From NCBI GenBank assembly GCA_964474455.1, contig CAYYSU010000010.1:518-64517 (forward strand): 64,000 nucleotides of DNA, read 5' to 3'. A model generated the notes under the pieces. It searched no databases. It had not been told where the DNA came from and was given only the letters and a program-made list of their open reading frames with translations. The stretch is from an uncultured Bacteroidales bacterium (GTDB taxonomy: Bacteria > Bacteroidota > Bacteroidia > Bacteroidales > BM520). Positions 1 to 64,000 of the stretch are shown in pieces. Positions within the stretch are counted from its first letter, which is position 1. The number at the start of each line of letters is the position of its first letter. A program made the position numbers and the translations under genes.

Positions 1-1342
1 GAATGTGCGCTTTTGTAAGTTTTGTATTATTAAATACACCTCCGTTGTTCCATCGTTGCACCTCTGGCATGTTCCAGTAGTCGAATATTGTGGTTCTTCC
101 GTCGTCACCGCTGAACCCCGCCATCTTGTCGCCCTGCTCGCCAAGTTCCTGACCGTTGTATATCATCACCGGCCCCTGGTGCATCATAGCTGATACCACC
201 ATTGCAGGTAACCCTTTTTCCGGTATGCCGGCAAACTGTTGTGACGCGATGCGCTGCTCATCATGGTTTTCCATAAAACGGAGCATATATTTGTCGAGTC
301 CGTTAAGATGCTGCCACACTTGAGAAATATCTTCTGTATTACCTTTGCCTTCTGTTAGAGCTCGCAGCGTATCATATAGCCCCACTTTATCATACAGAAA
401 ATCGAATTTCCCTCCATGGATATACTCTCCGTAGAGATGTGGATTATAGACCTCAGCGATAAAAATAATTCCCGGGTTGCAGGCTTTTATTCGTGGGATA
501 ACCCAGTTCCAAAACTCCACCGGTACCATCTCCGCCATATCGCAACGAAAACCATCAACACCCATTTTACACCAGAATTCCAAAATATCAAGCATCCTGT
601 TCCAAGTATTGGGTATGGGATTGAAATGTTTCTCATTATGAAATCCGTAGTTGATACCATAATTCAACTTCACTGTTTCGTACCAGTCGTTGACTGAAGG
701 GGCGGGGGTGAAGTTATCGTTGCCGCTGGCTTTTGCAGGAAATTCATAGTACGGTCTTGTTTTATTGATATCCTTATATCCCCGACATTTTGCCACCGCC
801 TCTTCCGGTACTACAAATCTGCTTCCCGGAATATAGTAAAAGTTATTTTCTGGCAAGAAGTGTTGAGAAGGGTCGTCAAATTTCCCCAGCTGTATGTGAC
901 CGTTGGGAAGATTGTCGGAGTAGTAGTTGCGGGCTACATGATTGGGGACAAAATCAATAATAACCTTCAGTCCATAATTATGGGTTCTTTCTACTAGCGC
1001 CTTGAACTCATTGATGCGGTTTTTCGGATCATCAGCCAGGTCAGGAGAAACATCGTAATAATCCTTTATGGCGTAGGGTGAGCCGGCACGTCCTTTAACA
1101 ACACTTGGGTTGTCGGGTGAGATCCCGTACGAACTATAATCTGTGGTTGTAGCATGCTCAGGAATTCCGGTGTACCAAATGTGCGTTATTCCCAATTGTG
1201 AGATTGACTGTAATGCATTATTGTTGATAGCTGAAAATGTCCCGCAACCATTCTGTGCCTTAGAACCCAATGGTGTAAAATTCATATTTTCATTACCAAA
1301 TAATCTTGGAAACAATTGATATATTGCGATTTTCTTACTCAT
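1..1342 (-). CDS. Glycoside hydrolase family 13 (alpha-amylase superfamily) protein; the C-terminal end is cut off by the window edge
   Basis: This gene is absent from the ORF track because it runs off the left edge. My reverse-strand translation from the ATG at 1342..1340 reads MSKKIAIYQLFPRLFGNE...GITHIWYTGIPEH...VIIDFVPNHVA...GVDGFRCDMAEMVP...IIFIAEVY...FMENHDEQR, with no stop down to position 1. These are GH13 conserved regions I-IV. Confidence 0.8.
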   Translation of the reverse strand, partial: MSKKIAIYQLFPRLFGNENMNFTPLGSKAQNGCGTFSAINNNALQSISQLGITHIWYTGIPEHATTTDYSSYGISPDNPSVVKGRAGSPYAIKDYYDVSPDLADDPKNRINEFKALVERTHNYGLKVIIDFVPNHVARNYYSDNLPNGHIQLGKFDDPSQHFLPENNFYYIPGSRFVVPEEAVAKCRGYKDINKTRPYYEFPAKASGNDNFTPAPSVNDWYETVKLNYGINYGFHNEKHFNPIPNTWNRMLDILEFWCKMGVDGFRCDMAEMVPVEFWNWVIPRIKACNPGIIFIAEVYNPHLYGEYIHGGKFDFLYDKVGLYDTLRALTEGKGNTEDISQVWQHLNGLDKYMLRFMENHDEQRIASQQFAGIPEKGLPAMVVSAMMHQGPVMIYNGQELGEQGDKMAGFSGDDGRTTIFDYWNMPEVQRWNNGGVFNNTKLTKAHI

Positions 1343-1372
1343 CCTTATTTTTCCACCATTTTTTTCAGCGAA

Positions 1373-1380
1373 CAAAAATA
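1373..1380 (-). promoter_or_regulatory. Candidate Bacteroidota -7 promoter box (TATTTTTG on the minus strand) for the GH13 gene
   Basis: The plus strand reads CAAAAATA, which is the reverse complement of TAnnTTTG. It lies 31 nt upstream of the ATG at 1342. Confidence 0.4.
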
Positions 1381-1450
1381 ATCGAATTTTTCGATTGAGA
1401 GCCGGGAAAATCGAAAAGATAATATTGAAATTTATGTTTTGATCCCCGGG

Positions 1451-2098
1451 TTATTTTTGATAATCTTTTTTCTCAAATACCTCAAAGTTGCGAGAAACAT
1501 ATAGGTCTGCCATATCCTTCAAGCTTGTGACCACTTCGTGCTCACGTTCCAGCACCATAGTGCGAAATGGTGTCTGAGCCTCTTTGCCACGCCGGAGCTG
1601 AGCCTTCTTAGTCTCTTCATAGGTAATATCTATAAATACACGCATATCCACATCATCAGTCTTTAAAGCATAAAGCCCATCCAGAATCAGCACGTCGATC
1701 TTTGCGAAGTCAGTTATCAGCCTGTCAACCTGATCCGTGACAATATCCACGCAAGGCATCTCCGTTACAGCGCCGGCTCTAAAATCCACAAGGTTTTTGT
1801 TTATAACATCCCAGTCGTATTCAGTATATCCAATGCTTTCACGACCGTGTGCTTCGCGCCACTGGTTTCTTATTTCCGGCAAACTCATATAGTAGTTGTC
1901 GGTGTGCAAGGGCTTGGCTTTTAATCCTGCTTTTTTGTACAAATTTGCCAGACAATGCGACAGCTCTGTTTTTCCTGATCCGCTCTCTCCTGAAATAGCC
2001 ACAACAAAACGTCCGGTGCGTACCTTTTCAATATATTCATAAATCTTCTGTGCTGCCAGTTGGTGCTTCTCTTCTATTAATAATACGTCACTCAACAT
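1451..2098 (-). CDS. P-loop kinase of the uridine kinase/phosphoribulokinase family; substrate unknown
   Basis: The 215-aa ORF has a Walker A motif, AISGESGSGKTE, near the N-terminus and a hydrophobic strand plus Asp (VLILDGLYAL). It lies 11 nt downstream of the GH65 fusion gene on the same strand. Confidence 0.65.
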   Translation of the reverse strand: MLSDVLLIEEKHQLAAQKIYEYIEKVRTGRFVVAISGESGSGKTELSHCLANLYKKAGLKAKPLHTDNYYMSLPEIRNQWREAHGRESIGYTEYDWDVINKNLVDFRAGAVTEMPCVDIVTDQVDRLITDFAKIDVLILDGLYALKTDDVDMRVFIDITYEETKKAQLRRGKEAQTPFRTMVLEREHEVVTSLKDMADLYVSRNFEVFEKKDYQK

Positions 2099-2109
2099 AA
2101 TATCGGGGT

Positions 2110-5100
2110 TTAGTGTAATTGTAATTTATTTAATGATGCTTTTTCATCTTCCACAATAGCTTCATACAACTCTCCACGAAATTTAAAGCGGAAGGTCATT
2201 TTTCGCCAATGTTTGGGCATTGATGGTTCAAATATTATTTTGTCACCTCTGAGATCCAGTCCCGCAAAGGCTTTCTGTGCTATCTCAATGGTTCCCGCCA
2301 TTACTCCAGCATGAATCCCTTCTGCTGTTGTTCCTCCCTGGATATCCGTGAAATCGCTTCTTAAGGCATCAAGGTAAAGATCCCAGCTGAGGTCATCGCG
2401 CCCGATCATACGCGCCAGATATGAATGCACCACACGACTTAGGGTGCTGCCATGACTGGTGCGTTGCAGGTAGTAATCAAGGTTTTTGCTTATATAATCT
2501 TCCGGTAATTCGTACCCAAGCCCGTTTATGATACCTGTAACAGTGTCGTTGTTAAGATTGTAAAATGTCATTAGAGTATCCGCCTGTTTTGCAACTTTGT
2601 AGTCGTCAGGATGATGTCCTTCAGACTTCAGAATACGATCCATGCGGTGTATATCATCGTAGCGATTGCGGTAGTCGTCCCAGTTAAGCTCTTTAAGGTT
2701 GAAATAACCATCAAACTGTGAAATGATACCCTCCTCAGAGATTATGAGGTTCAGTTTTTCATCAATAACTTTCCATTTATTAAGCTCCTCTTCCGTAACG
2801 TTTATTTTTACCGCAGCCTCTTCAAAATCAATATCTTCATTGATCTTTAGCGTTTCAATTTTACCAAAAAGCCACGCTGTCATGATATTAGTGTATGCGT
2901 TATCTCTCAAACCACCATTTTTGTCACCCGGCAGCTTCTCATGGAATTCGTCAGGTCCCATAACGGCACTGATACTATATCTACCGTTGGCATCTTGTTT
3001 TGTTTTGGAAGCCCAGAAACGTGCTATTTCCAGAAGCATCTCAAGACCATACAGGTTCATAAATTCCACGTCGTTGGTGAGATGAAAATATGTATGAACA
3101 TTATATGCCACCGCCAGAGAGACGTGGCGTTGCAGTGAGCTATAGTCATCGCCCCATATTCCGGAGATAGGATTTAAATGAATGATTTGTGTCTCCTCTC
3201 GTCCGTCGGAACCGCTCTGCCATGGGAACATAGCACCTTTATATCCATGGGATTGTGCATATTCCCGTGCTTTTTCAAGCCTTCTGTAGCGGTACATCAG
3301 CATCGCTTTAGCCGCTTCGGGAAATGTTTTGCAATACCATGGCAGGATGTAGAGTTCGTCCCAGAAGATATGTCCGCGATACGCTTCTCCATGAAGGCCA
3401 CGTGCTGTGATACTTGCGTCGATTTTGTGGTTGTGAGGTGAGAATGAAGACATCAGATGGTAAATGTGCAGGCGTAGCAACTTTTGTGCTTCACGGTCGC
3501 CTTCAATTTCCATATTAGAGATAGCCCAAATTTCATTCCATGCCAACATACTCTCTGTTGCTTCAATGAAATATGATTCCGACTCTTTCACGGCGCTCAT
3601 AGCTGCCGCTGCAAAATCGTTTTTGTTCTCCTTAGAGGTATATATTGCTGCTATTTTTTCCAGAGAGAAGGTCTCTTCAGATTCCAGCTCGACATCCCAG
3701 AATGCTGTTGCCACGCCGTCAGTTATTTCTGTACGTTGAGGCTTGTTTTCAGGAAAACGAACAGCTACAGCTACATTAACATTCGATTGTGTTGTGCGCA
3801 CCTGTACAAGCAGTGCATCGTCAGATACCTGTTCAAGATCCGGGCTGAGATGCTTTTGATTGAGGTCACGGTAGCGTTTAACGCCATCATTAATGATCGC
3901 TCCGTTGATACCGGATTTTATGGTTATCTTACCACTGAAGTTCATGGGAGTAATATTGTAATTCATTCCACCCAGGTGCATGTTTTTCATGCTGGCAAAA
4001 CGCGACGATTCTATGAGTACGCTATGACCTTCGGAATCGGTTGCAAGGATATCTCTTGTCATCTCACCGGATCCCATATCCAGATTTCGCTGGAAGAACT
4101 CAATCTTCCAGGTATCAGGATTAAACCATTGGCCATCATTGATTTTGAAAGAGGTATTAGTCCAGTCGGGGATGTTTACAAAGTCTTCATTTTCAATCTC
4201 ACGATTTCCAACTTTTGATGTGAGTCGGTTATATAGTCCGGCCACATACGTTCCGGGGTAATGATTTTCTGATGCAAGGGATTCTTCCATGGCACCACGG
4301 GTGGCGAAGAAGCCATTCCCAACGGTGAGAAGTGTTTCGCGGGTTTTCTCTTTCACAGGATCATATTCTTTATATGTGATGTTCCAGCCATCCTCTTCCA
4401 GCCCTTCTTTAAACCACATGTCGATCTCTTCCAGGGTGATGTCTTCAAGATCTTCCACCACAATGTCGGCACCATTTCTCCCCAGCTCTTCGTCGTTATT
4501 TTGTCGTGCTACACCGAGAACAAGTCCAAAGTTACCCTTTTTACCTGCCATCACGCCTGAAACAGCATCTTCTACTACTACAGCCTGGTCGAAAGGCACT
4601 CCTATTTTATTTGCTGCTGTGGTGAAGATGTCGGGATCCGGTTTTCCTTTGAGATTGTGTGCTGCGCTATACACTCCATCTATTTGAGCTTCAAAGAGGC
4701 CTGTCAGACCTGCTGCCTGGAGCACTGCACCGCAGTTTTTCGATGAACTGGCAACCGCAATGCGGACGCCATCTTCCTGTAGTTGTTTTATCATTTCCAC
4801 TGTCGAAGGAAAAACCTCCACTCCATCGTTAGCAATGATTTCGTTGAACTTCTCATTCTTCCTGTTTCCAAGTCCGCAGGCAGTAAACATCGCCGTTGAG
4901 TCGCCGGGAGATCCGAAAGGAAGATTGATGTTTCTGGATTCCAGGAAAGAAACGACTCCTTTATATCTGGGCATACCATCAACAAAAGTCAGATAATCGC
5001 CTTCGTGAGTAAATTCACGGAAAGGAACATTCTCCTGTGTAGAGTATGCTTTAAGAAACTCATCGAACATCTCCTTCCAGGCACGTGAATGTACTTTTGC

Positions 5101-5160
5101 TGTCTGTGTGATGACCCCATCGAGGTCAAAAATCACTGCTTTAAAATTATGTTTATTCAT
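2110..5160 (-). CDS. Fusion protein: N-terminal beta-phosphoglucomutase-type HAD hydrolase plus a GH65 disaccharide phosphorylase/hydrolase (maltose/trehalose/kojibiose phosphorylase family)
   Basis: The ORF is 1016 aa. The HAD motifs are DLDGVITQT (motif I), ASSSKN (II), KGKPDPDIF (III) and VVEDAVSGVMAGKKG (IV). They are followed by about 790 aa with a GH65-like core (GHIFWDELYILPWY, MFPWQSGSDGREETQ, MGPDEFHE). Confidence 0.85.
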   Translation of the reverse strand: MNKHNFKAVIFDLDGVITQTAKVHSRAWKEMFDEFLKAYSTQENVPFREFTHEGDYLTFVDGMPRYKGVVSFLESRNINLPFGSPGDSTAMFTACGLGNRKNEKFNEIIANDGVEVFPSTVEMIKQLQEDGVRIAVASSSKNCGAVLQAAGLTGLFEAQIDGVYSAAHNLKGKPDPDIFTTAANKIGVPFDQAVVVEDAVSGVMAGKKGNFGLVLGVARQNNDEELGRNGADIVVEDLEDITLEEIDMWFKEGLEEDGWNITYKEYDPVKEKTRETLLTVGNGFFATRGAMEESLASENHYPGTYVAGLYNRLTSKVGNREIENEDFVNIPDWTNTSFKINDGQWFNPDTWKIEFFQRNLDMGSGEMTRDILATDSEGHSVLIESSRFASMKNMHLGGMNYNITPMNFSGKITIKSGINGAIINDGVKRYRDLNQKHLSPDLEQVSDDALLVQVRTTQSNVNVAVAVRFPENKPQRTEITDGVATAFWDVELESEETFSLEKIAAIYTSKENKNDFAAAAMSAVKESESYFIEATESMLAWNEIWAISNMEIEGDREAQKLLRLHIYHLMSSFSPHNHKIDASITARGLHGEAYRGHIFWDELYILPWYCKTFPEAAKAMLMYRYRRLEKAREYAQSHGYKGAMFPWQSGSDGREETQIIHLNPISGIWGDDYSSLQRHVSLAVAYNVHTYFHLTNDVEFMNLYGLEMLLEIARFWASKTKQDANGRYSISAVMGPDEFHEKLPGDKNGGLRDNAYTNIMTAWLFGKIETLKINEDIDFEEAAVKINVTEEELNKWKVIDEKLNLIISEEGIISQFDGYFNLKELNWDDYRNRYDDIHRMDRILKSEGHHPDDYKVAKQADTLMTFYNLNNDTVTGIINGLGYELPEDYISKNLDYYLQRTSHGSTLSRVVHSYLARMIGRDDLSWDLYLDALRSDFTDIQGGTTAEGIHAGVMAGTIEIAQKAFAGLDLRGDKIIFEPSMPKHWRKMTFRFKFRGELYEAIVEDEKASLNKLQLH

Positions 5161-5207
5161 AGGTTTTTTTTTCTAATATTTTAAATAATAATCCCATTAC
5201 CCTGTTA

Positions 5208-6935
5208 TTAAATCCAGTAATAAGAATATGGCTTTAACATAATGCCATCATTATTTTTCTCCGGCCATATCCGACCCAATCTGTCTTTATCACCTGCACA
5301 TATATTTAAAGAATTTTCATGGATATATATGTCTTTATCAGAAAGATTTTGGATGATAACGATGTGCTCGTGATCATAGTCACGTGTGTAGGCCATAACC
5401 TCAGTAATCACATTTTCTTCTTTATCTTTAATATCAATCCATCTTATATCTCCACGTCCGAAGGCTTTGGAGTTTTTACGCACTTCTATCATCTTGGAAA
5501 GTCTTTGGAAAACCTTATGGCTTAATGTTTCCGGATTTTGTAAGTCATCAGTAACTCTTTCCCAATCAATTTTTCCACGTACCAGAAAGCGTGTATCATC
5601 TTTTCCTGTGTGCTTGATTTGTTCCTTATAGTATTCTATATCATTCTCTTTTGCAAACTCATCACCATAATAGATAATTGGTGTTCCGGGCAGGGTAAGC
5701 ATTATGGAGTATGCCAGTGCAATCTTTTCCGGATTTTTTTTCATCAGTTCTGAGAGGCGTGCTGAGATGCCTTCTCCAACACGGAAATTCCACATTTGAT
5801 CATGGCAATAACTTTCATGAATCAGCTTTCTATCTTCTTCAGAGACATAAATTAACTCCAGGCTGAGCTCATCGTGGCATCTCAGGAATGTAAACCACTG
5901 GCTTTGAGATGAGATTGCGGGTGTTACTTTGGTTCTGAGTGTATTCATTACAGGCTCACGTGATTCTATTGCCAGAGCTTTGTATATCATGGGCATCAGC
6001 GGGAAGTGGTATCCTGCGTTACACTCATCACCGGTACCGATATATTTTACCACTTCTGTAGGTTTTTGACATGCCTCGGCAAGCAACAGAGTGTTGGGAC
6101 GAATAAAATCCAATACTGCTTTAAAGAATTTTACTATGGTGTGTGTCTGAGGCAGATTTTCACAATCAGTACCCTCTTCCTTCCATAGGTATGGGATAGC
6201 GTCGGCACGGAAGCCATCCACACCCTGTGATACCCAGTATATCAGATTGCGGCACATCTCCACGATAACGTGTGGGTTGCGGTAGTTCAAGTCGGGCTGG
6301 AACTCAAAGAAGCGGTGGAAGAAATACTGATCACCGGATTTCTCCCAGTTACTGGAGCACATACCTTTAAAGATTATGCGTGCGTCAGTGTATTTGTTCT
6401 CGTCGTCGTTCCAGATAAAGAAATCGCGGTAAGCGTTGTCTTTGCTGCTTTTGGCCTCCTTAAACCAGGGGTGCTCTTCCGAAACGTGGTTCATGGCGAT
6501 GTCGAATATCACCTTTATTTTGCGCCTGTTAGCCTCGTCGAGAAATTCCTTGAACAGACGTTCAGCCTCTTCTGTAGTAGCGGAGTCAGGAAGGCCCAGC
6601 AGAGATTTTCTTACCGCTCTGTAATTGGAGATGTCGAAGCCGGCATCACGCATGGGTGACTCCAGAACGGGAAGTAGCCAGATGCAATTGACTCCAAGGC
6701 TCTCCAGATAGTCGAACTTTTGAATGAGACCGTTGAAGGTGTCGTTGAAAAGATCCACGTAAAGAGAATATACAATGGCATCTTTGTACCATCCCTCATC
6801 CATAGCCTTTACATTGTTGAGCTTTTTGTATTGTAATACTTCTTCGGTAAACTTATTTAATAACTCTATATTTTGTTTTCCGTAGAGGGAAAACCAGAGC
6901 TCTGATAATCTGTTTTTTAATATTTCGTGATTCAT
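5208..6935 (-). CDS. GH13 alpha-glucan transglucosylase, trehalose synthase (TreS)/amylosucrase-like
   Basis: Motifs are FDIAMNHVSEEHPWF, GVDGFRADAIPYLWKEEGTDCENLPQTH (a TreS/amylosucrase-type region II) and FLRCHDELSLE. I trimmed the start from the track's 6995 to the ATG at 6935 (MNHEILKNR) because a -7 box lies inside the longer ORF. Confidence 0.8.
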   Translation of the reverse strand: MNHEILKNRLSELWFSLYGKQNIELLNKFTEEVLQYKKLNNVKAMDEGWYKDAIVYSLYVDLFNDTFNGLIQKFDYLESLGVNCIWLLPVLESPMRDAGFDISNYRAVRKSLLGLPDSATTEEAERLFKEFLDEANRRKIKVIFDIAMNHVSEEHPWFKEAKSSKDNAYRDFFIWNDDENKYTDARIIFKGMCSSNWEKSGDQYFFHRFFEFQPDLNYRNPHVIVEMCRNLIYWVSQGVDGFRADAIPYLWKEEGTDCENLPQTHTIVKFFKAVLDFIRPNTLLLAEACQKPTEVVKYIGTGDECNAGYHFPLMPMIYKALAIESREPVMNTLRTKVTPAISSQSQWFTFLRCHDELSLELIYVSEEDRKLIHESYCHDQMWNFRVGEGISARLSELMKKNPEKIALAYSIMLTLPGTPIIYYGDEFAKENDIEYYKEQIKHTGKDDTRFLVRGKIDWERVTDDLQNPETLSHKVFQRLSKMIEVRKNSKAFGRGDIRWIDIKDKEENVITEVMAYTRDYDHEHIVIIQNLSDKDIYIHENSLNICAGDKDRLGRIWPEKNNDGIMLKPYSYYWI

Positions 6936-6979
6936 AAACCGGTTGTTTAATGTATAAACCTGAAAAGAGTACAGTAGTT

Positions 6980-6987
6980 CAAAAATA
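6980..6987 (-). promoter_or_regulatory. Candidate -7 promoter box (TATTTTTG on the minus strand) for the TreS-like/GH65/kinase operon
   Basis: The plus strand reads CAAAAATA, 45 nt upstream of the ATG at 6935. Confidence 0.4.
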
Positions 6988-7068
6988 GCAATCAAAACCG
7001 TTGAAAAGCAATGTTTTGACAGGAATAGTTACGCAAACGATTGCAAATGGAGGAGGGGTGAATTACTT

Positions 7069-8340
7069 TTAATAACCGTATTTGTCTCCCCAGCGATCGG
7101 ATAATCTTTTTCTGGTCTCTTCTTCCCGCTTATTGCTTCCCGGCTCGTAGAATTTTGTGCCTAAAATTTCATTTGGAAGGAATTCAATGTCCGTAAAATT
7201 GTTTTCGTAGTCATGAGCATATTGATACTCTTTGCCATAGCCCTGCTGCTTCATGAGCTTGGTAGGTGCATTGCGCAGATGTAATGGCACCGGCAGGTCA
7301 CCGGTTTGCTTTACGAAAGCCTGTGCTTTTTTGATGGCTAAGTACGTGGAGTTGCTTTTAGGGCTGTTAGCCAGATACGTTGTTGTTTGCGAAAGGGTAA
7401 TACGCCCTTCCGGCCACCCGATTTTGTGGATGGTATCGAAGCAGGCATTGGCGAGCAACAGCGCGTTGGGGTTGGCATTACCTATATCCTCAGAAGCCAG
7501 AATTACTAATCTTCTTGCGATGAACTTAGGATCTTCGCCGCCTTCGATCATACGCGCCAGCCAATACAACGCTGCGTTGGGATCGCTGCCACGAATGGAT
7601 TTAATGAATGCGGAGATAATGTCATAATGCTGCTCGCCGCCCTTATCGTACATGGCAAGGTTTTGCTGGATGGTTTTAAGTACCAGTTTGTTGGTGATAA
7701 TGATCTCATTATCTTTATTTTGATTAACAATTAGATCGAGAGCATTAAGCATCTTGCGCGCATCACCTTGAGAGGTACGCATCAGCGCTTCATCCTCTTC
7801 GACCATTATCTTAAATTGCTTCTCTTTGGTGAGATAGTCAAGACCACGTTGCAGCACTTTGCCCAGATCCTGCCTGTTGAGGTTTTGCAGGATATACGTT
7901 TGGCAGCGCGATAACAGTGGAGAGATAACTTCGAAAGAGGGGTTTTCTGTGGTTGCACCAATAAGTGTGATAATGCCCTTTTCCACTGCGCCGAGTAGCG
8001 AGTCCTGCTGACTTTTGCTGAAACGGTGTATCTCATCGATGAAGAGTATGGCGTTGGGGTTGTCTTCTGCATCTTTAATCACTGCGCGGATCTCTTTAAC
8101 TCCTGAACTGATTGCGCTGAGGGTGTAAAAAGGCCTGCTTAGTTGTTTTGAGATCAGGAAGGCCAGGGTTGTTTTTCCTACACCTGGAGGACCCCATAGA
8201 ATCATCGATGGAATGCTTCCCGATTCGATGGCTGTGCGTAGTATAGCACCTTCTCCCACAAGGTGTTCCTGCCCGATATACTCTCCCAGATTCTGTGGAC
8301 GCAAAATCTCTGCCAGTGGCGATTGCTGTGTGTTTGACAT
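7069..8340 (-). CDS. rarA: Replication-associated recombination protein A (AAA+ ATPase RarA/MgsA)
   Basis: The 423-aa ORF has Walker A WGPPGVGKTTLA, Walker B ILFIDEIHRF, the motif GATTENPSFEV, and a C-terminal MgsA-type helical domain (YDIISAFIKSIRGSDPNAALYWLARM). Confidence 0.92.
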   Translation of the reverse strand: MSNTQQSPLAEILRPQNLGEYIGQEHLVGEGAILRTAIESGSIPSMILWGPPGVGKTTLAFLISKQLSRPFYTLSAISSGVKEIRAVIKDAEDNPNAILFIDEIHRFSKSQQDSLLGAVEKGIITLIGATTENPSFEVISPLLSRCQTYILQNLNRQDLGKVLQRGLDYLTKEKQFKIMVEEDEALMRTSQGDARKMLNALDLIVNQNKDNEIIITNKLVLKTIQQNLAMYDKGGEQHYDIISAFIKSIRGSDPNAALYWLARMIEGGEDPKFIARRLVILASEDIGNANPNALLLANACFDTIHKIGWPEGRITLSQTTTYLANSPKSNSTYLAIKKAQAFVKQTGDLPVPLHLRNAPTKLMKQQGYGKEYQYAHDYENNFTDIEFLPNEILGTKFYEPGSNKREEETRKRLSDRWGDKYGY

Positions 8341-8441
8341 TGTTTTTTTCTTAGCTTTGCAAAAGTAAAATTAACGAAATAATGTGGATTCTAAGCCTTC
8401 ACATTATTATTAATTTATAATTCAACTCATTTTTGCTGTAT

Positions 8442-9656
8442 ATGGCAACATTTTACGATTTTGATCTTGACGAGGATGTGATGGAAGCTATCACTATGAT
8501 GGGATATAGCGAGCCTACTCCCGTGCAGGAAGCTGTGATACCGTTGATTCTTGAAAATCATGACCTTATAGCCTGTGCACAGACCGGTACCGGTAAGACT
8601 GCCGCTTTCCTTTTGCCGCTGATACATAAGATTATGCAGCTTAAAGAAGATGGTAGTGTGAATACTATTATCATATCCCCGACACGCGAACTGGCACAAC
8701 AGATCGACCAACAGATGCAGGGCTTTGCTTATTTTGCCAAAGTGAGCTCGATAGCAGTATATGGTGGTACTGCCGGCAGCGACTGGGATCAGGAGAAGAA
8801 AGCTCTCTCCAAAGGTGCCGATATTATTATCGCTACTCCCGGCAGGCTAAAGTCGCACCTGATTCACAACTATGCCCGTCTTGAAAACCTGCAACATCTG
8901 GTTCTCGATGAGGCCGATCGTATGCTTGATATGGGCTTTGTCGATGACATACGCCAGATTATTAGTAAGTTACCTGCAAAACGTCAGACTCTTCTTTTTT
9001 CTGCTACAATGCCCAACGATATCCGTAAGCTGGCGCATGAGATTCTGCATGACCCCAGGGAGATTAACCTTGCAATGTCGAAACCGGTAGAAGGTGTCTT
9101 GCAGGCTGCATATGTGCTTTCTGAAACCCAGAAATTGCCTTTGGTAACGCACCTCTTAAAGTATAAAGATCTGGATAGGATATTGGTTTTTGCCTCCACA
9201 AAAGCTGATGTGAAGGATCTGCACCGATCTCTCAGGAAAGCCGGCCTCGACGCCAATGCCATACATTCTGACCTGGCACAGCCCGAGCGTGAGGATGTGC
9301 TTAACAAGTTTAAGGCAGGACAGGTTTCGATTCTTGTTGCCACTGATGTTGTAAGCCGTGGCATAGATGTACAGAATATTGACCTTGTAATCAATTATAA
9401 TGTGCCTTCAGATGCCGAGGATTACGTGCATCGCATTGGGAGAACAGCAAGGGCGAAATCTTCTGGTGTGGCTATAACTTTGGTGAACCGTGAGGATCAG
9501 ATAAAAATGGGACGCATTGAAAAACTTATTGAAACACAGGTGTATAAATGTGAGCTGCCCGAAGGCTTCGAGCCCGGTCCGGAATACAAACCGGTACAAC
9601 AACATAGAAATAAGGGGTATCGGAAATACCCTCCCAGAGGTAAGAGGAAAAAATAA
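8442..9656 (+). CDS. DEAD-box ATP-dependent RNA helicase
   Basis: It has a Q-motif region (GYSEPTPVQ) and the motifs AQTGTGKT, PTRELA, DEAD, SAT and HRIGRTAR, plus a basic C-terminal tail. I placed the start at the first ATG (8442); the track ORF begins at a TTG at 8433. Confidence 0.92.
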   Translation: MATFYDFDLDEDVMEAITMMGYSEPTPVQEAVIPLILENHDLIACAQTGTGKTAAFLLPLIHKIMQLKEDGSVNTIIISPTRELAQQIDQQMQGFAYFAKVSSIAVYGGTAGSDWDQEKKALSKGADIIIATPGRLKSHLIHNYARLENLQHLVLDEADRMLDMGFVDDIRQIISKLPAKRQTLLFSATMPNDIRKLAHEILHDPREINLAMSKPVEGVLQAAYVLSETQKLPLVTHLLKYKDLDRILVFASTKADVKDLHRSLRKAGLDANAIHSDLAQPEREDVLNKFKAGQVSILVATDVVSRGIDVQNIDLVINYNVPSDAEDYVHRIGRTARAKSSGVAITLVNREDQIKMGRIEKLIETQVYKCELPEGFEPGPEYKPVQQHRNKGYRKYPPRGKRKK

Positions 9657-9707
9657 ATTATTTGACCCCTTTGACAGAATGCTTTAGTGTGTGGATGTAG
9701 ATGACTC

Positions 9708-10217
9708 TTATGTGTTAATTTTATCCTGTATATACTTCCTGTATCTCGCCTCAATTTTACGAAAGATCGGTATAAGAAGATAATATAATGCGACTCCCAG
9801 CGGTATGGCTATTATGGCCCAGAATGCTGTTCCGATAAGCATGCTTTTGCCGAATTGAAGTAGTCCGTTTGTCCAGCTTTCGCTGAATAGCTGCCTGAGA
9901 TCTTCCAGGTTTAAAGGAAAGTGTTCTATGCCAAAAAGCCATTCTCCGGTGCGGATGTTAGGAATAATTAAAAGTAGCTGTGCCGGAAATACAATGTAGT
10001 TTGCAGCTTGTATTGCCCCCTGATTTAATCTTAGCAGCGATGCCACGACGATACATATTAGTGTTGTTAATCCATATAGAGGCGACAGACCTATCATGGA
10101 GCCTATGGCTACTGTCAAAGCGAGTTTTTTTGGTGTGAGCCCCTGTTTAAGAAACATTAGCACAGGCCTTACAAACCTGTTGTAATACCACTTTTGTTCC
10201 CTCTCTTTTCTAATCAT
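9708..10217 (-). CDS. DUF2062-family membrane protein
   Basis: The 169-aa ORF contains LTPKKLALTVAIGSMIGLSPLYGLTTLICIVVASLLRLN, the typical DUF2062 core. It overlaps the upstream MFS gene by 8 nt. Confidence 0.7.
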   Translation of the reverse strand: MIRKEREQKWYYNRFVRPVLMFLKQGLTPKKLALTVAIGSMIGLSPLYGLTTLICIVVASLLRLNQGAIQAANYIVFPAQLLLIIPNIRTGEWLFGIEHFPLNLEDLRQLFSESWTNGLLQFGKSMLIGTAFWAIIAIPLGVALYYLLIPIFRKIEARYRKYIQDKINT

Positions 10218-11400
10218 CGATTATTTTCTGTTTTTTCCTTTCGGGGATGAAAAATATGAATAATAACGATATTATGGATAATCCTGTTGCAACGTAAAAC
10301 ATTTTTTCCAATCCCATGAAGTCTGCCAGCATTCCGGAGAGAAATACGGCCAGTGAGCTCATGGTGAAGTTCAGTGTCATATATATGCCATTTATGAAGG
10401 CAGGATGATTGGTTTCGGTATCCTGTACCATGGCTAGTAGTACTGGAGTGCTGCCGAAAATAAGCAATCCGGTACAAATCAGGAATACTATACTCATCGC
10501 ACCGGAAGATTGTAAGAACGCAAACATGGCTATTGGGGTGGATATTGCCATGATGGCGAGGGCTTTTTTGCGCCCAATCTTATCCGATGCTGTTCCTGCC
10601 ACTAATGTTCCCGCCGCGCCGGCAAGCTGGAAGATAGAGAGCGATATTCCCGCAGACCACAGTGAACCGCCTTCTCCTGTGAGGAAAGTGGGCAAAAAAG
10701 TACTCATACTCGACTTCAATAGTGCACGGAAGAACATATATCCGGTAATCACTGCAAAGAAAGGAAGGAGTTTTTTCAGTGCCTTCCACGGATGTGTCGG
10801 TGATTCAATGCGTTTCACATCGTCGCGAACCTTTACATTATGCAACCGCCACCATAATAACAACGATGCCAGCAGTCCAAAAGGAATAAGCTTCCACGTG
10901 CCTTCGAGCCCCCAGATAGTTACTGCACCAAGGATTGTCAGTGGTCCCAGGGTACGTGCAATCTCGCCTCCCATCATGTAAAAGCTCATCCCTTTACCTG
11001 TCTGTAAGCCGGATAATTTCTTTACCATTACAGGGGATGGAACATGATACAATGCGCCGCTGGTGCCGGCCACTAACAGCAGTATGGCAAGAACAAAGTA
11101 GGAGGGAGCCACGCCAATGAGGCTCATGGCTACGGCAGTAATAGCCGGACATAAAATCACCAGGTATCGCATCTGAATCTTATCTGCCAGCAAACCAATA
11201 AAAGGATTCATAAGATTGGGTAAGCGCTGAAATAACGAGAGCATCCCCGCAAGGGTATAGTTAATGCTCATCTTCTCTATTATCAGTGGTAATACAGGCG
11301 CCAGAAACGATCCGTACACGTCATGTATAAGATGTGACAGAGAAAGAAGAGTGATATTACCTGTTTGAAACTTTTCGGGACTCTTTTTCATTGTCGGCAA
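10210..11400 (-). CDS. MFS transporter
   Basis: The 396-aa ORF has about 12 hydrophobic segments and an MFS-like loop motif (GLLADKIQMRY; ASDKIGRKK). Confidence 0.8.
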   Translation of the reverse strand: MPTMKKSPEKFQTGNITLLSLSHLIHDVYGSFLAPVLPLIIEKMSINYTLAGMLSLFQRLPNLMNPFIGLLADKIQMRYLVILCPAITAVAMSLIGVAPSYFVLAILLLVAGTSGALYHVPSPVMVKKLSGLQTGKGMSFYMMGGEIARTLGPLTILGAVTIWGLEGTWKLIPFGLLASLLLWWRLHNVKVRDDVKRIESPTHPWKALKKLLPFFAVITGYMFFRALLKSSMSTFLPTFLTGEGGSLWSAGISLSIFQLAGAAGTLVAGTASDKIGRKKALAIMAISTPIAMFAFLQSSGAMSIVFLICTGLLIFGSTPVLLAMVQDTETNHPAFINGIYMTLNFTMSSLAVFLSGMLADFMGLEKMFYVATGLSIISLLFIFFIPERKKQKIIDD

Positions 11401-11438
11401 AGGTACAAAAGTGTTCTTTCTTTAAGTAAATAATGAAC

Positions 11439-11446
11439 TATATTTG
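11439..11446 (+). promoter_or_regulatory. Candidate -7 promoter box TATATTTG
   Basis: It matches TAnnTTTG and lies 18 nt upstream of the ATG at 11464. Confidence 0.45.
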
Positions 11447-11463
11447 CAGCCTTAAATAGTCGA

Positions 11464-12750
11464 ATGAAAATAGTGTCATTATCCCAACTAAACGCAGCAG
11501 AACAAAAGACCTTTAAGTTGCATACGGCATACTCTTTAATCGAGGGTGTGGTGCTGGGTGTATTGGCGTTGAATGAGTTTGTCTTTATTAAAAGTCTTAA
11601 CGGATCGCCTTACCAGCTTAGCTTTCTGTTTCAGTTTAGCATGGTGGTATTCGTTTTTCTTATTTTTATAAATGAATTTGTACGACGCACAAAGCTAAAG
11701 CGCAGGATGCTTCGTAGAGTGGGTCTGCTCACTCGTCTGCCACTTATAGGCCTGCTCTTTTTCCCTCGGATCCCGGCGGCATACGACGGTGATAGTATAT
11801 ACCATTACATCTTTTTAGCCATATTTTTGATCTATTACCTAGCTGCTCCAATAGTCAATCCCACCATCAACCTGTTTCTGAAAAATGCTTACCGGCACAA
11901 GAACTTCTCTCGGCTGTACTCTGTAAGTACATCATTGAATAAAATCGTAATGCTGGTGGTGACCTTTTCCTACGGGTTATTGCTTGATAATGACCCGTAT
12001 GCCTTTACCTACGTTTTCCCTGTGGTAGCAGTGTTGGGAATACTATCTATCTTCATCTTCTCACGTATTCCATATCGTCTGCCCGACAATATGGGTGAGC
12101 CGGAGCCCTTTATGAAATCTGTGAGTAGTTCCATGAAGAGGATGCTATCTATAGTATGGAAAAATAAACCTTTTCTGCATTTCGAGGCCGCCTTTATGTT
12201 TTATGGCTTTGCTTTTATGTCGACAGTTTCGGTGATATTTATATATTTTGAGGAGGCTCTGCACCTGAATTATTCCAGTGTAGCGTTTTATCGCAATGCT
12301 TATAATATTGGAGCAATTGTATTGTTGCCAATTGCCGGCCGGCTGCTGAGTTCTGTGGACCCGCGGAAGTTTAGTGTCATTACCTTCGGATCCATGTTTA
12401 CATATATCGGATTTCTTGTGTTAACGGATTTTTTCCCTGGCAACTTTGAGTTTATGGGAATCACTGTGTTTTATATGTTGATTGGATATATCCTGTTTCA
12501 TGCTGTTTTTGCCTCTACAATGCCACTGTTATGGAATATTGGTTCAGCATATTATTGTGCTGATGAGGATGCCGGCGATTATCAGGCGGTACATCTGTGG
12601 CTGACAGGAATCAGATCTGTGTTTGCTCCTGCAGTAGGTATTGTCTTTTACCAGCAGTTTGGATTTATTGCAACATTCATTATCGGGATGGCGTCGTTGT
12701 TTATTGCAATTATAATCAGTATGTGGTCATACTACACTTCGTCTCGTTGA
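11464..12750 (+). CDS. Polytopic membrane transporter, MFS-like
   Basis: The 428-aa ORF has about 12 hydrophobic segments. It is transcribed divergently from the other MFS gene. Confidence 0.65.
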   Translation: MKIVSLSQLNAAEQKTFKLHTAYSLIEGVVLGVLALNEFVFIKSLNGSPYQLSFLFQFSMVVFVFLIFINEFVRRTKLKRRMLRRVGLLTRLPLIGLLFFPRIPAAYDGDSIYHYIFLAIFLIYYLAAPIVNPTINLFLKNAYRHKNFSRLYSVSTSLNKIVMLVVTFSYGLLLDNDPYAFTYVFPVVAVLGILSIFIFSRIPYRLPDNMGEPEPFMKSVSSSMKRMLSIVWKNKPFLHFEAAFMFYGFAFMSTVSVIFIYFEEALHLNYSSVAFYRNAYNIGAIVLLPIAGRLLSSVDPRKFSVITFGSMFTYIGFLVLTDFFPGNFEFMGITVFYMLIGYILFHAVFASTMPLLWNIGSAYYCADEDAGDYQAVHLWLTGIRSVFAPAVGIVFYQQFGFIATFIIGMASLFIAIIISMWSYYTSSR

Positions 12751-12781
12751 TGGTTGGATCATCAATTTCGATAAAAACAGA

Positions 12782-13510
12782 TTATTTAAACCTCTTTTGG
12801 AGCTCTCTTTTAATCTTTTCTGCGTAGCTGTTGTCGGGTGTGAATACCGTGATTTCGTAATGATTTCCCTCATCATCATTACCCAGATACCTTATTACAG
12901 GATCCTTGCTCAGCGAACTCCATGGTTGGCGCAGAATAAACTGCTTTATATCTGCTGCTTGTGTTTTTGGAGGAGTTTCCCCGTTAATGGAGATTGCAAA
13001 TTTGAAGCTCTGTGACTGCTCTGTGTTTTGATGCCTAATAATTCTCTTTCCTGATATGGCGGTATATGGTATTAACTCAATATCTCCCGAGGCATTTTTT
13101 AGTTCAATATATCTGGATTTGAACGATATCACCTTGCCTGAGACATTTTCATATTCAATGCTCTCCCCAATGGAGATTTCGTTTCCTGTTCTGAATATAA
13201 AAGCAGCAACGTAATCGCGGAGACGATACCACGTGTACCAAATAATAGCTGACAACGCTATTGTAAAGACCAGGATGCCCAGGAGTTTATGATGGTTATA
13301 AAAAACTGGTATTGATTCGTAAAAAACCCACAACCAAAATAATACTTCCAGGATTGGAATTCCAATACCAATAATCCTTTTTGATAGTTCTTTTTTCATC
13401 ATCAAAGGAAGATATTTCTTTATAATCCTTAGAATGACGTATCCTGTCAAGGTGAAAATTAGTAGCCAAAAAAGGTTACCCTGTGTTATTTCGTGAATGG
13501 TAATTTCCAT
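12782..13510 (-). CDS. Small mechanosensitive-channel (MscS)-family membrane protein
   Basis: The 242-aa ORF has three N-terminal TM segments. These are followed by an MscS-like beta-domain (ISIGESIEYENVSGKVISFKSRYIELKNASGDIELIPYTAI) and a C-terminal alpha/beta region. Its ATG (13510) lies 1 nt from the stop of the giant gene (13512). Confidence 0.6.
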   Translation of the reverse strand: MEITIHEITQGNLFWLLIFTLTGYVILRIIKKYLPLMMKKELSKRIIGIGIPILEVLFWLWVFYESIPVFYNHHKLLGILVFTIALSAIIWYTWYRLRDYVAAFIFRTGNEISIGESIEYENVSGKVISFKSRYIELKNASGDIELIPYTAISGKRIIRHQNTEQSQSFKFAISINGETPPKTQAADIKQFILRQPWSSLSKDPVIRYLGNDDEGNHYEITVFTPDNSYAEKIKRELQKRFK

Positions 13511-13511
13511 A

Positions 13512-14500
13512 TTACAAGAGTTCAGCTTTTTTTAATCTTTCAACAATAAACCTGTATAGCACAGGATTTATTTCGTATATGCCTGAATCGTTAACATTTA
13601 CCAGGTCTTTGCGATTTAGAGTTTCCAGGACATTTGCAGCTTCTTCTTTCTTTATCTGCATAATACGCGACAACTTCTCTGCTGTTGCCTGGCGGTGGAT
13701 GATAAGTTGTACCAGTGAGAAAAGTGCTGTCTCTTCGAGTTTCTCAATAGGAATATCTTCGGGTATCGAGGGGTTTTTCATCTCCAGAATATTACCATTT
13801 ATATTTTGGATGTTGGAGATCCATGATGCCAAAGCAATACCAATATTTCCATTGCTAAAGTTGAAATATCGTGAGAATAAACGAGCAAAATGCCATGGTC
13901 TGAAGTTGTTCTCATGCCTGCCGTTGAGGCTGAATTTAATGCCTCCCGCACGATGGCGCCGCATAACGATTGTCTCTATTTGTCTGGTATCAAAAGGCAT
14001 AAGACGTATCTCTCCCGAAAAGACTTCATCAATAGTCGATACCTTTCTCATGATATTGTAGCTCACAGTTCCTGTATTTGCAATAAAAAGTATCTTTTCT
14101 GCATATTTTTCGATCACCCTTTTTATGATTTCAAGTACTTGGTTTCCACCTTCAGTTCTGATCCACCATAATTCTATATTGTCAAAAATGATAATACTGT
14201 TTATCGGTAAAGTCTTAAGAGCTTCGTCCCAGGATTTGTTTTCTGATTCCAGGCTATCTGCAAGCGTGGCGTAGAATGATTTTTTTGATATGGAGCCTCC
14301 CACAGGTGGTGTAACCATAAATATTGGTGCCGAATCGGAGTGTATGGCTGCCACATGTTCACAGAAATATGTGTTTCCCGAAAATTGTTCTCCCGTGACA
14401 AGGATAGCTCCTGTTCGACGTTGTTTATATCGATTATGAAATATCTCAAAGTCGTGGATCTCCTTCTCCCTTCCAATCCAGAATTCCGGAGCATATTGCT
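13512..14500 (-). other. Domain segment: Arch_ATPase/ATPase_2-like NTPase with degenerate Walker motifs, followed by a winged-helix-like tail
   Basis: FWIGREKEIHDF precedes a P-loop-like GEQFSGNT (14370..14393). The Walker B-like motif is IIIFDNIELWW (14163..14195). The C-terminal sequence is LSRIMQIKKEEAANVLETLNRKDLVNV. Confidence 0.55.
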
Positions 14501-17500
14501 GTTTACGCATGAAAAGCTGACGATAGTAAAATGGTATTTCTGATATTGGAATAACATTTCCCATCTGTGCTGTAATACGTGCGAGGCTTTCACTTTTCTT
14601 TTCCGCGTTGTTGGCACTTATAAGCCTGTTATGTAACAATACTCCCCGGCTTTGACGATACCACAGGTTGGTAAGAAATTCTCTTGTGCCACACTTCACT
14701 GTTTTTATGGTGCGTGTAAACACATTATTTATTTCCTCGCGTTCCCGGTTTCTGATGTAGTGTTTTAAGTTCCCTGCTGTACGTAGAAAAGGCTGTAGGC
14801 TGAGACGTCCGGAGAAGATCTCCAGAATGCGATTTATCTCTGCCTTTATCACCTCTTTTTGCTCCTCAAGAATTTTTATTTCACTCTCCAGAATGTCAAT
14901 ATGTGAATTGATAAACTCCTGCTTCTCGTTTTCCGAAAATCCGGAAACTGAAAGCCTCGTGATGATATCATGCTCTTTCAGTATCGATTCTCCGTATATC
15001 TTCATGAAGTGGTTGAGGCTTTTCCTGACCTTTACAGTAAATTCCTGTTGGAACATATGATCAAGTAATTGCTGGCTCTTTACCTCCATGGTCTCAGGTT
15101 CCTCGAAGATTCTTTCACTGATCTCATTCATAAAGCCATCTGAGAGCACATAGAATGTCTCAGGGAAACGTAGAATTTTTCTTTGTAAACGATTGAATGC
15201 GTGGGTGATTTTTGTTTTTGACTCATTTCTGATCTCTTCGTTTTCAATCACTTCACTCAGCTTTTGAATTGAGACATCTCCCTCTTGAAGAATTTTTATA
15301 ACAGCCTTGTGTTTTGCTGAAATATCCTTCTCAATGAGGTTGTCAATAGCATCTGTGATTTCATGGCTGCTGCTCTCCAGTGTGGTGCCTATGAGCATGA
15401 GGTTTAGCTCTAAATACATACTGTTAAACAGATGATTTTGATTCTGCTCCCAGTTGGATATGCGTTCCTCAGTGCCATTGATATACTCTGAAAGTTGCCG
15501 CTCAAAAGTTGATAATTTCTGCTGCTGCTTTTGCTGAACAGGTTGGTTTAAAAGTATAGATATGCTTTTGTTTACACTGTGTAAATACTGATCTGCGTTT
15601 CTTACAAACCTCTTAATTTTTTCATTATTATCATTGACACCTTTGCTTATGATGGAAGTAACTTCATTAATAGCCTCTATCTGGGTATGAAGATGATTTG
15701 GATCTGCATTATTAAATGAGATATAACTCTTTATTAGTGTATCATGTAACTGCTCTATTGATACATAGTTAGCAATTATTAGATGTATAACATTTTTTTC
15801 ATTTTCAGATAGTAAATTAGCCAGACCTGGTATTATTTCTCTATTGAGAATTCTCTGAACAGGGATACTCTTCGATTTTCCTTTTCCTTTATTCTGAATA
15901 TACTTCTCTAGTTTTATGCGATATGCTTTGGACGCATCGATATCATATTCTGTTTGGGTTATTGATTCTTTTCCCAGGGTTATTTCAAGGCGGTTTGGTG
16001 CTTCCTTCACAATTTGTTGCAGCTCTCCGGCAACCTTCTCAGGAGTGTTGATAATCATAGCGTTAACAGCTGGTATAGTCTCTTTTTCCAGCCTGCCGTA
16101 ATGACCTCTAAGGTTAAGGATTAATTTCCTGTATGCTGCACGCCTCACTGTGATCGCTGATCGCTCGGTGCTCTGAGTTTCATCAGTTTGCGATAAAGCT
16201 ATTTTACAATCGTTAAGGATGTCATGATAGACTTTATCGAAATGTGTTGCCACTGTGGCGAAATCATTGCCATAGCTCTCCATAGTTTTTTTTATGGATA
16301 GCAAAGCTGGTGTACATGCCGATCTTATTTCTGGATGGATTAATTCAGGAATCTCTTCCTTTCTGGTTTGATGGAATGCCTTCAACTGAGCCGGCATACC
16401 TTTTTGGTAACTAAGGTTCAGTTTTTCAAACTCTGAGGATGATTTTACCAGTAAAACGGATCCCAGGTCTCTGCAAAGAATATTTGTGGCATCAATAAAT
16501 GCTTCACTTTTGCTTTTTGAGAAATCAGGAATACCCAAAATAATCAGATCTGCTTCCCTGGACTCTTTGAGAATAATTTCATGGTGCGGCTTCTTCTCAA
16601 AATGATTGTTTAATACTGAAATCTCTCCATCAATACGAACCTTATCGAGAAGGTTTGATACCGAGCGATATATGGTTTTTGCGTCGTCGTTGGAATCATT
16701 TAATACAAAGATTCTGAGGGTGCTTTTAGCCCATATATCCGTATACCAAAGGAATCTTACCACATAGAGCGGCAATACTCCATTCATATCTGATGGCGTA
16801 ACATATAGGTCGATTTTTTTATGTTTTCCAAAGCCTTTATTATTATCGTAATCAAGCATCATTACGTTTAGGTCAAGCTTATATAGGTTATCGAGCATTT
16901 GTACAAAGCGCTCCGGGTTTTTGCTTTGTCGTGCCCAGCCCATCAACACAGTGTTGGGTTCAATACCACTAAAGCCATATGTCTTGGCAATGGTTTCGAT
17001 ACCTTCATAAATATCTGTGCAGACATGATTTCTGGTGAAAATGCCTTTTTTTTCTGTGGACTTCACGTCATAATCTCTTGTTGGAACTATTGACTGCTTT
17101 TTAGTTTTTTCCGAGAGGTCGAAATTGCTGAGGAATCCATGTTTTCCTGATAGCCATTGTCCAAAATCAACAAGATAGGGACGCGCTGCGGTGCCTCCAC
17201 TGAAGAGAATGATATTGGGACGCCAGTTACGTTCTTCCAATCGCCGTCTGTTGACTCTGGCGAGTGCGCTTTTGGTTAGCGTGTTCCATACGCTGGTCCA
17301 CACATCTCCAAATTCGGATTTTAGCTTTTGGCGCCTGAGAAAAAGGTATATTATGGCGATAATTATTATTGCTGCCATCATAGTCAGTGGGTCAAGCTCA
17401 TACATTACGGCGAAGCAGGCTATAAAACCTACTATCCCGAACCATCGGTTTACTTTAAACGATGGTCGGAAATCTGTCGATGCCCAATTTTCAAGCGTAA

Positions 17501-18593
17501 AAGCAAGGTTAATAAAGCCATAAGCTGCGATGTAGAACATGGATACCACTCCTGCAATGACGTTCAGCTCACCGATGAGTATTCCGGCTTCAGCAATTAG
17601 GAATGTTAGAATCAATGCGTTGCGGGGCTCATTTCCCTTTCCATAGCCTTTTGCAAAAATACGAGGCCCAATCTTATCCATAGATATGGCCTGCATAATA
17701 CGTGGTGCTCCCAGGATTCCTCCTAAAGCAGAACTTAAGGTGGCACCCCAGATTCCTGCTATTACCAAGGGCGAAAACCAGGCGATTTTTAATATGAAAT
17801 CCGTGTCGTTAACAAGCATGTCGCGGCGGACAAATACTGCAAAGAGAATTGCCATAGCAATATATACCACCAGCCCGACACCTATTGCCAACATGGTGCC
17901 TTTGGGAATGGAGCTTTTAGGATTCTTCAAGTCACCCGACATGGCGACGCCGGCAGTAAAACCTGTGGCAGCGGGGAAGAAAATTCCGAAGATTATAGCA
18001 AGAGGCTTCCCACCTTCTATGGGATCCATTGCGGTGTGCTGAGGATGATAGTCTATGTTTAGGAATAACCCAACAACAATACTGATGATGGACAAGGCCA
18101 TGGCTCCAAGGATAAAGAATTGAGTCTTTATTACTACCGAGGTGCTGATAAAAGCTAATATTACCAGTGCTACAATCACTACACTACCAACGATCCTATA
18201 ACCATTAACCCCGGGAGGCAGATTCAGAAATTCCGCGATGCTGTCAAGTGCCAGGAAAGACTCAGCAAATCCGATTATGTAAAGAGAGATGCTGAGAGCT
18301 GTTCCCACAAAAATAGTGAGGCCAATGGCTCCTCCGGCAGGAAGCCCCAGGCTGCGCGAAAGCATATAATAGATGCCTCCGGTACGGATTTTTTTATCCG
18401 TAGCAATACTGGAGATACTCAACCCGGTAGTGATACTGATGATATGAGCTATAAAGATAATCGCCAGAGTATAAATGAGGCCTGCCTGACCTACAACCCA
18501 ACCCAGACGCATATACATGATAACACCCAGAATGGTTAATATGGAAGGAGTGAAGACTCCTGCGAATGTCCCGAATTTCTTTGTCTTACCCAT
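13512..18593 (-). CDS. Giant fusion protein: SLC12/CCC-family cation-chloride cotransporter, a long helical region, and an Arch_ATPase (Orc1/Cdc6-like) NTPase-like domain with a winged helix
   Basis: This is a single uninterrupted 1693-aa ORF. The N-terminus, FGTFAGVFTPSILTILGVIMYMRLGWVVGQAGL, is the CCC (TC 2.A.30) signature. The CCC cytoplasmic domain is marked by NWRPNIILFSGG and NTVLMGWARQ. The C-terminus has FWIGREKE...ILVTGEQFSGNTYF...IIIFDNIELWW and an HTH-like tail. Confidence 0.85.
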   Translation of the reverse strand: MGKTKKFGTFAGVFTPSILTILGVIMYMRLGWVVGQAGLIYTLAIIFIAHIISITTGLSISSIATDKKIRTGGIYYMLSRSLGLPAGGAIGLTIFVGTALSISLYIIGFAESFLALDSIAEFLNLPPGVNGYRIVGSVVIVALVILAFISTSVVIKTQFFILGAMALSIISIVVGLFLNIDYHPQHTAMDPIEGGKPLAIIFGIFFPAATGFTAGVAMSGDLKNPKSSIPKGTMLAIGVGLVVYIAMAILFAVFVRRDMLVNDTDFILKIAWFSPLVIAGIWGATLSSALGGILGAPRIMQAISMDKIGPRIFAKGYGKGNEPRNALILTFLIAEAGILIGELNVIAGVVSMFYIAAYGFINLAFTLENWASTDFRPSFKVNRWFGIVGFIACFAVMYELDPLTMMAAIIIIAIIYLFLRRQKLKSEFGDVWTSVWNTLTKSALARVNRRRLEERNWRPNIILFSGGTAARPYLVDFGQWLSGKHGFLSNFDLSEKTKKQSIVPTRDYDVKSTEKKGIFTRNHVCTDIYEGIETIAKTYGFSGIEPNTVLMGWARQSKNPERFVQMLDNLYKLDLNVMMLDYDNNKGFGKHKKIDLYVTPSDMNGVLPLYVVRFLWYTDIWAKSTLRIFVLNDSNDDAKTIYRSVSNLLDKVRIDGEISVLNNHFEKKPHHEIILKESREADLIILGIPDFSKSKSEAFIDATNILCRDLGSVLLVKSSSEFEKLNLSYQKGMPAQLKAFHQTRKEEIPELIHPEIRSACTPALLSIKKTMESYGNDFATVATHFDKVYHDILNDCKIALSQTDETQSTERSAITVRRAAYRKLILNLRGHYGRLEKETIPAVNAMIINTPEKVAGELQQIVKEAPNRLEITLGKESITQTEYDIDASKAYRIKLEKYIQNKGKGKSKSIPVQRILNREIIPGLANLLSENEKNVIHLIIANYVSIEQLHDTLIKSYISFNNADPNHLHTQIEAINEVTSIISKGVNDNNEKIKRFVRNADQYLHSVNKSISILLNQPVQQKQQQKLSTFERQLSEYINGTEERISNWEQNQNHLFNSMYLELNLMLIGTTLESSSHEITDAIDNLIEKDISAKHKAVIKILQEGDVSIQKLSEVIENEEIRNESKTKITHAFNRLQRKILRFPETFYVLSDGFMNEISERIFEEPETMEVKSQQLLDHMFQQEFTVKVRKSLNHFMKIYGESILKEHDIITRLSVSGFSENEKQEFINSHIDILESEIKILEEQKEVIKAEINRILEIFSGRLSLQPFLRTAGNLKHYIRNREREEINNVFTRTIKTVKCGTREFLTNLWYRQSRGVLLHNRLISANNAEKKSESLARITAQMGNVIPISEIPFYYRQLFMRKQQYAPEFWIGREKEIHDFEIFHNRYKQRRTGAILVTGEQFSGNTYFCEHVAAIHSDSAPIFMVTPPVGGSISKKSFYATLADSLESENKSWDEALKTLPINSIIIFDNIELWWIRTEGGNQVLEIIKRVIEKYAEKILFIANTGTVSYNIMRKVSTIDEVFSGEIRLMPFDTRQIETIVMRRHRAGGIKFSLNGRHENNFRPWHFARLFSRYFNFSNGNIGIALASWISNIQNINGNILEMKNPSIPEDIPIEKLEETALFSLVQLIIHRQATAEKLSRIMQIKKEEAANVLETLNRKDLVNVNDSGIYEINPVLYRFIVERLKKAELL
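14501..16409 (-). other. Domain segment: about 630-aa helical/coiled-coil-like linker with no family I recognise
   Basis: The composition is rich in E/K/Q/I/L/N with heptad-like stretches (for example ILESEIKILEEQKEVIKAEINRILEIF). There are no TM segments and no recognisable catalytic motifs. Confidence 0.5.
16410..17259 (-). other. Domain segment: SLC12-type cytoplasmic C-terminal domain (about residues 445-730)
   Basis: Motifs are NWRPNIILFSGGTAARPYL, EPNTVLMGWARQ, LRIFVLNDSNDD and ADLIILGIPDF. The boundaries are approximate. Confidence 0.65.
17260..18593 (-). other. Domain segment: APC-superfamily/SLC12 transmembrane transporter core (about residues 1-445)
   Basis: There are about 12 hydrophobic segments plus the CCC N-terminal signature. 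The boundaries are approximate. Confidence 0.75.
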
Positions 18594-18663
18594 GGTTAGA
18601 TTATCTTTTTTGTAAAGATAAGAAATGTTTTATTTCATAGTTGCTTCGATGAATGCATCATGG

Positions 18664-20016
18664 TTATCCTTTATACCGAACCCATTTCCACAACTCTTTG
18701 TACGTTACCTTCTTGCCATACATAAGGATTCCTGTGCGGTATATTTTTCCTGCTACCCAGGTCATGCCTACAAAGGTAAGTATCAGAATAAGAACAGATA
18801 TAACTATCTGTATATAAGGAACACCAAATGGTATTCTCATCATCATGCTAATGGGAGAGGTGAATGGGATCATGCTTAGCCATATGGCCAATGATCCGGA
18901 AGGGTTTTCAATAACCGACGGCATCAGCACAATTGCCAGAACTATCGGTACTGTGATAGGCAGCATAAACTGTTGGGTGTCGGTTTCGTTATCCACGGCA
19001 CCACCGATGGCAGCAAACATAGAAGCATAGAGCAGATATCCACCAAGGAAATAGATAATAAAAGTGAGAAGCATAACGGGGAGATTGATACTTTTTACCA
19101 TATCAAGTATTTCCAGGAAACCTTCTCCCGCAACGTCTTCAATGCCGGAGTCTGACATTTGAACCGTTGCCTGCTCAGGAATTAGATCTGTTGCAGACTC
19201 TGTTACCTGTGGGATATTTTTGTCCAGCAGCTTATCTGAATATATGCTGCTAAAAACACCGACGATAGCCATTGTAAGCACAATCCACAGGAGAAATTGT
19301 GTAAGACCAACAAGGGCAATGCCAATGATTTTACCCATCATAAGTTGGAATGGTTTCACCGAGCTGATAATAATTTCCACTATACGGCTTGTCTTCTCCT
19401 CGATAACGCCACGCATCACCATGGAGCCATAAATAAATATAAACATGTATATTAACAAGCCTCCCAGATAACCCACTGCCATTGCCACCTCGGCATAGGA
19501 TTTTGTCTCTTCACCGTCATCATCAATAGTGAATGAAGTGATGTTGATGGTTGCTGCATTTTTAACTTTTGTATATATCTCAGGATCTATGCCCTCCATT
19601 AGCAGGAATTGCTCCAATACCTCTTCCTTCATCACATTACGGATATATGATTTAGTGGTAACACTAACCTGATCTTTGGCATATATTATTGCATTTTTCG
19701 GGATTACAACTTCTGTGCGGGGAATATACAGCAGATCGTCATAACCATCAGCTGTGTACGTCTCTTTAATCTCTTCTATGGGCTGATCCACTATTGTAAA
19801 TGTCAGCTTTTCAGTATCCTTAAAACGATGTTTGTAGATTCCTGTTTCATCTACAACTACAATTTTACTTGTCTCTTCGCTGTTGACAGCCAGGATCATC
19901 GGTATGACGAATACTGCTGCCATCAGGATCGGTCCCAGGATTGTCATTATGATAAACGAGCGTTTTTTTACTCGTGTCATGTATTCCCGATGTATAATAA
20001 TTCCGGTTTTATTCAT
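18664..20016 (-). CDS. ABC-2 type transporter permease (NatB-like architecture)
   Basis: The 450-aa ORF has one N-terminal TM segment, a roughly 150-aa extracytoplasmic loop, and then 5-6 TM segments. It lies directly downstream of the ABC ATPase. Confidence 0.75.
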   Translation of the reverse strand: MNKTGIIIHREYMTRVKKRSFIIMTILGPILMAAVFVIPMILAVNSEETSKIVVVDETGIYKHRFKDTEKLTFTIVDQPIEEIKETYTADGYDDLLYIPRTEVVIPKNAIIYAKDQVSVTTKSYIRNVMKEEVLEQFLLMEGIDPEIYTKVKNAATINITSFTIDDDGEETKSYAEVAMAVGYLGGLLIYMFIFIYGSMVMRGVIEEKTSRIVEIIISSVKPFQLMMGKIIGIALVGLTQFLLWIVLTMAIVGVFSSIYSDKLLDKNIPQVTESATDLIPEQATVQMSDSGIEDVAGEGFLEILDMVKSINLPVMLLTFIIYFLGGYLLYASMFAAIGGAVDNETDTQQFMLPITVPIVLAIVLMPSVIENPSGSLAIWLSMIPFTSPISMMMRIPFGVPYIQIVISVLILILTFVGMTWVAGKIYRTGILMYGKKVTYKELWKWVRYKG

Positions 20017-20033
20017 GGTTTGTTTTTTTCCTG

Positions 20034-20954
20034 TTATTGATTAATATCGGTTACTTTACGAATAAAGATTTCATTCATAGTAGGCAGTACTTCCTCCATC
20101 ATCGTGAGTTCTCCGTGGTTCATGAGCATAGTTGTTAGCTCATTGGGTTTGCCATTTAGCGGCAGGCGTACTGTGAATAAAGAGTCATTGTTATCTATTA
20201 TCTCTTCCAGAATCTCCACATCAGCCGGAAGAAGTGCTTTGGGCTGCGCATCAAGATTTCGTAGTGCAAAACGGTATGTGTTGGTACGGTTGTCCATCTT
20301 GATATCCTTCATCTTACCTTCCAGTATTTTTTTTGAATTGTTGATAAGTGCAATATGGTCACAGATCTCTTCCACGGAAGCCATGTTATGCGTAGAAAAT
20401 ATCACCGTAGAGCCATTATTCCGAAGGTTCAGAATCTCTTCTTTAAGCAAGTTGACATTTATGGGGTCAAATCCTGAAAATGGTTCATCGAAAATCAGAA
20501 GATCAGGCTGGTGAAGAATAGTAATAATAAACTGAACTTTCTGGGCCATACCCTTGGAAAGCTCTTCAACTTTTTTGCCCCACCAATCTATGATATCAAA
20601 TTTCTCGAACCACACTTTAAGTTTTTTTGCAGCAAGATTTTTTGGGATGCCCTTAAGTTGTGCCAGATACAAAGCCTGTTCACCAACTTTCATCTTTTTA
20701 TACAACCCTCTCTCTTCAGGAAGGTAGCCGATACGTGCAATATGGCTTGCGTTTAGCTTTTCGCCATCAATCCATATCTGGCCACTATCGGGTGCGGTTA
20801 TTTGATTGATGATACGGATAAAGGTTGTTTTACCTGCTCCATTAGGCCCCAATAGTCCGTAGATGCTTTGCTTCGGTAAACTGATACTCACATTATCCAA
20901 CGCTGTATGGTTTTGGTAATGTTTGGAAACATTTTCAGCTTTAAAAAAATCCAT
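20034..20954 (-). CDS. ABC transporter ATP-binding protein (ABC-2/NatA-like subfamily)
   Basis: It has Walker A GPNGAGKTT, signature LSKGMAQK, Walker B LLIFDEPFSGFD and the H-loop STHNM, plus a roughly 80-aa C-terminal extension. Confidence 0.9.
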   Translation of the reverse strand: MDFFKAENVSKHYQNHTALDNVSISLPKQSIYGLLGPNGAGKTTFIRIINQITAPDSGQIWIDGEKLNASHIARIGYLPEERGLYKKMKVGEQALYLAQLKGIPKNLAAKKLKVWFEKFDIIDWWGKKVEELSKGMAQKVQFIITILHQPDLLIFDEPFSGFDPINVNLLKEEILNLRNNGSTVIFSTHNMASVEEICDHIALINNSKKILEGKMKDIKMDNRTNTYRFALRNLDAQPKALLPADVEILEEIIDNNDSLFTVRLPLNGKPNELTTMLMNHGELTMMEEVLPTMNEIFIRKVTDINQ

Positions 20955-21138
20955 ATATTAGGTTTGTTTTTTGTTCGTTTCTATGAACTGATATAATGAG
21001 GACGAAGATAGTATTTTTCTTTTTAAGGATCTTTAGAGATTTTTGGCTTATGTTGATGTTCTTTTATGGTGACATTTTGACAAAAATCTCTGTATGGCAG
21101 AATTTTTGGTCTTTGAGGCCGTCAAAAAAACATATATA

Positions 21139-21807
21139 ATGGCAAAGAAAGAAATGGATCAGGAAAATATGTCAGTTAATGATAAATATCAAACTGCTGA
21201 AGATATGCAAGGTAAAGATAATCACGAGTTTGTAGATGATGTTGACGCCAGAAATGAACAACCTGGAGCAGATGAACTAAATGCTGAAACTAGTGCTGAA
21301 GCAGCAGCTCAAAAAAAGAAAAGTCGATCCAGGAAGAATAAGTCAGACAAACTGTCGCAAGAGAATGAAGAACTTCGTATCAAGCTGGCAGAAGCACAGG
21401 ATAAATATCTTCGCCTGTTTTCTGAATTTGATAACTTTCGTAAACGATCCAACAAAGAGAAAGTTGAGATTTTAAGCAGCGCTTCAGGTGCTCTTATTAA
21501 AGATCTTTTTCCTGTGATGGATGACATGGACAGGGCGCAGGAGAACTTTACAAAATCTTCTGATGTAAAAGCTCTTGCCGAAGGTGTGGATCTGATATTT
21601 GATAAATTTCGTAAAACCTTGGAATCCAAAGGTCTGGAAGAGATAGAGTCAACAGGTACGGAGTTTGATACAGACTTTCATGAAGCTGTAGCTCAATTTC
21701 CTGTCGCCGATGAATCACAGAAGAATATAATTGTTGATACCACAGAAAAGGGGTATATTATTAATGGAAAAGTAATCCGTCATGCGAAAGTAGTTGTCGG
21801 GGTTTAA
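21139..21807 (+). CDS. grpE: Nucleotide exchange factor GrpE
   Basis: It has an acidic N-terminus, a coiled coil ([30 protein letters not shown]) and a C-terminal beta domain ([16 protein letters not shown]). The start is set at ATG 21139; the track ORF starts at 21094. Confidence 0.9.
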
Positions 21808-21824
21808 GAATAAATTGTGAACAG

Positions 21825-22985
21825 ATGTCGAAAAGAGACTATTATGAAGTTTTAGGTGTGGCAAAGGATGCCTCTGATGCAGAGATAAAATCGGCGTACA
21901 GAAAAATGGCCATCAAATACCACCCTGACAAAAACCCCGATAATCCCGAGGCTGAGGATAAATTTAAAGAAGCTGCTGAGGCTTATGAAGTCCTAAGTAA
22001 CGCTGATAAACGTGCGCGTTATGATCGTTTTGGCCATGCCGGAATGAGTGGCGCAGCTGGTGGCGGATTTGGAGGCCAGGGAATGTCAATGGATGATATC
22101 TTCAGTAATTTTGGCGATATCTTCGGCGATGTATTTGGTGGAGGATTCAGTGGATTTGGCGGTGGTGGCCGCTCCGGTAGCGGAAGAAGAGTCAATAAAG
22201 GTTCCAACCTTCGTGTGAAGGTAAAACTTACCCTGGAAGAGATTGCCAATGGTGTTGATAAAAAAATTAAGGTTAATAAGTACGTTTCCTGTTCTCATTG
22301 CTCTGGAACAGGAGCAAAAGACGGCTCCAGCTACCAGACATGTGACACTTGTCATGGTAGCGGTCAGGTAACTCGTATACAAAACTCCTTCTTTGGGCAG
22401 ATGCAGACTACAGGAATCTGCCCTACCTGTGGTGGTGATGGTAAAATTATTACACATAAGTGTAATCACTGTGGTGGCGATGGTATCGTAAAGGATGAGG
22501 AAATTATAGATATTAAAATTCCTGCCGGAGTAGAAGATGGCATGCAACTTAGTATCCGTGGCAAAGGAAATGCCGGCGCCCGTGGAGGCATAAATGGCGA
22601 CCTTATCATCCTCATAGAAGAAATTGGCCACGAAGCTCTTGAACGTGACGGGAAAAACCTGCTTTATAACCACTTTATCACTTTCCCGCAAGCAGCACTA
22701 GGTACTAGTATCGACGTTCCTACCATTGGTGGTAAGGCCAGAATAAAGGTACAGCCGGGAACACAATCCGGTAAAGTGCTACGACTAAAAGGAAAAGGCT
22801 TACCTTCCGTAAATTCATATGGAACAGGTGACTTGCTGGTTCAGATTAACGTATGGATACCCAAGCGTCTCAATAAAGAGGAAAAAGAGTTACTCGAGCA
22901 ACTGGGGAAAAGCGAAAATATTCAGCCAAAACCATCAAAATCCGAAAAAGGCTTTTTTGATAAGATGAAGGATATGTTTAATTAA
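21825..22985 (+). CDS. dnaJ: Molecular chaperone DnaJ
   Basis: It has a J domain with the HPD motif (KYHPDKNPD), a G/F-rich linker and four CxxCxGxG zinc-finger repeats. Confidence 0.95.
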
Positions 22986-23004
22986 TTGTTGTATAGACCC
23001 AAAC

Positions 23005-23036
23005 AAAAAACGCGGTGCCTTGGCACCGCGTTTTGT
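23005..23036. terminator. Bidirectional rho-independent terminator between dnaJ (+) and gdhA (-)
   Basis: A perfect 9-bp GC-rich stem, CGCGGTGCC/GGCACCGCG (23011..23019 and 23022..23030), is flanked by an A-run upstream and a T-run downstream. Confidence 0.8.
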
Positions 23037-23056
23037 ATTTAGAGATAGGATGTTTT

Positions 23057-24394
23057 TTAAACAACACCCTGATCAAGCATTGCGTTAGCAACTTTAAGGA
23101 AACCTGCAATGTTAGCACCTTTAACGTAATCGATGTGACCACTTGCATCTTTACCATGCTCAACACATGCATTGTGAATATTAATCATGATTGTGCGAAG
23201 TTTTTCATCAACTTCTTCATTACTCCAACCATACTTCATAGAGTTTTGAGACATCTCAAGACCAGAAGTAGCAACACCACCTGCGTTTACTGCTTTGCCA
23301 GGAGCAAAAGGAGTTTTGCTATTGTGGAATATTGCCATAGCTTCAGGAGTACAAGGCATGTTGGCAACTTCAGCGACAAACTTACAATTGTTTTTCAGAA
23401 GTGCTTCAGCGTCTTCTTTGCCAAGTTCGTTCTGAGTGGCGCAAGGCATCGCTATGTCAACAGGTACTTCCCATGGGCGTTTTCCGGGATAGAATTTTAC
23501 GTTGGGGAATTTCTTAGCGTAAGGCTCCACGATATCCTGATTAGAAGAACGGAGTTCTAGCATATAATCAATTTTTTCACCTGAGATTCCCGCTTCATCA
23601 TAGACGTATCCATCAGGACCAGAGATAGTAACAACTTTACCACCGAGTTCTGTAATCTTAGTAGCAGCACCCCATGCAACGTTTCCGAAGCCTGAGAGAG
23701 CAACTGTTTTGCCTTCAAAAGTTTCACCATAAGTATCGAGCATCTCTTTAACGAAATACGCAGCACCAAAACCGGTAGCTTGAGGGCGTATGCGTGAGCC
23801 ACCCCAGTTGAGGCCTTTACCGGTCAATACTCCGGTATGCTCGCAGGTGAGTTTTTTATACATGCCGTACATGAAACCTATTTCACGACCGCCAACGCCA
23901 ATATCTCCGGCAGGAACGTCAGTGTCAGGGCCAATGATGTGCCATAGTTCTAACATAAATGATTGGCAGAAGCGCATGATTTCGCCGTCTGATCTACCTT
24001 TTGCGTTGAAATCAGATCCACCTTTACCACCACCTAATGGAAGTGAAGTAAGGCTGTTTTTGAAAATCTGCTCGAAGCCGAGGAATTTCAGGATAGATAG
24101 GTTTACACTTGGGTGGAAACGCAGACCGCCTTTGTAAGGTCCTATAGCGCCATTAAACTGAACACGGTAACCAATGTTTACATGAACTTTACCGTTGTCA
24201 TCTACCCAAGGTACTTTAAACGTTAAAACACGGTCAGGCTCAACAAGTCTCTCAACGATACTAGCTGATGCAAACTGAGGATTCTCGTTATAGATCTCCT
24301 CGATTGATTCAAGAACTTCATGTACTGCCTGTAGGTACTCAACTTCGCCTGGATGTTTTGCTTCCAAAGCGTTCATAATTTTTTCAACGTTCAT
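23057..24394 (-). CDS. gdhA: NAD(P)-specific glutamate dehydrogenase
   Basis: The 445-aa ORF has LPLGGGKGGSDF (catalytic Lys region), a GFGNVAWGAA dinucleotide fold, and a typical hexameric-GDH length. Confidence 0.93.
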   Translation of the reverse strand: MNVEKIMNALEAKHPGEVEYLQAVHEVLESIEEIYNENPQFASASIVERLVEPDRVLTFKVPWVDDNGKVHVNIGYRVQFNGAIGPYKGGLRFHPSVNLSILKFLGFEQIFKNSLTSLPLGGGKGGSDFNAKGRSDGEIMRFCQSFMLELWHIIGPDTDVPAGDIGVGGREIGFMYGMYKKLTCEHTGVLTGKGLNWGGSRIRPQATGFGAAYFVKEMLDTYGETFEGKTVALSGFGNVAWGAATKITELGGKVVTISGPDGYVYDEAGISGEKIDYMLELRSSNQDIVEPYAKKFPNVKFYPGKRPWEVPVDIAMPCATQNELGKEDAEALLKNNCKFVAEVANMPCTPEAMAIFHNSKTPFAPGKAVNAGGVATSGLEMSQNSMKYGWSNEEVDEKLRTIMINIHNACVEHGKDASGHIDYVKGANIAGFLKVANAMLDQGVV

Positions 24395-24516
24395 CTCGTA
24401 GGTCTTTTTTATGAGTTAATTATAACATTAATTTGTTATTTAAATTTCTTTCTGCTTTTTTTAACCTCAGATGGTAACTTGTTTATTTAAAACGTTTGTT
24501 ATTAGCATCTGAGCAG

Positions 24517-24524
24517 CAAATGTA
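24517..24524 (-). promoter_or_regulatory. Candidate -7 promoter box (TACATTTG on the minus strand) upstream of gdhA
   Basis: The plus strand reads CAAATGTA, about 123 nt upstream of the gdhA ATG. Confidence 0.3.
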
Positions 24525-24590
24525 GCTCAATTTGTTAAATCAAAAAACTTTATTAGGGTATTTTTTTGTTATTTTATGAATAATGATAAA

Positions 24591-25241
24591 TTACTTGGAA
24601 TCATCTATTTCTATTACGCTGTTTTGATCATATTGGATGGTTTTACTGATATTTCCTTCTTTATCAAAGTGTAATTCCGAGCCATGTTTGAGGTTTTTGA
24701 AATATTGAATCTCACGAAGCAATGTGCCATCTCTTCTCCATGCTTTCTGTATTCCTGTGCCACCCTCAAAAATAGCTTCGCCAAGAAGAAAACCATCAGC
24801 ATCATACCACTTCCATTCACCCTGGAAAAGCCCGTCTTTGTGTGATCCCTGAATCATAATATTTCCATCGGGGTAATACTCCCGGTGATCACCGTTAAGG
24901 GTGTCATTAATATAATATGTCTCAAGAATAAGCTTTCCGTTGTTATTATATTTTCTGGAGACTCCATTTCTGAGATCATGAGAATACTCCTCTTCCGACT
25001 CCAGGTTGCCGTTGGGATGCCAGCGTGTCAGCATTCCGGTAACTCTCCCTTCTATGTAGGTGTTTTGCTGCATGAGCACTCCATTGGGATGCCAGAATTT
25101 AGATTCTCCCGAAGGAATACCATTCTTATAGGTTATCTCACTGCTTTTTTTACCGTCTTGATAAAATGTCTCTTCTGTGCGTGTACAACCTCCACACAGA
25201 AAGAGTGTTATTATCAATATTAATATCAGATTACTCTTCAT
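24591..25241 (-). CDS. MORN-repeat-variant (YwqK-like) lipoprotein
   Basis: It has a signal peptide with a lipobox (LFLCGGC) and repeated Y.nG...G....w..nG modules (YKNGIPSGESKFWHPNG, YIEGRVTGMLTRWHPNG and others). Confidence 0.75.
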   Translation of the reverse strand: MKSNLILILIITLFLCGGCTRTEETFYQDGKKSSEITYKNGIPSGESKFWHPNGVLMQQNTYIEGRVTGMLTRWHPNGNLESEEEYSHDLRNGVSRKYNNNGKLILETYYINDTLNGDHREYYPDGNIMIQGSHKDGLFQGEWKWYDADGFLLGEAIFEGGTGIQKAWRRDGTLLREIQYFKNLKHGSELHFDKEGNISKTIQYDQNSVIEIDDSK

Positions 25242-27108
25242 AAAGCTCCAACTTCATTTTATGTAACAAAAACTCACTACCTTGGGGATTATAAATATAT
25301 ACTTTGAAAAAATTCCCCTCCACAAGATCTTTTTTCGAAAACTTCCTTGTCTTCCAAATATTGTCTCTATTGCCCTGGTGTGTGAAAAATTCCACTGGAG
25401 AACTATTCCAGAATTTTCCGACCTCCAGAGAATCATGAACAGCGACAATAAGCTGAAGACCGTCAATGGAGGTAATAGTTGTTATGTCAGCACAAGCAGC
25501 AATTGTAATATCCTTTTTAAGATGTTGCCGGGGAATGTAATAACGTATCTCTTTACTGTATGTGCTGGATGAATCATAATAAATCATAGCAGGCAAAGTA
25601 AAATCAGTATTAGTTACCCCCTCCTGAGAAATATCCAGCCATAAGGTTGTATCTGGAACCTTTAAAAAAGGTGAATCCTCTTTGTCTTTTGAGTATAGCG
25701 CTACTTCTCCAAGATTATTGTAGTTTTTTCTATAAATAACATGCGGATAATGATCTCGAATCAGAAAATCCGTCTCGTGGGGTACCGGTTTTGTCCAGGA
25801 ATACAAAAAATAGGGTTTATGCTCTTTTTTTAATCTGTCCTTTAAAACCAGAAAGTCTTCTCGTCCCATATTGTTCGTTGACAAATATTCTATATTAAAA
25901 TCCTCATTATGGTAATAACTAAGGTACCAGGGATGATTTACCGATGTGGCATAAGCAATGCTATCTTTGCCATATTGTTTTGTCAGCCTTTCTGTTTCTG
26001 CTGCAACACCACGAAACTCATTGAAGTGTTGTTTTGTGTAGAATTGATTTTGAAATGTGGTAAGACTCATTCCAACTATCAGTATCCCGATGATTACAAA
26101 TGCAGATCGTTTATCTATCGGTCGATTGGCGAATCCTGTCATCAAGAGTATCAAAAAGGGCATTGAGAAAATTAGTACTGAATGCTGGAGTACAGGGTTT
26201 ATTTTCAGACTATAAAAAAAACCTATAATCAATGGAAGAAGAAACCATATGATAGTAATAATATGAAATGGTATTTTTGCATTCACAAAAGGTCGTTTAT
26301 GTAAAAGTATAATTGCAGATACTGTGGCCACAATCATAATCACACTATTATTAAAAATATAAAAAAGGTGATTGAATATCCATGTGTTTTCAGGAACACT
26401 CAGCCACTGACCGACACCACCTATGGAAAGATGATTTAGTGTAATATATATATGTGGTATAAAAAGCAAAGTGGCCAACACGGCACCACCAATATAATGG
26501 TAAACATTTTTTTTATTAAGATAGAAAAGCCCCGTGACACCAATTATGATTGCCATCAGAAAAGAGAAGTAGTGATTGTACATGCATAGGGCATTGGCAA
26601 AAGCATAAGCAATACCTAAACTTATAGCTCTTTTTTTGTTCTCTGTGGTAAGGAGTTCACTCCATATCCAAGCCAGTAGCAGTATAAAGAATAATCCTGA
26701 GCCGTATGGTCTGGCGATGCGGCTGTATAGCAATGGGAATTCCAGGGTTGCAATTAATGCCGCTGCGAGGAGTCCTGCACTGTTGCTGAACCATTTTTTT
26801 CCAATTTTGTATATTAGAAATACGGACAATACGCCCATGATAACAAAGGGTAGTCGTACAGCTGCCGGACTGTTACCCATCAGTTTAGTCCAGTAGTATA
26901 GCATCACTTGGATTCCACCCGGGTGGCCATCGACTAAAAAGCCAAGATCTACAAGCTCCCGAAAGTTATCATACTGTAATCGGTACAGGGCACTTAGCTC
27001 GTCATTGGATAGTGAGAAGTCATGAAAGTTAAATATCCGCAGTAAAAATGCTACTGAGAGAATCACCAGCAGGAGGATGGTTTCTGTTGAGATTCTGCTT
27101 TTTTTCAT
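25231..27108 (-). CDS. GT39/GT83-like (ArnT/PMT family) membrane glycosyltransferase with a roughly 290-aa C-terminal extracytoplasmic domain
   Basis: The 625-aa ORF has an N-terminal half with about 10 TM segments and a first-loop DE motif (SLSNDELSALY). The C-terminal half is soluble. Confidence 0.65.
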   Translation of the reverse strand: MKKSRISTETILLLVILSVAFLLRIFNFHDFSLSNDELSALYRLQYDNFRELVDLGFLVDGHPGGIQVMLYYWTKLMGNSPAAVRLPFVIMGVLSVFLIYKIGKKWFSNSAGLLAAALIATLEFPLLYSRIARPYGSGLFFILLLAWIWSELLTTENKKRAISLGIAYAFANALCMYNHYFSFLMAIIIGVTGLFYLNKKNVYHYIGGAVLATLLFIPHIYITLNHLSIGGVGQWLSVPENTWIFNHLFYIFNNSVIMIVATVSAIILLHKRPFVNAKIPFHIITIIWFLLPLIIGFFYSLKINPVLQHSVLIFSMPFLILLMTGFANRPIDKRSAFVIIGILIVGMSLTTFQNQFYTKQHFNEFRGVAAETERLTKQYGKDSIAYATSVNHPWYLSYYHNEDFNIEYLSTNNMGREDFLVLKDRLKKEHKPYFLYSWTKPVPHETDFLIRDHYPHVIYRKNYNNLGEVALYSKDKEDSPFLKVPDTTLWLDISQEGVTNTDFTLPAMIYYDSSSTYSKEIRYYIPRQHLKKDITIAACADITTITSIDGLQLIVAVHDSLEVGKFWNSSPVEFFTHQGNRDNIWKTRKFSKKDLVEGNFFKVYIYNPQGSEFLLHKMKLELYEE

Positions 27109-27110
27109 TT

Positions 27111-27857
27111 TTATTCATTAATACGCTGACGTACGGACTCATATAATATGACTCCCGCCGCAACAGAAACATTTAATGATCCTATCTCTCCCATTAGTGG
27201 CAATGATGCATTTTTATCACACATTTTGAGTAGATTTTCAGAAATTCCATCTTCTTCCGATCCCATAATGATTGCTGTAGGTTTCAAGAAGTCCACATCA
27301 AGATAACTGCCGTCAGTTTTCTCTGTGCAGCCGATGATTTGCAGGCCGCTATTTTTCAGAAAGCTAACAGATTGCGACAAGGAGATGGCTTTTTCTACCG
27401 GAATTCGGTTAAGAGCACCAGCTGACGTTTTTACCGCATCGGCATTGATCTGCGCATTTCCCTTTGCCGGAAAGATAATGGCATTTACTCCAGCACATTC
27501 GGCGGTACGTGCTATGGCTCCCATATTTCTCACATCAGTTACTCTGTCAAGAACAAGAATTAAAGGGTTAATTCCCGCTTCATACCATCCCGGAAGAAGT
27601 GTCTCCACTTTTTGGTAAACAACTGGCGAAACAAGGGCAACTACTCCCTGATGGTTTTTTCTGGTTAGTCGGTTTAACTTCTCTATGGGAACAAATTGAA
27701 ACGGCAGGTTGTACTGTCGTATCAGTTTATTGAGTTCAAAAAAGATATCACCCTTAAGGCCTTTTTTTATAAATATCTTTTCTATCTGTCTTCCCGCTTC
27801 AATGGCCTCAATAACCGGGCGGGTGCCAAAAATCATATTCAAATTACTCACAGGCAT
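27111..27857 (-). CDS. rlmB: 23S rRNA (guanosine-2'-O)-methyltransferase RlmB (SpoU/TrmH family)
   Basis: It has an N-terminal SpoU_sub_bind-like region (IFGTRPVIEAIEAG) and the SpoU motifs LDRVTDVRNMGAIARTAECAG, IMGSEEDGIS and SLNVSVAAGVILYE. Confidence 0.85.
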   Translation of the reverse strand: MPVSNLNMIFGTRPVIEAIEAGRQIEKIFIKKGLKGDIFFELNKLIRQYNLPFQFVPIEKLNRLTRKNHQGVVALVSPVVYQKVETLLPGWYEAGINPLILVLDRVTDVRNMGAIARTAECAGVNAIIFPAKGNAQINADAVKTSAGALNRIPVEKAISLSQSVSFLKNSGLQIIGCTEKTDGSYLDVDFLKPTAIIMGSEEDGISENLLKMCDKNASLPLMGEIGSLNVSVAAGVILYESVRQRINE

Positions 27858-27955
27858 AGTTTATTTGTCAAAGGTATGGTTTTCTTTTATTTTTTATGAT
27901 TTATTGAAAAAAAACGTACCTTCATCAACACTAAGTACAAAATAAAAGAGTCAAC

Positions 27956-28339
27956 ATGTATAATAATTTTTTATGCCCCAAATGTAAGAATTCTCTAAAC
28001 ATCGATAGGCACGTTGTTTTTGTTGTTGAGAAATATGACGGAGTCAGAGGATTATTGCTATTAAGTTCCGATCTCGGGGACTATACTATCCGCAGCAATC
28101 CATCTTTCGAGGTGGAAGAAGGAGAGAGGCTGGAGTTTTACTGCCCTATGTGTCATGGAAGATTAACAGGGTATTCTCATCCAAACTTGGTAAGCGTTCT
28201 GCTTCTTGACAAAGAGGGAGAGGATAGCCAGGTGTTTTTTTCCCGCATAGTTGGTCAGAATAGCACCTATCTGTTAAAAGACGGAAAGATTGATTCGTTT
28301 GGCTTTGATTCATCCGAATATCTTGATACTCTGTTGTAA
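27956..28339 (+). CDS. Hypothetical zinc-ribbon protein
   Basis: The 127-aa ORF has two CxxC pairs (CPKCKN and CPMCHG) about 57 residues apart. I recognise no family. Confidence 0.5.
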   Translation: MYNNFLCPKCKNSLNIDRHVVFVVEKYDGVRGLLLLSSDLGDYTIRSNPSFEVEEGERLEFYCPMCHGRLTGYSHPNLVSVLLLDKEGEDSQVFFSRIVGQNSTYLLKDGKIDSFGFDSSEYLDTLL

Positions 28340-29032
28340 CTACTCTTTGAGCTGCCAGGTGATCACCTTCTTCTTCTGACTCTTTAGTATCTCATTGACT
28401 TTTGAGAAATGAGCACAACCGAAAAATCCTCTGTATGCTGATAATGGCGAGGGATGCATTGCTGTCATTATGTGATGCTTCTGCTGGTCAATGAGATGGG
28501 CCTTTTCCATGGCGTAATTTCCCCACAGTAGAAATAGTATGTTGTCTCTCTTTTGGGAGAGCTGAGATATTGCTTCGTCGGTAAATTTTTGCCACCCCAT
28601 TTTACGATGCGACCCTGCCTGGCCTTCTTCTACTGTTAAAACACTGTTGATCATAAGTACTCCCTGCACCGCCCAGGATGTCAGGTCTCCATGTCCGGGA
28701 TGCTTACATCCGATGTCGGCACACAACTCCTTAAAGATGTTTTTTAGCGATGGAGGAATCTTTATTCCCCTGTGTACCGAGAACGCCAGTCCGTTGGCCT
28801 GCCCGGCACCATGATATGGATCCTGACCAATAATAACAACTTTAACATCTTCAAAATGTGTCAGGTAAAAGGCTCTGAACATATCCTCTTCAGGTGGAAA
28901 AACAGTGTTATTCCTTCGTGCTTTTTCAGTTTTTATAATTAAATTTGAAAAAAAATCGGATAATAGCATGTCTCTGAGGATTTTGTCCCACCCCGTTCCT
29001 TTAAGTTGTGATGTTTTCTCTTTCACTGGCAA
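28340..29032 (-). CDS. ung: Uracil-DNA glycosylase (family 1)
   Basis: Motifs are VKVVIIGQDPYHG, GVLMINSVLTV and HPSPLSA. The track start is a TTG, so the exact start is uncertain. Confidence 0.93.
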   Translation of the reverse strand: MPVKEKTSQLKGTGWDKILRDMLLSDFFSNLIIKTEKARRNNTVFPPEEDMFRAFYLTHFEDVKVVIIGQDPYHGAGQANGLAFSVHRGIKIPPSLKNIFKELCADIGCKHPGHGDLTSWAVQGVLMINSVLTVEEGQAGSHRKMGWQKFTDEAISQLSQKRDNILFLLWGNYAMEKAHLIDQQKHHIMTAMHPSPLSAYRGFFGCAHFSKVNEILKSQKKKVITWQLKE

Positions 29033-29071
29033 TAATTATCGGAATATTTTGTTATAAACTGGGAATTGCGC

Positions 29072-29079
29072 TATTTTTG
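29072..29079 (+). promoter_or_regulatory. Candidate -7 promoter box TATTTTTG
   Basis: It matches TAnnTTTG and lies 45 nt upstream of the small-lipoprotein ATG at 29124. Confidence 0.35.
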
Positions 29080-29123
29080 TCCGAAGGTAGAAAATAATCA
29101 TCAAATATTAAGAATTTATAAAT

Positions 29124-29252
29124 ATGAAAAAGTTATCCCTGATTCTAGCAGCAGCACTTTTGGCATGTATTCTTTTAAGCTCATGTAAAACCCGCGAGCG
29201 TTGCCCTGCTTATGGTGAGGCACATAAATTTCAGGTCGAGCAGGGATATTAA
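29124..29252 (+). CDS. Small (42-aa) putative lipoprotein
   Basis: It falls below the ORF-track cut-off. My translation is MKKLSLILAAALLACILLSSCKTRERCPAYGEAHKFQVEQGY*, with a signal peptide and an LSSC lipobox. Confidence 0.45.
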   Translation: MKKLSLILAAALLACILLSSCKTRERCPAYGEAHKFQVEQGY

Positions 29253-29313
29253 ATCCATCAACGGCATTGCTATGGGCTTGTGATACTTTTTCGTGGGCTC
29301 ATTAATACTGAAT

Positions 29314-30081
29314 ATGAAATACATAATATATCTTATTTTCATATTGCTATTGATTCTACCCCTTAAAGGTATGTCTCAGTTTGAATTAATACGAGATACC
29401 TCTCTTAGCGAGAATAGTGTGCTGTACAGAAAGGAGTACAAAGGTGGTATAATGATTCACTCCTCAGGATTTGGCGCAACATTTCAAAAAACCAAAAAAG
29501 ATAATGCCTTTAAAAAGCATTTCTGGGAGACATCGATTTTATACTATAGTAACCTCAAAGAGATAAAGACCTCCAATCCCTGGTACTCCAATTCCAAGAG
29601 TTATGTTTATGGAAAATTGAATGACATTGTAGTAGCCCGTTTTGGGTTTGGAGGTGCACGACAGATTTCCAGAAAACCATATCAGGGTGGGGTAGAGATA
29701 AATTTTAGCTATAGCGGTGGCGTGTCACTGGGTATTGCCAAACCTGTTTATCTTTACGTTGTTGAGTATATTGGAGCATCACAGCAGGAAGCAGTGCTTG
29801 CTGTACGAAAGTATGACCCCAATGACCATTTCTATGATAATATCTATGGCAGAGCCTCATTCTTTGAGGGCATATGGGAATCAAAGTTTTATCCCGGCGT
29901 ATATTCAAGAGTGGCATTTGATTTTGAATTCGGAAACTATGAGCCATTAATTCGTTCTCTGGAACTTGGGATGGCTTTTGATATGTTTCCTTTCGCAATA
30001 CCATCCATGGCATTTAATAATTCTGTAAACTTATTTACACACTTCTACATATCCATCTCTATCGGTAAAAGATATAACTAG
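29314..30081 (+). CDS. Hypothetical secreted protein, probably an outer-membrane beta-barrel
   Basis: It has a signal peptide (MKYIIYLIFILLLILPLKGMSQ), alternating aromatic/Gly-rich beta-strand-like segments, and a C-terminal ...ISISIGKRYN. The start is moved to ATG 29314. Confidence 0.5.
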   Translation: MKYIIYLIFILLLILPLKGMSQFELIRDTSLSENSVLYRKEYKGGIMIHSSGFGATFQKTKKDNAFKKHFWETSILYYSNLKEIKTSNPWYSNSKSYVYGKLNDIVVARFGFGGARQISRKPYQGGVEINFSYSGGVSLGIAKPVYLYVVEYIGASQQEAVLAVRKYDPNDHFYDNIYGRASFFEGIWESKFYPGVYSRVAFDFEFGNYEPLIRSLELGMAFDMFPFAIPSMAFNNSVNLFTHFYISISIGKRYN

Positions 30082-30225
30082 AAAGTCTATTCTCCGATTA
30101 AATATTTTTGACAAGCCTATGGATAGTTGATATGCTATTATAGTATTTGGATATTTTCTCAATAAGATTTCAGCTCTTACCCATTGTGCGGAGTTTGGTT
30201 TATTATAGCTTCGGATTATCATATA

Positions 30226-30260
30226 CAAAAAAAGAGGCTTCCCATCGGGAAGCCTCTTCT
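30226..30260 (-). terminator. Rho-independent terminator of the T9SS cargo gene
   Basis: The 11-bp stem AGAGGCTTCCC/GGGAAGCCTCT (30233..30243 and 30247..30257) is followed by a T7 run on the minus strand. Confidence 0.8.
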
Positions 30261-30297
30261 GCAAGTAGTTAAGAAGTTAATAATAATTAATTAATAA

Positions 30298-31791
30298 TTA
30301 ACGGATAGTAATTTTATCCGTATAGATTTCATCACCTTTACGAAGCTGAAGGATATAAATACCTTCAGGTAGTGATGCACTAATATTATGTGCTGACCCA
30401 TTTGCAAAGTTCAGCCTCTCTTCATAAACAACCTTACCAATCATATCAATGATCTGAAGTTCAACATTAGAGCCTTCAGCATTATCAAATTCTAATATAA
30501 ACTGACCGTTATTTGGATTGGGGAAAACTGCAAATATATTGGTAGCAGCTTCTTCAATTCCGGTCGCAGCGATAGTAAAGCGCCACTCCTCACTCCATTC
30601 AGATTCCTGTGATGTACCTATAAAAGCTTTCACTCTCCAGTAAACATTTTTTGCACTGTCTATGGGCTGTGCAATCGTAAAGCTTTCTGTCGAGGTAGAG
30701 CCGGTAGCATCAATGTTATACTGCATTGGATTGCCGAAGTTAGGGTCGTCAATCGATACGTGTAGTTTATAATTGGTAGAACCATCGATAGCATCCCACT
30801 TGAGTTCAGGGTAAATGGATACATTTGTTTGATTATTACCTGGTGAATCAAGCTCAGGAGCATTCAGAACAACAAATGATCTGGCCTCTGTAAATAGAGA
30901 TGTATCACGGTTACTTACTAATGCGACTCTCCAATAGTATGTCTGTCCAAAAGTAAATGGTTCTGAGAAAATGTTATACTCTTCGGAAAGAATATTGACG
31001 GGGTTTGTAAATTCTTCATCTTCAGAGAGTTGAAGTAAAAATAGCCCCCATTTTTTACTTTGCCACTTAAAGTTTACAATGGGTTCCACGATATCACCAT
31101 CTCTTGGCACTGTTAATCTCGTTTCGTCAAGGGTAGTGAATTTTGTAGCATCAGACCAGTCTGTCTCACTATCTGCATTATATGCTCTGACACGCCAGAA
31201 ATAAGAAGTATTAAAGAGAAGTTCTTCGGTAAGAACTGAAGCCTTTGCCACATTGATGACTGTATCAGCTTTTACATTTATAACCATCAATTCTGCTGAA
31301 TTAAAGTCCAAAATCGTATCAATCATTATCTCGAACATTTCAATACCTCTTAGGGTATCTTTGTAAGAATCGGCATTCCATTCAAGTATATCTATTGGGA
31401 GAATGCCTGTTTTATTGTTCGTCGGCTTACTATTGACGAATTTATCAATTACATGAAAAACTCTCGCTTCAGACCATTCTGACACATCTTCACCATCAAC
31501 GCCTCTAACTCTCCAATAATATGAAGTGTTAAGTTTCAATTGAGGTAAAGCGAATGCTGTGACATCTGTAGAAAAGAGTTCGGGATCGGAGAAGTCACTG
31601 TTGACGTCGAGTTGGATTTCATATTGAATATCCACAGAACCTGCAACAGCATCCCAATCCAGTAACACAATTGGCATAAGATCTTCTTTGTCATTCTCAG
31701 GACTGGTAAGTGCCGGAACATTTATCAGTGTGCCTGCCAAAAGATATGTGGACGCGATTAATAAACTGACCACTGCTAATATTTTCTTCAT
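30298..31791 (-). CDS. T9SS-sorted secreted protein with four FN3-like repeat modules
   Basis: It has a signal peptide and four modules of about 95 aa. Each module ends in (Y/F)(Y/F)WRV(R/K/A)...(W/F)(S/T)...(F)..(V/T/I). The C-terminal type-A sorting domain is FAVFPNPNNGQFILEF...GIYILQLRKGDEIYTDKITIR. Confidence 0.8.
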   Translation of the reverse strand: MKKILAVVSLLIASTYLLAGTLINVPALTSPENDKEDLMPIVLLDWDAVAGSVDIQYEIQLDVNSDFSDPELFSTDVTAFALPQLKLNTSYYWRVRGVDGEDVSEWSEARVFHVIDKFVNSKPTNNKTGILPIDILEWNADSYKDTLRGIEMFEIMIDTILDFNSAELMVINVKADTVINVAKASVLTEELLFNTSYFWRVRAYNADSETDWSDATKFTTLDETRLTVPRDGDIVEPIVNFKWQSKKWGLFLLQLSEDEEFTNPVNILSEEYNIFSEPFTFGQTYYWRVALVSNRDTSLFTEARSFVVLNAPELDSPGNNQTNVSIYPELKWDAIDGSTNYKLHVSIDDPNFGNPMQYNIDATGSTSTESFTIAQPIDSAKNVYWRVKAFIGTSQESEWSEEWRFTIAATGIEEAATNIFAVFPNPNNGQFILEFDNAEGSNVELQIIDMIGKVVYEERLNFANGSAHNISASLPEGIYILQLRKGDEIYTDKITIR

Positions 31792-31841
31792 ATCTATAAA
31801 CTTTTTTTATCTAAATAAACAGTTGATAATTATTTTTGGGG

Positions 31842-34772
31842 TTATTCTACCACCATAACTTTAACTGTATTGCTCTTACCATTGAGAACAACCTGCAAAA
31901 TATATGTTCCAGGATTAAATCCTTCCATGTCAACAGTAAAATTATTGTCACCTGCCGATGGTACCTGCATAGTCATTGATTTGAGAACCTGACCATTCAT
32001 GCTAAATACGTTAATCATGCCGATGCCGGGTTCTGTAGATCTGAAAGAAACCTGGGCTGTTGTCTCAACAGGGTTAGGATAAACAGTAATGTTAGAGGTG
32101 TTCTTCTGCGAAGTGTTGTTGTTATAATCACTGATGCCAACATAAGATCTTGATTCAAAGACACCTCTGCCTCCTGTTGCAGCATAAATGACACCATAGT
32201 TAGAAACCGTTTGTTTGATACCTCCTGCAATTATTGGGTAGTGGTTTAATGTTTGCTGTTTAAGTTCGAACACAGGAATAGTACCAATATTGGCGCTGGA
32301 ATAAATCCAGTTTGGCGCTGAAGTATTGTCTGTAGAATATATACCTAGGTCTGTGCCAACAATTACAGTGTTAGAGTTATTCATCTCAATAACAGCAGAG
32401 TATATCGGTGCTTTTGGTAATGATCCCTGGATGCTTTCGAATTCAGGAACATCACCAGCTGCATTCTCACAGTTATATACGTAATCGTCAAAGCCGTAGT
32501 TTCCTAATGTAACTACGATGTGGTCTTCATTCTCAGGGTCTGTAGCAATAGATGTTATATAACGACCTTCAAAGTCATAGATAAGATCTGTAGATACAAT
32601 ACAATTTGGTTCGGTAACGTCTGCTCTCTCTTTGTTATATGCACGAGCGAGATTTGAAATACGGTAGAGTTTTCCATCTTCGGTACCTACAAATGCATGG
32701 TTGGCATCCTTTGTTAAAGCAACTGCCGAGGAAATGCCTTCGAAACCACTATTATCAGTATCTGCAATGAGATACCATTCCGGTGTATCAAAGAAGTTAA
32801 CCGCATTTAATGTCATGTAAACGACACCATTTAATGCAACAATAAATTTTGAGCTAATAGGATCCTGGATAGTTATTGTACTATCATTTCCATAAGGCAG
32901 GTTATGAGGAAGTTCAAAATGAATAGGATATTTACCATTTTTGCTTTCAACAGTTATAACAGTACCTGCTGGTACAAACTCTTCCGCTGTGTATGATATG
33001 GAGTCTCTACTGTTAGTATTGGTAAAGCTTTCCCAAAGTACAGAAGGTACCTGGAATGATTTGTCTTTCGCCCTGACAAGTAGGTTTGTAGAGGCATTTT
33101 GACTAAATGCAATATGCTGTTGTTCCTGATCATCAACACGGTAATAGTCAATTAACGAGACCCCGTCATTAGAGAATATAAGAGAGATGGGGTAGATGAA
33201 AGAGTGGTAGCTGCGTGCTCCTGTGGTACTGGTATTATAATATGGATTCATAATAGAATTACCATTTTGCGGCAATGAGCCATAACCAGGAATAATCAAG
33301 CTGTTATTGCTCTGAGTTGAAGCGATGACAGAACCGTTATGAGCAGGGTTTACAGAATAACAATTGGTGGTATTCAATCCTTTGAAAAGAGGCTTGATTT
33401 CAAAAGTGTTAAGATTCATTGAGTATATACCTGCGTCAGTAGAAGTATATATCAGGTTGCTTTGTGTTGGATGATATTTAACCTGGTGCTTGTTAGCAGG
33501 TATATAATAAATAGGTGAATTAGAAGAGGTGACCTCAACCCACTTATAGAAAGAGTTATGAGCAACGAAAGTGCCATCATAAAGGTTGGTGCCTCCAATA
33601 ATTATATGATAAGGATCTACGGGGTCCACAGCGATAGCCGCTGTGTATGGACCATTGCTCGTAGTGAAGACATTAAAACCTGTGCTACTTCCCGGACCAA
33701 TTTCCTCCCATACTTCGCCACCGTCAAAAGTTGCATAAACACCTTCCAGCGTGCCATATTCATCAATATCACCAGTCTGAACTACATCTACGTTACACGT
33801 TAATGCATAAATGATGTTTTCATCAGCAGAAGCATATTGAAAATTCAGGAAAGATACACCATCACGAGGGAGGCATTCAGGGTTGACAATGCTGTCAACA
33901 GTAACTGCATATCTGATAGAATGGTTGGTAAAGTTGTTGTCGCCTTCAGAAGTATAGAAATGACTATTGAGTGCGGTAAGAATTCTACCTGCAGGAGTAA
34001 CTGCAACATTAGTACATACTCCTGTCATATCTTCACCTTCATTATCTTTTGTAATACTCCACGAAACGCCGTTATCATCCGACATGTATAGCCCCTGGAT
34101 TGTTGCGGCATAATAAGTATTATTTTTAATCGCAAAATTAAAGACGCATGCCCAAGGTGAATTTTCGTCACCGGCAGGATTGGTACCTTCCAAACGTGTA
34201 AAATCACTTCCGTTAGTGGATTTGTAAATACCGTCGCCCATAAAAGCGCCATAACCATTGAAGCGCAGAGCGTCAGATGGTTCACCGGTGCAGGCAAAGA
34301 TATCACCATTTTCGGCCTGATAAAGTTTCGATGCTTTGAAGATGTTGTCTTCATTACTGGCCAGGTTGTATGTTAAACCACCATTAGTGGTTTTCCATAT
34401 GCCACCGGAAGGTGATGCTGCATAAATTGTTGATCCGGTTGCGTCCTTGGAATCAAAAATAAAACTGCTGATACGACCAGATTTGTTTATGGGGCCACGA
34501 GATTCCCAGTTGAGGTCATTTTTAGCACTCTCCTGAATAAGCTTAGCTGCACTGTTTTGTGCCTCTTGTACATCTTGAGGATTGATGCTGCCTGTGGCAG
34601 GATTCACTCTCATGCCTGCAACGTATTGCATTGCTGCTACGCCAGGATCTTTGGAACCCTGTTCCGCATTTACTGCTCCTGTCTGAGCCCAGGTTGTTGA
34701 TGGTGTCAACAGAAGTACCATAACTCCCCCCAGTATTGCCAAAAGACGAAATCGTAAATTTTTGTTTTTCAT
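31842..34772 (-). CDS. T9SS-sorted BNR/Asp-box (sortilin/VPS10-like) beta-propeller repeat protein
   Basis: The 976-aa ORF has a signal peptide and Asp-box-like motifs (WKTTNGGLTY, SDDNGVSWS, TFDGGEVWEE). The C-terminal sorting domain is ITVYPNPVETTAQVSF...GTYILQVVLNGKSNTVKVMVVE. Confidence 0.75.
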   Translation of the reverse strand: MKNKNLRFRLLAILGGVMVLLLTPSTTWAQTGAVNAEQGSKDPGVAAMQYVAGMRVNPATGSINPQDVQEAQNSAAKLIQESAKNDLNWESRGPINKSGRISSFIFDSKDATGSTIYAASPSGGIWKTTNGGLTYNLASNEDNIFKASKLYQAENGDIFACTGEPSDALRFNGYGAFMGDGIYKSTNGSDFTRLEGTNPAGDENSPWACVFNFAIKNNTYYAATIQGLYMSDDNGVSWSITKDNEGEDMTGVCTNVAVTPAGRILTALNSHFYTSEGDNNFTNHSIRYAVTVDSIVNPECLPRDGVSFLNFQYASADENIIYALTCNVDVVQTGDIDEYGTLEGVYATFDGGEVWEEIGPGSSTGFNVFTTSNGPYTAAIAVDPVDPYHIIIGGTNLYDGTFVAHNSFYKWVEVTSSNSPIYYIPANKHQVKYHPTQSNLIYTSTDAGIYSMNLNTFEIKPLFKGLNTTNCYSVNPAHNGSVIASTQSNNSLIIPGYGSLPQNGNSIMNPYYNTSTTGARSYHSFIYPISLIFSNDGVSLIDYYRVDDQEQQHIAFSQNASTNLLVRAKDKSFQVPSVLWESFTNTNSRDSISYTAEEFVPAGTVITVESKNGKYPIHFELPHNLPYGNDSTITIQDPISSKFIVALNGVVYMTLNAVNFFDTPEWYLIADTDNSGFEGISSAVALTKDANHAFVGTEDGKLYRISNLARAYNKERADVTEPNCIVSTDLIYDFEGRYITSIATDPENEDHIVVTLGNYGFDDYVYNCENAAGDVPEFESIQGSLPKAPIYSAVIEMNNSNTVIVGTDLGIYSTDNTSAPNWIYSSANIGTIPVFELKQQTLNHYPIIAGGIKQTVSNYGVIYAATGGRGVFESRSYVGISDYNNNTSQKNTSNITVYPNPVETTAQVSFRSTEPGIGMINVFSMNGQVLKSMTMQVPSAGDNNFTVDMEGFNPGTYILQVVLNGKSNTVKVMVVE

Positions 34773-34978
34773 ACGTTTGTGGTTTATTTTATTATTTGTT
34801 TATCGCGAACATTCAAAGGGGCACAAGTTACGTCTTTTTTTTTTTTGTGCAACCGCCGCCGATTATAAAATTTTAACAATAATATGTTTATATCCTATTC
34901 TGTTTTTATCACTATTTACAAAGGTAAAAAAAAAAGAATATATGCAACCTTTTATCTTTCTGTTACGCCTTGATTCGT

Positions 34979-34986
34979 TACCTTTG
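34979..34986 (+). promoter_or_regulatory. Candidate -7 promoter box TACCTTTG
   Basis: It matches TAnnTTTG and lies 21 nt upstream of the pepC ATG at 35007. Confidence 0.45.
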
Positions 34987-35006
34987 ACGGCAAAACTGAT
35001 TTAGCT

Positions 35007-36182
35007 ATGAAATACTTATTTTTCTTTATTACTTTTCCCCTGACAATGTTGCTTGCGGGATCAAATGTTTATTCACAAAATGGAGACACACAAAACGAGG
35101 AAAAATCTTATGATTTTCAAACCAAAATTAAAATTCCTGTTACTACAGTAAAGGATCAACACCGCTCCGGCACCTGCTGGAGCTTCGCTGCCACATCTTT
35201 CATTGAAGCAGAAGTACTTCGCATGACCGATAAATCATTGGATCTTTCGGAGATGTATTTTGTGAGGTATACCTATGAAGATAAAGCTCTGAATTATGTC
35301 CGTAGACATGGAAAAGCAAATTTTGGCCCTGGAGGTCAGGCTCATGATGTTTTAAATGTGATAAAAAATTATGGATTCGTCTCTGAAGAGAAATATCCCG
35401 GTATTACTAAAGGCCAAACGAAGCATAACCATGGTGAGCTTGATGAGGTGCTTTCAGGTTTCGTTACTTCTGTGGTTAAAAATAAAGGCAGAAACCTTTC
35501 TGCTGTGTGGTTTGATGCTTATAAAGCCATACTTGATGTTTATTTGGGTGAAGTTCCGAAAAATGCTGACAAGTTGGGGAAGTTTAACCCTGAGGATTAT
35601 GTGGAACTGACGTCATACAACTGCTATGAATGGTACGCAAAGGTGAATCTGCAGATTCCTGACAACTGGTCGTATGATACCTATATTAATGTGCCTCTTG
35701 ATGAGATGATGCGGGTGATAGATAATGCTTTTGAAAATGGATATTCTGTTTGTTGGGATGGCGATGTGAGTAATCGTGGATTCTCCCATCGAAATGGTGT
35801 GGCTATTGTCCCCGTGGAGGTGGTAGATAATATGGCCGGTACCGAGCAATCGCGGTGGGAGGCGATACCCAGCGATGTTCGCTTTGAAAAACTCTATGCC
35901 TTCGAGGGCCCCGTGCCAGAGAAAGTTATTGATGATGAAGCACGCATGGAAGTGTTTGCCAATTATACTTCTACGGATGATCATCTGATGCACCTAACGG
36001 GTGTTGTTGTTGATAGTGAGGGTAATACCTATTACAAAACAAAAAATTCATGGGACACGGACAGTAACAAAATGGGAGGATACCTAAATATGTCGGAAGC
36101 CTATGTGCGATTGAACACTGTGGCAATTATGATACATAAAGATGCTATCCCAGGCGACCTAAAAAGGAAGTTTGGTCTCTAA
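35007..36182 (+). CDS. pepC: C1-family cysteine aminopeptidase (aminopeptidase C/bleomycin hydrolase-like), with a signal peptide
   Basis: It has the catalytic Cys motif QHRSGTCWSFAATSF, a His region (DDHLMHLTGVV) and the motif NSWDTD. Confidence 0.8.
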   Translation: MKYLFFFITFPLTMLLAGSNVYSQNGDTQNEEKSYDFQTKIKIPVTTVKDQHRSGTCWSFAATSFIEAEVLRMTDKSLDLSEMYFVRYTYEDKALNYVRRHGKANFGPGGQAHDVLNVIKNYGFVSEEKYPGITKGQTKHNHGELDEVLSGFVTSVVKNKGRNLSAVWFDAYKAILDVYLGEVPKNADKLGKFNPEDYVELTSYNCYEWYAKVNLQIPDNWSYDTYINVPLDEMMRVIDNAFENGYSVCWDGDVSNRGFSHRNGVAIVPVEVVDNMAGTEQSRWEAIPSDVRFEKLYAFEGPVPEKVIDDEARMEVFANYTSTDDHLMHLTGVVVDSEGNTYYKTKNSWDTDSNKMGGYLNMSEAYVRLNTVAIMIHKDAIPGDLKRKFGL

Positions 36183-36261
36183 AGCTGATATTTCACATAT
36201 TTTAATATAGGCCTTAACATATTTTAACACGGCTGTTGCATTCCCTGTGATAGCCGTGTTT

Positions 36262-36269
36262 TATTTTTG
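36262..36269 (+). promoter_or_regulatory. Candidate -7 promoter box TATTTTTG for the moxR/bat operon
   Basis: It matches TAnnTTTG and lies 28 nt upstream of the ATG at 36297. Confidence 0.45.
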
Positions 36270-36296
36270 CATACATTATTTGAAATATTTATCTAG

Positions 36297-37286
36297 ATGG
36301 AAACAAACATAAAAGAACTTAATGAGATGATTCAGCAGGAGAGCGCCTTCGTGGATATGATTTCTGCTGAGATGAATAAGGTTATTGTAGGTCAAAAGCA
36401 TATGGTAGAACGTTTGCTTATTGGTTTGCTTACCAAGGGGCATATTTTGCTGGAAGGTGTTCCCGGGCTGGCGAAGACTTTGGCAATAAAATCTCTTGCC
36501 AGTACCATTAATGCCGATTTCTCCAGAATACAGTTTACCCCCGATCTACTCCCTGCGGATCTTCTGGGAACAATGATATATTCTCAGAAGAGAGAGGAGT
36601 TCCTGGTGCGTAAAGGCCCCATATTCTCCAATTTTATTCTTGCTGATGAGATAAACCGCTCACCGGCAAAAGTGCAGAGTGCGCTGCTTGAAGCTATGCA
36701 GGAACGACAGGTGACAATCGGTGATACGACATTTTCCCTGGAAGAACCATTTCTTGTGCTGGCAACACAAAACCCCATCGAACAGGAAGGTACTTACCCG
36801 CTTCCAGAAGCGCAGGTAGATAGATTTATGCTTAAAGTGGTAATAGGTTATCCAACGAAGGAAGAGGAAAAGCTAATTCTGCGTCAGAACATCGCCGGAA
36901 TAAAAACGAATATAAACAAGGTGGTCAACACTGAAAATATTCTCCGCGCCAGGGAGGTTGTCAATATGGTGTATCTTGATGAGAAGATAGAGAACTATAT
37001 TACAGATATCGTATTCGCTTCACGATACCCTGAAAATTATAATATGGATCGTTATGATTCTATGATTAACTATGGAGCTTCTCCAAGGGCTTCAATAAAT
37101 CTTGCCCTGGCAGCAAAAGCATTTGCGTTTATCAAACGTCGTGGATATGTTATTCCTGAAGATGTTAGAGCTGTGGCTCATGATGTACTTCGTCACCGTA
37201 TCGGACTGACCTATGAAGCTGAGGCAGAAAATATTACCTCTGTAGATATTATCAATGAGATCCTTAACAGGGTTGAAGTTCCGTAA
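36297..37286 (+). CDS. MoxR-family AAA+ ATPase
   Basis: It has Walker A EGVPGLAKT, Walker B ILADEINRSPAKVQSALLEAMQE, and the motifs LATQNPIEQEGTYPLPEAQVDRF and GASPRA. Confidence 0.93.
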   Translation: METNIKELNEMIQQESAFVDMISAEMNKVIVGQKHMVERLLIGLLTKGHILLEGVPGLAKTLAIKSLASTINADFSRIQFTPDLLPADLLGTMIYSQKREEFLVRKGPIFSNFILADEINRSPAKVQSALLEAMQERQVTIGDTTFSLEEPFLVLATQNPIEQEGTYPLPEAQVDRFMLKVVIGYPTKEEEKLILRQNIAGIKTNINKVVNTENILRAREVVNMVYLDEKIENYITDIVFASRYPENYNMDRYDSMINYGASPRASINLALAAKAFAFIKRRGYVIPEDVRAVAHDVLRHRIGLTYEAEAENITSVDIINEILNRVEVP

Positions 37287-37323
37287 AAGGCTGTTTTATA
37301 GGTGTTAACGTTTGAATTTTGAT

Positions 37324-38199
37324 ATGGAAACTTCAGAGATATTAAAGAAAGTCAGAAAGATTGAGATAAAAACCCGCGGACTCTCTTCGCAGATCTTCGC
37401 AGGGCAATACCATAGTGCCTTTAAAGGTAGAGGTATGGCCTTTAGTGAGGTGCGTGAATATCAGTATGGTGATGATATCAGAAATATTGACTGGAATGTT
37501 ACTGCCCGTCTTAACCATCCTTATGTTAAGATATACGAAGAAGAGCGTGAACTGACAGTTATGTTGCTGATTGATGTCAGCGGATCCAATGAGTTTGGTA
37601 CTAAGGTATTCTTAAAAGAGGATCTTATTACCGAGGTGGCTTCCGTTCTGGCTTTTTCTGCTATCACAAACAACGATAAGGTAGGCGTGATATTCTTCAG
37701 CGATAAGGTGGAGAAATTTATCTCCCCTCAAAAGGGAACATCTCATATCCTGAGAATTATCCGAGAGTTGATAGACTTTCATCCTGATAACCAACAAACA
37801 GACATCTCTGAAGCATTACGATTCCTGACAAATGCAATTAAGAAAAGATCTACAGTATTCATTATCAGTGATTTTTTGGATAATAACTTTGAAAAGGCTC
37901 TTCGTATTGCTAATCATAAACATGATATTATTGCTCTGCGAGTTACGGATCCAGCAGAATCAGTGTTACCTGATCTTGGATTCATACGCGTTTATGATAA
38001 AGAAAAAAATACCCGGCGATGGGTAGACTCATCCAGTAAAACGGTTCGGAATAATTATAAAAGATATTTTTTACGAATTAATAAGGAAATCGATGCTGTG
38101 TTTAAAAGAAATGGTATTGATTGCGCTGAGTTGTCAACAGATAAGGATTATATCAAACCATTAATGATGTTATTCAGAAAAAGAGAAAGCCGAATTTAG
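37324..38199 (+). CDS. DUF58 domain protein (VWA-like MoxR partner)
   Basis: It has the typical DUF58 core AFKGRGMAFSEVREYQYGDDIRNIDWNVTAR. The start is set at ATG 37324; the track ORF begins at a TTG at 37312. Confidence 0.88.
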   Translation: METSEILKKVRKIEIKTRGLSSQIFAGQYHSAFKGRGMAFSEVREYQYGDDIRNIDWNVTARLNHPYVKIYEEERELTVMLLIDVSGSNEFGTKVFLKEDLITEVASVLAFSAITNNDKVGVIFFSDKVEKFISPQKGTSHILRIIRELIDFHPDNQQTDISEALRFLTNAIKKRSTVFIISDFLDNNFEKALRIANHKHDIIALRVTDPAESVLPDLGFIRVYDKEKNTRRWVDSSSKTVRNNYKRYFLRINKEIDAVFKRNGIDCAELSTDKDYIKPLMMLFRKRESRI

Positions 38200-38200
38200 T

Positions 38201-39202
38201 ATGAGAAAATTCATCCTATATATACTGCCTGTTTTTATCTGTACGATAGTATCGCATTCTGTCGTCGCACAGGATGTTAGCGTGAAATCCTGGCTGGATA
38301 CTACCTCAATATTAGTGGGGCAACAAACCAGCGTGTGGCTTAACGTGGATTGTAATAAGAATACTAGTGTACTATGGCCTGAAGTTAATGATACTTTAAG
38401 GGCGGAGATCGAAGTGCTGAGAAAATCACCTGTTGATACCTTTAATATTGATAATGATAAGGTTTCTTATCGACAGGAGTTGATAATAACTTCCTTTGAT
38501 TCAGGGTATTATGCCGTGCCTCCATTCCGTTTTGTTATTGATCCTGATGGAATCGACAAGGAGTTGGAGACAATGGCCCATCTGCTGGAGGTTCATTCCG
38601 TCAAGGTGGATACCACGAAAACATTTAGGGATATTACTCCTATTCATGATATGCCAGTAACTTTTGTTGAGGTTTTACCATGGGCTCTTTTGGGTATCGT
38701 TGCCGTTGCACTTATTGTTTTTTTAATCCTTTTCCTGAAAAGAAGAGAGAGCGGTGAGGGATCTATTGCATTGATACGCAAACCCACAGTGCCACCTCAT
38801 CGCATTGCGCTGGATTCATTGGATGATCTTAAAGAAAAGAGACTTTGGCAGAAGGGGGATTTAAAGAACTATTATAAAGGTATTACTGATATTCTTCGCG
38901 TTTATCTCGAAGGTCAATTCAACGTAAGTGCTGTGGAGATGACTACCACTGATATTCTGGAGCAGGCGTCTGAAAATAGTGTCCTGAGTGGTTTATGTTC
39001 TCAGGTTAATAGCCTGTTTACTGATTCGGATCTGGTAAAATTCGCTAAATTTAAACCTAGAGTTGAGGAGAATGAACAGATATGGGAGGACGCCCGTCAA
39101 TTTATTCTCTCCTCTTATGATGAGTATGTGGTTGCTATGAAGAGCTCTGATGCCTCTGCGGGTGATCAGGAGTTGATGGGAGAGGAGGTTGATAATGTTT
39201 AA
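38201..39202 (+). CDS. Bat-operon membrane protein (DUF4381-like; BatD-like N-terminal domain, single TM segment, cytoplasmic tail)
   Basis: The 333-aa ORF has a signal/anchor, a central TM segment (ALLGIVAVALIVFLILFL), and the motif DLVKFAKFKP, which is typical of the protein between DUF58 and BatA. Confidence 0.6.
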   Translation: MRKFILYILPVFICTIVSHSVVAQDVSVKSWLDTTSILVGQQTSVWLNVDCNKNTSVLWPEVNDTLRAEIEVLRKSPVDTFNIDNDKVSYRQELIITSFDSGYYAVPPFRFVIDPDGIDKELETMAHLLEVHSVKVDTTKTFRDITPIHDMPVTFVEVLPWALLGIVAVALIVFLILFLKRRESGEGSIALIRKPTVPPHRIALDSLDDLKEKRLWQKGDLKNYYKGITDILRVYLEGQFNVSAVEMTTTDILEQASENSVLSGLCSQVNSLFTDSDLVKFAKFKPRVEENEQIWEDARQFILSSYDEYVVAMKSSDASAGDQELMGEEVDNV

Positions 39203-39206
39203 TAAT

Positions 39207-40193
39207 ATGGAGTTTCATAACAGGCCGTTGCTTTTTCTTATTCTGCTTATTCCGGTTCTTGTGGCTTGGTACATCTTGAAAGGAAGAAAGAACTACGGTG
39301 ATATGCGTGTTGCTGACAGCTCTGCATTTGGTTCTGCGGCCATAGGTGTTCGTCATTATATTTTTCATGGTTTGTTTGTTTTGCGAATGCTGGCTTTGGC
39401 AGCACTGATAATCGCTTTGGCCCGGCCACAAACCAGCTCTGAGGGGCAGAATGTTTCTATTGAAGGAATTGATGTGGTTGCTGCAATCGATGTTAGTGGT
39501 AGTATGCTGGCTGAAGATTTTAAGCCCAACCGTTTGGAGGCAGCAAAAGTTGTTGCCTCGAATTTTGTTGACGGGAGACCTAACGACAGAATCGGACTTG
39601 TGATATTTAGTGGTGAGTCATTTACTCAATGCCCGCTAACAACAGATCATAATGTTGTTAAAAGCCTTTTCAAAGAGGTTAAAAGTGGTGTGCTGGAAGA
39701 TGGTACCGCCATTGGTGATGGACTGGCAACAGCAGTAAACAGATTGAGAGAGAGTACAGCTATAAGTAAGGTGATTATTCTACTTACTGATGGTGAGAAT
39801 AACAGGGGTTCTGTGGATCCTTTATCGGCGGCGGAGATTGCGAAATTATATGGCGTGCGTGTTTATACTATTGGCGTTGGCACCAATGGTAAAGCTCCTA
39901 TGCCGGCACATGATATCTTCGGACGGAAAGTCTATCAGGAGGTGGAAGTGAAGATTGATGAAAAGACTCTGACCTCTATAGCGGAAAGTACTGGGGGAAA
40001 ATATTTCCGTGCCACGGGTAATACTTCATTGGAGGCTGTTTTTAAGGAGATCGATCAGATGGAGAAATCGAAGATCGATGTTACCGATTTTCAGACAAAG
40101 AGTGAGGAGTTTCTTCCGTTTGTGTTATTTGCCATGCTGTTGATAGCTCTTGAGTTTATATTGAGAACAACTGTATTAAAAATATTACTATAG
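39207..40193 (+). CDS. batA: VWA-domain membrane protein BatA
   Basis: It has an N-terminal TM pair, a VWA MIDAS motif (AIDVSGSM ... LLTDGENN) and a C-terminal TM segment. The start is set at the ATG 4 nt after the upstream stop; the track ORF starts at a TTG at 39189. Confidence 0.85.
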   Translation: MEFHNRPLLFLILLIPVLVAWYILKGRKNYGDMRVADSSAFGSAAIGVRHYIFHGLFVLRMLALAALIIALARPQTSSEGQNVSIEGIDVVAAIDVSGSMLAEDFKPNRLEAAKVVASNFVDGRPNDRIGLVIFSGESFTQCPLTTDHNVVKSLFKEVKSGVLEDGTAIGDGLATAVNRLRESTAISKVIILLTDGENNRGSVDPLSAAEIAKLYGVRVYTIGVGTNGKAPMPAHDIFGRKVYQEVEVKIDEKTLTSIAESTGGKYFRATGNTSLEAVFKEIDQMEKSKIDVTDFQTKSEEFLPFVLFAMLLIALEFILRTTVLKILL

Positions 40194-40202
40194 AAAGATT
40201 AT

Positions 40203-41240
40203 ATGTTTCGGTTTGCACATACATATATATTATACGCCCTGGCACTTATTCCTGTGTTCTGGGGGCTTCACCTCTATTTAAGGCAACGTAAAAAGAGAGT
40301 GTTAAAATGCGTCGGCGATGCTAAGGTTGTGGAACGCCTTATGGAAGGTGTTTCTTCAACACGTCAAAGGACGAAGTTTCTTTTGCTTATGCTTGCATGG
40401 ATAATGCTTGTAATCGGCGCTGCAGATCCACAGATAGGATCAAAAATGGAGAATGTCAAGCGTAAAGGTATTGACCTGGTGATAGCACTTGATGTCTCTA
40501 ACTCTATGTTGTCAGAGGATATAAAACCCAACAGACTGGAACGTTCGCGCCAGGCTATTTCGCGACTTATCGGTAAGCTGGAGGGTGATAGACTGGGGAT
40601 GGTAATATTTGCCGGAAAAGCATATATGCAGATGCCCGTAACAACGGATTATGCTGCGGCAAAATTGATGCTTTCTACCGTTAACACCAATCTTATCCCT
40701 GTGCAGGGTACGGCCATCGGCGATGCCATAAAACTATCGATGAATTCGTTTGAGGAAAACGATCATCAGAAAGCAATAATTGTTATTACCGATGGCGAAA
40801 ACCACCAAGGAGATGCTGTGGAAGCAGCTATGAAAGCAGCCGAAAAAGGTATTAAAATATATACTATTGGTATGGGTCTCCCGGAAGGTGGCCCCATACC
40901 GGTTTTTCAGAATGGACGAAAAACAGGTTTTAAAAAGGATAAACAGGGGAATACCATCGTTACTAAACTAAATGATGAAATGCTGAGTGAGATCGCCGCT
41001 GCCGGAAATGGAATGTACGTTAGAGCAAATAACTCACGTGCAGGCCTCGAAAAAGTATTTAGAGATATTAACGCCCTGGATAAAAGTGAAATAGAGAGTA
41101 GGGTGTTTTCTGATTATGAACATCGTTTCCAGTACTTTATAGCGTTGGCGTTATTGCTATTGGTCATTGAACTGTTGATCTCCTCAAGGAGAAGCAGATT
41201 TTTCTCTTCTGTTAATCTTTTTAATAACAAGAGAATATGA
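40203..41240 (+). CDS. batB: VWA-domain membrane protein BatB
   Basis: It has a MIDAS motif (ALDVSNSM ... VITDGENH) and TM segments at both termini. Confidence 0.85.
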   Translation: MFRFAHTYILYALALIPVFWGLHLYLRQRKKRVLKCVGDAKVVERLMEGVSSTRQRTKFLLLMLAWIMLVIGAADPQIGSKMENVKRKGIDLVIALDVSNSMLSEDIKPNRLERSRQAISRLIGKLEGDRLGMVIFAGKAYMQMPVTTDYAAAKLMLSTVNTNLIPVQGTAIGDAIKLSMNSFEENDHQKAIIVITDGENHQGDAVEAAMKAAEKGIKIYTIGMGLPEGGPIPVFQNGRKTGFKKDKQGNTIVTKLNDEMLSEIAAAGNGMYVRANNSRAGLEKVFRDINALDKSEIESRVFSDYEHRFQYFIALALLLLVIELLISSRRSRFFSSVNLFNNKRI

Positions 41241-41980
41241 AAAGGATATTATTTATAACCGGAATATTGTTAATTGCTGTTTCTTTATCACTATTTGGCC
41301 AAAATACCAGGAAGGATATCCGAAGCGGAAACCGTGACTTTCGTGAGGGTGATTTTCAGCAGGCTGAGTTGAAATACAGGAAAGCACTGGAGGAACCGGA
41401 CAAAAATAAGGTAAGCGCTCTATTCAATCTTGGTGGTGCGCAATATCGCCAGGAGAACTACGAAGCAGCTCAAGGCTCGTGGGCTATGGTTGCAGATCAG
41501 GCGGAATCACACGTGCAGAAATCAGAAGCTGCATATAATCTGGGAAACTCTTTGATGAAATCTCAGGATTATGAGAAAGCTGTTGCATTATATAAAGAAG
41601 CTCTGAGAAAGAACCCTGGATTTGAGGATGCACGGTATAATTTGGAGTATGCAAAGAAGATGTTGCAGCAACAGGATCAGCAGAACCAGGATCAGCAGAA
41701 CCAGGATCAGCAGAATCAGGATCAACAGAATCAGGATCAGCAGAATCAGGATCAGCAGAACCAGGATCAGCAGAACCAGGATCAGCAGAACCAGGATCAG
41801 CAGGGTCAGGATCAACAGGAGCAACAACAGCAGGAGCAACAACAGCAGGAACAGCAGATATCAAAAGAAGATGCTCAAAGAATGTTGGAGGCACTTCAAC
41901 AAAGTGAAAAGGAGACAATGGAGAAGCTAAACCGTACGAAGATGAATGCATCAAAAGTTAGAATTGAAAAAGACTGGTAG
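41237..41980 (+). CDS. batC: TPR-repeat protein BatC with a Q/N/D-rich repeat tail
   Basis: It has a signal/anchor, TPR-like repeats (AAYNLGNSLMKSQDYEKAVALYKEALRKNP) and eight copies of (QNQDQ). It overlaps batB by 4 nt. Confidence 0.8.
   Translation: MKRILFITGILLIAVSLSLFGQNTRKDIRSGNRDFREGDFQQAELKYRKALEEPDKNKVSALFNLGGAQYRQENYEAAQGSWAMVADQAESHVQKSEAAYNLGNSLMKSQDYEKAVALYKEALRKNPGFEDARYNLEYAKKMLQQQDQQNQDQQNQDQQNQDQQNQDQQNQDQQNQDQQNQDQQNQDQQGQDQQEQQQQEQQQQEQQISKEDAQRMLEALQQSEKETMEKLNRTKMNASKVRIEKDW
41678..41812 (+). repeat. In-frame 15-bp tandem repeat (9 copies, consensus CAGCAGAACCAGGAT) inside batC, extended by a degenerate Q/E-rich CAG/CAA tract to about 41857
   Basis: This is a direct reading of the sequence. 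The copies differ only at synonymous C/T positions, apart from one CAA and one GGT variant. Confidence 0.95.
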
Positions 41981-41982
41981 TT

Positions 41983-43872
41983 ATGTTAAATAATAGACTC
42001 TGGAAAATAAACCCCGGCAGAGTATTATCAGTATTACTGATTTTTTTCTCTGTAACGTCACTTGCACAGGAAGTTACTTTTGTTGCTAAGGCTCCAAAAG
42101 TAGTACGTGTGGGCGAGCAGTTTCAGATTAAGTATACTATTACCGGTGATTTTCAGAATTTCACTCCTCCATCAATGGCTTCGTTTAATGTCTTGAGTGG
42201 TCCGAATCAAAGTCGTAGTAGTAATTTCGAGTTTCGTAACGGAAAAAGCTCAACATCCACTACCACTACATACTCATATTGGCTTCAGGCCAAAAACGCC
42301 GGTACCTTTACCATAGAACCGGGTCGTATAAAAATCTCAAAAAAGGAAGAAAAGAGCTCAAATAATATCGGCATTCAGGTTGTCGCCGGGAAAACAAGTT
42401 CTGCATCACCAACAAACAACAGCTCTGCTGGAACTAACAGTACTAGTAATGTTTCAAATGTATCTCAAGACAGGGGAAGTGATATAGTAGATGACGATGT
42501 TTTTGTTAGGACCGAAGTAGGGAAACGTACTGTTTATATAGGTGAACAATTTGTTGTTTCTGAGCGGCTTTATACGCGATTGCCTGTTGCTGGTTTTGGC
42601 GATGTGACCTTTCCCAGTTACTCTGGCTTTTGGGCTCAAGAGGTGGATATCCCTGATCGTATCAACCTGGAAAGGGTGGCACTAAATAATAGTGTTTACA
42701 ATATGGGTGAATTGAAACGGACAATTTTGTTTCCCCAGAAAAGTGGTGAGATCGAGATACAACCTTCTGAAGTAGAGGTCATTATTCAGAAACGTGATAA
42801 CTCGCAACGCAGAAGAACGGGAAATCCATTTATTGATGATCCTTTCTTTAATCCCCGGGTGAGCAATGTTCCTGTTACCTGTAAAGCAAAACCTGTCACA
42901 ATAAATGTTTTGCCGCTCCCTGTAGAGGGTAAGCCCGTTGATTTTAGCGGTGCTGTTGGTCAGTTTACCATATCCTCATCCATCGACAAGACCTCTTTGA
43001 AGGCTAATGAAGCAATAACGATAAAATATAAGATATCCGGAACAGGGAACCTTCCGCTTATAGATCTGGAAGAAGTGCGTTTTCCTCATGATTTTGAGGT
43101 TTATGACCCCAAGGTATCCAAGAATATCCGTACCAGTAACAACTCTGTTACCGGAACCATATCCTTCGAATATGTCCTTATCCCCAGGTCTGCCGGGTCA
43201 TATGCTATTCCTCCGGTGGCTTTATCCTATTTTGATCCCACAAAAAAGAAATATGTTACTCTGCAATCCTCCGGATATGAGATTAATGTGGAGAAAGGTG
43301 ATGCGCAGGATAATGCTATTATATATCAGGGGCTGGCGAAGGAAGAGGTACAGCTTATCGGTGAAGATATCAGGTTTATAAAAACCGAAACAAAGCCATT
43401 CCGTAAAACAGGTACATTCTTCTTCGCATCAACACAGTGGTATATCATACTTATAACCTTGTTTGTTGTGGCTATAGGATTGTTTGTTCTTTTCTCATTA
43501 CGCAGGAAAAATCAAGCTGATGTTGTTAAAATGAAAAACAAAAAGGCTATACGACTGGCGCGTAAGAGATTGAGAAAAGCTGAACAGTTGATGAAGGATA
43601 ACAATGTGGAAGTTTTCTATGAAGAGATATCCACGGCATTGTGGGGATATCTTGGCGATAAACTTAATATTCAACCATCCGAGCTTAACAGCGATAATGT
43701 TCGTGAGAATCTTCTTTCCATTGGTGTGGACAAGAGCACCGTGGAGAAATTTTTTACTACGGTATCTCATTGTGATTATGCCCGTTTTGCCCCCGGAGAC
43801 CTCTCTTCAGGAATGCAAAATGTTTATAACGAATCGATATTGTTAATAACCCTTCTGGAGAAAATTTTTTAA
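41983..43872 (+). CDS. batD: BatD (oxygen-tolerance) protein
   Basis: The 629-aa ORF has a signal peptide, repeated Ig-like BatD modules (VGEQFQIKYTI..., ANEAITIKYKISGTGNL), a late TM segment (WYIILITLFVVAIGLFVLF) and a cytoplasmic tail. Confidence 0.8.
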   Translation: MLNNRLWKINPGRVLSVLLIFFSVTSLAQEVTFVAKAPKVVRVGEQFQIKYTITGDFQNFTPPSMASFNVLSGPNQSRSSNFEFRNGKSSTSTTTTYSYWLQAKNAGTFTIEPGRIKISKKEEKSSNNIGIQVVAGKTSSASPTNNSSAGTNSTSNVSNVSQDRGSDIVDDDVFVRTEVGKRTVYIGEQFVVSERLYTRLPVAGFGDVTFPSYSGFWAQEVDIPDRINLERVALNNSVYNMGELKRTILFPQKSGEIEIQPSEVEVIIQKRDNSQRRRTGNPFIDDPFFNPRVSNVPVTCKAKPVTINVLPLPVEGKPVDFSGAVGQFTISSSIDKTSLKANEAITIKYKISGTGNLPLIDLEEVRFPHDFEVYDPKVSKNIRTSNNSVTGTISFEYVLIPRSAGSYAIPPVALSYFDPTKKKYVTLQSSGYEINVEKGDAQDNAIIYQGLAKEEVQLIGEDIRFIKTETKPFRKTGTFFFASTQWYIILITLFVVAIGLFVLFSLRRKNQADVVKMKNKKAIRLARKRLRKAEQLMKDNNVEVFYEEISTALWGYLGDKLNIQPSELNSDNVRENLLSIGVDKSTVEKFFTTVSHCDYARFAPGDLSSGMQNVYNESILLITLLEKIF

Positions 43873-43880
43873 TACTTTTT

Positions 43881-44645
43881 ATGATGTACAGGTTTTTAAT
43901 CATAATAATTGTAGTTATCACCGGATGGATCGCTCCTGCCAGTGGTCAGAATTCAAATACTCTCTTTCAGGAAGGAATAAATGCCTATTCGGAGCAGAAC
44001 TACTCTTTGGCAATGATGAAATTTGAAAGTATTATTGATTCCGGTGAGGAGTCGGGTGAGTTGCTTTATAATATGGGTAATATAGCATATAAGCAGAAAG
44101 ATTATCCATTAGCCATATTATACTACGAACGCGCTAAATTGTACCTTCCTTCTGACCAGGATCTTGAGGCAAACCTGGCTCTTGCCAATGCTCATATAAT
44201 AGATAAAATAGAACCGCTTCCTGAGCTTTTTTATGAAAAATGGTGGGATGCTGTTGTTATCAGTTTCTCTCCTGATAACTGGGGTATAATCACATTGGTT
44301 CTGCTTGCTGTTTTTCTATCTCTGTTATTACTGTTTTGGTTTTCCCGCACAGTTGTCTTAAAAAAGACATGGTTCTACGCAGGAGTTATAACGTTGGTAT
44401 TATTTATTTTTTCGTTGTTGGTCTCTCTAGAGTCAAATAACAGACTTACCGCGCATGATCATGCCATTGTTTTTAAACCCTCTGTCACTGCCAAGAGCTC
44501 TCCCTTTAGCGACAGCATAGATGTTTTTGTTGTTCATGAGGGAACAAAAGTGGCTCTTGACAATCAGAAAGGCGATTGGGTAAGGATTCGTCTGAGTAAT
44601 GGCAATGTTGGCTGGGTACATGGTGAATCGCTGGAAATTATTTAA
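43881..44645 (+). CDS. batE: BatE (TPR plus TM segments plus a C-terminal SH3-like domain)
   Basis: It has TPR repeats (LLYNMGNIAYKQKDYPLAILYYERA), two TM segments and an SH3b-like tail (GDWVRIRLSNGNVGWVHGESLE). Confidence 0.8.
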   Translation: MMYRFLIIIIVVITGWIAPASGQNSNTLFQEGINAYSEQNYSLAMMKFESIIDSGEESGELLYNMGNIAYKQKDYPLAILYYERAKLYLPSDQDLEANLALANAHIIDKIEPLPELFYEKWWDAVVISFSPDNWGIITLVLLAVFLSLLLLFWFSRTVVLKKTWFYAGVITLVLFIFSLLVSLESNNRLTAHDHAIVFKPSVTAKSSPFSDSIDVFVVHEGTKVALDNQKGDWVRIRLSNGNVGWVHGESLEII

Positions 44646-44661
44646 CACATCTTTCTTTTTT

Positions 44662-44669
44662 TACCTTTG
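44662..44669 (+). promoter_or_regulatory. Candidate -7 promoter box TACCTTTG for selU
   Basis: It matches TAnnTTTG and ends only 6 nt before the ATG at 44675, which implies a leaderless or near-leaderless mRNA. Confidence 0.45.
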
Positions 44670-44674
44670 CGTCA

Positions 44675-45718
44675 ATGGTAGAATACATATCTGTAGAAGA
44701 GTTTTTCCGTCTTCAGCAAGAAGGGATTCCGGTGTTGGATATCCGTTCTCCGGGCGAGTATGCACAGGGTCATATCCCCGGAGCTATACGTTTTCCGTTG
44801 TTTGATGATGAAGAGCGAAAAGAGGTAGGCACTCTTTACAAAAAGTCAGGCCACGAGAAAGCTTTTTTGGCTGGGCTGGATTATGCCGGCAGCAGAATGT
44901 CGGAGTACGTTCGCAGTGCCTCAGCATTACATAGCAAGCCTCTGTTGTTGCACTGCTGGCGTGGTGGTAAAAGAAGTGAGAGTATGGCCTGGCTATTATC
45001 GCAGGCTGAGCATAATTGCTATGTCCTGGAAGGTGGTTATCGTGCATATCGTAAATATATAAGAGGAGTTCTGGATACCAACGATAACTATATTGTCCTG
45101 GGCGGCATGACAGGAAGCAATAAAACAGGGATGTTGAAGGAGATGCAAAGTCAGGGGATTCAGGTAATTGATCTGGAGGGCCTGGCACATCATAAAGGCT
45201 CTGCTTTTGGACACATCAATGAGCCTGAGCAACCAACGTCAGAGCAGTTTGAAAACGACCTCTTTGCACAATTACAAAAACTGGATACTGAAATCCCGAT
45301 ATGGCTGGAAGATGAAAGCCGTAGTATTGGAAGAGTTGTTATGCCCGAAAAATTCTATCTCAACAAACGAAATGCTCCACTTCTGGTGGTGGATGTACCT
45401 AAGGAATCACGAATACTACACCTTGTGGAGGATTATGCCGGTATAGATGATCAATACCTGTATGAAGCATTGAATAAAATAGAAAAAAAACTTGGAGGAG
45501 ATAATGTGAAAACCTGCTCCCAGGCACTGAAGGTGAAGGACTATTATACGGTTGCGGATATCACACTTTCATATTACGACAAGGCATATAACTATGCTAT
45601 TACTTCAGGGCATAAAAATGAAAATGTATATAATCTGTCACTGGAATCTATTGACCCAGTGGAAGGAGCTAACAAAATTATTCTCTGGTACAGAGAATTT
45701 TTAGGAAAACATTATTAA
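44675..45718 (+). CDS. selU: tRNA 2-selenouridine synthase (SelU/MnmH)
   Basis: It has an N-terminal rhodanese domain with the active-site loop HCWRGGKRSES, followed by the P-loop GGMTGSNKTGML. The length is 347 aa. Confidence 0.88.
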   Translation: MVEYISVEEFFRLQQEGIPVLDIRSPGEYAQGHIPGAIRFPLFDDEERKEVGTLYKKSGHEKAFLAGLDYAGSRMSEYVRSASALHSKPLLLHCWRGGKRSESMAWLLSQAEHNCYVLEGGYRAYRKYIRGVLDTNDNYIVLGGMTGSNKTGMLKEMQSQGIQVIDLEGLAHHKGSAFGHINEPEQPTSEQFENDLFAQLQKLDTEIPIWLEDESRSIGRVVMPEKFYLNKRNAPLLVVDVPKESRILHLVEDYAGIDDQYLYEALNKIEKKLGGDNVKTCSQALKVKDYYTVADITLSYYDKAYNYAITSGHKNENVYNLSLESIDPVEGANKIILWYREFLGKHY

Positions 45719-45732
45719 TCACCAGCATTCTT

Positions 45733-45740
45733 TACATTTG
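45733..45740 (+). promoter_or_regulatory. Candidate -7 promoter box TACATTTG for ychF
   Basis: It matches TAnnTTTG. It overlaps the track ORF's TTG start at 45738, which argues for the ATG at 45756 as the real start. Confidence 0.45.
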
Positions 45741-45755
45741 CAAAAAAAATATCTC

Positions 45756-46853
45756 ATGGGATTGAATTGCGGAATTATAGGCCTTACAAATACAGGTAAA
45801 ACAACGATCTTTAACTGTATCTCTAATAATAAAGCTGAAGCAACAAGTTATGCTTTCAGTGCTACTAAATCGAATATAGGAATGATAGAAGTTCCTGATC
45901 CTCGGTTGATGGCAATTGATGATTTGGTAAAGAGTGAAAAGATTGTTTTGGCAACGGTGGATATTATCGACCTCCCCGGCCTTGCCAAAGGTGCTTCCAA
46001 GGGAGAAGGTGTGGGGAATAAATTCCTTGCCGATGTACAGCAGACGGATGCTTTGATACATGTTCTGCGTTGCTTTGATGATGAAAACCTGACCCACGTG
46101 GAGGGTAGTGTTGATCCGGTGAGAGATATAGAAATTGTCGATTTTGAGCTTCAGGTGCGCGACCTGGATCTGGTACAACGCAAAATCCAGAGAACTGAAA
46201 AGTTGGTTAAAATTGGTGATAAAGATGCAAAAAAAACACTGGAGATATTACAAAAATATGTAAACCAGTTTGAGAACTTTGGTAACGCACGCGATATGGT
46301 TCTCGATGAGGAGGAGAAAAACGCTGTCAAAGAGCTGATGCTTCTGACTGAGAAACCAGTTCTTTACGTTTGTAATGTTGATGAAGAGAGTGCCCTGGAA
46401 GGTAATGACTATTCCAGAAAGGTTGCTGAGCACCTCAGCGATTCCGGTGCCACTGTGATTAATATTGCAGGAGCTCTGGAAGCAGATATCACTGAGCTTG
46501 ACAGTGAAGAAGATCGTGCCGCTTTCTTGGCAGATGCCGGTCTCAAAGAACCCGGTGTCAACAAGATGATTCGCGCTGCTTACGGCATGCTAAACCTGCA
46601 ATCATTTTTTACCGCTGGCCCCAAAGAGGTTAGGGCATGGACAATAAAAAAAGGTATGACGGCACCACAAGCTGCCGGTGTTATTCACAGTGACCTGGAG
46701 CGTGGTTTTATTCGTGCTGAGGTGATAAAATATACCGACTTCCTTGAGCTCAAAACAGAGCATGCCTGCAAGGAAAAAGGTAAACTCTCTGTGGAAGGGA
46801 AAAACTACATCGTCAAAGACGGGGATATGCTTAATATCCGTTTTAACGTGTAG
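45756..46853 (+). CDS. ychF: Ribosome-binding/redox-regulated ATPase YchF
   Basis: It has the G1 motif GIIGLTNTGKTTIFN, the motif DIIDLPGLAKGASKGEG, a coiled-coil insert and a C-terminal TGS domain (GFIRAEVIKY...GKNYIVKDGDMLNIRFNV). Confidence 0.93.
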   Translation: MGLNCGIIGLTNTGKTTIFNCISNNKAEATSYAFSATKSNIGMIEVPDPRLMAIDDLVKSEKIVLATVDIIDLPGLAKGASKGEGVGNKFLADVQQTDALIHVLRCFDDENLTHVEGSVDPVRDIEIVDFELQVRDLDLVQRKIQRTEKLVKIGDKDAKKTLEILQKYVNQFENFGNARDMVLDEEEKNAVKELMLLTEKPVLYVCNVDEESALEGNDYSRKVAEHLSDSGATVINIAGALEADITELDSEEDRAAFLADAGLKEPGVNKMIRAAYGMLNLQSFFTAGPKEVRAWTIKKGMTAPQAAGVIHSDLERGFIRAEVIKYTDFLELKTEHACKEKGKLSVEGKNYIVKDGDMLNIRFNV

Positions 46854-46887
46854 TAGTTAGTTTCGAAAAGTTCTCTTTAAATATTTT

Positions 46888-48378
46888 CTATTTGAGAATC
46901 ACATCGTGTGCTCCTCCTTCAATGATACTTGTGGAGGATACAAGAGTTATTTTTACTTTTTCCTGAAGCTCCTTGATGGATGTGGAACCGCAGCTACACA
47001 TAGTAGATTTCATTATTCCCAGTGTGAGATCCAGATTATCTTTTAATTTTCCGGCATACGGAACATAGCTGTCAACACCCTCTTCAAACTTTAAATGTTC
47101 ACTGCCATTGTCACCCAAGTCATAACGCTGCCAGTTACGGGCTCTGTTAGAACCTTCGCCCCAATACTCCTTCACATATTTTCCTCCGAGCAATAGTTTT
47201 TTGGAGGGGCTTTCGTCGAAACGTGCAAAATAGCGTCCCATCATCATAAAATCTGCACCCATTGCAAGTGCCAGAACCATATGATAATCTTGAACAATAC
47301 CTCCGTCACTACAAATGGGAATATACTCCCCCGTCTCCTTAAAATACTTATCGCGTGCTTTTGAAACATCAATGAGGGATGTTGCTTGTCCACGGCCAAT
47401 ACCTTTTTGTTCGCGGGTTATACATATAGAGCCTCCGCCAATTCCAACCTTAATAAAATCTGCACCGGCATCGGCGAGGTAACGGAAACCTTCTTTATCA
47501 ATAACATTTCCGGCACCTACCTTAATATGCTCACCGTATTTTTCCTTTATATAACGTATTGTATTCTTTTGCCACTCCGAAAAGCCATCAGATGAGTCGA
47601 TGCAAAGAATGTCAGCACCGGCCTCTATGAGCTTTGGTACCCGTTCTTTAAAATCCCGGGTGTTAATACCTGCTCCAACAAGAAGTCGCTGATCTTCATC
47701 AGATAGCTCATGAGGGTACTCTTTGTGATTATCATAATCTTTACGAAAAACAAAGTATTTCAGGTTTTGATTTTTATCTATTATGGGAAGAGCATTCAAC
47801 TTATGATTCCATATAATATCATTGGCATCGTTAAGAGAAACGCCAAAATCACCTGTTATAAGTTTATCAAAGGGAGTCATAAACTCCTTTACCTTTTTGT
47901 CATAGCCATCGCGGGAGGAGCGATAATCTCTGCCGGTAACCATACCCAGCAGCTTGCCGTTTGAGGTGCCATCGTGCGTTATACCTATGGTAGAATATCC
48001 TGTACGGGCTTTTAAATCAATCACATCCTGTAGATTGTTTTCTGGAGTAAGATTCGCATCACTAACAACAAAGCCTGCTTTAAACTTTTTTACCTTACGA
48101 ATCATTTCAGCCTGGTTTTCAATGGGTTGTGATCCGAAAATAAATGATAGGCCACCGTTTCGGGCAAGACCAATAGCCATTTTATCATCAGAAACCGACT
48201 GCATAATAGCAGAAACAAAAGGAATATTAAGGCTGATATCGGCATCATGATCTCTTTTGTACCTTACGAGAGGTGTCTTCAGAGAAACTTTTGATGGAAC
48301 GCTCTCTGTTGTTGTTAATCCAGGTATCAAAAGATACTCGCTGAAGGTTCTGGAAATATCGTTAATGATTTTTGCCAT
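46888..48378 (-). CDS. guaB: IMP dehydrogenase
   Basis: It has a TIM-barrel with a CBS pair and the catalytic loop [22 protein letters not shown], which is the Tritrichomonas/bacterial-type IMPDH loop. The start is trimmed to the ATG at 48378 ([20 protein letters not shown]). Confidence 0.85.
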
Positions 48379-48526
48379 GGTGCTGCCGTTTAAAAAATTA
48401 GTCAAAAGTATGAAAAATGATGATGCCAGAGTGGCTTTATCTTTTTTACACAGCAAAAATATGCAAAACAATCATAATGGTTTTTTTATATGATGGATTA
48501 TTTTAAAAAACAAATGAGAAAATGAA

Positions 48527-48534
48527 TACCTTTG
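48527..48534 (+). promoter_or_regulatory. Candidate -7 promoter box TACCTTTG driving the cobalamin riboswitch leader
   Basis: It matches TAnnTTTG and lies immediately 5' of the riboswitch P1 stem. Confidence 0.45.
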
Positions 48535-48538
48535 CTTC

Positions 48539-48719
48539 GTTATTGGTTCCGCTGCGGATGCATTCCGCATGGATTAAAAGGGAATGTCGTGAAAGTCGGC
48601 AACAGTTCCCGCTGCTGTAATTCCTGCGCTATTAGCGTAAAAGTTGAACTATAAAGCCACTGTTTATTATTAATGGGAAGGCCTCAACTAAAAGGATAAG
48701 TCAGAAGACCTACCATAAC
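48539..48719 (+). ncRNA. Cobalamin (B12) riboswitch aptamer
   Basis: The conserved blocks appear in the correct order. They are GGTTCC (48545), AAAAGGGAA (48576..48584), GTGAAAGTC (48589..48597), CCCGCTGCTGTAA (48608..48620), GCCACTG (48656..48662), GGGAAGGC (48675..48682) and the B12 box AAGTCAGAAGACCTACC (48698..48714). P1 pairs GTTAT(T)GG with CCATAAC. B12-related genes lie downstream. Confidence 0.88.
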
Positions 48720-48822
48720 ATGGAATCTGCATCTGCGGTGAACGGAGGCAATCAGGATACCCTCCCGATAGCTTCTCTCCACAGAAAACAGGCTCACACA
48801 TTAAAATTTTAGTATTGTAAGG

Positions 48823-50235
48823 ATGAAAAAACTACTGATTACAATAGCATATATTGCTGTTGCCGGGATAGCCTCAGCACAATACATCAGCGAAGTGTAT
48901 GAATACAATCCTGCGCCCGGGCAGTGGCTCAATGTTGCACCCTGGGGAACCCCCGACGCCATGGAATCAATAAAAGGTGGTATTAACGGTAGCATGACAC
49001 TGGGTGCCTTTGGTGGCTATGTTGTCTTTGGATTTGAAAACCCCGTGGAAAATGATCCGCAAAATCCTTATGGCGTGGACTTTTCAATCTTCGGCAACTC
49101 ATATGATGATTGGTCTGAACCCGCCGTAGTTTACGTTATGAAGGATGACAATCAAAACGGTCTTCCCGACGATATATGGTATCTGCTGGCCGGGAGTGAC
49201 TACTTCTTCTCCTCGTCAATACATGATTATGAGGTGACTTACACTAACCCCGGTGGAACCGATGCCGAGGATATTCCATGGACTGATAATAAAGGAAATT
49301 CAGGGGTTTTAGAGGTAAATAATATACATCCTCAACCCTGGTATCCTATGCAGGAATTATTCCCGCAAACAGATCCCGAAGAGTATACCTTGTCGGGATC
49401 GTTTGTTTCCACAAAGGTGGATGTGAATAATTCGATCTTGATAAAATCATACTGCCGTACTTTTGGATATGCCGACAACCACAAACGTAACCTCGGAGTG
49501 CACACTATACCTGATAATCCTTATACAGATGAACTTGAGAATAGTGGGGGTGATGCTTTCGATATCTCATGGGCTATAAATAAAGATGGTGAGTATGTCG
49601 ATCTTGAGATGATTCATTTCGTAAAGGTGCAATCTGCCGCTTTAGAAAATGCCGGTGTTCTGGGCGAAATATCCACTGAGGTGTGTGGAGCCGTCGATGT
49701 GAGTCCCAATGATACTATTTTCGGGCCTGAAAAAGTGCTGGTGGTGAAAGACCTGCCTGTCATACTTACATCTTCTACATGGCAGATGGAGTATGCTGAG
49801 TTTGAAAATGGACGTATCCGCAATGACGCCGAAGCAGAATGGACGGTGAGCATGCCGGGAGCTTATGTCGATGATAATGATATTCTTCATGTGCCAACCA
49901 CAGGAGTGCTTACGATAACGGCCACATCTGTTTTTAATCCGGAATTATCCTGCACGCAGTCATCTGTTGTTGATTTCTCAAGCGGAATGAAAGAAAATAG
50001 AATCCACGAGAACATAACTCTTTATCCTGTGCCGGCCTCTCACAGCCTGAACCTTTTATTACCGGAGTCGGGGAGAGCCCGCATCATCAATTCTCAGGGA
50101 GTTATTGTTTGGGAGCGAGATCTTGAAAAGGGAGATCAGATTGTTGATGTTTTAAGTTATCGTAATGGTGTTTATCTGTTTGTCGTAGAGGGTGTTAACG
50201 CCTTTTTTTGCAATAAATTTGTTATAAAAAAATGA
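48823..50235 (+). CDS. T9SS-sorted cell-surface/secreted protein of unknown function; first gene of the B12-riboswitch operon
   Basis: The 470-aa ORF has a signal peptide and the C-terminal sorting domain ITLYPVPASHSLNLLL...GVYLFVVEGVNAFFCNKFVIKK. It overlaps the downstream TonB-dependent receptor gene by 4 nt. Confidence 0.7.
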   Translation: MKKLLITIAYIAVAGIASAQYISEVYEYNPAPGQWLNVAPWGTPDAMESIKGGINGSMTLGAFGGYVVFGFENPVENDPQNPYGVDFSIFGNSYDDWSEPAVVYVMKDDNQNGLPDDIWYLLAGSDYFFSSSIHDYEVTYTNPGGTDAEDIPWTDNKGNSGVLEVNNIHPQPWYPMQELFPQTDPEEYTLSGSFVSTKVDVNNSILIKSYCRTFGYADNHKRNLGVHTIPDNPYTDELENSGGDAFDISWAINKDGEYVDLEMIHFVKVQSAALENAGVLGEISTEVCGAVDVSPNDTIFGPEKVLVVKDLPVILTSSTWQMEYAEFENGRIRNDAEAEWTVSMPGAYVDDNDILHVPTTGVLTITATSVFNPELSCTQSSVVDFSSGMKENRIHENITLYPVPASHSLNLLLPESGRARIINSQGVIVWERDLEKGDQIVDVLSYRNGVYLFVVEGVNAFFCNKFVIKK

Positions 50236-52226
50236 TAAGGTACCTGTCTCTGCTCCTGTTGTTGTTTTCATCCGCTCTTAAGGCTCAAGAGAGTAATGAT
50301 ACCATTATCACTCTTCCTGTTGCTAGGATTTTTGATACCCGAATTTTTTTGCCCGAAGAGGCGGGCATAAAGACCACCAAAGTGGATACGTTGATAATGA
50401 TGGATAAGCTCGCACAGGATCTTTCGGATCTCCTTTCCGAGAATTCCCATGTGTTTATTAAAAGCTATGGACGTGGTGCTATGGCTACTGCAGCTTTTCG
50501 TGGAACGGCGCCATCACACACACAGGTTTACTGGAATGGCATTAATATCAACAGTCCTATGTTGGGGATGGTGGATTTTTCTCTTATACCGGTGTATATC
50601 CTCGATGATGTATCACTGAACCACGGAACTTCCAGCATTATCGACGGCAATGGCGGGCTGGGTGGTTCCATAAATCTGGATAACTCTGCGCGGTGGGAGA
50701 GTGGTTTCGACCTGAAGTTCCTCCAGGGAGCAGGCATGTTCTGCTCATTTGAAGATTTCCTCTCCTTAAAGACAGGAAATGACCGCTTTCAGTCAGAAAC
50801 ACGACTCTATTACTCATCCTCAAAAAATGATTACACATTCGTGAACCGCTATAACTATGACCTGGATCCTGAGTCGGGGGAATTTATTTATAAGATTGAT
50901 ACCAACAAAAATTCTGACTATCTGAAATATGGCGTGTTACAGGAGTTTTACTATCGTGAGAGATCAGGTGCTGTATGGTCATTGCGATATTGGGGACAGC
51001 TCTCCGGGCGTTCCATTCCCGGCGTGGCAAGCTACGAAGGACCGGAGGTGTCACGACTGAACAGAATCTCCGATGACGACCATAAGATTGTGCTGAACAG
51101 AAGGTTTTCTTCGGCAAAGCATACGCTGGAGTTGCAGTCCGGCTTTCAGTACCATTTTGTAAACTATTATCTAAAAAATTATATCCCCGGATACGGATAT
51201 CGGAATGAGGTTTTCTCAAACAGTACTGTACAGAGCCTCTTTAATAAAGCTGAATACAGACAAAATTTCAGCGATAACTGGTTGTTAAACGTAACTGCCT
51301 CCTGGGATTATCATGAAGTATCTACCGTTGATACAGTTACGTCGGCCGGCTATGATAATCACCGTAACGATATCTCTCTCTTTGTCTCTTTGCGCAAGCA
51401 GTTCTTTAACAGGCTTAATACCAGCCTTATGCTGCGGCAGGGTTTTGTGGATAGTGAACTTTTGCCCCCGGCTCCTTTTCTTGGTTTTGATCTGCTTTTG
51501 GCTAAGGAGAGGAGCATTATTCTAAAGGGAAATATTGGCAGGAATTATCATCAGCCTACTCTTAATGACCTCTACTGGATGCCTGGAGGGAATCCTGATC
51601 TGAAACCGGAAGATGGAATCAGCACCGAGCTGGGATTGGAGATGATCTTTGAATCCGGAAATGTTTATTTTGTTCCGGGTATATCGCTGTTTTTTTCGGA
51701 TATAGATAATTGGATAATCTGGTTGCCGACAAAGCAGGGATACTGGGAGCCAAATAATGTCAAAAGAGTAGTGTCTAAAGGCCTGGAGGCATCGGCAAAT
51801 ATCTCCTGGCGTCTTGGTGATGTGGAATTTCGATCCATTGCAACATATTCCTGTACCCGAGCCCTTAACTATGGTGACACAGCGTTGTGGGGAGATGAAT
51901 CGTATGGAAAACAACTGGTTTATATACCCGTACATTCGGGCAATATAATGTTAAGTTCCCACTGGAGAAAATGGTCTCTCTCATGGCAAAATAATAGCTA
52001 TAGTCGACGATTTACCACAAGTAGTAATGACCTGACCGACAGATATTCGTTCTATCCCTATTTTATGAATAACCTGAAGATTGGAAGAGACTTTTCATTT
52101 AAAGCATTTAATATCTCAACAGAATTGAAAATCAATAACCTGTTTAACGAGAAGTATCATTCGGTTTTGATTCAGCCCATGCCTGGAATTAATGCCATGT
52201 TTCAGTTAATGATAGATCTTAAGTAA
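50232..52226 (+). CDS. TonB-dependent outer-membrane receptor (BtuB-like by context)
   Basis: It has a signal peptide, a plug domain (HVFIKSYGRGAMATAAFRGTAPSHTQVYWNGININSP) and a beta-barrel of about 500 aa with a terminal NNLFNEKY motif. It is under the B12 riboswitch. Confidence 0.85.
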   Translation: MIRYLSLLLLLFSSALKAQESNDTIITLPVARIFDTRIFLPEEAGIKTTKVDTLIMMDKLAQDLSDLLSENSHVFIKSYGRGAMATAAFRGTAPSHTQVYWNGININSPMLGMVDFSLIPVYILDDVSLNHGTSSIIDGNGGLGGSINLDNSARWESGFDLKFLQGAGMFCSFEDFLSLKTGNDRFQSETRLYYSSSKNDYTFVNRYNYDLDPESGEFIYKIDTNKNSDYLKYGVLQEFYYRERSGAVWSLRYWGQLSGRSIPGVASYEGPEVSRLNRISDDDHKIVLNRRFSSAKHTLELQSGFQYHFVNYYLKNYIPGYGYRNEVFSNSTVQSLFNKAEYRQNFSDNWLLNVTASWDYHEVSTVDTVTSAGYDNHRNDISLFVSLRKQFFNRLNTSLMLRQGFVDSELLPPAPFLGFDLLLAKERSIILKGNIGRNYHQPTLNDLYWMPGGNPDLKPEDGISTELGLEMIFESGNVYFVPGISLFFSDIDNWIIWLPTKQGYWEPNNVKRVVSKGLEASANISWRLGDVEFRSIATYSCTRALNYGDTALWGDESYGKQLVYIPVHSGNIMLSSHWRKWSLSWQNNSYSRRFTTSSNDLTDRYSFYPYFMNNLKIGRDFSFKAFNISTELKINNLFNEKYHSVLIQPMPGINAMFQLMIDLK

Positions 52227-53323
52227 TGATAAAAAAATTGCTCCATATAATAATTGTTTTTTCAGCCGTAATAAGTTTGTCTTGCATGAAGGATGATGAG
52301 TTATGGCAGAAGAGAACTCCTCCTGAGATAAAATCCTTTGATGGAATCTTTATTATCAACGAGGGTAACTTTATGTATAATAATGCCTCTCTCTCTTATT
52401 ATGATATTGAGAACAGGGAGGTCTTTAATGATGTTTTTTATGATGTGAACGGTCATCCGCTGGGAGATGTGGCATTGTCATCCGTTATAAGAGATTCACT
52501 CTTGTTTGTGGTTATGAATAACAGCGGGAAGATAATTATTCTTGATGCAGATGATTTCTCCTATAAGGGAAAGATCACCGGATTGACTTCTCCCCGTTAT
52601 ATTCATTTTATTAATGATGAAAAGGCTTATGTAACGGATTTGTATGCCCAAGCAATTACTGTGGTAAATCCTACCACATGCGAGGTTACTGGTCATATTT
52701 TAGTTCATAACAGAGCTTCCTCTTTTAATCAGCATCCCACTGAGCAGATGGTAGCCATTGGCGAAAAAATATTTGTGAATTGCTGGAGTTTTGATAATAA
52801 AATATTGGTTATAGATAGTAATACCGATGAGGTTATCGACTCTCTTGAAGTAGCGAAACAGCCTAACTCAATGGTGGTCGATAAATTTAACCGACTATGG
52901 GTGTTGTCTGATGGTGGCTATACCGGTACGCCTTACGGAGAGGTTCAGCCTGCGTTAACATGTATCGAAACGAACACTTTGAGTATTATAAATGTTATAG
53001 AAATGGATGCGGATGATTCTCCTACAAAACTCTCTATTAATGGTGCAGGCGACACACTATATTTTCTTAATAACGATCTGTACCGTATGTCGGTTTTAGG
53101 AATGGAGAATCCGGAAGTATTTATCGAGAGTCCGTATAGTCATGGATATGTGGGAGGGTTTTATGGACTGAGCATAGATCCTTCAACATCTGAAATATAT
53201 ATTGCCGACGGCATAAATTTCAGCCAGCCCGGCGTGGTGTATCGTTATACCGCCGAGGCTGCTGCCATAGATACTTTTATGGTGGGGGTAATCCCCGGCG
53301 CATTTTGTTTTAAAGAAAAATAG
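52226..53323 (+). CDS. Surface beta-propeller lipoprotein (YncE/DUF5074-like; BtuG-like by context)
   Basis: It has the lipobox VISLSC and repeated blades of about 45 aa (for example LFVVMNNSGKIIILD, AYVTDLYAQAITVVN, IFVNCWSFDNKILVID, LWVLSDGG, IYIADG). Confidence 0.6.
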   Translation: MIKKLLHIIIVFSAVISLSCMKDDELWQKRTPPEIKSFDGIFIINEGNFMYNNASLSYYDIENREVFNDVFYDVNGHPLGDVALSSVIRDSLLFVVMNNSGKIIILDADDFSYKGKITGLTSPRYIHFINDEKAYVTDLYAQAITVVNPTTCEVTGHILVHNRASSFNQHPTEQMVAIGEKIFVNCWSFDNKILVIDSNTDEVIDSLEVAKQPNSMVVDKFNRLWVLSDGGYTGTPYGEVQPALTCIETNTLSIINVIEMDADDSPTKLSINGAGDTLYFLNNDLYRMSVLGMENPEVFIESPYSHGYVGGFYGLSIDPSTSEIYIADGINFSQPGVVYRYTAEAAAIDTFMVGVIPGAFCFKEK

Positions 53324-53328
53324 ATCCT

Positions 53329-53844
53329 ATGAAAGGTAAAGTTCATGTTTATACCGGTAATGGAAAGGGAAAAACCACCGCCGCCATGGGTATTGCCCTA
53401 CGTGCTACCGGAGCAGGTAAAAAGGTTTTTTTTGCACAGTTTGTGAAGGGTATGAAATACTCCGAAGTGTCAGCTATTGAAAAATTTCTTCCGCAGATTA
53501 ACATAAAACAGTTTGGGTTGGATTGTTTCATTGAAAAGGATCCTACCGAAAAGGATATACAACTGGCACAAGATGGACTGCAGGAAGTTGCCGGCATTTT
53601 GAAAAGCGGAGAATACGAAATGGTTGTATTGGATGAAGCCAATATAGCCCTCTACTATCACCTCTTTTCATTGGATGAACTTATTACAGCCCTTAATAAC
53701 AGAGATGAAGATGTTGAGGTTATTATTACCGGGCGCTACGCTCCCCAGGAACTTATTGAGTATGCCGATCTTGTAACCGAGATGAAAGAGGTAAAGCATT
53801 ATTACCGTGAAGGATTAATGGCACGAAAGGGTGTTGAGTTCTAA
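53329..53844 (+). CDS. cobO: Cob(I)yrinic acid a,c-diamide / cob(I)alamin adenosyltransferase (CobO/BtuR type)
   Basis: The 171-aa ORF has the P-loop YTGNGKGKTTAAMG and the motifs FVKG, VVLDEANIAL and VIITGR. Confidence 0.9.
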   Translation: MKGKVHVYTGNGKGKTTAAMGIALRATGAGKKVFFAQFVKGMKYSEVSAIEKFLPQINIKQFGLDCFIEKDPTEKDIQLAQDGLQEVAGILKSGEYEMVVLDEANIALYYHLFSLDELITALNNRDEDVEVIITGRYAPQELIEYADLVTEMKEVKHYYREGLMARKGVEF

Positions 53845-56042
53845 ATAAGTGATATGTTTCCCTCTCCCTCTGAGGTAAACCTGCCTATCACCACGGCATC
53901 ATCAACACCTTTTGAGTGTAAGGATGCCAGAAGCTCTTCCGCTTGATCACCGTCAACAGCTATCATCAGGCCTCCTGATGTCTGCGCATCGCAAACGATC
54001 ATTTGATTGACACGGTTATGGTTTCCGAAGTCCACAAGATTTTTTACGTAATTATGGTTCTTATGTGTGCCGCCGGGAATAACACCTGCCGTGGCAAGCG
54101 TAGTGGCCATCTCCAGCACCGGCAGTTGTTTGAAGATAATCTCTACATTAACACCCGAAGCTTTGCTCATCTCGAGCAGATGACCGAACAAGCCAAAACC
54201 GGTGACATCAGTGCAAGCATGAACAGTAAAGTTCTTCATGACCTCCGCTGCTGTTCTATTGAGGCTCTTCATTATCTCAACAGCCCTTTGCTGTGTTTTC
54301 TCATCCACAAGTCCTCTTTTTATACCCGTGGTGATAATTCCTGTCCCCAGCGGTTTTGTGAGAATAAGCACATCTCCCGGTTTAGCTCCGTGGTTCCTTA
54401 TTATCTTGTGGGGATGAATGCTTCCCGTAACCACCATGCCGTATTTTGGCTCCGGATCTTCTATGGTGTGGCCTCCCAAAACGCCGATGCCCGCTTCTGT
54501 GGCCTTGTCGTGGGCGCCTCGTAGTATCTCCTTGAGCACATCAAGAGGCAGAGTGTTTTCCGGGAAACAGACAATATTAAGAGCAAAAAGTGGTGCCGCC
54601 CCCATGGCATAAACATCACTTAGGGCATTGGCAGCCGCAATAGCTCCAAAATCGTATGCGTCATCGGCAATAGGTGTGAAGAAATCCACTGTTTGTACTA
54701 TTGCAGTGTCGTCATTGATTCTGTAAACCATGGCGTCGTCAGAAGTCTCTGTGCCCACCAGTATGTCGGGGTGAGTCCAGCGGGGCAGGGTTTTTAGTAC
54801 CTCCTCCAGCTTCTGCGGCTCTATCTTACATGCACATCCGAGGCCGTGAGTGTAGTGGGTGAGCTTAATGGTTTTCGGATCTTTGGTGTTGATGGTGAGC
54901 TCTTCCGTGGTTTGTATCAGCGATTTTGCTGTGGTGATGATCTCTTCCGCAGCGGCCTTCATATCATCCATGGTATTAGAGCGCCCGGTGGAAAACCGAA
55001 TGGTCCCCATGGCGTATTTTATCGGTACCTTCATGGCCTCCAGTACTGCAGATACGTCGATGCTCTCTGCGTGACAGGCAGCTCCTGCCGAGGCAGCTAC
55101 GTTTTCCATCCTGCTGATCAGCGTGTTGGCTTCCACTCCCGGAAACGAGAGACTTAGCGTATTGGGAAGACGCTTTTCGGCGTGGCCGTTGAGCTTTACC
55201 TCCGGCAAGGCATCGATAATCTCGTGGTGCAGGAAATCCCTTGTTTTGCGATAATGTGCTGCGTTTTTTGCCAGATTGCGATGGGCTATCTCTGCTGCCT
55301 TGCCCAGGCCTGCGATCTCGAGAACATTTTCCGTTCCTGCACGCAGGTTCTGCTCGTGATCGGCACCATGTATCAACTTCTCAAGGGTAACGCCACTTCT
55401 GATATAGAGTGCACCAACTCCTTTGGGCGCATATAACTTATGCCCTGCGATACTCAACAGATCTACATTCATTGTCTCCACATCGGTTGGTATCTTTCCC
55501 AGCGACTGGGCAGCATCAGAATGAAACAGTAATCCTCTCTCTTTTGCTATCTCTCCAATCTCTTCAACAGGTTGAATGGCTCCGGTCTCATTATTAGCAT
55601 GCATGATCGTGATAAGTATCGTCTGTTCTTTAATGGCGTTACGCACATCATTACTATTCACAATGCCGTATTCATCCACCGGGAGGTAGGTGACCTCAAA
55701 GCCCTGTTTTTCAAGGTGTTTACATACTTCGAAAATTGCCGGGTGCTCAATTGATGATGTGATAATATGATTCCCTTTGGCTCTGTTTGCCAGGGCAGCA
55801 CCTTTTACTGCGTAGTTGTTCGACTCAGTTCCCCCACTGGTAAACACTATCTCTGAAGGGTGAGCGTTGATTAGCTCCGCGACTTGTTTGCGGGCATTTT
55901 CGACCGCATTTTTTGTCGTTGCTCCATAATAGTGCGAGCTCGAGGGATTACCAAAATATGTCTCCAGGTATGGACGCATAGCCTCCGCTACCTCCGGGTC
56001 GATGGGAGTGGTGGCATTATAATCGAGATATATGGGATTCAT
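53841..56042 (-). CDS. selD: Fusion protein: NifS-like cysteine desulfurase/selenocysteine lyase (N-terminal) plus selenide,water dikinase SelD (C-terminal)
   Basis: The ORF is 733 aa. The class V aminotransferase part has the PLP-binding Lys in SIAGHKLYAPKG and the active-site Cys in SAGAACHAE. The SelD part follows (HGLGCACKIEP, AIR-synthase-like fold, DAQTSGGLMIAV). The Sec/Cys position is a TGT codon at 54835..54837. Confidence 0.88.
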   Translation of the reverse strand: MNPIYLDYNATTPIDPEVAEAMRPYLETYFGNPSSSHYYGATTKNAVENARKQVAELINAHPSEIVFTSGGTESNNYAVKGAALANRAKGNHIITSSIEHPAIFEVCKHLEKQGFEVTYLPVDEYGIVNSNDVRNAIKEQTILITIMHANNETGAIQPVEEIGEIAKERGLLFHSDAAQSLGKIPTDVETMNVDLLSIAGHKLYAPKGVGALYIRSGVTLEKLIHGADHEQNLRAGTENVLEIAGLGKAAEIAHRNLAKNAAHYRKTRDFLHHEIIDALPEVKLNGHAEKRLPNTLSLSFPGVEANTLISRMENVAASAGAACHAESIDVSAVLEAMKVPIKYAMGTIRFSTGRSNTMDDMKAAAEEIITTAKSLIQTTEELTINTKDPKTIKLTHYTHGLGCACKIEPQKLEEVLKTLPRWTHPDILVGTETSDDAMVYRINDDTAIVQTVDFFTPIADDAYDFGAIAAANALSDVYAMGAAPLFALNIVCFPENTLPLDVLKEILRGAHDKATEAGIGVLGGHTIEDPEPKYGMVVTGSIHPHKIIRNHGAKPGDVLILTKPLGTGIITTGIKRGLVDEKTQQRAVEIMKSLNRTAAEVMKNFTVHACTDVTGFGLFGHLLEMSKASGVNVEIIFKQLPVLEMATTLATAGVIPGGTHKNHNYVKNLVDFGNHNRVNQMIVCDAQTSGGLMIAVDGDQAEELLASLHSKGVDDAVVIGRFTSEGEGNISLI

Positions 56043-56630
56043 TGTCGTTATTTATTTAAGCTGCAAATGTAATGAATAAAAAACGCACTTATCTAATGGA
56101 TTACGACAGCTTAGCCAGTTGGCACGATAATACGGTATATTGACGACGGTTGCCTGCCAACTCTCCTTTGCTGCTATTACCAATTCCTCTTTCCGATAAA
56201 ACCGCACCGTCGTGAAACTATCTAAATCGCCCATTGGCCCTCACCACCCACCTCTAACTTCGATCTTCAATATTCTATGTTTATTGTAGCGGAAGATCGA
56301 ATGAATATAATAAATCACTACAGGGTTTTTCCTTGCGGCGTAGCGTGGAAAAGATAAGAATTTCCCTCAAAAGATGCTAATGCCAGGAGGCTTACATTAA
56401 ACGAATATATTGTAGCATACAAATGAGAGATTTACCGTGGTATATCCGCAAGAAAAAACCTATATTTGTGATACAGCACTAGGTAAACTTCAATCTGTAC
56501 ACGGAACCACAGCGGCCTTGAAAAAGCCGAAGCTTGCTTTTAAAGAGGAAGTAACCTATTTGTATGAAATACACTGTCACGATTTGTTTATGAGTTTAAT
56601 AATTTTAGGTGTTTTGCGAGAATAAAATAT

Positions 56631-57509
56631 ATGAAACGAATTGCAATATCATATGGTCTGATAATAGTATTGATAACTTCATGCGCAACTTTCAATATTA
56701 GCGAGATTAAGAATCTTGAAAAATCGACATTTGATTCTTTATGTCTCATACCTGATTGGGAAACCAATAATTTACGAATTGATTTAATAAGACAAACTTA
56801 TGTGGAGGATGTTAATGATTCTACAAAAGAGACTAAAGAAACCCCTTACCATCCGGTTGGATATAATTTGGGAAATGGATTGTTTTATGATTTAAACAAA
56901 AACCTCTCTCTTAGATTAGATTACTTGTTGAATTTTTCAACAGATAATAACTTTGAAATACGAAAAATAAATAGACCAGATAAAATTAAAGGAGCTACAA
57001 ATTACATGTTCATAAATGATTCTTTATTAGTGCAGTATCAGTCTCGTAAAAAGATTCATTATCGTTATCATAGGATAAATAATCTTGACAGTACTTCATT
57101 TTTGTACAAAAAAAGACTGAAATATGCAATAATTGAAACTGATTCATCTGTGATTTATTCTGGCAAAAAGCGGAAATGGGATGTTATATATAAAATCGAT
57201 GATAGCAGTTATTACCTGAACAATAAAAGGAGAAAGTTTTTTTATCAAATTAAAGATAATGATATCTTTCTTGAAAATGATTATGTTATAAGTTTAACAA
57301 ATAATGATTCAAAAATTCAGATTAAGAGTAACCGTAAAAAAAGAGAGGATATAGTTATATATACAATAGAAAAAGATAATGATAGATTGTTCATATACAA
57401 TAAAAACTACTCTGGATTAGTCATATATAAGGAGGAAGACTCCATTTTGATTTACAGAAACAAAACCTTCCTGCGAAGATACGAATTGTTATCTGGCGCT
57501 AATAAATAG
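56631..57509 (+). CDS. Hypothetical lipoprotein, AT-rich orphan
   Basis: It has a signal peptide with a lipobox (LIIVLITSC). The composition is strongly rich in N/K/I/Y/D, and I recognise no family. Confidence 0.5.
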   Translation: MKRIAISYGLIIVLITSCATFNISEIKNLEKSTFDSLCLIPDWETNNLRIDLIRQTYVEDVNDSTKETKETPYHPVGYNLGNGLFYDLNKNLSLRLDYLLNFSTDNNFEIRKINRPDKIKGATNYMFINDSLLVQYQSRKKIHYRYHRINNLDSTSFLYKKRLKYAIIETDSSVIYSGKKRKWDVIYKIDDSSYYLNNKRRKFFYQIKDNDIFLENDYVISLTNNDSKIQIKSNRKKREDIVIYTIEKDNDRLFIYNKNYSGLVIYKEEDSILIYRNKTFLRRYELLSGANK

Positions 57510-57582
57510 GAATATAATATACTATCGTATATGTTATCATGGCGTGCTTCACAACCGACAGCAAAAAATACCTCCAAGCCTA

Positions 57583-58542
57583 TTACTCTTTCGTCCAGAT
57601 TCTGGTGTTGAGATTCAGCTCGTTTATGATGAGTGCATTGGTGGCGAAGAGTTTGTAGATCTGCTCTATATCCTTGAAGTTTACTCCTGACTTCATAATG
57701 CGTGGCTCGAAGAGATCTTTGTTAAAATACATGCCACAATAGATTCTTTCGTCGATAAAAGAAAAATACAGCCTTGTGCCGATCTCTTTTTTTATTGCTG
57801 ACATGGCCTGCATTACTGCCGGGGTAAGGATGTAGCGTGCCTCTATCTGGTCGGTAGAGTACACCTGATATATTTTTTCAAATTCAGGATCTTCCAGCTT
57901 CACGCGATCTCCACGTCTTGGGAGATCACTAATAGGGTTAAAACCGGAATCCGGGACTACCCATGTGCGGCCTTTGAAGTGCTTGTTGAAATCGGCATGG
58001 AAGAAGAGTCCTTTGAAAATAGTGTGCCACTCCTCTTTTCTGTTTCCGTCATCATCGGTCTTCCATGTTCTGTATTCGGAGTGGATCTCAGAACATCGGA
58101 AATCGGTTTTGTCGATTTGACCGTAAATAAGGTCATCACCCTTGTAACGGTCAACTCTGTCTCTAAAGATATCACTCTGTCTGTATTCGTGCTCTGAGAT
58201 TCTCCCATCTGACTCATAGGTCCATGATTCATCTACCATTTTTACTATCTCTGCCACTACCTGTTTTTTATATGCATCACGATAATCTCTGCTTTTTTTT
58301 CTGACAAAAATTATGATAACTATACCAGCTATGACCAAAGCGAAAGCTCCTATCATGAAGAGTGTCATTTTGGGATCATTGCTCTGTTTGGGTAAGGCAA
58401 ACATTCCGATGAATGGAAGCAAAATCAAACCAGCACCTAAGATATACCTGTTTCTTATGGCTTTGCGTTGATTTTCAAGGGATAAAAGACGATCTTTAAG
58501 TGTGGAGTTGTAGAAATCCTGGACTTCCTGTAATGTTATCAT
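57583..58542 (-). CDS. DUF3137-like membrane protein
   Basis: The 319-aa ORF has an N-terminal helix, two TM segments (GAGLILLPFIGMFAL; LFMIGAFALVIAGIVIIIF) and a soluble C-terminal domain. It is encoded 12 nt downstream of lemA. Confidence 0.55.
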   Translation of the reverse strand: MITLQEVQDFYNSTLKDRLLSLENQRKAIRNRYILGAGLILLPFIGMFALPKQSNDPKMTLFMIGAFALVIAGIVIIIFVRKKSRDYRDAYKKQVVAEIVKMVDESWTYESDGRISEHEYRQSDIFRDRVDRYKGDDLIYGQIDKTDFRCSEIHSEYRTWKTDDDGNRKEEWHTIFKGLFFHADFNKHFKGRTWVVPDSGFNPISDLPRRGDRVKLEDPEFEKIYQVYSTDQIEARYILTPAVMQAMSAIKKEIGTRLYFSFIDERIYCGMYFNKDLFEPRIMKSGVNFKDIEQIYKLFATNALIINELNLNTRIWTKE

Positions 58543-58554
58543 AGTGGTTCTTGG

Positions 58555-59121
58555 TTAGTTGTTAAACAGCGATTTTACATCAATATTTTTACGTTCTGTT
58601 TCCGGAATTTCGAAAACCTGTTTTCTTACAAGCTTCATCTGGCTGGCTATGATGCTACTAGGGAACGTTTCGATACCATTATTATAGTCAGTAACAGCAG
58701 CATTATATGATCTTCGTGCAGCAGATATCTGTGATTCCACCTCGTTGAGGGTGCGTTGCAGGTTCATGAAGTTCTCACTACTTTTAAGGTCAGGATAGTT
58801 TTCCACTGATACCATAATAGATTTAAGAGCGCCGGAGATTTGGTTGTCGAGGGCTACTTTTTCATCGTTGGAAAGATCTCCTTTTGTGGCCTGTGCTCTT
58901 AAAGAGGTGATATTCTCAAGCAGATCTTTTTCATGGGTGGCATACTGTTGTACGGTAGATACCATGTTAGGGATGAGGTCATAACGCTTTTTCAACTGCG
59001 CGTCCATTCCACCAAAGGCATTTTCAACTTCATTTTTTCTTCTGATGAGGCCATTGTAAATGCCAATGATGATAATCGCCAATAGTATGGCCACTGCAAC
59101 AATAATAATAGTAGGTGTCAT
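58555..59121 (-). CDS. lemA: LemA family protein
   Basis: It has an N-terminal TM segment followed by the typical LemA core (YNGLIRRKNEVENAFGGMDAQLKRRYDLIPNMV...ENR..AARRSYNAAVTDYNN). The start is trimmed to the ATG at 59121, because the longer track ORF runs into the csp terminator. Confidence 0.88.
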   Translation of the reverse strand: MTPTIIIVAVAILLAIIIIGIYNGLIRRKNEVENAFGGMDAQLKKRYDLIPNMVSTVQQYATHEKDLLENITSLRAQATKGDLSNDEKVALDNQISGALKSIMVSVENYPDLKSSENFMNLQRTLNEVESQISAARRSYNAAVTDYNNGIETFPSSIIASQMKLVRKQVFEIPETERKNIDVKSLFNN

Positions 59122-59194
59122 TATTCTGATAAATATTAGTTTGTAATTTGGATTCCGACACCAAAGATAAAAAAAAACAGAAAATTTCAGTAAA

Positions 59195-59228
59195 AAAAAA
59201 GCCTGCCACAAGGGGGCAGGCTTTCAGT
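59195..59228 (-). terminator. Rho-independent terminator of the cold-shock gene
   Basis: The stem GCCTGCC/GGCAGGC (59201..59207 and 59215..59221) is followed on the minus strand by a T9 run. Confidence 0.75.
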
Positions 59229-59243
59229 AAAAAAAGTATATAC

Positions 59244-59435
59244 TTAAACTACCTTTACGTTCACTGCGTTTAATCCTTTTCTACCTTCTTTGAGTTCAAA
59301 TTCAACGTTATCGCCTTCTTGAACTTTGTCAATAAGACCTGATACGTGTACGAAATACTCTGTTTTTGTCTCTTCGTCGATGATAAAACCAAATCCTTTG
59401 GTCTCGTTGAAGAATTTTACTGTTCCTGTTTTCAT
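59244..59435 (-). CDS. Cold-shock protein (CspA family)
   Basis: It has the RNP1/RNP2 motifs in MKTGTVKFFNETKGFGFIIDEE...EYFVHVSG. The start could instead be the ATG at 59447. The track start at 59465 lies inside the promoter box. Confidence 0.9.
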   Translation of the reverse strand: MKTGTVKFFNETKGFGFIIDEETKTEYFVHVSGLIDKVQEGDNVEFELKEGRKGLNAVNVKVV

Positions 59436-59462
59436 TGTAATTGTCATTGTATTAATATGCTG

Positions 59463-59470
59463 CAAACGTA
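59463..59470 (-). promoter_or_regulatory. Candidate -7 promoter box (TACGTTTG on the minus strand) for the cold-shock gene
   Basis: The plus strand reads CAAACGTA, 28 nt upstream of the ATG at 59435. Confidence 0.4.
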
Positions 59471-59715
59471 GTGGTTTTTTTTTAATAATAAAGGAAAAAT
59501 CGACAAAAAATGACTAAAAACTGAAATTTTATAAAAAAAACGTCATTATCACATGAAGTTTGCAATAATAATTAGCTTCCCGAGGTGTTTTTAACCGACA
59601 TTCATAAATTTATTGCTTAGTATTATAAGTTTTTGGTTAGAGTAAATAAAATCTTTGGCGAAAATATGAATCCGATATTGAGTTTTGACGTGCTTTTTAT
59701 GGTTACAGATTTCAT

Positions 59716-61368
<1,653 letters not shown>

Positions 61369-61493
61369 TTACGTGCCCGACCCCAAACTCCAAGAGTTAA
61401 CAAAAAGGTTGTATCAACTCATTTATTAAATACCTGAAAGTTGGCGCTATGGTGTGTGGCTATTTGATACTAATGCAGCTATGATCAAGAGTC

Positions 61494-62594
61494 TTATTGC
61501 TTGTTAACCAACCTGTTATATAGCTCTGCTGTTTTTGTAACTGTGGTTTCGTTATTTAGCTTTTCCTGTATGTGCTTTTTTGCATTTACACCCAGTAACT
61601 TACAATAGTCTCTGTCATTGTATAATCTGAGGATTGCCTCCGTAATATCAGCACTCTGTTTTGCGCGGACTACTAACCCGCTTTTATCATGATCAACCAG
61701 CTCCACATTACCCGCTATATCTGATATTATTGCCGGAGTTTGCAGCGACATTGATTCTATTACTGCTTTGGTGATAGACTCGCCTTTAATAGAAGGCAGC
61801 ACAAAAACGTCACTGGCGGCAACAATATTCAGCGCATCATTACGAAATCCGGGGAAATGTACATTGTTGGAGTTTTTACCTTTTTTCAGAATGTTGAGAT
61901 TCTTTTCTGTCTCCATGTCGCGTCCCACAAGAAGGAGATGAATATTCGCATTTTCAGGTAAGTTGTTTATAGCCTCTAATAAATAAGGTATGCCTTTCAT
62001 TCGGCGATTATTGGCGATATTCACCATGACAAAAGCATCCTTCGGAATTCCAAACTCCTTATGAAGATCCATGGGAGGGTAGTTTTCATACCAATGAACA
62101 TCATGCCCTTTATTGATGGTTACAGCTTTATCTTTTTTGCAGATAAGATTACGTTTGAGGTACTCTTCCACGCCTTTGGAGTTACAGAATATGGCATCCA
62201 CACGAGGGTTGAGGAATTTTAAGTAGGCGGTTGGATCCCACCAATTAATATTTGATGAATAACCACGATATAATACTGTCTTTACCGGAAGTCCCCTGAC
62301 GGCCATCAAGCCGTTGATAATTGCTTTACCATTAAAAAAATGTGCAATATCAATCTTGTTCTCTTTTATGAATTTTCGGATGTATTGCGACTCTTTGCGG
62401 TTGAATTTTTTTGTCGGCTGGTAATCAATAACAGTAATGCCCGATTTTTCAAACTCTTCAGCGTGCTTTGAGTCACGTCGAGTCATAATATAAATATCAA
62501 AATCTTTTTTTGCAAGCCCATGAAATATCGACGCTTCGGGCCGTGTGGAGTGATAATCGGTATATTTGCTTATGACCAATACTTTGATAGACAT
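61494..62594 (-). CDS. GT4-family (GT-B fold) glycosyltransferase
   Basis: The 366-aa ORF has a C-terminal Glycos_transf_1-like region (VFVLPSIKGESITKAVIESMSLQTPAIISDIAGNVELV). Confidence 0.8.
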   Translation of the reverse strand: MSIKVLVISKYTDYHSTRPEASIFHGLAKKDFDIYIMTRRDSKHAEEFEKSGITVIDYQPTKKFNRKESQYIRKFIKENKIDIAHFFNGKAIINGLMAVRGLPVKTVLYRGYSSNINWWDPTAYLKFLNPRVDAIFCNSKGVEEYLKRNLICKKDKAVTINKGHDVHWYENYPPMDLHKEFGIPKDAFVMVNIANNRRMKGIPYLLEAINNLPENANIHLLLVGRDMETEKNLNILKKGKNSNNVHFPGFRNDALNIVAASDVFVLPSIKGESITKAVIESMSLQTPAIISDIAGNVELVDHDKSGLVVRAKQSADITEAILRLYNDRDYCKLLGVNAKKHIQEKLNNETTVTKTAELYNRLVNKQ

Positions 62595-62666
62595 TATGTA
62601 TGCTGTTTTTTATGTGAGGTGCAAAATTACGATTTTCACTGTATATAATGGCTTTCCTCAGGATTA

Positions 62667-62957
62667 TTACCTGTTAATAAGATAAAACGCTACCAGTGCG
62701 GCAGTAAAAAAAATCCCCACTATAATCAAAAATAGTGCTACGGTTTTGCGTTTTTTTGCCTCTTCTTCTTTGGGCTCTTCAGCATTTCTGTTGAAGCGTT
62801 TTTCCATAAACAGACCTAAGACAAAACCCATAAATAATCCTATTGCCGGCCCGAGAGCTATGTTTCCCAGTACAAGTCCCACGGGAATTCCCAGTGGCAA
62901 CCCAATAGCGATGCCTATTCCCAAATAATACCCTTTTTTCTGCTTCTTAGGTTCCAT
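62667..62957 (-). CDS. Small membrane protein with a glycine-zipper-like segment
   Basis: The 96-aa ORF contains GIGIAIGLPLGIPVGLVLGNIALGPAIGLFMGFVLG, a charged loop and a second TM segment. Confidence 0.45.
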   Translation of the reverse strand: MEPKKQKKGYYLGIGIAIGLPLGIPVGLVLGNIALGPAIGLFMGFVLGLFMEKRFNRNAEEPKEEEAKKRKTVALFLIIVGIFFTAALVAFYLINR

Positions 62958-63285
62958 ACGAACTAAGTTTAGTGAATGCTTTTATTTAATCTTTTTGAAA
63001 AAAACTGTTTTTCTGCTGTGGTTACACCTGTATCATTACTTTTGAGTTTGGGAACAGATCTTACCGGGACAAAAATAACTAATAACAGTACACAAGTGAA
63101 AATAATATATCCTCTCCTTTTAATAAGAGTGATATCTCTATATCAATTTTATTAAAGTTTTAGCAAAGGCGGGCTTTACTATTTCATATTATGTTCAGAT
63201 ATGATTTTTTTATGGTATTAACTGCCTTTAAAATGTATTGGTGTAATGGGTTTATTTATAAGGCTTTAGTAGTTGCTGATTTTCT

Positions 63286-64000
63286 CTATAATACTTCTTT
63301 AAATACTTTTCTAAAATGATATCCATACACAGAATAAGTTATAGCCAGAGGTATCAATTTTGGTTTGTTTAATAAAGTCCAAAAAATCAGATTCCAGTAC
63401 TCTTTCCAGTATGTGTCAATAATTCCTAATTTTATATTTGATCGCATAAATGCCAGGAAGTCGATATACCTTAATTTCTTTTTGTTTTTATTGTTTGGCG
63501 TAAATCTTTTTATAAAATCCCGCACTCTAATATAATATTCTTTACCTCCATAAATGCTGTTTATCACGGTTTCATATCCATCCAGCAGGATTTTTTTATC
63601 CATTTTAGGTATAAAATTTAGAGTAAAATCCGTGTTATCACCTGTGATCTGATCTGTTATTCGCCCCTCCTGGCTTAGTCTGTTGTAAAGCCTTGTTTTC
63701 TTTGGGGCATTTAATAATCCCACCATGGCAGAAATGATCCCGCTCTCCTTTATGAAGTCGATCTGCTTTTGAAAAATGGAAGGTGAATCATGATCAAAGC
63801 CCAGGATAAAGCCGCCATGCACTACGATTCCATATTCTTGAATTCTATGTACACTATCCACGAGATTACGGTTCGTGTTTTGAATCTTTCCACACTCAAT
63901 TAAACTTGCCAGCTCCGTTGTTTCGATACCAATAAACACAGATGAAAATCCTGCCCTGGTCATTAATTCCATAAGTTCATCATCGTCTGACAGGTTTATT
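63286..64000 (-). CDS. B12-binding-domain radical SAM protein, C-terminal part (DUF4070-like tail); the N-terminus lies beyond the window edge
   Basis: The reading frame stays open upstream of the track's Met to position 64000. Motifs are FSSVFIGIETT, GIVVHGGFILGFDHD and the tail ...AITYSVYGYHFRKV. Confidence 0.7.
   Translation of the reverse strand, partial: INLSDDDELMELMTRAGFSSVFIGIETTELASLIECGKIQNTNRNLVDSVHRIQEYGIVVHGGFILGFDHDSPSIFQKQIDFIKESGIISAMVGLLNAPKKTRLYNRLSQEGRITDQITGDNTDFTLNFIPKMDKKILLDGYETVINSIYGGKEYYIRVRDFIKRFTPNNKNKKKLRYIDFLAFMRSNIKLGIIDTYWKEYWNLIFWTLLNKPKLIPLAITYSVYGYHFRKVFKEVL

Follow-up and report, generated by a model that had tools for sequence, protein, structure and literature searches.

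On the minus strand of the window (64,000 nucleotides of a contig from an uncultured Bacteroidales bacterium, analysed as a whole), a single reading frame at 13512..18593 joins a cation-chloride cotransporter (CCC), a long helical arm, an AAA+ domain and a winged helix (WH), from an ATG start through 1693 aa to a stop codon at 13512-13514. The frame encodes one genuine polypeptide, and its CCC-arm-AAA+-WH design is widely conserved. In animals, CCC/SLC12 transporters have a central part in the control of cell volume and chloride and are regulated through WNK-SPAK/OSR1 phosphorylation. To our knowledge, their bacterial relatives have hardly been studied.

A cotransporter and its extension in one frame

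Residues 1-445 (17259..18593, minus strand) correspond to an NKCC-like, 12-TM transport domain of the APC/LeuT fold: AA_permease (PF00324) matched residues 13-421 (E 6e-53) and NKCC1 was the best match of the TM domain (E 1.2e-74). Residues 446-730 (16404..17258, minus strand) correspond to a complete SLC12 cytoplasmic C-terminal domain, matched by PF03522 over residues 471-581 with 34.7 bits (gathering score 27). The KCC2 and NKCC1 structures both matched the fusion protein at about 1e-83, and the KCC2 alignment extends to its extreme C-terminus (query 671-719 against 1070-1120 of 1129), so that the whole CCC fits within about the first 725 residues. By homology, residues 1 to about 725 are a complete SLC12/CCC transporter, closest to NKCC1.

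In the alignment with NKCC1, TM8 ATLSSAL and TM6 FFPAATG were identical, and the YY pair of TM3 is kept, as is the Tyr of TM10; the TM1 Asn of NKCC1 (LNIWGV) is replaced by Thr (LTILGV). We take the TM8 Ser-Ser to be the Na+ site, the TM3 Tyr, TM6 P..T and TM1 Asn to form the K+ site and the TM10 Tyr to be the Cl- site. The protein has the 12-TM LeuT-fold domain in common with eukaryotic SLC12 members (NKCC1, NCC, KCC1-4), as well as their cytoplasmic C-terminal domain, but lacks their long N-terminal phospho-regulatory tail and carries about 960 extra C-terminal residues, the arm and AAA+-WH. Plain prokaryotic CCCs (about 735 aa) have the same transporter and C-terminal domain and stop where the arm starts. 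We also compared the protein with TIGR00930, the K-Cl cotransporter subfamily, which matched residues 3-671 (E 3e-127). Membership was rejected since the score of 426 bits is below the curated cut-off of 953: the protein, although a CCC, falls outside this animal-centred subfamily. The C-terminal domain of a Methanosarcina CCC has been solved (Warmuth et al. 2009, as cited in PMC4301019), and only one prokaryotic CCC C-terminal-domain structure is cited in the papers found.

All hydrophobic segments of the 1693-aa protein lie inside residues 7-424 and none was seen later. Homology with solved CCCs and this lack of any further TM segment support a cytoplasmic location, as predicted, for the extension beyond the CCC.

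Is the fusion real? Its DNA was 100% identical over both domain junctions in contigs from three other SRA runs, the same single fused ORF was present in more than 120 other genomes, and G+C content was even over all its parts; it is therefore not an assembly artefact. We collected 126 distinct complete CCC-arm-AAA+-WH ORFs from MAGs labelled Bacteroidota, Calditrichia, Polyangiaceae and others, and a search inside the ORF gave no significant promoter or terminator signal. An assembly error or frameshift fusing separate genes thus has practically no chance of being the explanation, and the genes that are split at a few loci (L034, L089, L092 and L232) abut or overlap, as frameshifts or pseudogenes would.

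An exhaustive search returned 1541, 873 and 370 cluster representatives at E<=1e-3, 1e-10 and 1e-30 respectively, carrying only the names "amino acid permease" or "hypothetical". Each of the best 120 full-length matches was a fusion (120/120, 1635-1777 aa), and all fusion carriers are MAGs. Shorter forms exist: CCC-arm proteins without the AAA+ module (n=11 in the neighbour count) and, among the matches, a CCC-only relative of 736 aa (L076). Nevertheless, the commonest CCC form among the relatives of this protein (Bacteroidota-type and other MAGs) bears the 960-aa module. The extension evolves much faster than the transporter, with about 25-30% identity for arm and AAA+-WH against about 55-60% for the CCC part. 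Such rapid evolution is also expected of conflict or adaptor proteins.

These results agree with the initial annotation on a 1693-aa frame (its strand had been left unstated), on a complete SLC12/CCC cotransporter and on some 960 in-frame residues beyond it, and the check for chimeras or indels that it proposed at the domain junctions came out in favour of the fusion. The architecture had been presented there as one without a described example. No description was found in the papers searched. The implied rarity did not hold, since the family is well populated, although not characterised; the refuting condition set there, a family both populous and characterised, thus applies by half only.

The helical arm and the AAA+-winged-helix module

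Residues 731-1340 (14574..16403, minus strand) were modelled as an elongated, all-helical arm (AF2 pLDDT 85, pTM 0.78) with helices of 40-78 residues and two small beta inserts. Foldseek of the arm against PDB and BFVD gave no match at E<=1e-3, and a Pfam search of the arm in the window protein and 36 family members gave no significant match. Column identity of the arm among relatives was only 25-44%. The arm is thus confidently predicted as a rigid helical element of about 610 aa with an unrecognised fold.

Residues 1341-1605 (13779..14573, minus strand) form the base and lid of the AAA+ part, with PFYYxQLF and FWxGRxxE as its lead-in. They are followed at residues 1606-1693 (13515..13778, minus strand) by a winged-helix domain, in which the model secondary structure has three helices and then a beta wing and which has a weak TrmB match, and by a C-terminal helix. 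The base-lid-winged-helix model was of high quality (AF2 pLDDT 92.7, pTM 0.90), and its best fold matches were RuvB, archaeal Cdc6/Orc1 and ORC (Foldseek probability 1.00, E 6e-10), with PAB2304, Apaf-1 and CED-4 also among the matches. Archaeal Orc1/Cdc6, eukaryotic ORC/Cdc6 and RuvB have the same three-domain fold and order (1fnn, 1w5t, 2qby, 2v1u, 8efv; E 6e-10 to 1e-8), and the FxGRxxE lead-in and the lid helix 'GN.G.AL..W' resemble the 'GDxR.A...L' helix of the Orc1/Cdc6 clade. Sequence identity with these proteins is nevertheless only 11-17%, and the module lacks both their sensor-2 Arg and a conserved Arg finger. Moreover, unlike them, it is tethered to the membrane via the transporter and its DNA-binding features are poorly conserved.

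At the sequence level, the module showed affinity to AAA_16/AAA_22. The window protein scored 17-18.5 bits with AAA_16 (PF13191), below the gathering score of 32.6, and 25 of the 36 family members were found by this profile at E<=0.01 (best 2.9e-9); AAA_16 is the closest sequence family, without formal membership of the window protein. A few of the 36 touch BrxC_BrxD, nSTAND or NACHT models. A sequence-level PDB search with the module gave no match. The AAA_16 affinity, the best in Pfam, is shared with STAND/AAA_16 regulators of the Apaf-1/CED-4 and MalT/LAL types, the STAND core (NBD, helical domain, WHD) was matched by CED-4 (4m9s, E 3e-7) and Apaf-1 (3shf, E 8e-7) in Foldseek, and we take the Walker B 'DDLELWW' to resemble the AAA_16 'DDLHWAD'. 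In contrast to STAND proteins, no C-terminal repeat sensor (TPR, WD40 or LRR) is present, the protein ending about 30 residues after the wing, and the module is joined to a secondary transporter and to a helical arm that is new.

A membership in ATPase_2 and DUF234 was rejected: neither PF01637 nor PF03008 came up at E<=0.1 with the window protein, nor at E<=0.01 with any of the 36 family members. The only link is the fold likeness to the PAB2304-type ATPase (2qen, rank 23, E 2.8e-8), which bears both domains and shares the layout of AAA+ then wHTH.

We then considered the nucleotide-binding motifs. Walker A of the window copy reads GEQFSGNT (14370..14393, minus strand), with Asn1407 (codon AAC) in place of the Lys of the family consensus G[ED]xxSGK[ST]; GK[ST] was found in 243 of 262 members (93%) and GNT in 3. 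The Walker B region, IIIFDNIELWW (14163..14195, minus strand), departs from the family consensus hhhxDLELWWE: at the second position of xDLE 82% of members have Asp, and 87% keep Glu two residues on, whereas the window has FDNIE and its subclade FDN[ILM]E. Candidates for sensor 1, placed from model secondary structure only, are N/T/S at 1506 (219/262) and N at 1508 (202/262), which are N1506 and G1508 in the window copy. The family has no conserved Arg (arginine finger) between beta4 and beta5, and GN[IVP]G, without Arg, occupies the usual sensor-2 position in place of GDxR. On the other hand, R1546 and H1547 are about 100% conserved, R1546 being the only invariant Arg of the lid, in its first helix, and His1633 of the winged helix is kept in 257 of 261 members (99%). 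The absence of Arg finger and sensor-2 Arg together with the invariant lid Arg-His and the WH His suggests a switch-like logic, and we infer that the arm-AAA+-WH module would act as a cytoplasmic nucleotide-dependent switch rather than a motor. Without the Walker A Lys, the window copy probably cannot hydrolyse ATP normally and may be a nucleotide-binding-only or constitutive form.

The order of helical extension, NTPase and winged helix is as initially annotated. The Orc1/Cdc6-like character then assigned to the NTPase was recovered as a fold, the ATPase_2/DUF234 family was not and gave way to AAA_16/AAA_22, and the quoted motifs (FWIGREKE, GEQFSGNT, IIIFDNIELWW and the wHTH tail) are all there, except that the 'P-loop' lacks its Lys.

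The MscS-like partner gene

Directly downstream of the fusion, 12782..13510 (minus strand) encodes a MscS-like protein of 242 aa with three TM helices (hydrophobic segments 11-31, 44-65 and 73-95) and the MscS beta-domain (PF00924, 26.1 bits, gathering score 20.2). This organization, three TM helices then beta-domain, is that of MscS channels; the protein is smaller than canonical MscS, and PF21088 and PF21082 matched a canonical 287-aa MscS at another locus (L135, with a second AAA_16 protein and then the MscS-family gene) but not the partner. An NCBIfam search found no name for it. The gene had been missed in the initial annotation.

The MscS-like start lies one base after the fusion stop (TAA-T-ATG). 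Such a gene was found directly downstream of 101 of 121 fusions (20 had no partner) and of none of 11 CCC-arm-only forms. By gene order, it is a conserved operon partner of the fusion, tightly coupled by the one-base spacer. Standalone arm-AAA+-WH proteins occur with a MscS-like partner (L088, L164) or without (L085, L086), and the orthologous locus L088 reads TrkH-TrkA-CPA2(Kef-like)-module-MscS-like. The locus is syntenic between relatives, and the neighbours of the family are of housekeeping or ion-transport type (GrpE, ABC-2, MFS, Trk and CPA2).

Proposed function and alternatives

A simple model would combine the fused CCC, the arm-AAA+-WH switch and the MscS-like channel in a nucleotide-switch-regulated unit of ion/osmotic homeostasis, a reading of sequence and gene context to which we give an even chance. 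The switch would determine how active monovalent-ion transport is (in this protein, Na+/K+/Cl- uptake through the CCC) and would be functionally coupled to the MscS-like protein as a release valve, a coupling proposed from gene order only. Lying between the CCC C-terminal domain and the switch, the arm would act in transmission or sensing. Control of transporters by cytoplasmic elements is known from TrkA/KtrA (RCK nucleotide gating) and from ProP and BetP (C-terminal helical osmosensor domains). As proposed here, a nucleotide-binding or helical C-terminal element sets transporter activity in these systems, but their folds are unrelated to the module and the analogy is drawn from gene context only (the L088 row with TrkH, TrkA and CPA2). 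Points against this reading are the fusions and standalone homologues that lack the MscS-like gene and the rapid divergence of the extension. In addition, both Walker motifs of the window copy are degenerate, so that its organism may lack ATP-dependent switching.

The initial annotation had instead suggested a transceptor, that is, a membrane-tethered one-component regulator in which the CCC senses ion load and the AAA+-wHTH part binds DNA and controls transcription. Indeed, the domain has a WH fold that weakly resembles TrmB/MarR and a slight excess of basic charge (median pI 9.1, net charge +2), and the closest folds, Cdc6/Orc1 and RuvB, belong to DNA-binding proteins. However, the TrmB match (E 2e-4, 21 bits) stays under the Pfam gathering score of 25.6. 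The recognition helix varies in its N-terminal half, where acidic residues make up 27-43%, and no more than 13-21% of the wing is basic. Those basic residues that are conserved sit together beside the invariant His, where helix 1 ends, and in helix 2, a placement suggestive of contacts within the protein. The Walker A Lys is lost, the conserved partner is a channel and not a regulon, and no conserved divergent target gene was seen at the loci, where the other neighbours vary. Of the earlier proposal the fold thus stands, DNA binding by the winged helix appears poorly supported, and we consider transcriptional control unlikely.

A scaffold or localisation device, with arm and AAA+-WH tethering or clustering the transporter (and the MscS-like channel) but exerting no allosteric control, seems less probable still. 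The arm is long and rigid, and both CCC-arm-only forms without the NTPase and soluble standalone arm-AAA+-WH proteins would fit such a role, but 93% of members keep the nucleotide-binding motifs, and the MscS partner goes specifically with the forms that carry the AAA+ module and not with the arm as such.

We give somewhat less credit again, and little in all, to a STAND-like conflict or anti-phage (abortive infection) system in which the NTPase would sense infection and ion gradients would then be lost through the CCC and/or the MscS-like pore. The AAA_16/STAND-like NTPase features with Apaf-1 and CED-4 among the fold matches, the few members touching BrxC_BrxD, nSTAND or NACHT models, the rapidly diverging extension and the membrane-protein partners are in its favour. 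Yet a comparison of the fusion, its MscS-like partner and two homologues with the PADLOC-DB 2.0 defence models gave no match, the protein stops after the WH domain with no sensor repeat, and the CCC is highly conserved and keeps the aligned NKCC1 motifs of TM3, TM6, TM8 and TM10. The locus is syntenic between relatives, and the housekeeping and ion-transport neighbours do not resemble defence islands.

Returning to the homeostasis unit, a bolder form of it would see in arm-AAA+-WH and the mini-MscS a previously unrecognised osmotic homeostat of several bacterial phyla, the switch, mounted on the arm with its new fold, physically coupling ion importers (the fused CCC; neighbouring Trk/CPA2) to the mechanosensitive valve, with uptake and release gated in a reciprocal manner. 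We hold this form to be rather doubtful, if less so than the alternatives above. If true, secondary transporters and channels would for the first time have a regulator of AAA+/STAND type, and the kinase-based control of volume by animal CCCs would have its counterpart in bacteria. The coupling of switch, transporter and channel, if true, would provide a testable, self-contained model of how an AAA+/STAND-like nucleotide switch regulates a secondary transporter and reveal the coordination of ion uptake with mechanosensitive release. Hundreds of "amino acid permease" or "hypothetical protein" entries could also be re-annotated. The architecture, common in uncultured bacteria, may reveal how bacteria control CCC transporters, with a built-in 960-aa module that combines a helical domain without known structural relative, a putative AAA+ switch and a genetic tie to a MscS-like channel.

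The fusion ORF and its transporter part

The fusion of a CCC (SLC12) transporter to a helical arm, an AAA+ module and a winged helix (WH) is encoded on the minus strand at 13512–18593 by a single frame of 1693 codons with an ATG start; the plus-strand reading of the same interval was rejected, its translation showing stops throughout. All motifs quoted in the initial annotation were found and their coordinates verified. Three Logan contigs assembled independently from other sequencing runs (L001–L003, from SRR21143143, SRR30309648 and SRR11702757) showed no nucleotide difference from the window over 7.7–12.9 kb, and this identical DNA spans both domain junctions. These contigs come from the same strain as the window, which is present in at least three public sequencing runs; they support the assembly and are not independent evolutionary evidence. 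Together with the uniform G+C and GC3 along the parts of the fusion, they exclude the chimera for which a check had initially been suggested. The fusion is no assembly artefact, an explanation to which we give practically no weight. A scan for sigma-70 promoters and terminators gave nothing above shuffled expectation, with a sigma-70 model that is ill-suited to Bacteroidota.

The transporter and C-terminal domains place the protein in the CCC family. Pfam AA_permease matched residues 13–421 (E 6e-53), the SLC12 C-terminal domain model matched residues 471–581 (34.7 bits for a gathering score of 27), and TIGR00930 aligned to residues 3–671 (E 3e-127) with a score under its very high subfamily cut-off. 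Solved KCC2, NKCC1, KCC3/4 and NCC structures were matched at 1e-67 to 1e-83. The KCC2 alignment reaches the final residues of that protein (query 671–719 against 1070–1120 of 1129), hence a normal CCC would stop near residue 725, in agreement with the initial view of a complete CCC ending before the extension. All hydrophobic segments lie within residues 7–424 and none follows; since solved CCCs have intracellular C-termini, the remainder of the fusion is, by homology, cytoplasmic, as had been supposed. The transmembrane domain is nearest to NKCC1 (E 1.2e-74). Compared with it, the TM8 ATLSSAL and TM6 FFPAATG motifs are identical and the TM3 and TM10 tyrosines are retained, whereas one TM1 Asn is changed to Thr; we take these TM1, TM3, TM6, TM8 and TM10 residues to belong to the ion sites. 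From this conservation we infer that the CCC part would move Na+/K+/Cl-.

Size and architectures of the family

Word-index searches, with either the extension alone or a 36-sequence profile, returned only the window protein and four close relatives. This apparent uniqueness was overturned by an exhaustive HMMER search and genome scans, the word-index result being misleading because the extension diverges fast. Species-representative genomes scanned with the CCC half yielded 336 relatives. Eighty of these were fetched, most of them single ORFs of about 1690–1755 aa, in which the CCC is 55–60% identical and the extension 23–30% over 650–1000 residues. Exhaustive HMMER with the 963-aa extension detected 1541 cluster representatives at E<=1e-3 (873 at <=1e-10 and 370 at <=1e-30); the best 150 of the 1541 are mostly about 1700 aa, and the best 120 matches to the full-length query all measure 1635–1777 aa. 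Scanning with the extension profile gave 188 genomes, all metagenome-assembled, labelled Bacteroidales, Marinilabiliales, Saprospiraceae, Sphingobacteriia, Calditrichia, Polyangiaceae, ‘Deltaproteobacteria’ and, for one MAG, Hyphomicrobiales. The fusion is a large family and not a one-off. Database names for its members are limited to ‘amino acid permease’, ‘amino acid transporter’ and ‘hypothetical protein’.

We then classified the complete, de-duplicated ORFs of the fetched loci by architecture. The CCC-arm-AAA+-WH arrangement accounts for 126 distinct ORFs (median 1725 aa), and the question of its conservation in relatives was answered in favour of a single ORF. A CCC-arm form without further domains is represented by 13 distinct ORFs of about 1311 aa, while CCC-only genes (L076, 736 aa, for example) and standalone arm-AAA+-WH genes (940–1000 aa) number a few each. 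The few split genes have the appearance of frameshifted or decaying copies. L229 (3078–11426) carries a fusion gene that is split or decayed, next to it an additional CCC-only gene (736 aa) and after that the MscS-like gene; in L165 (5630–11425), AA_permease remnants only are found upstream of an intact arm-AAA+-WH and MscS-like pair. These two loci suggest that the CCC part has been repeatedly lost or replaced.

Eight of the CCC-arm-only loci (L010, L018, L020, L033, L038, L057, L069 and L070) form a syntenic group, with a DUF1573 protein and an aminotransferase encoded upstream and an ADP-forming acetyl-CoA synthetase-like gene (686 aa) and an SSF symporter gene downstream. Neither a separate AAA+ module gene nor an MscS-like gene was present among the neighbours of the CCC-arm-only forms.

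The arm and the AAA+-winged-helix module

The arm (731–1340) was modelled with a pLDDT of 85 and a pTM of 0.78 as very long helices of 40–78 residues with two small beta inserts. Foldseek with this model gave no match at E<=1e-3 in PDB (best 0.11) or BFVD (best 0.066), and the arm matched no significant Pfam family. Conservation is lower here than anywhere else in the protein, at 25–44% column identity, with one invariant proline, P1144. The short forms join the arm to the CCC only and the standalone forms join it to AAA+-WH only, which makes it the common connector. The JGI name ‘phosphate uptake regulator’ carried by one homologue was rejected for lack of Pfam PhoU support.

Residues 1331–1693, modelled with a 71-sequence alignment (pLDDT 92.7, pTM 0.90), form an alpha/beta base, a helical lid, a beta hairpin and a three-helix winged helix. 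In a Foldseek search of PDB, this model matched RuvB, Pyrobaculum Cdc6, Aeropyrum ORC1/ORC2, Sulfolobus Cdc6/Orc1 and eukaryotic ORC/Cdc6 subunits (E 6e-10 to 1e-7, probability 1.00), as well as the Pyrococcus Walker-type ATPase PAB2304 (2qen), CED-4 and Apaf-1 (probability 1.00). PDB sequence searches with the extension, as single sequence or profile, gave nothing significant. The window protein scored 17–18.5 bits against AAA_16 (gathering score 32.6) and 21 bits against TrmB (25.6). Among 36 relatives, AAA_16 was listed in 25 (best E 3e-9), AAA_22 in 18 and AAA in 10; ATPase_2 and DUF234 were listed for none of the 36, nor for the window protein, and membership of these two families was rejected. 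Thus the initial call of an Orc1/Cdc6-type AAA+ plus winged helix holds at the level of the fold, but its ATPase_2/DUF234 assignment fails.

Motifs were counted among 262 family members. Walker A reads GK[ST] in 243, GR[ST] in 11 and GNT in three; the window protein and a fragment of it supply two of the three GNT cases. At Walker B the usual sequence is xDLELWWE, with FDN[ILM]E in the window's subclade, and beta4 ends in a polar sensor-1 candidate. No conserved Arg occurs in the beta4–beta5 interval, hence no arginine finger is evident. The lid motif is GN[IVP]G in place of the GDxR found at this position in the Orc/RFC/RuvB clade, so that the sensor-2 Arg is absent. Near-invariant positions are R1546-H1547, which belong to lid helix 1, and His1633, which closes WH helix 1. 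This pattern is more in keeping with an AAA_16/STAND-like nucleotide-dependent switch than with a ring motor. In the window protein, Asn1407 occupies the position of the Walker A Lys (codon AAC, one substitution from Lys). The same codon in three other assemblies of this strain shows that the Asn is real, and the nearest relatives (L005, P0002, P0151 and P0154) retain the Lys. Judged by this substitution, ATP hydrolysis by the window's copy is probably impaired. The module folds, and would work, like the AAA+-WH modules of Orc1/Cdc6, RuvB and STAND proteins. Several features expected of a member are absent: the Walker A of the window copy is altered, neither an arginine finger nor a sensor-2 Arg is evident, and the window protein scores below the Pfam thresholds.

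Overall, the WH domain has a slightly basic character, with a median pI of 9.1 and a net charge of +2. The N-terminal half of its presumed recognition helix is variable and 27–43% acidic, only 13–21% of wing residues are basic, and the conserved basic residues lie beside the invariant His and in helix 2. Because of these three features, sequence-specific DNA binding is possible but poorly supported; we consider intramolecular or protein-protein roles likelier, by analogy with the winged helices of RuvB, ORC and STAND proteins. A DNA-binding transceptor, the role initially put forward, is improbable.

The MscS-like partner and a possible mechanism

A 242-aa MscS-like gene (12782–13510, minus strand) starts one base past the fusion stop (TAA-T-ATG); the initial annotation does not mention this partner. 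The product comprises three hydrophobic helices and, after them, the MscS beta-domain (PF00924, 26.1 bits for a gathering score of 20.2). Of the 121 distinct fusions with enough flanking sequence, 101 have a homologue of this gene as their immediate downstream neighbour on the same strand, as against none of 11 CCC-arm-only forms; fusion neighbourhoods hold no other conserved neighbour. Standalone arm-AAA+-WH genes in L164 and L088 are also followed by an MscS-like gene, so the pairing persists without the CCC. L088 (Bacteroidia MAG INTA.AUR.004, RZYD01000005, 1060–10514) is orthologous to the window locus, with identities of 77% for the MFS neighbour, 44% for the MscS-like protein and 31–38% for the extension. 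On one strand it carries TrkH, TrkA, a CPA2 (Kef-like) antiporter, a 941-aa arm-AAA+-WH gene and the MscS-like gene, an arrangement of which no second example was found in species-representative genomes. In a Calditrichia MAG (L135), the gene of a second AAA_16 protein, truncated by the locus boundary and at least 895 aa long, and then a 394-aa MscS-family gene stand beside the fusion and MscS-like pair. This locus further encodes a 287-aa MscS of canonical type, in which all three of the Pfam MscS domains are present; its AAA_16/MscS features lie on the minus strand at 10644–14695 and 795–1655. For the distant standalone homologues L004, L085 and L086, the MscS partner is absent or the flanking sequence is missing. 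L085 (8001–12997) and L086 (8001–12754) carry complete standalone genes (995 and 963 aa) with no MscS-like or CCC neighbour, and both adjoin a BipA/TypA GTPase gene.

In the window, ABC-2 permease and ABC ATPase genes (18664–20954, minus strand) lie directly upstream of the fusion across a 70-nt gap, with a divergent GrpE gene beyond (21094–21807, plus strand). Since other genomes do not conserve these neighbours, they might be co-transcribed with the fusion in the window's lineage alone. A full-length cobalamin riboswitch (RF00174, 90.7 bits) was observed at 48526–48731 (plus strand), upstream of a plus-strand ORF run at 48823–53844.

Starting from domain identities, order, conservation and gene linkage, all of which are established, we propose that the AAA+-WH module would act as a nucleotide-state switch, whose conformation or self-association would be relayed via the arm to the CCC C-terminal domain. 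In eukaryotic CCCs, this domain governs activity. The module may also communicate with the cytoplasmic cage of the MscS-like channel, and ion uptake would be coordinated with emergency release. We give even chances to this explanation as a whole, a switch-controlled CCC coordinated with an MscS-like channel; it is supported mainly by the Trk and CPA2 genes around the L088 module and by the finding of the MscS partner only with forms that carry AAA+. That the fusion serves instead as a scaffold or localisation device appears quite unlikely. A STAND-type conflict system is very unlikely, since PADLOC gave no match and membership of a known defence system was rejected, sensor repeats are absent and the neighbouring genes are of housekeeping type.

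No description of the fusion architecture was found in the literature searched, in line with the initial annotation, which knew of no such transporter; prokaryotic CCCs figure there almost solely via the 2009 C-terminal-domain structure. The combination of a CCC, a new arm, an AAA+ switch and an MscS-like partner is undescribed in the searched sources, yet abundant in metagenomes. An osmotic homeostat in which an AAA+ module switches importer and valve is a tentative, rather doubtful reading, which would be of high interest if true.
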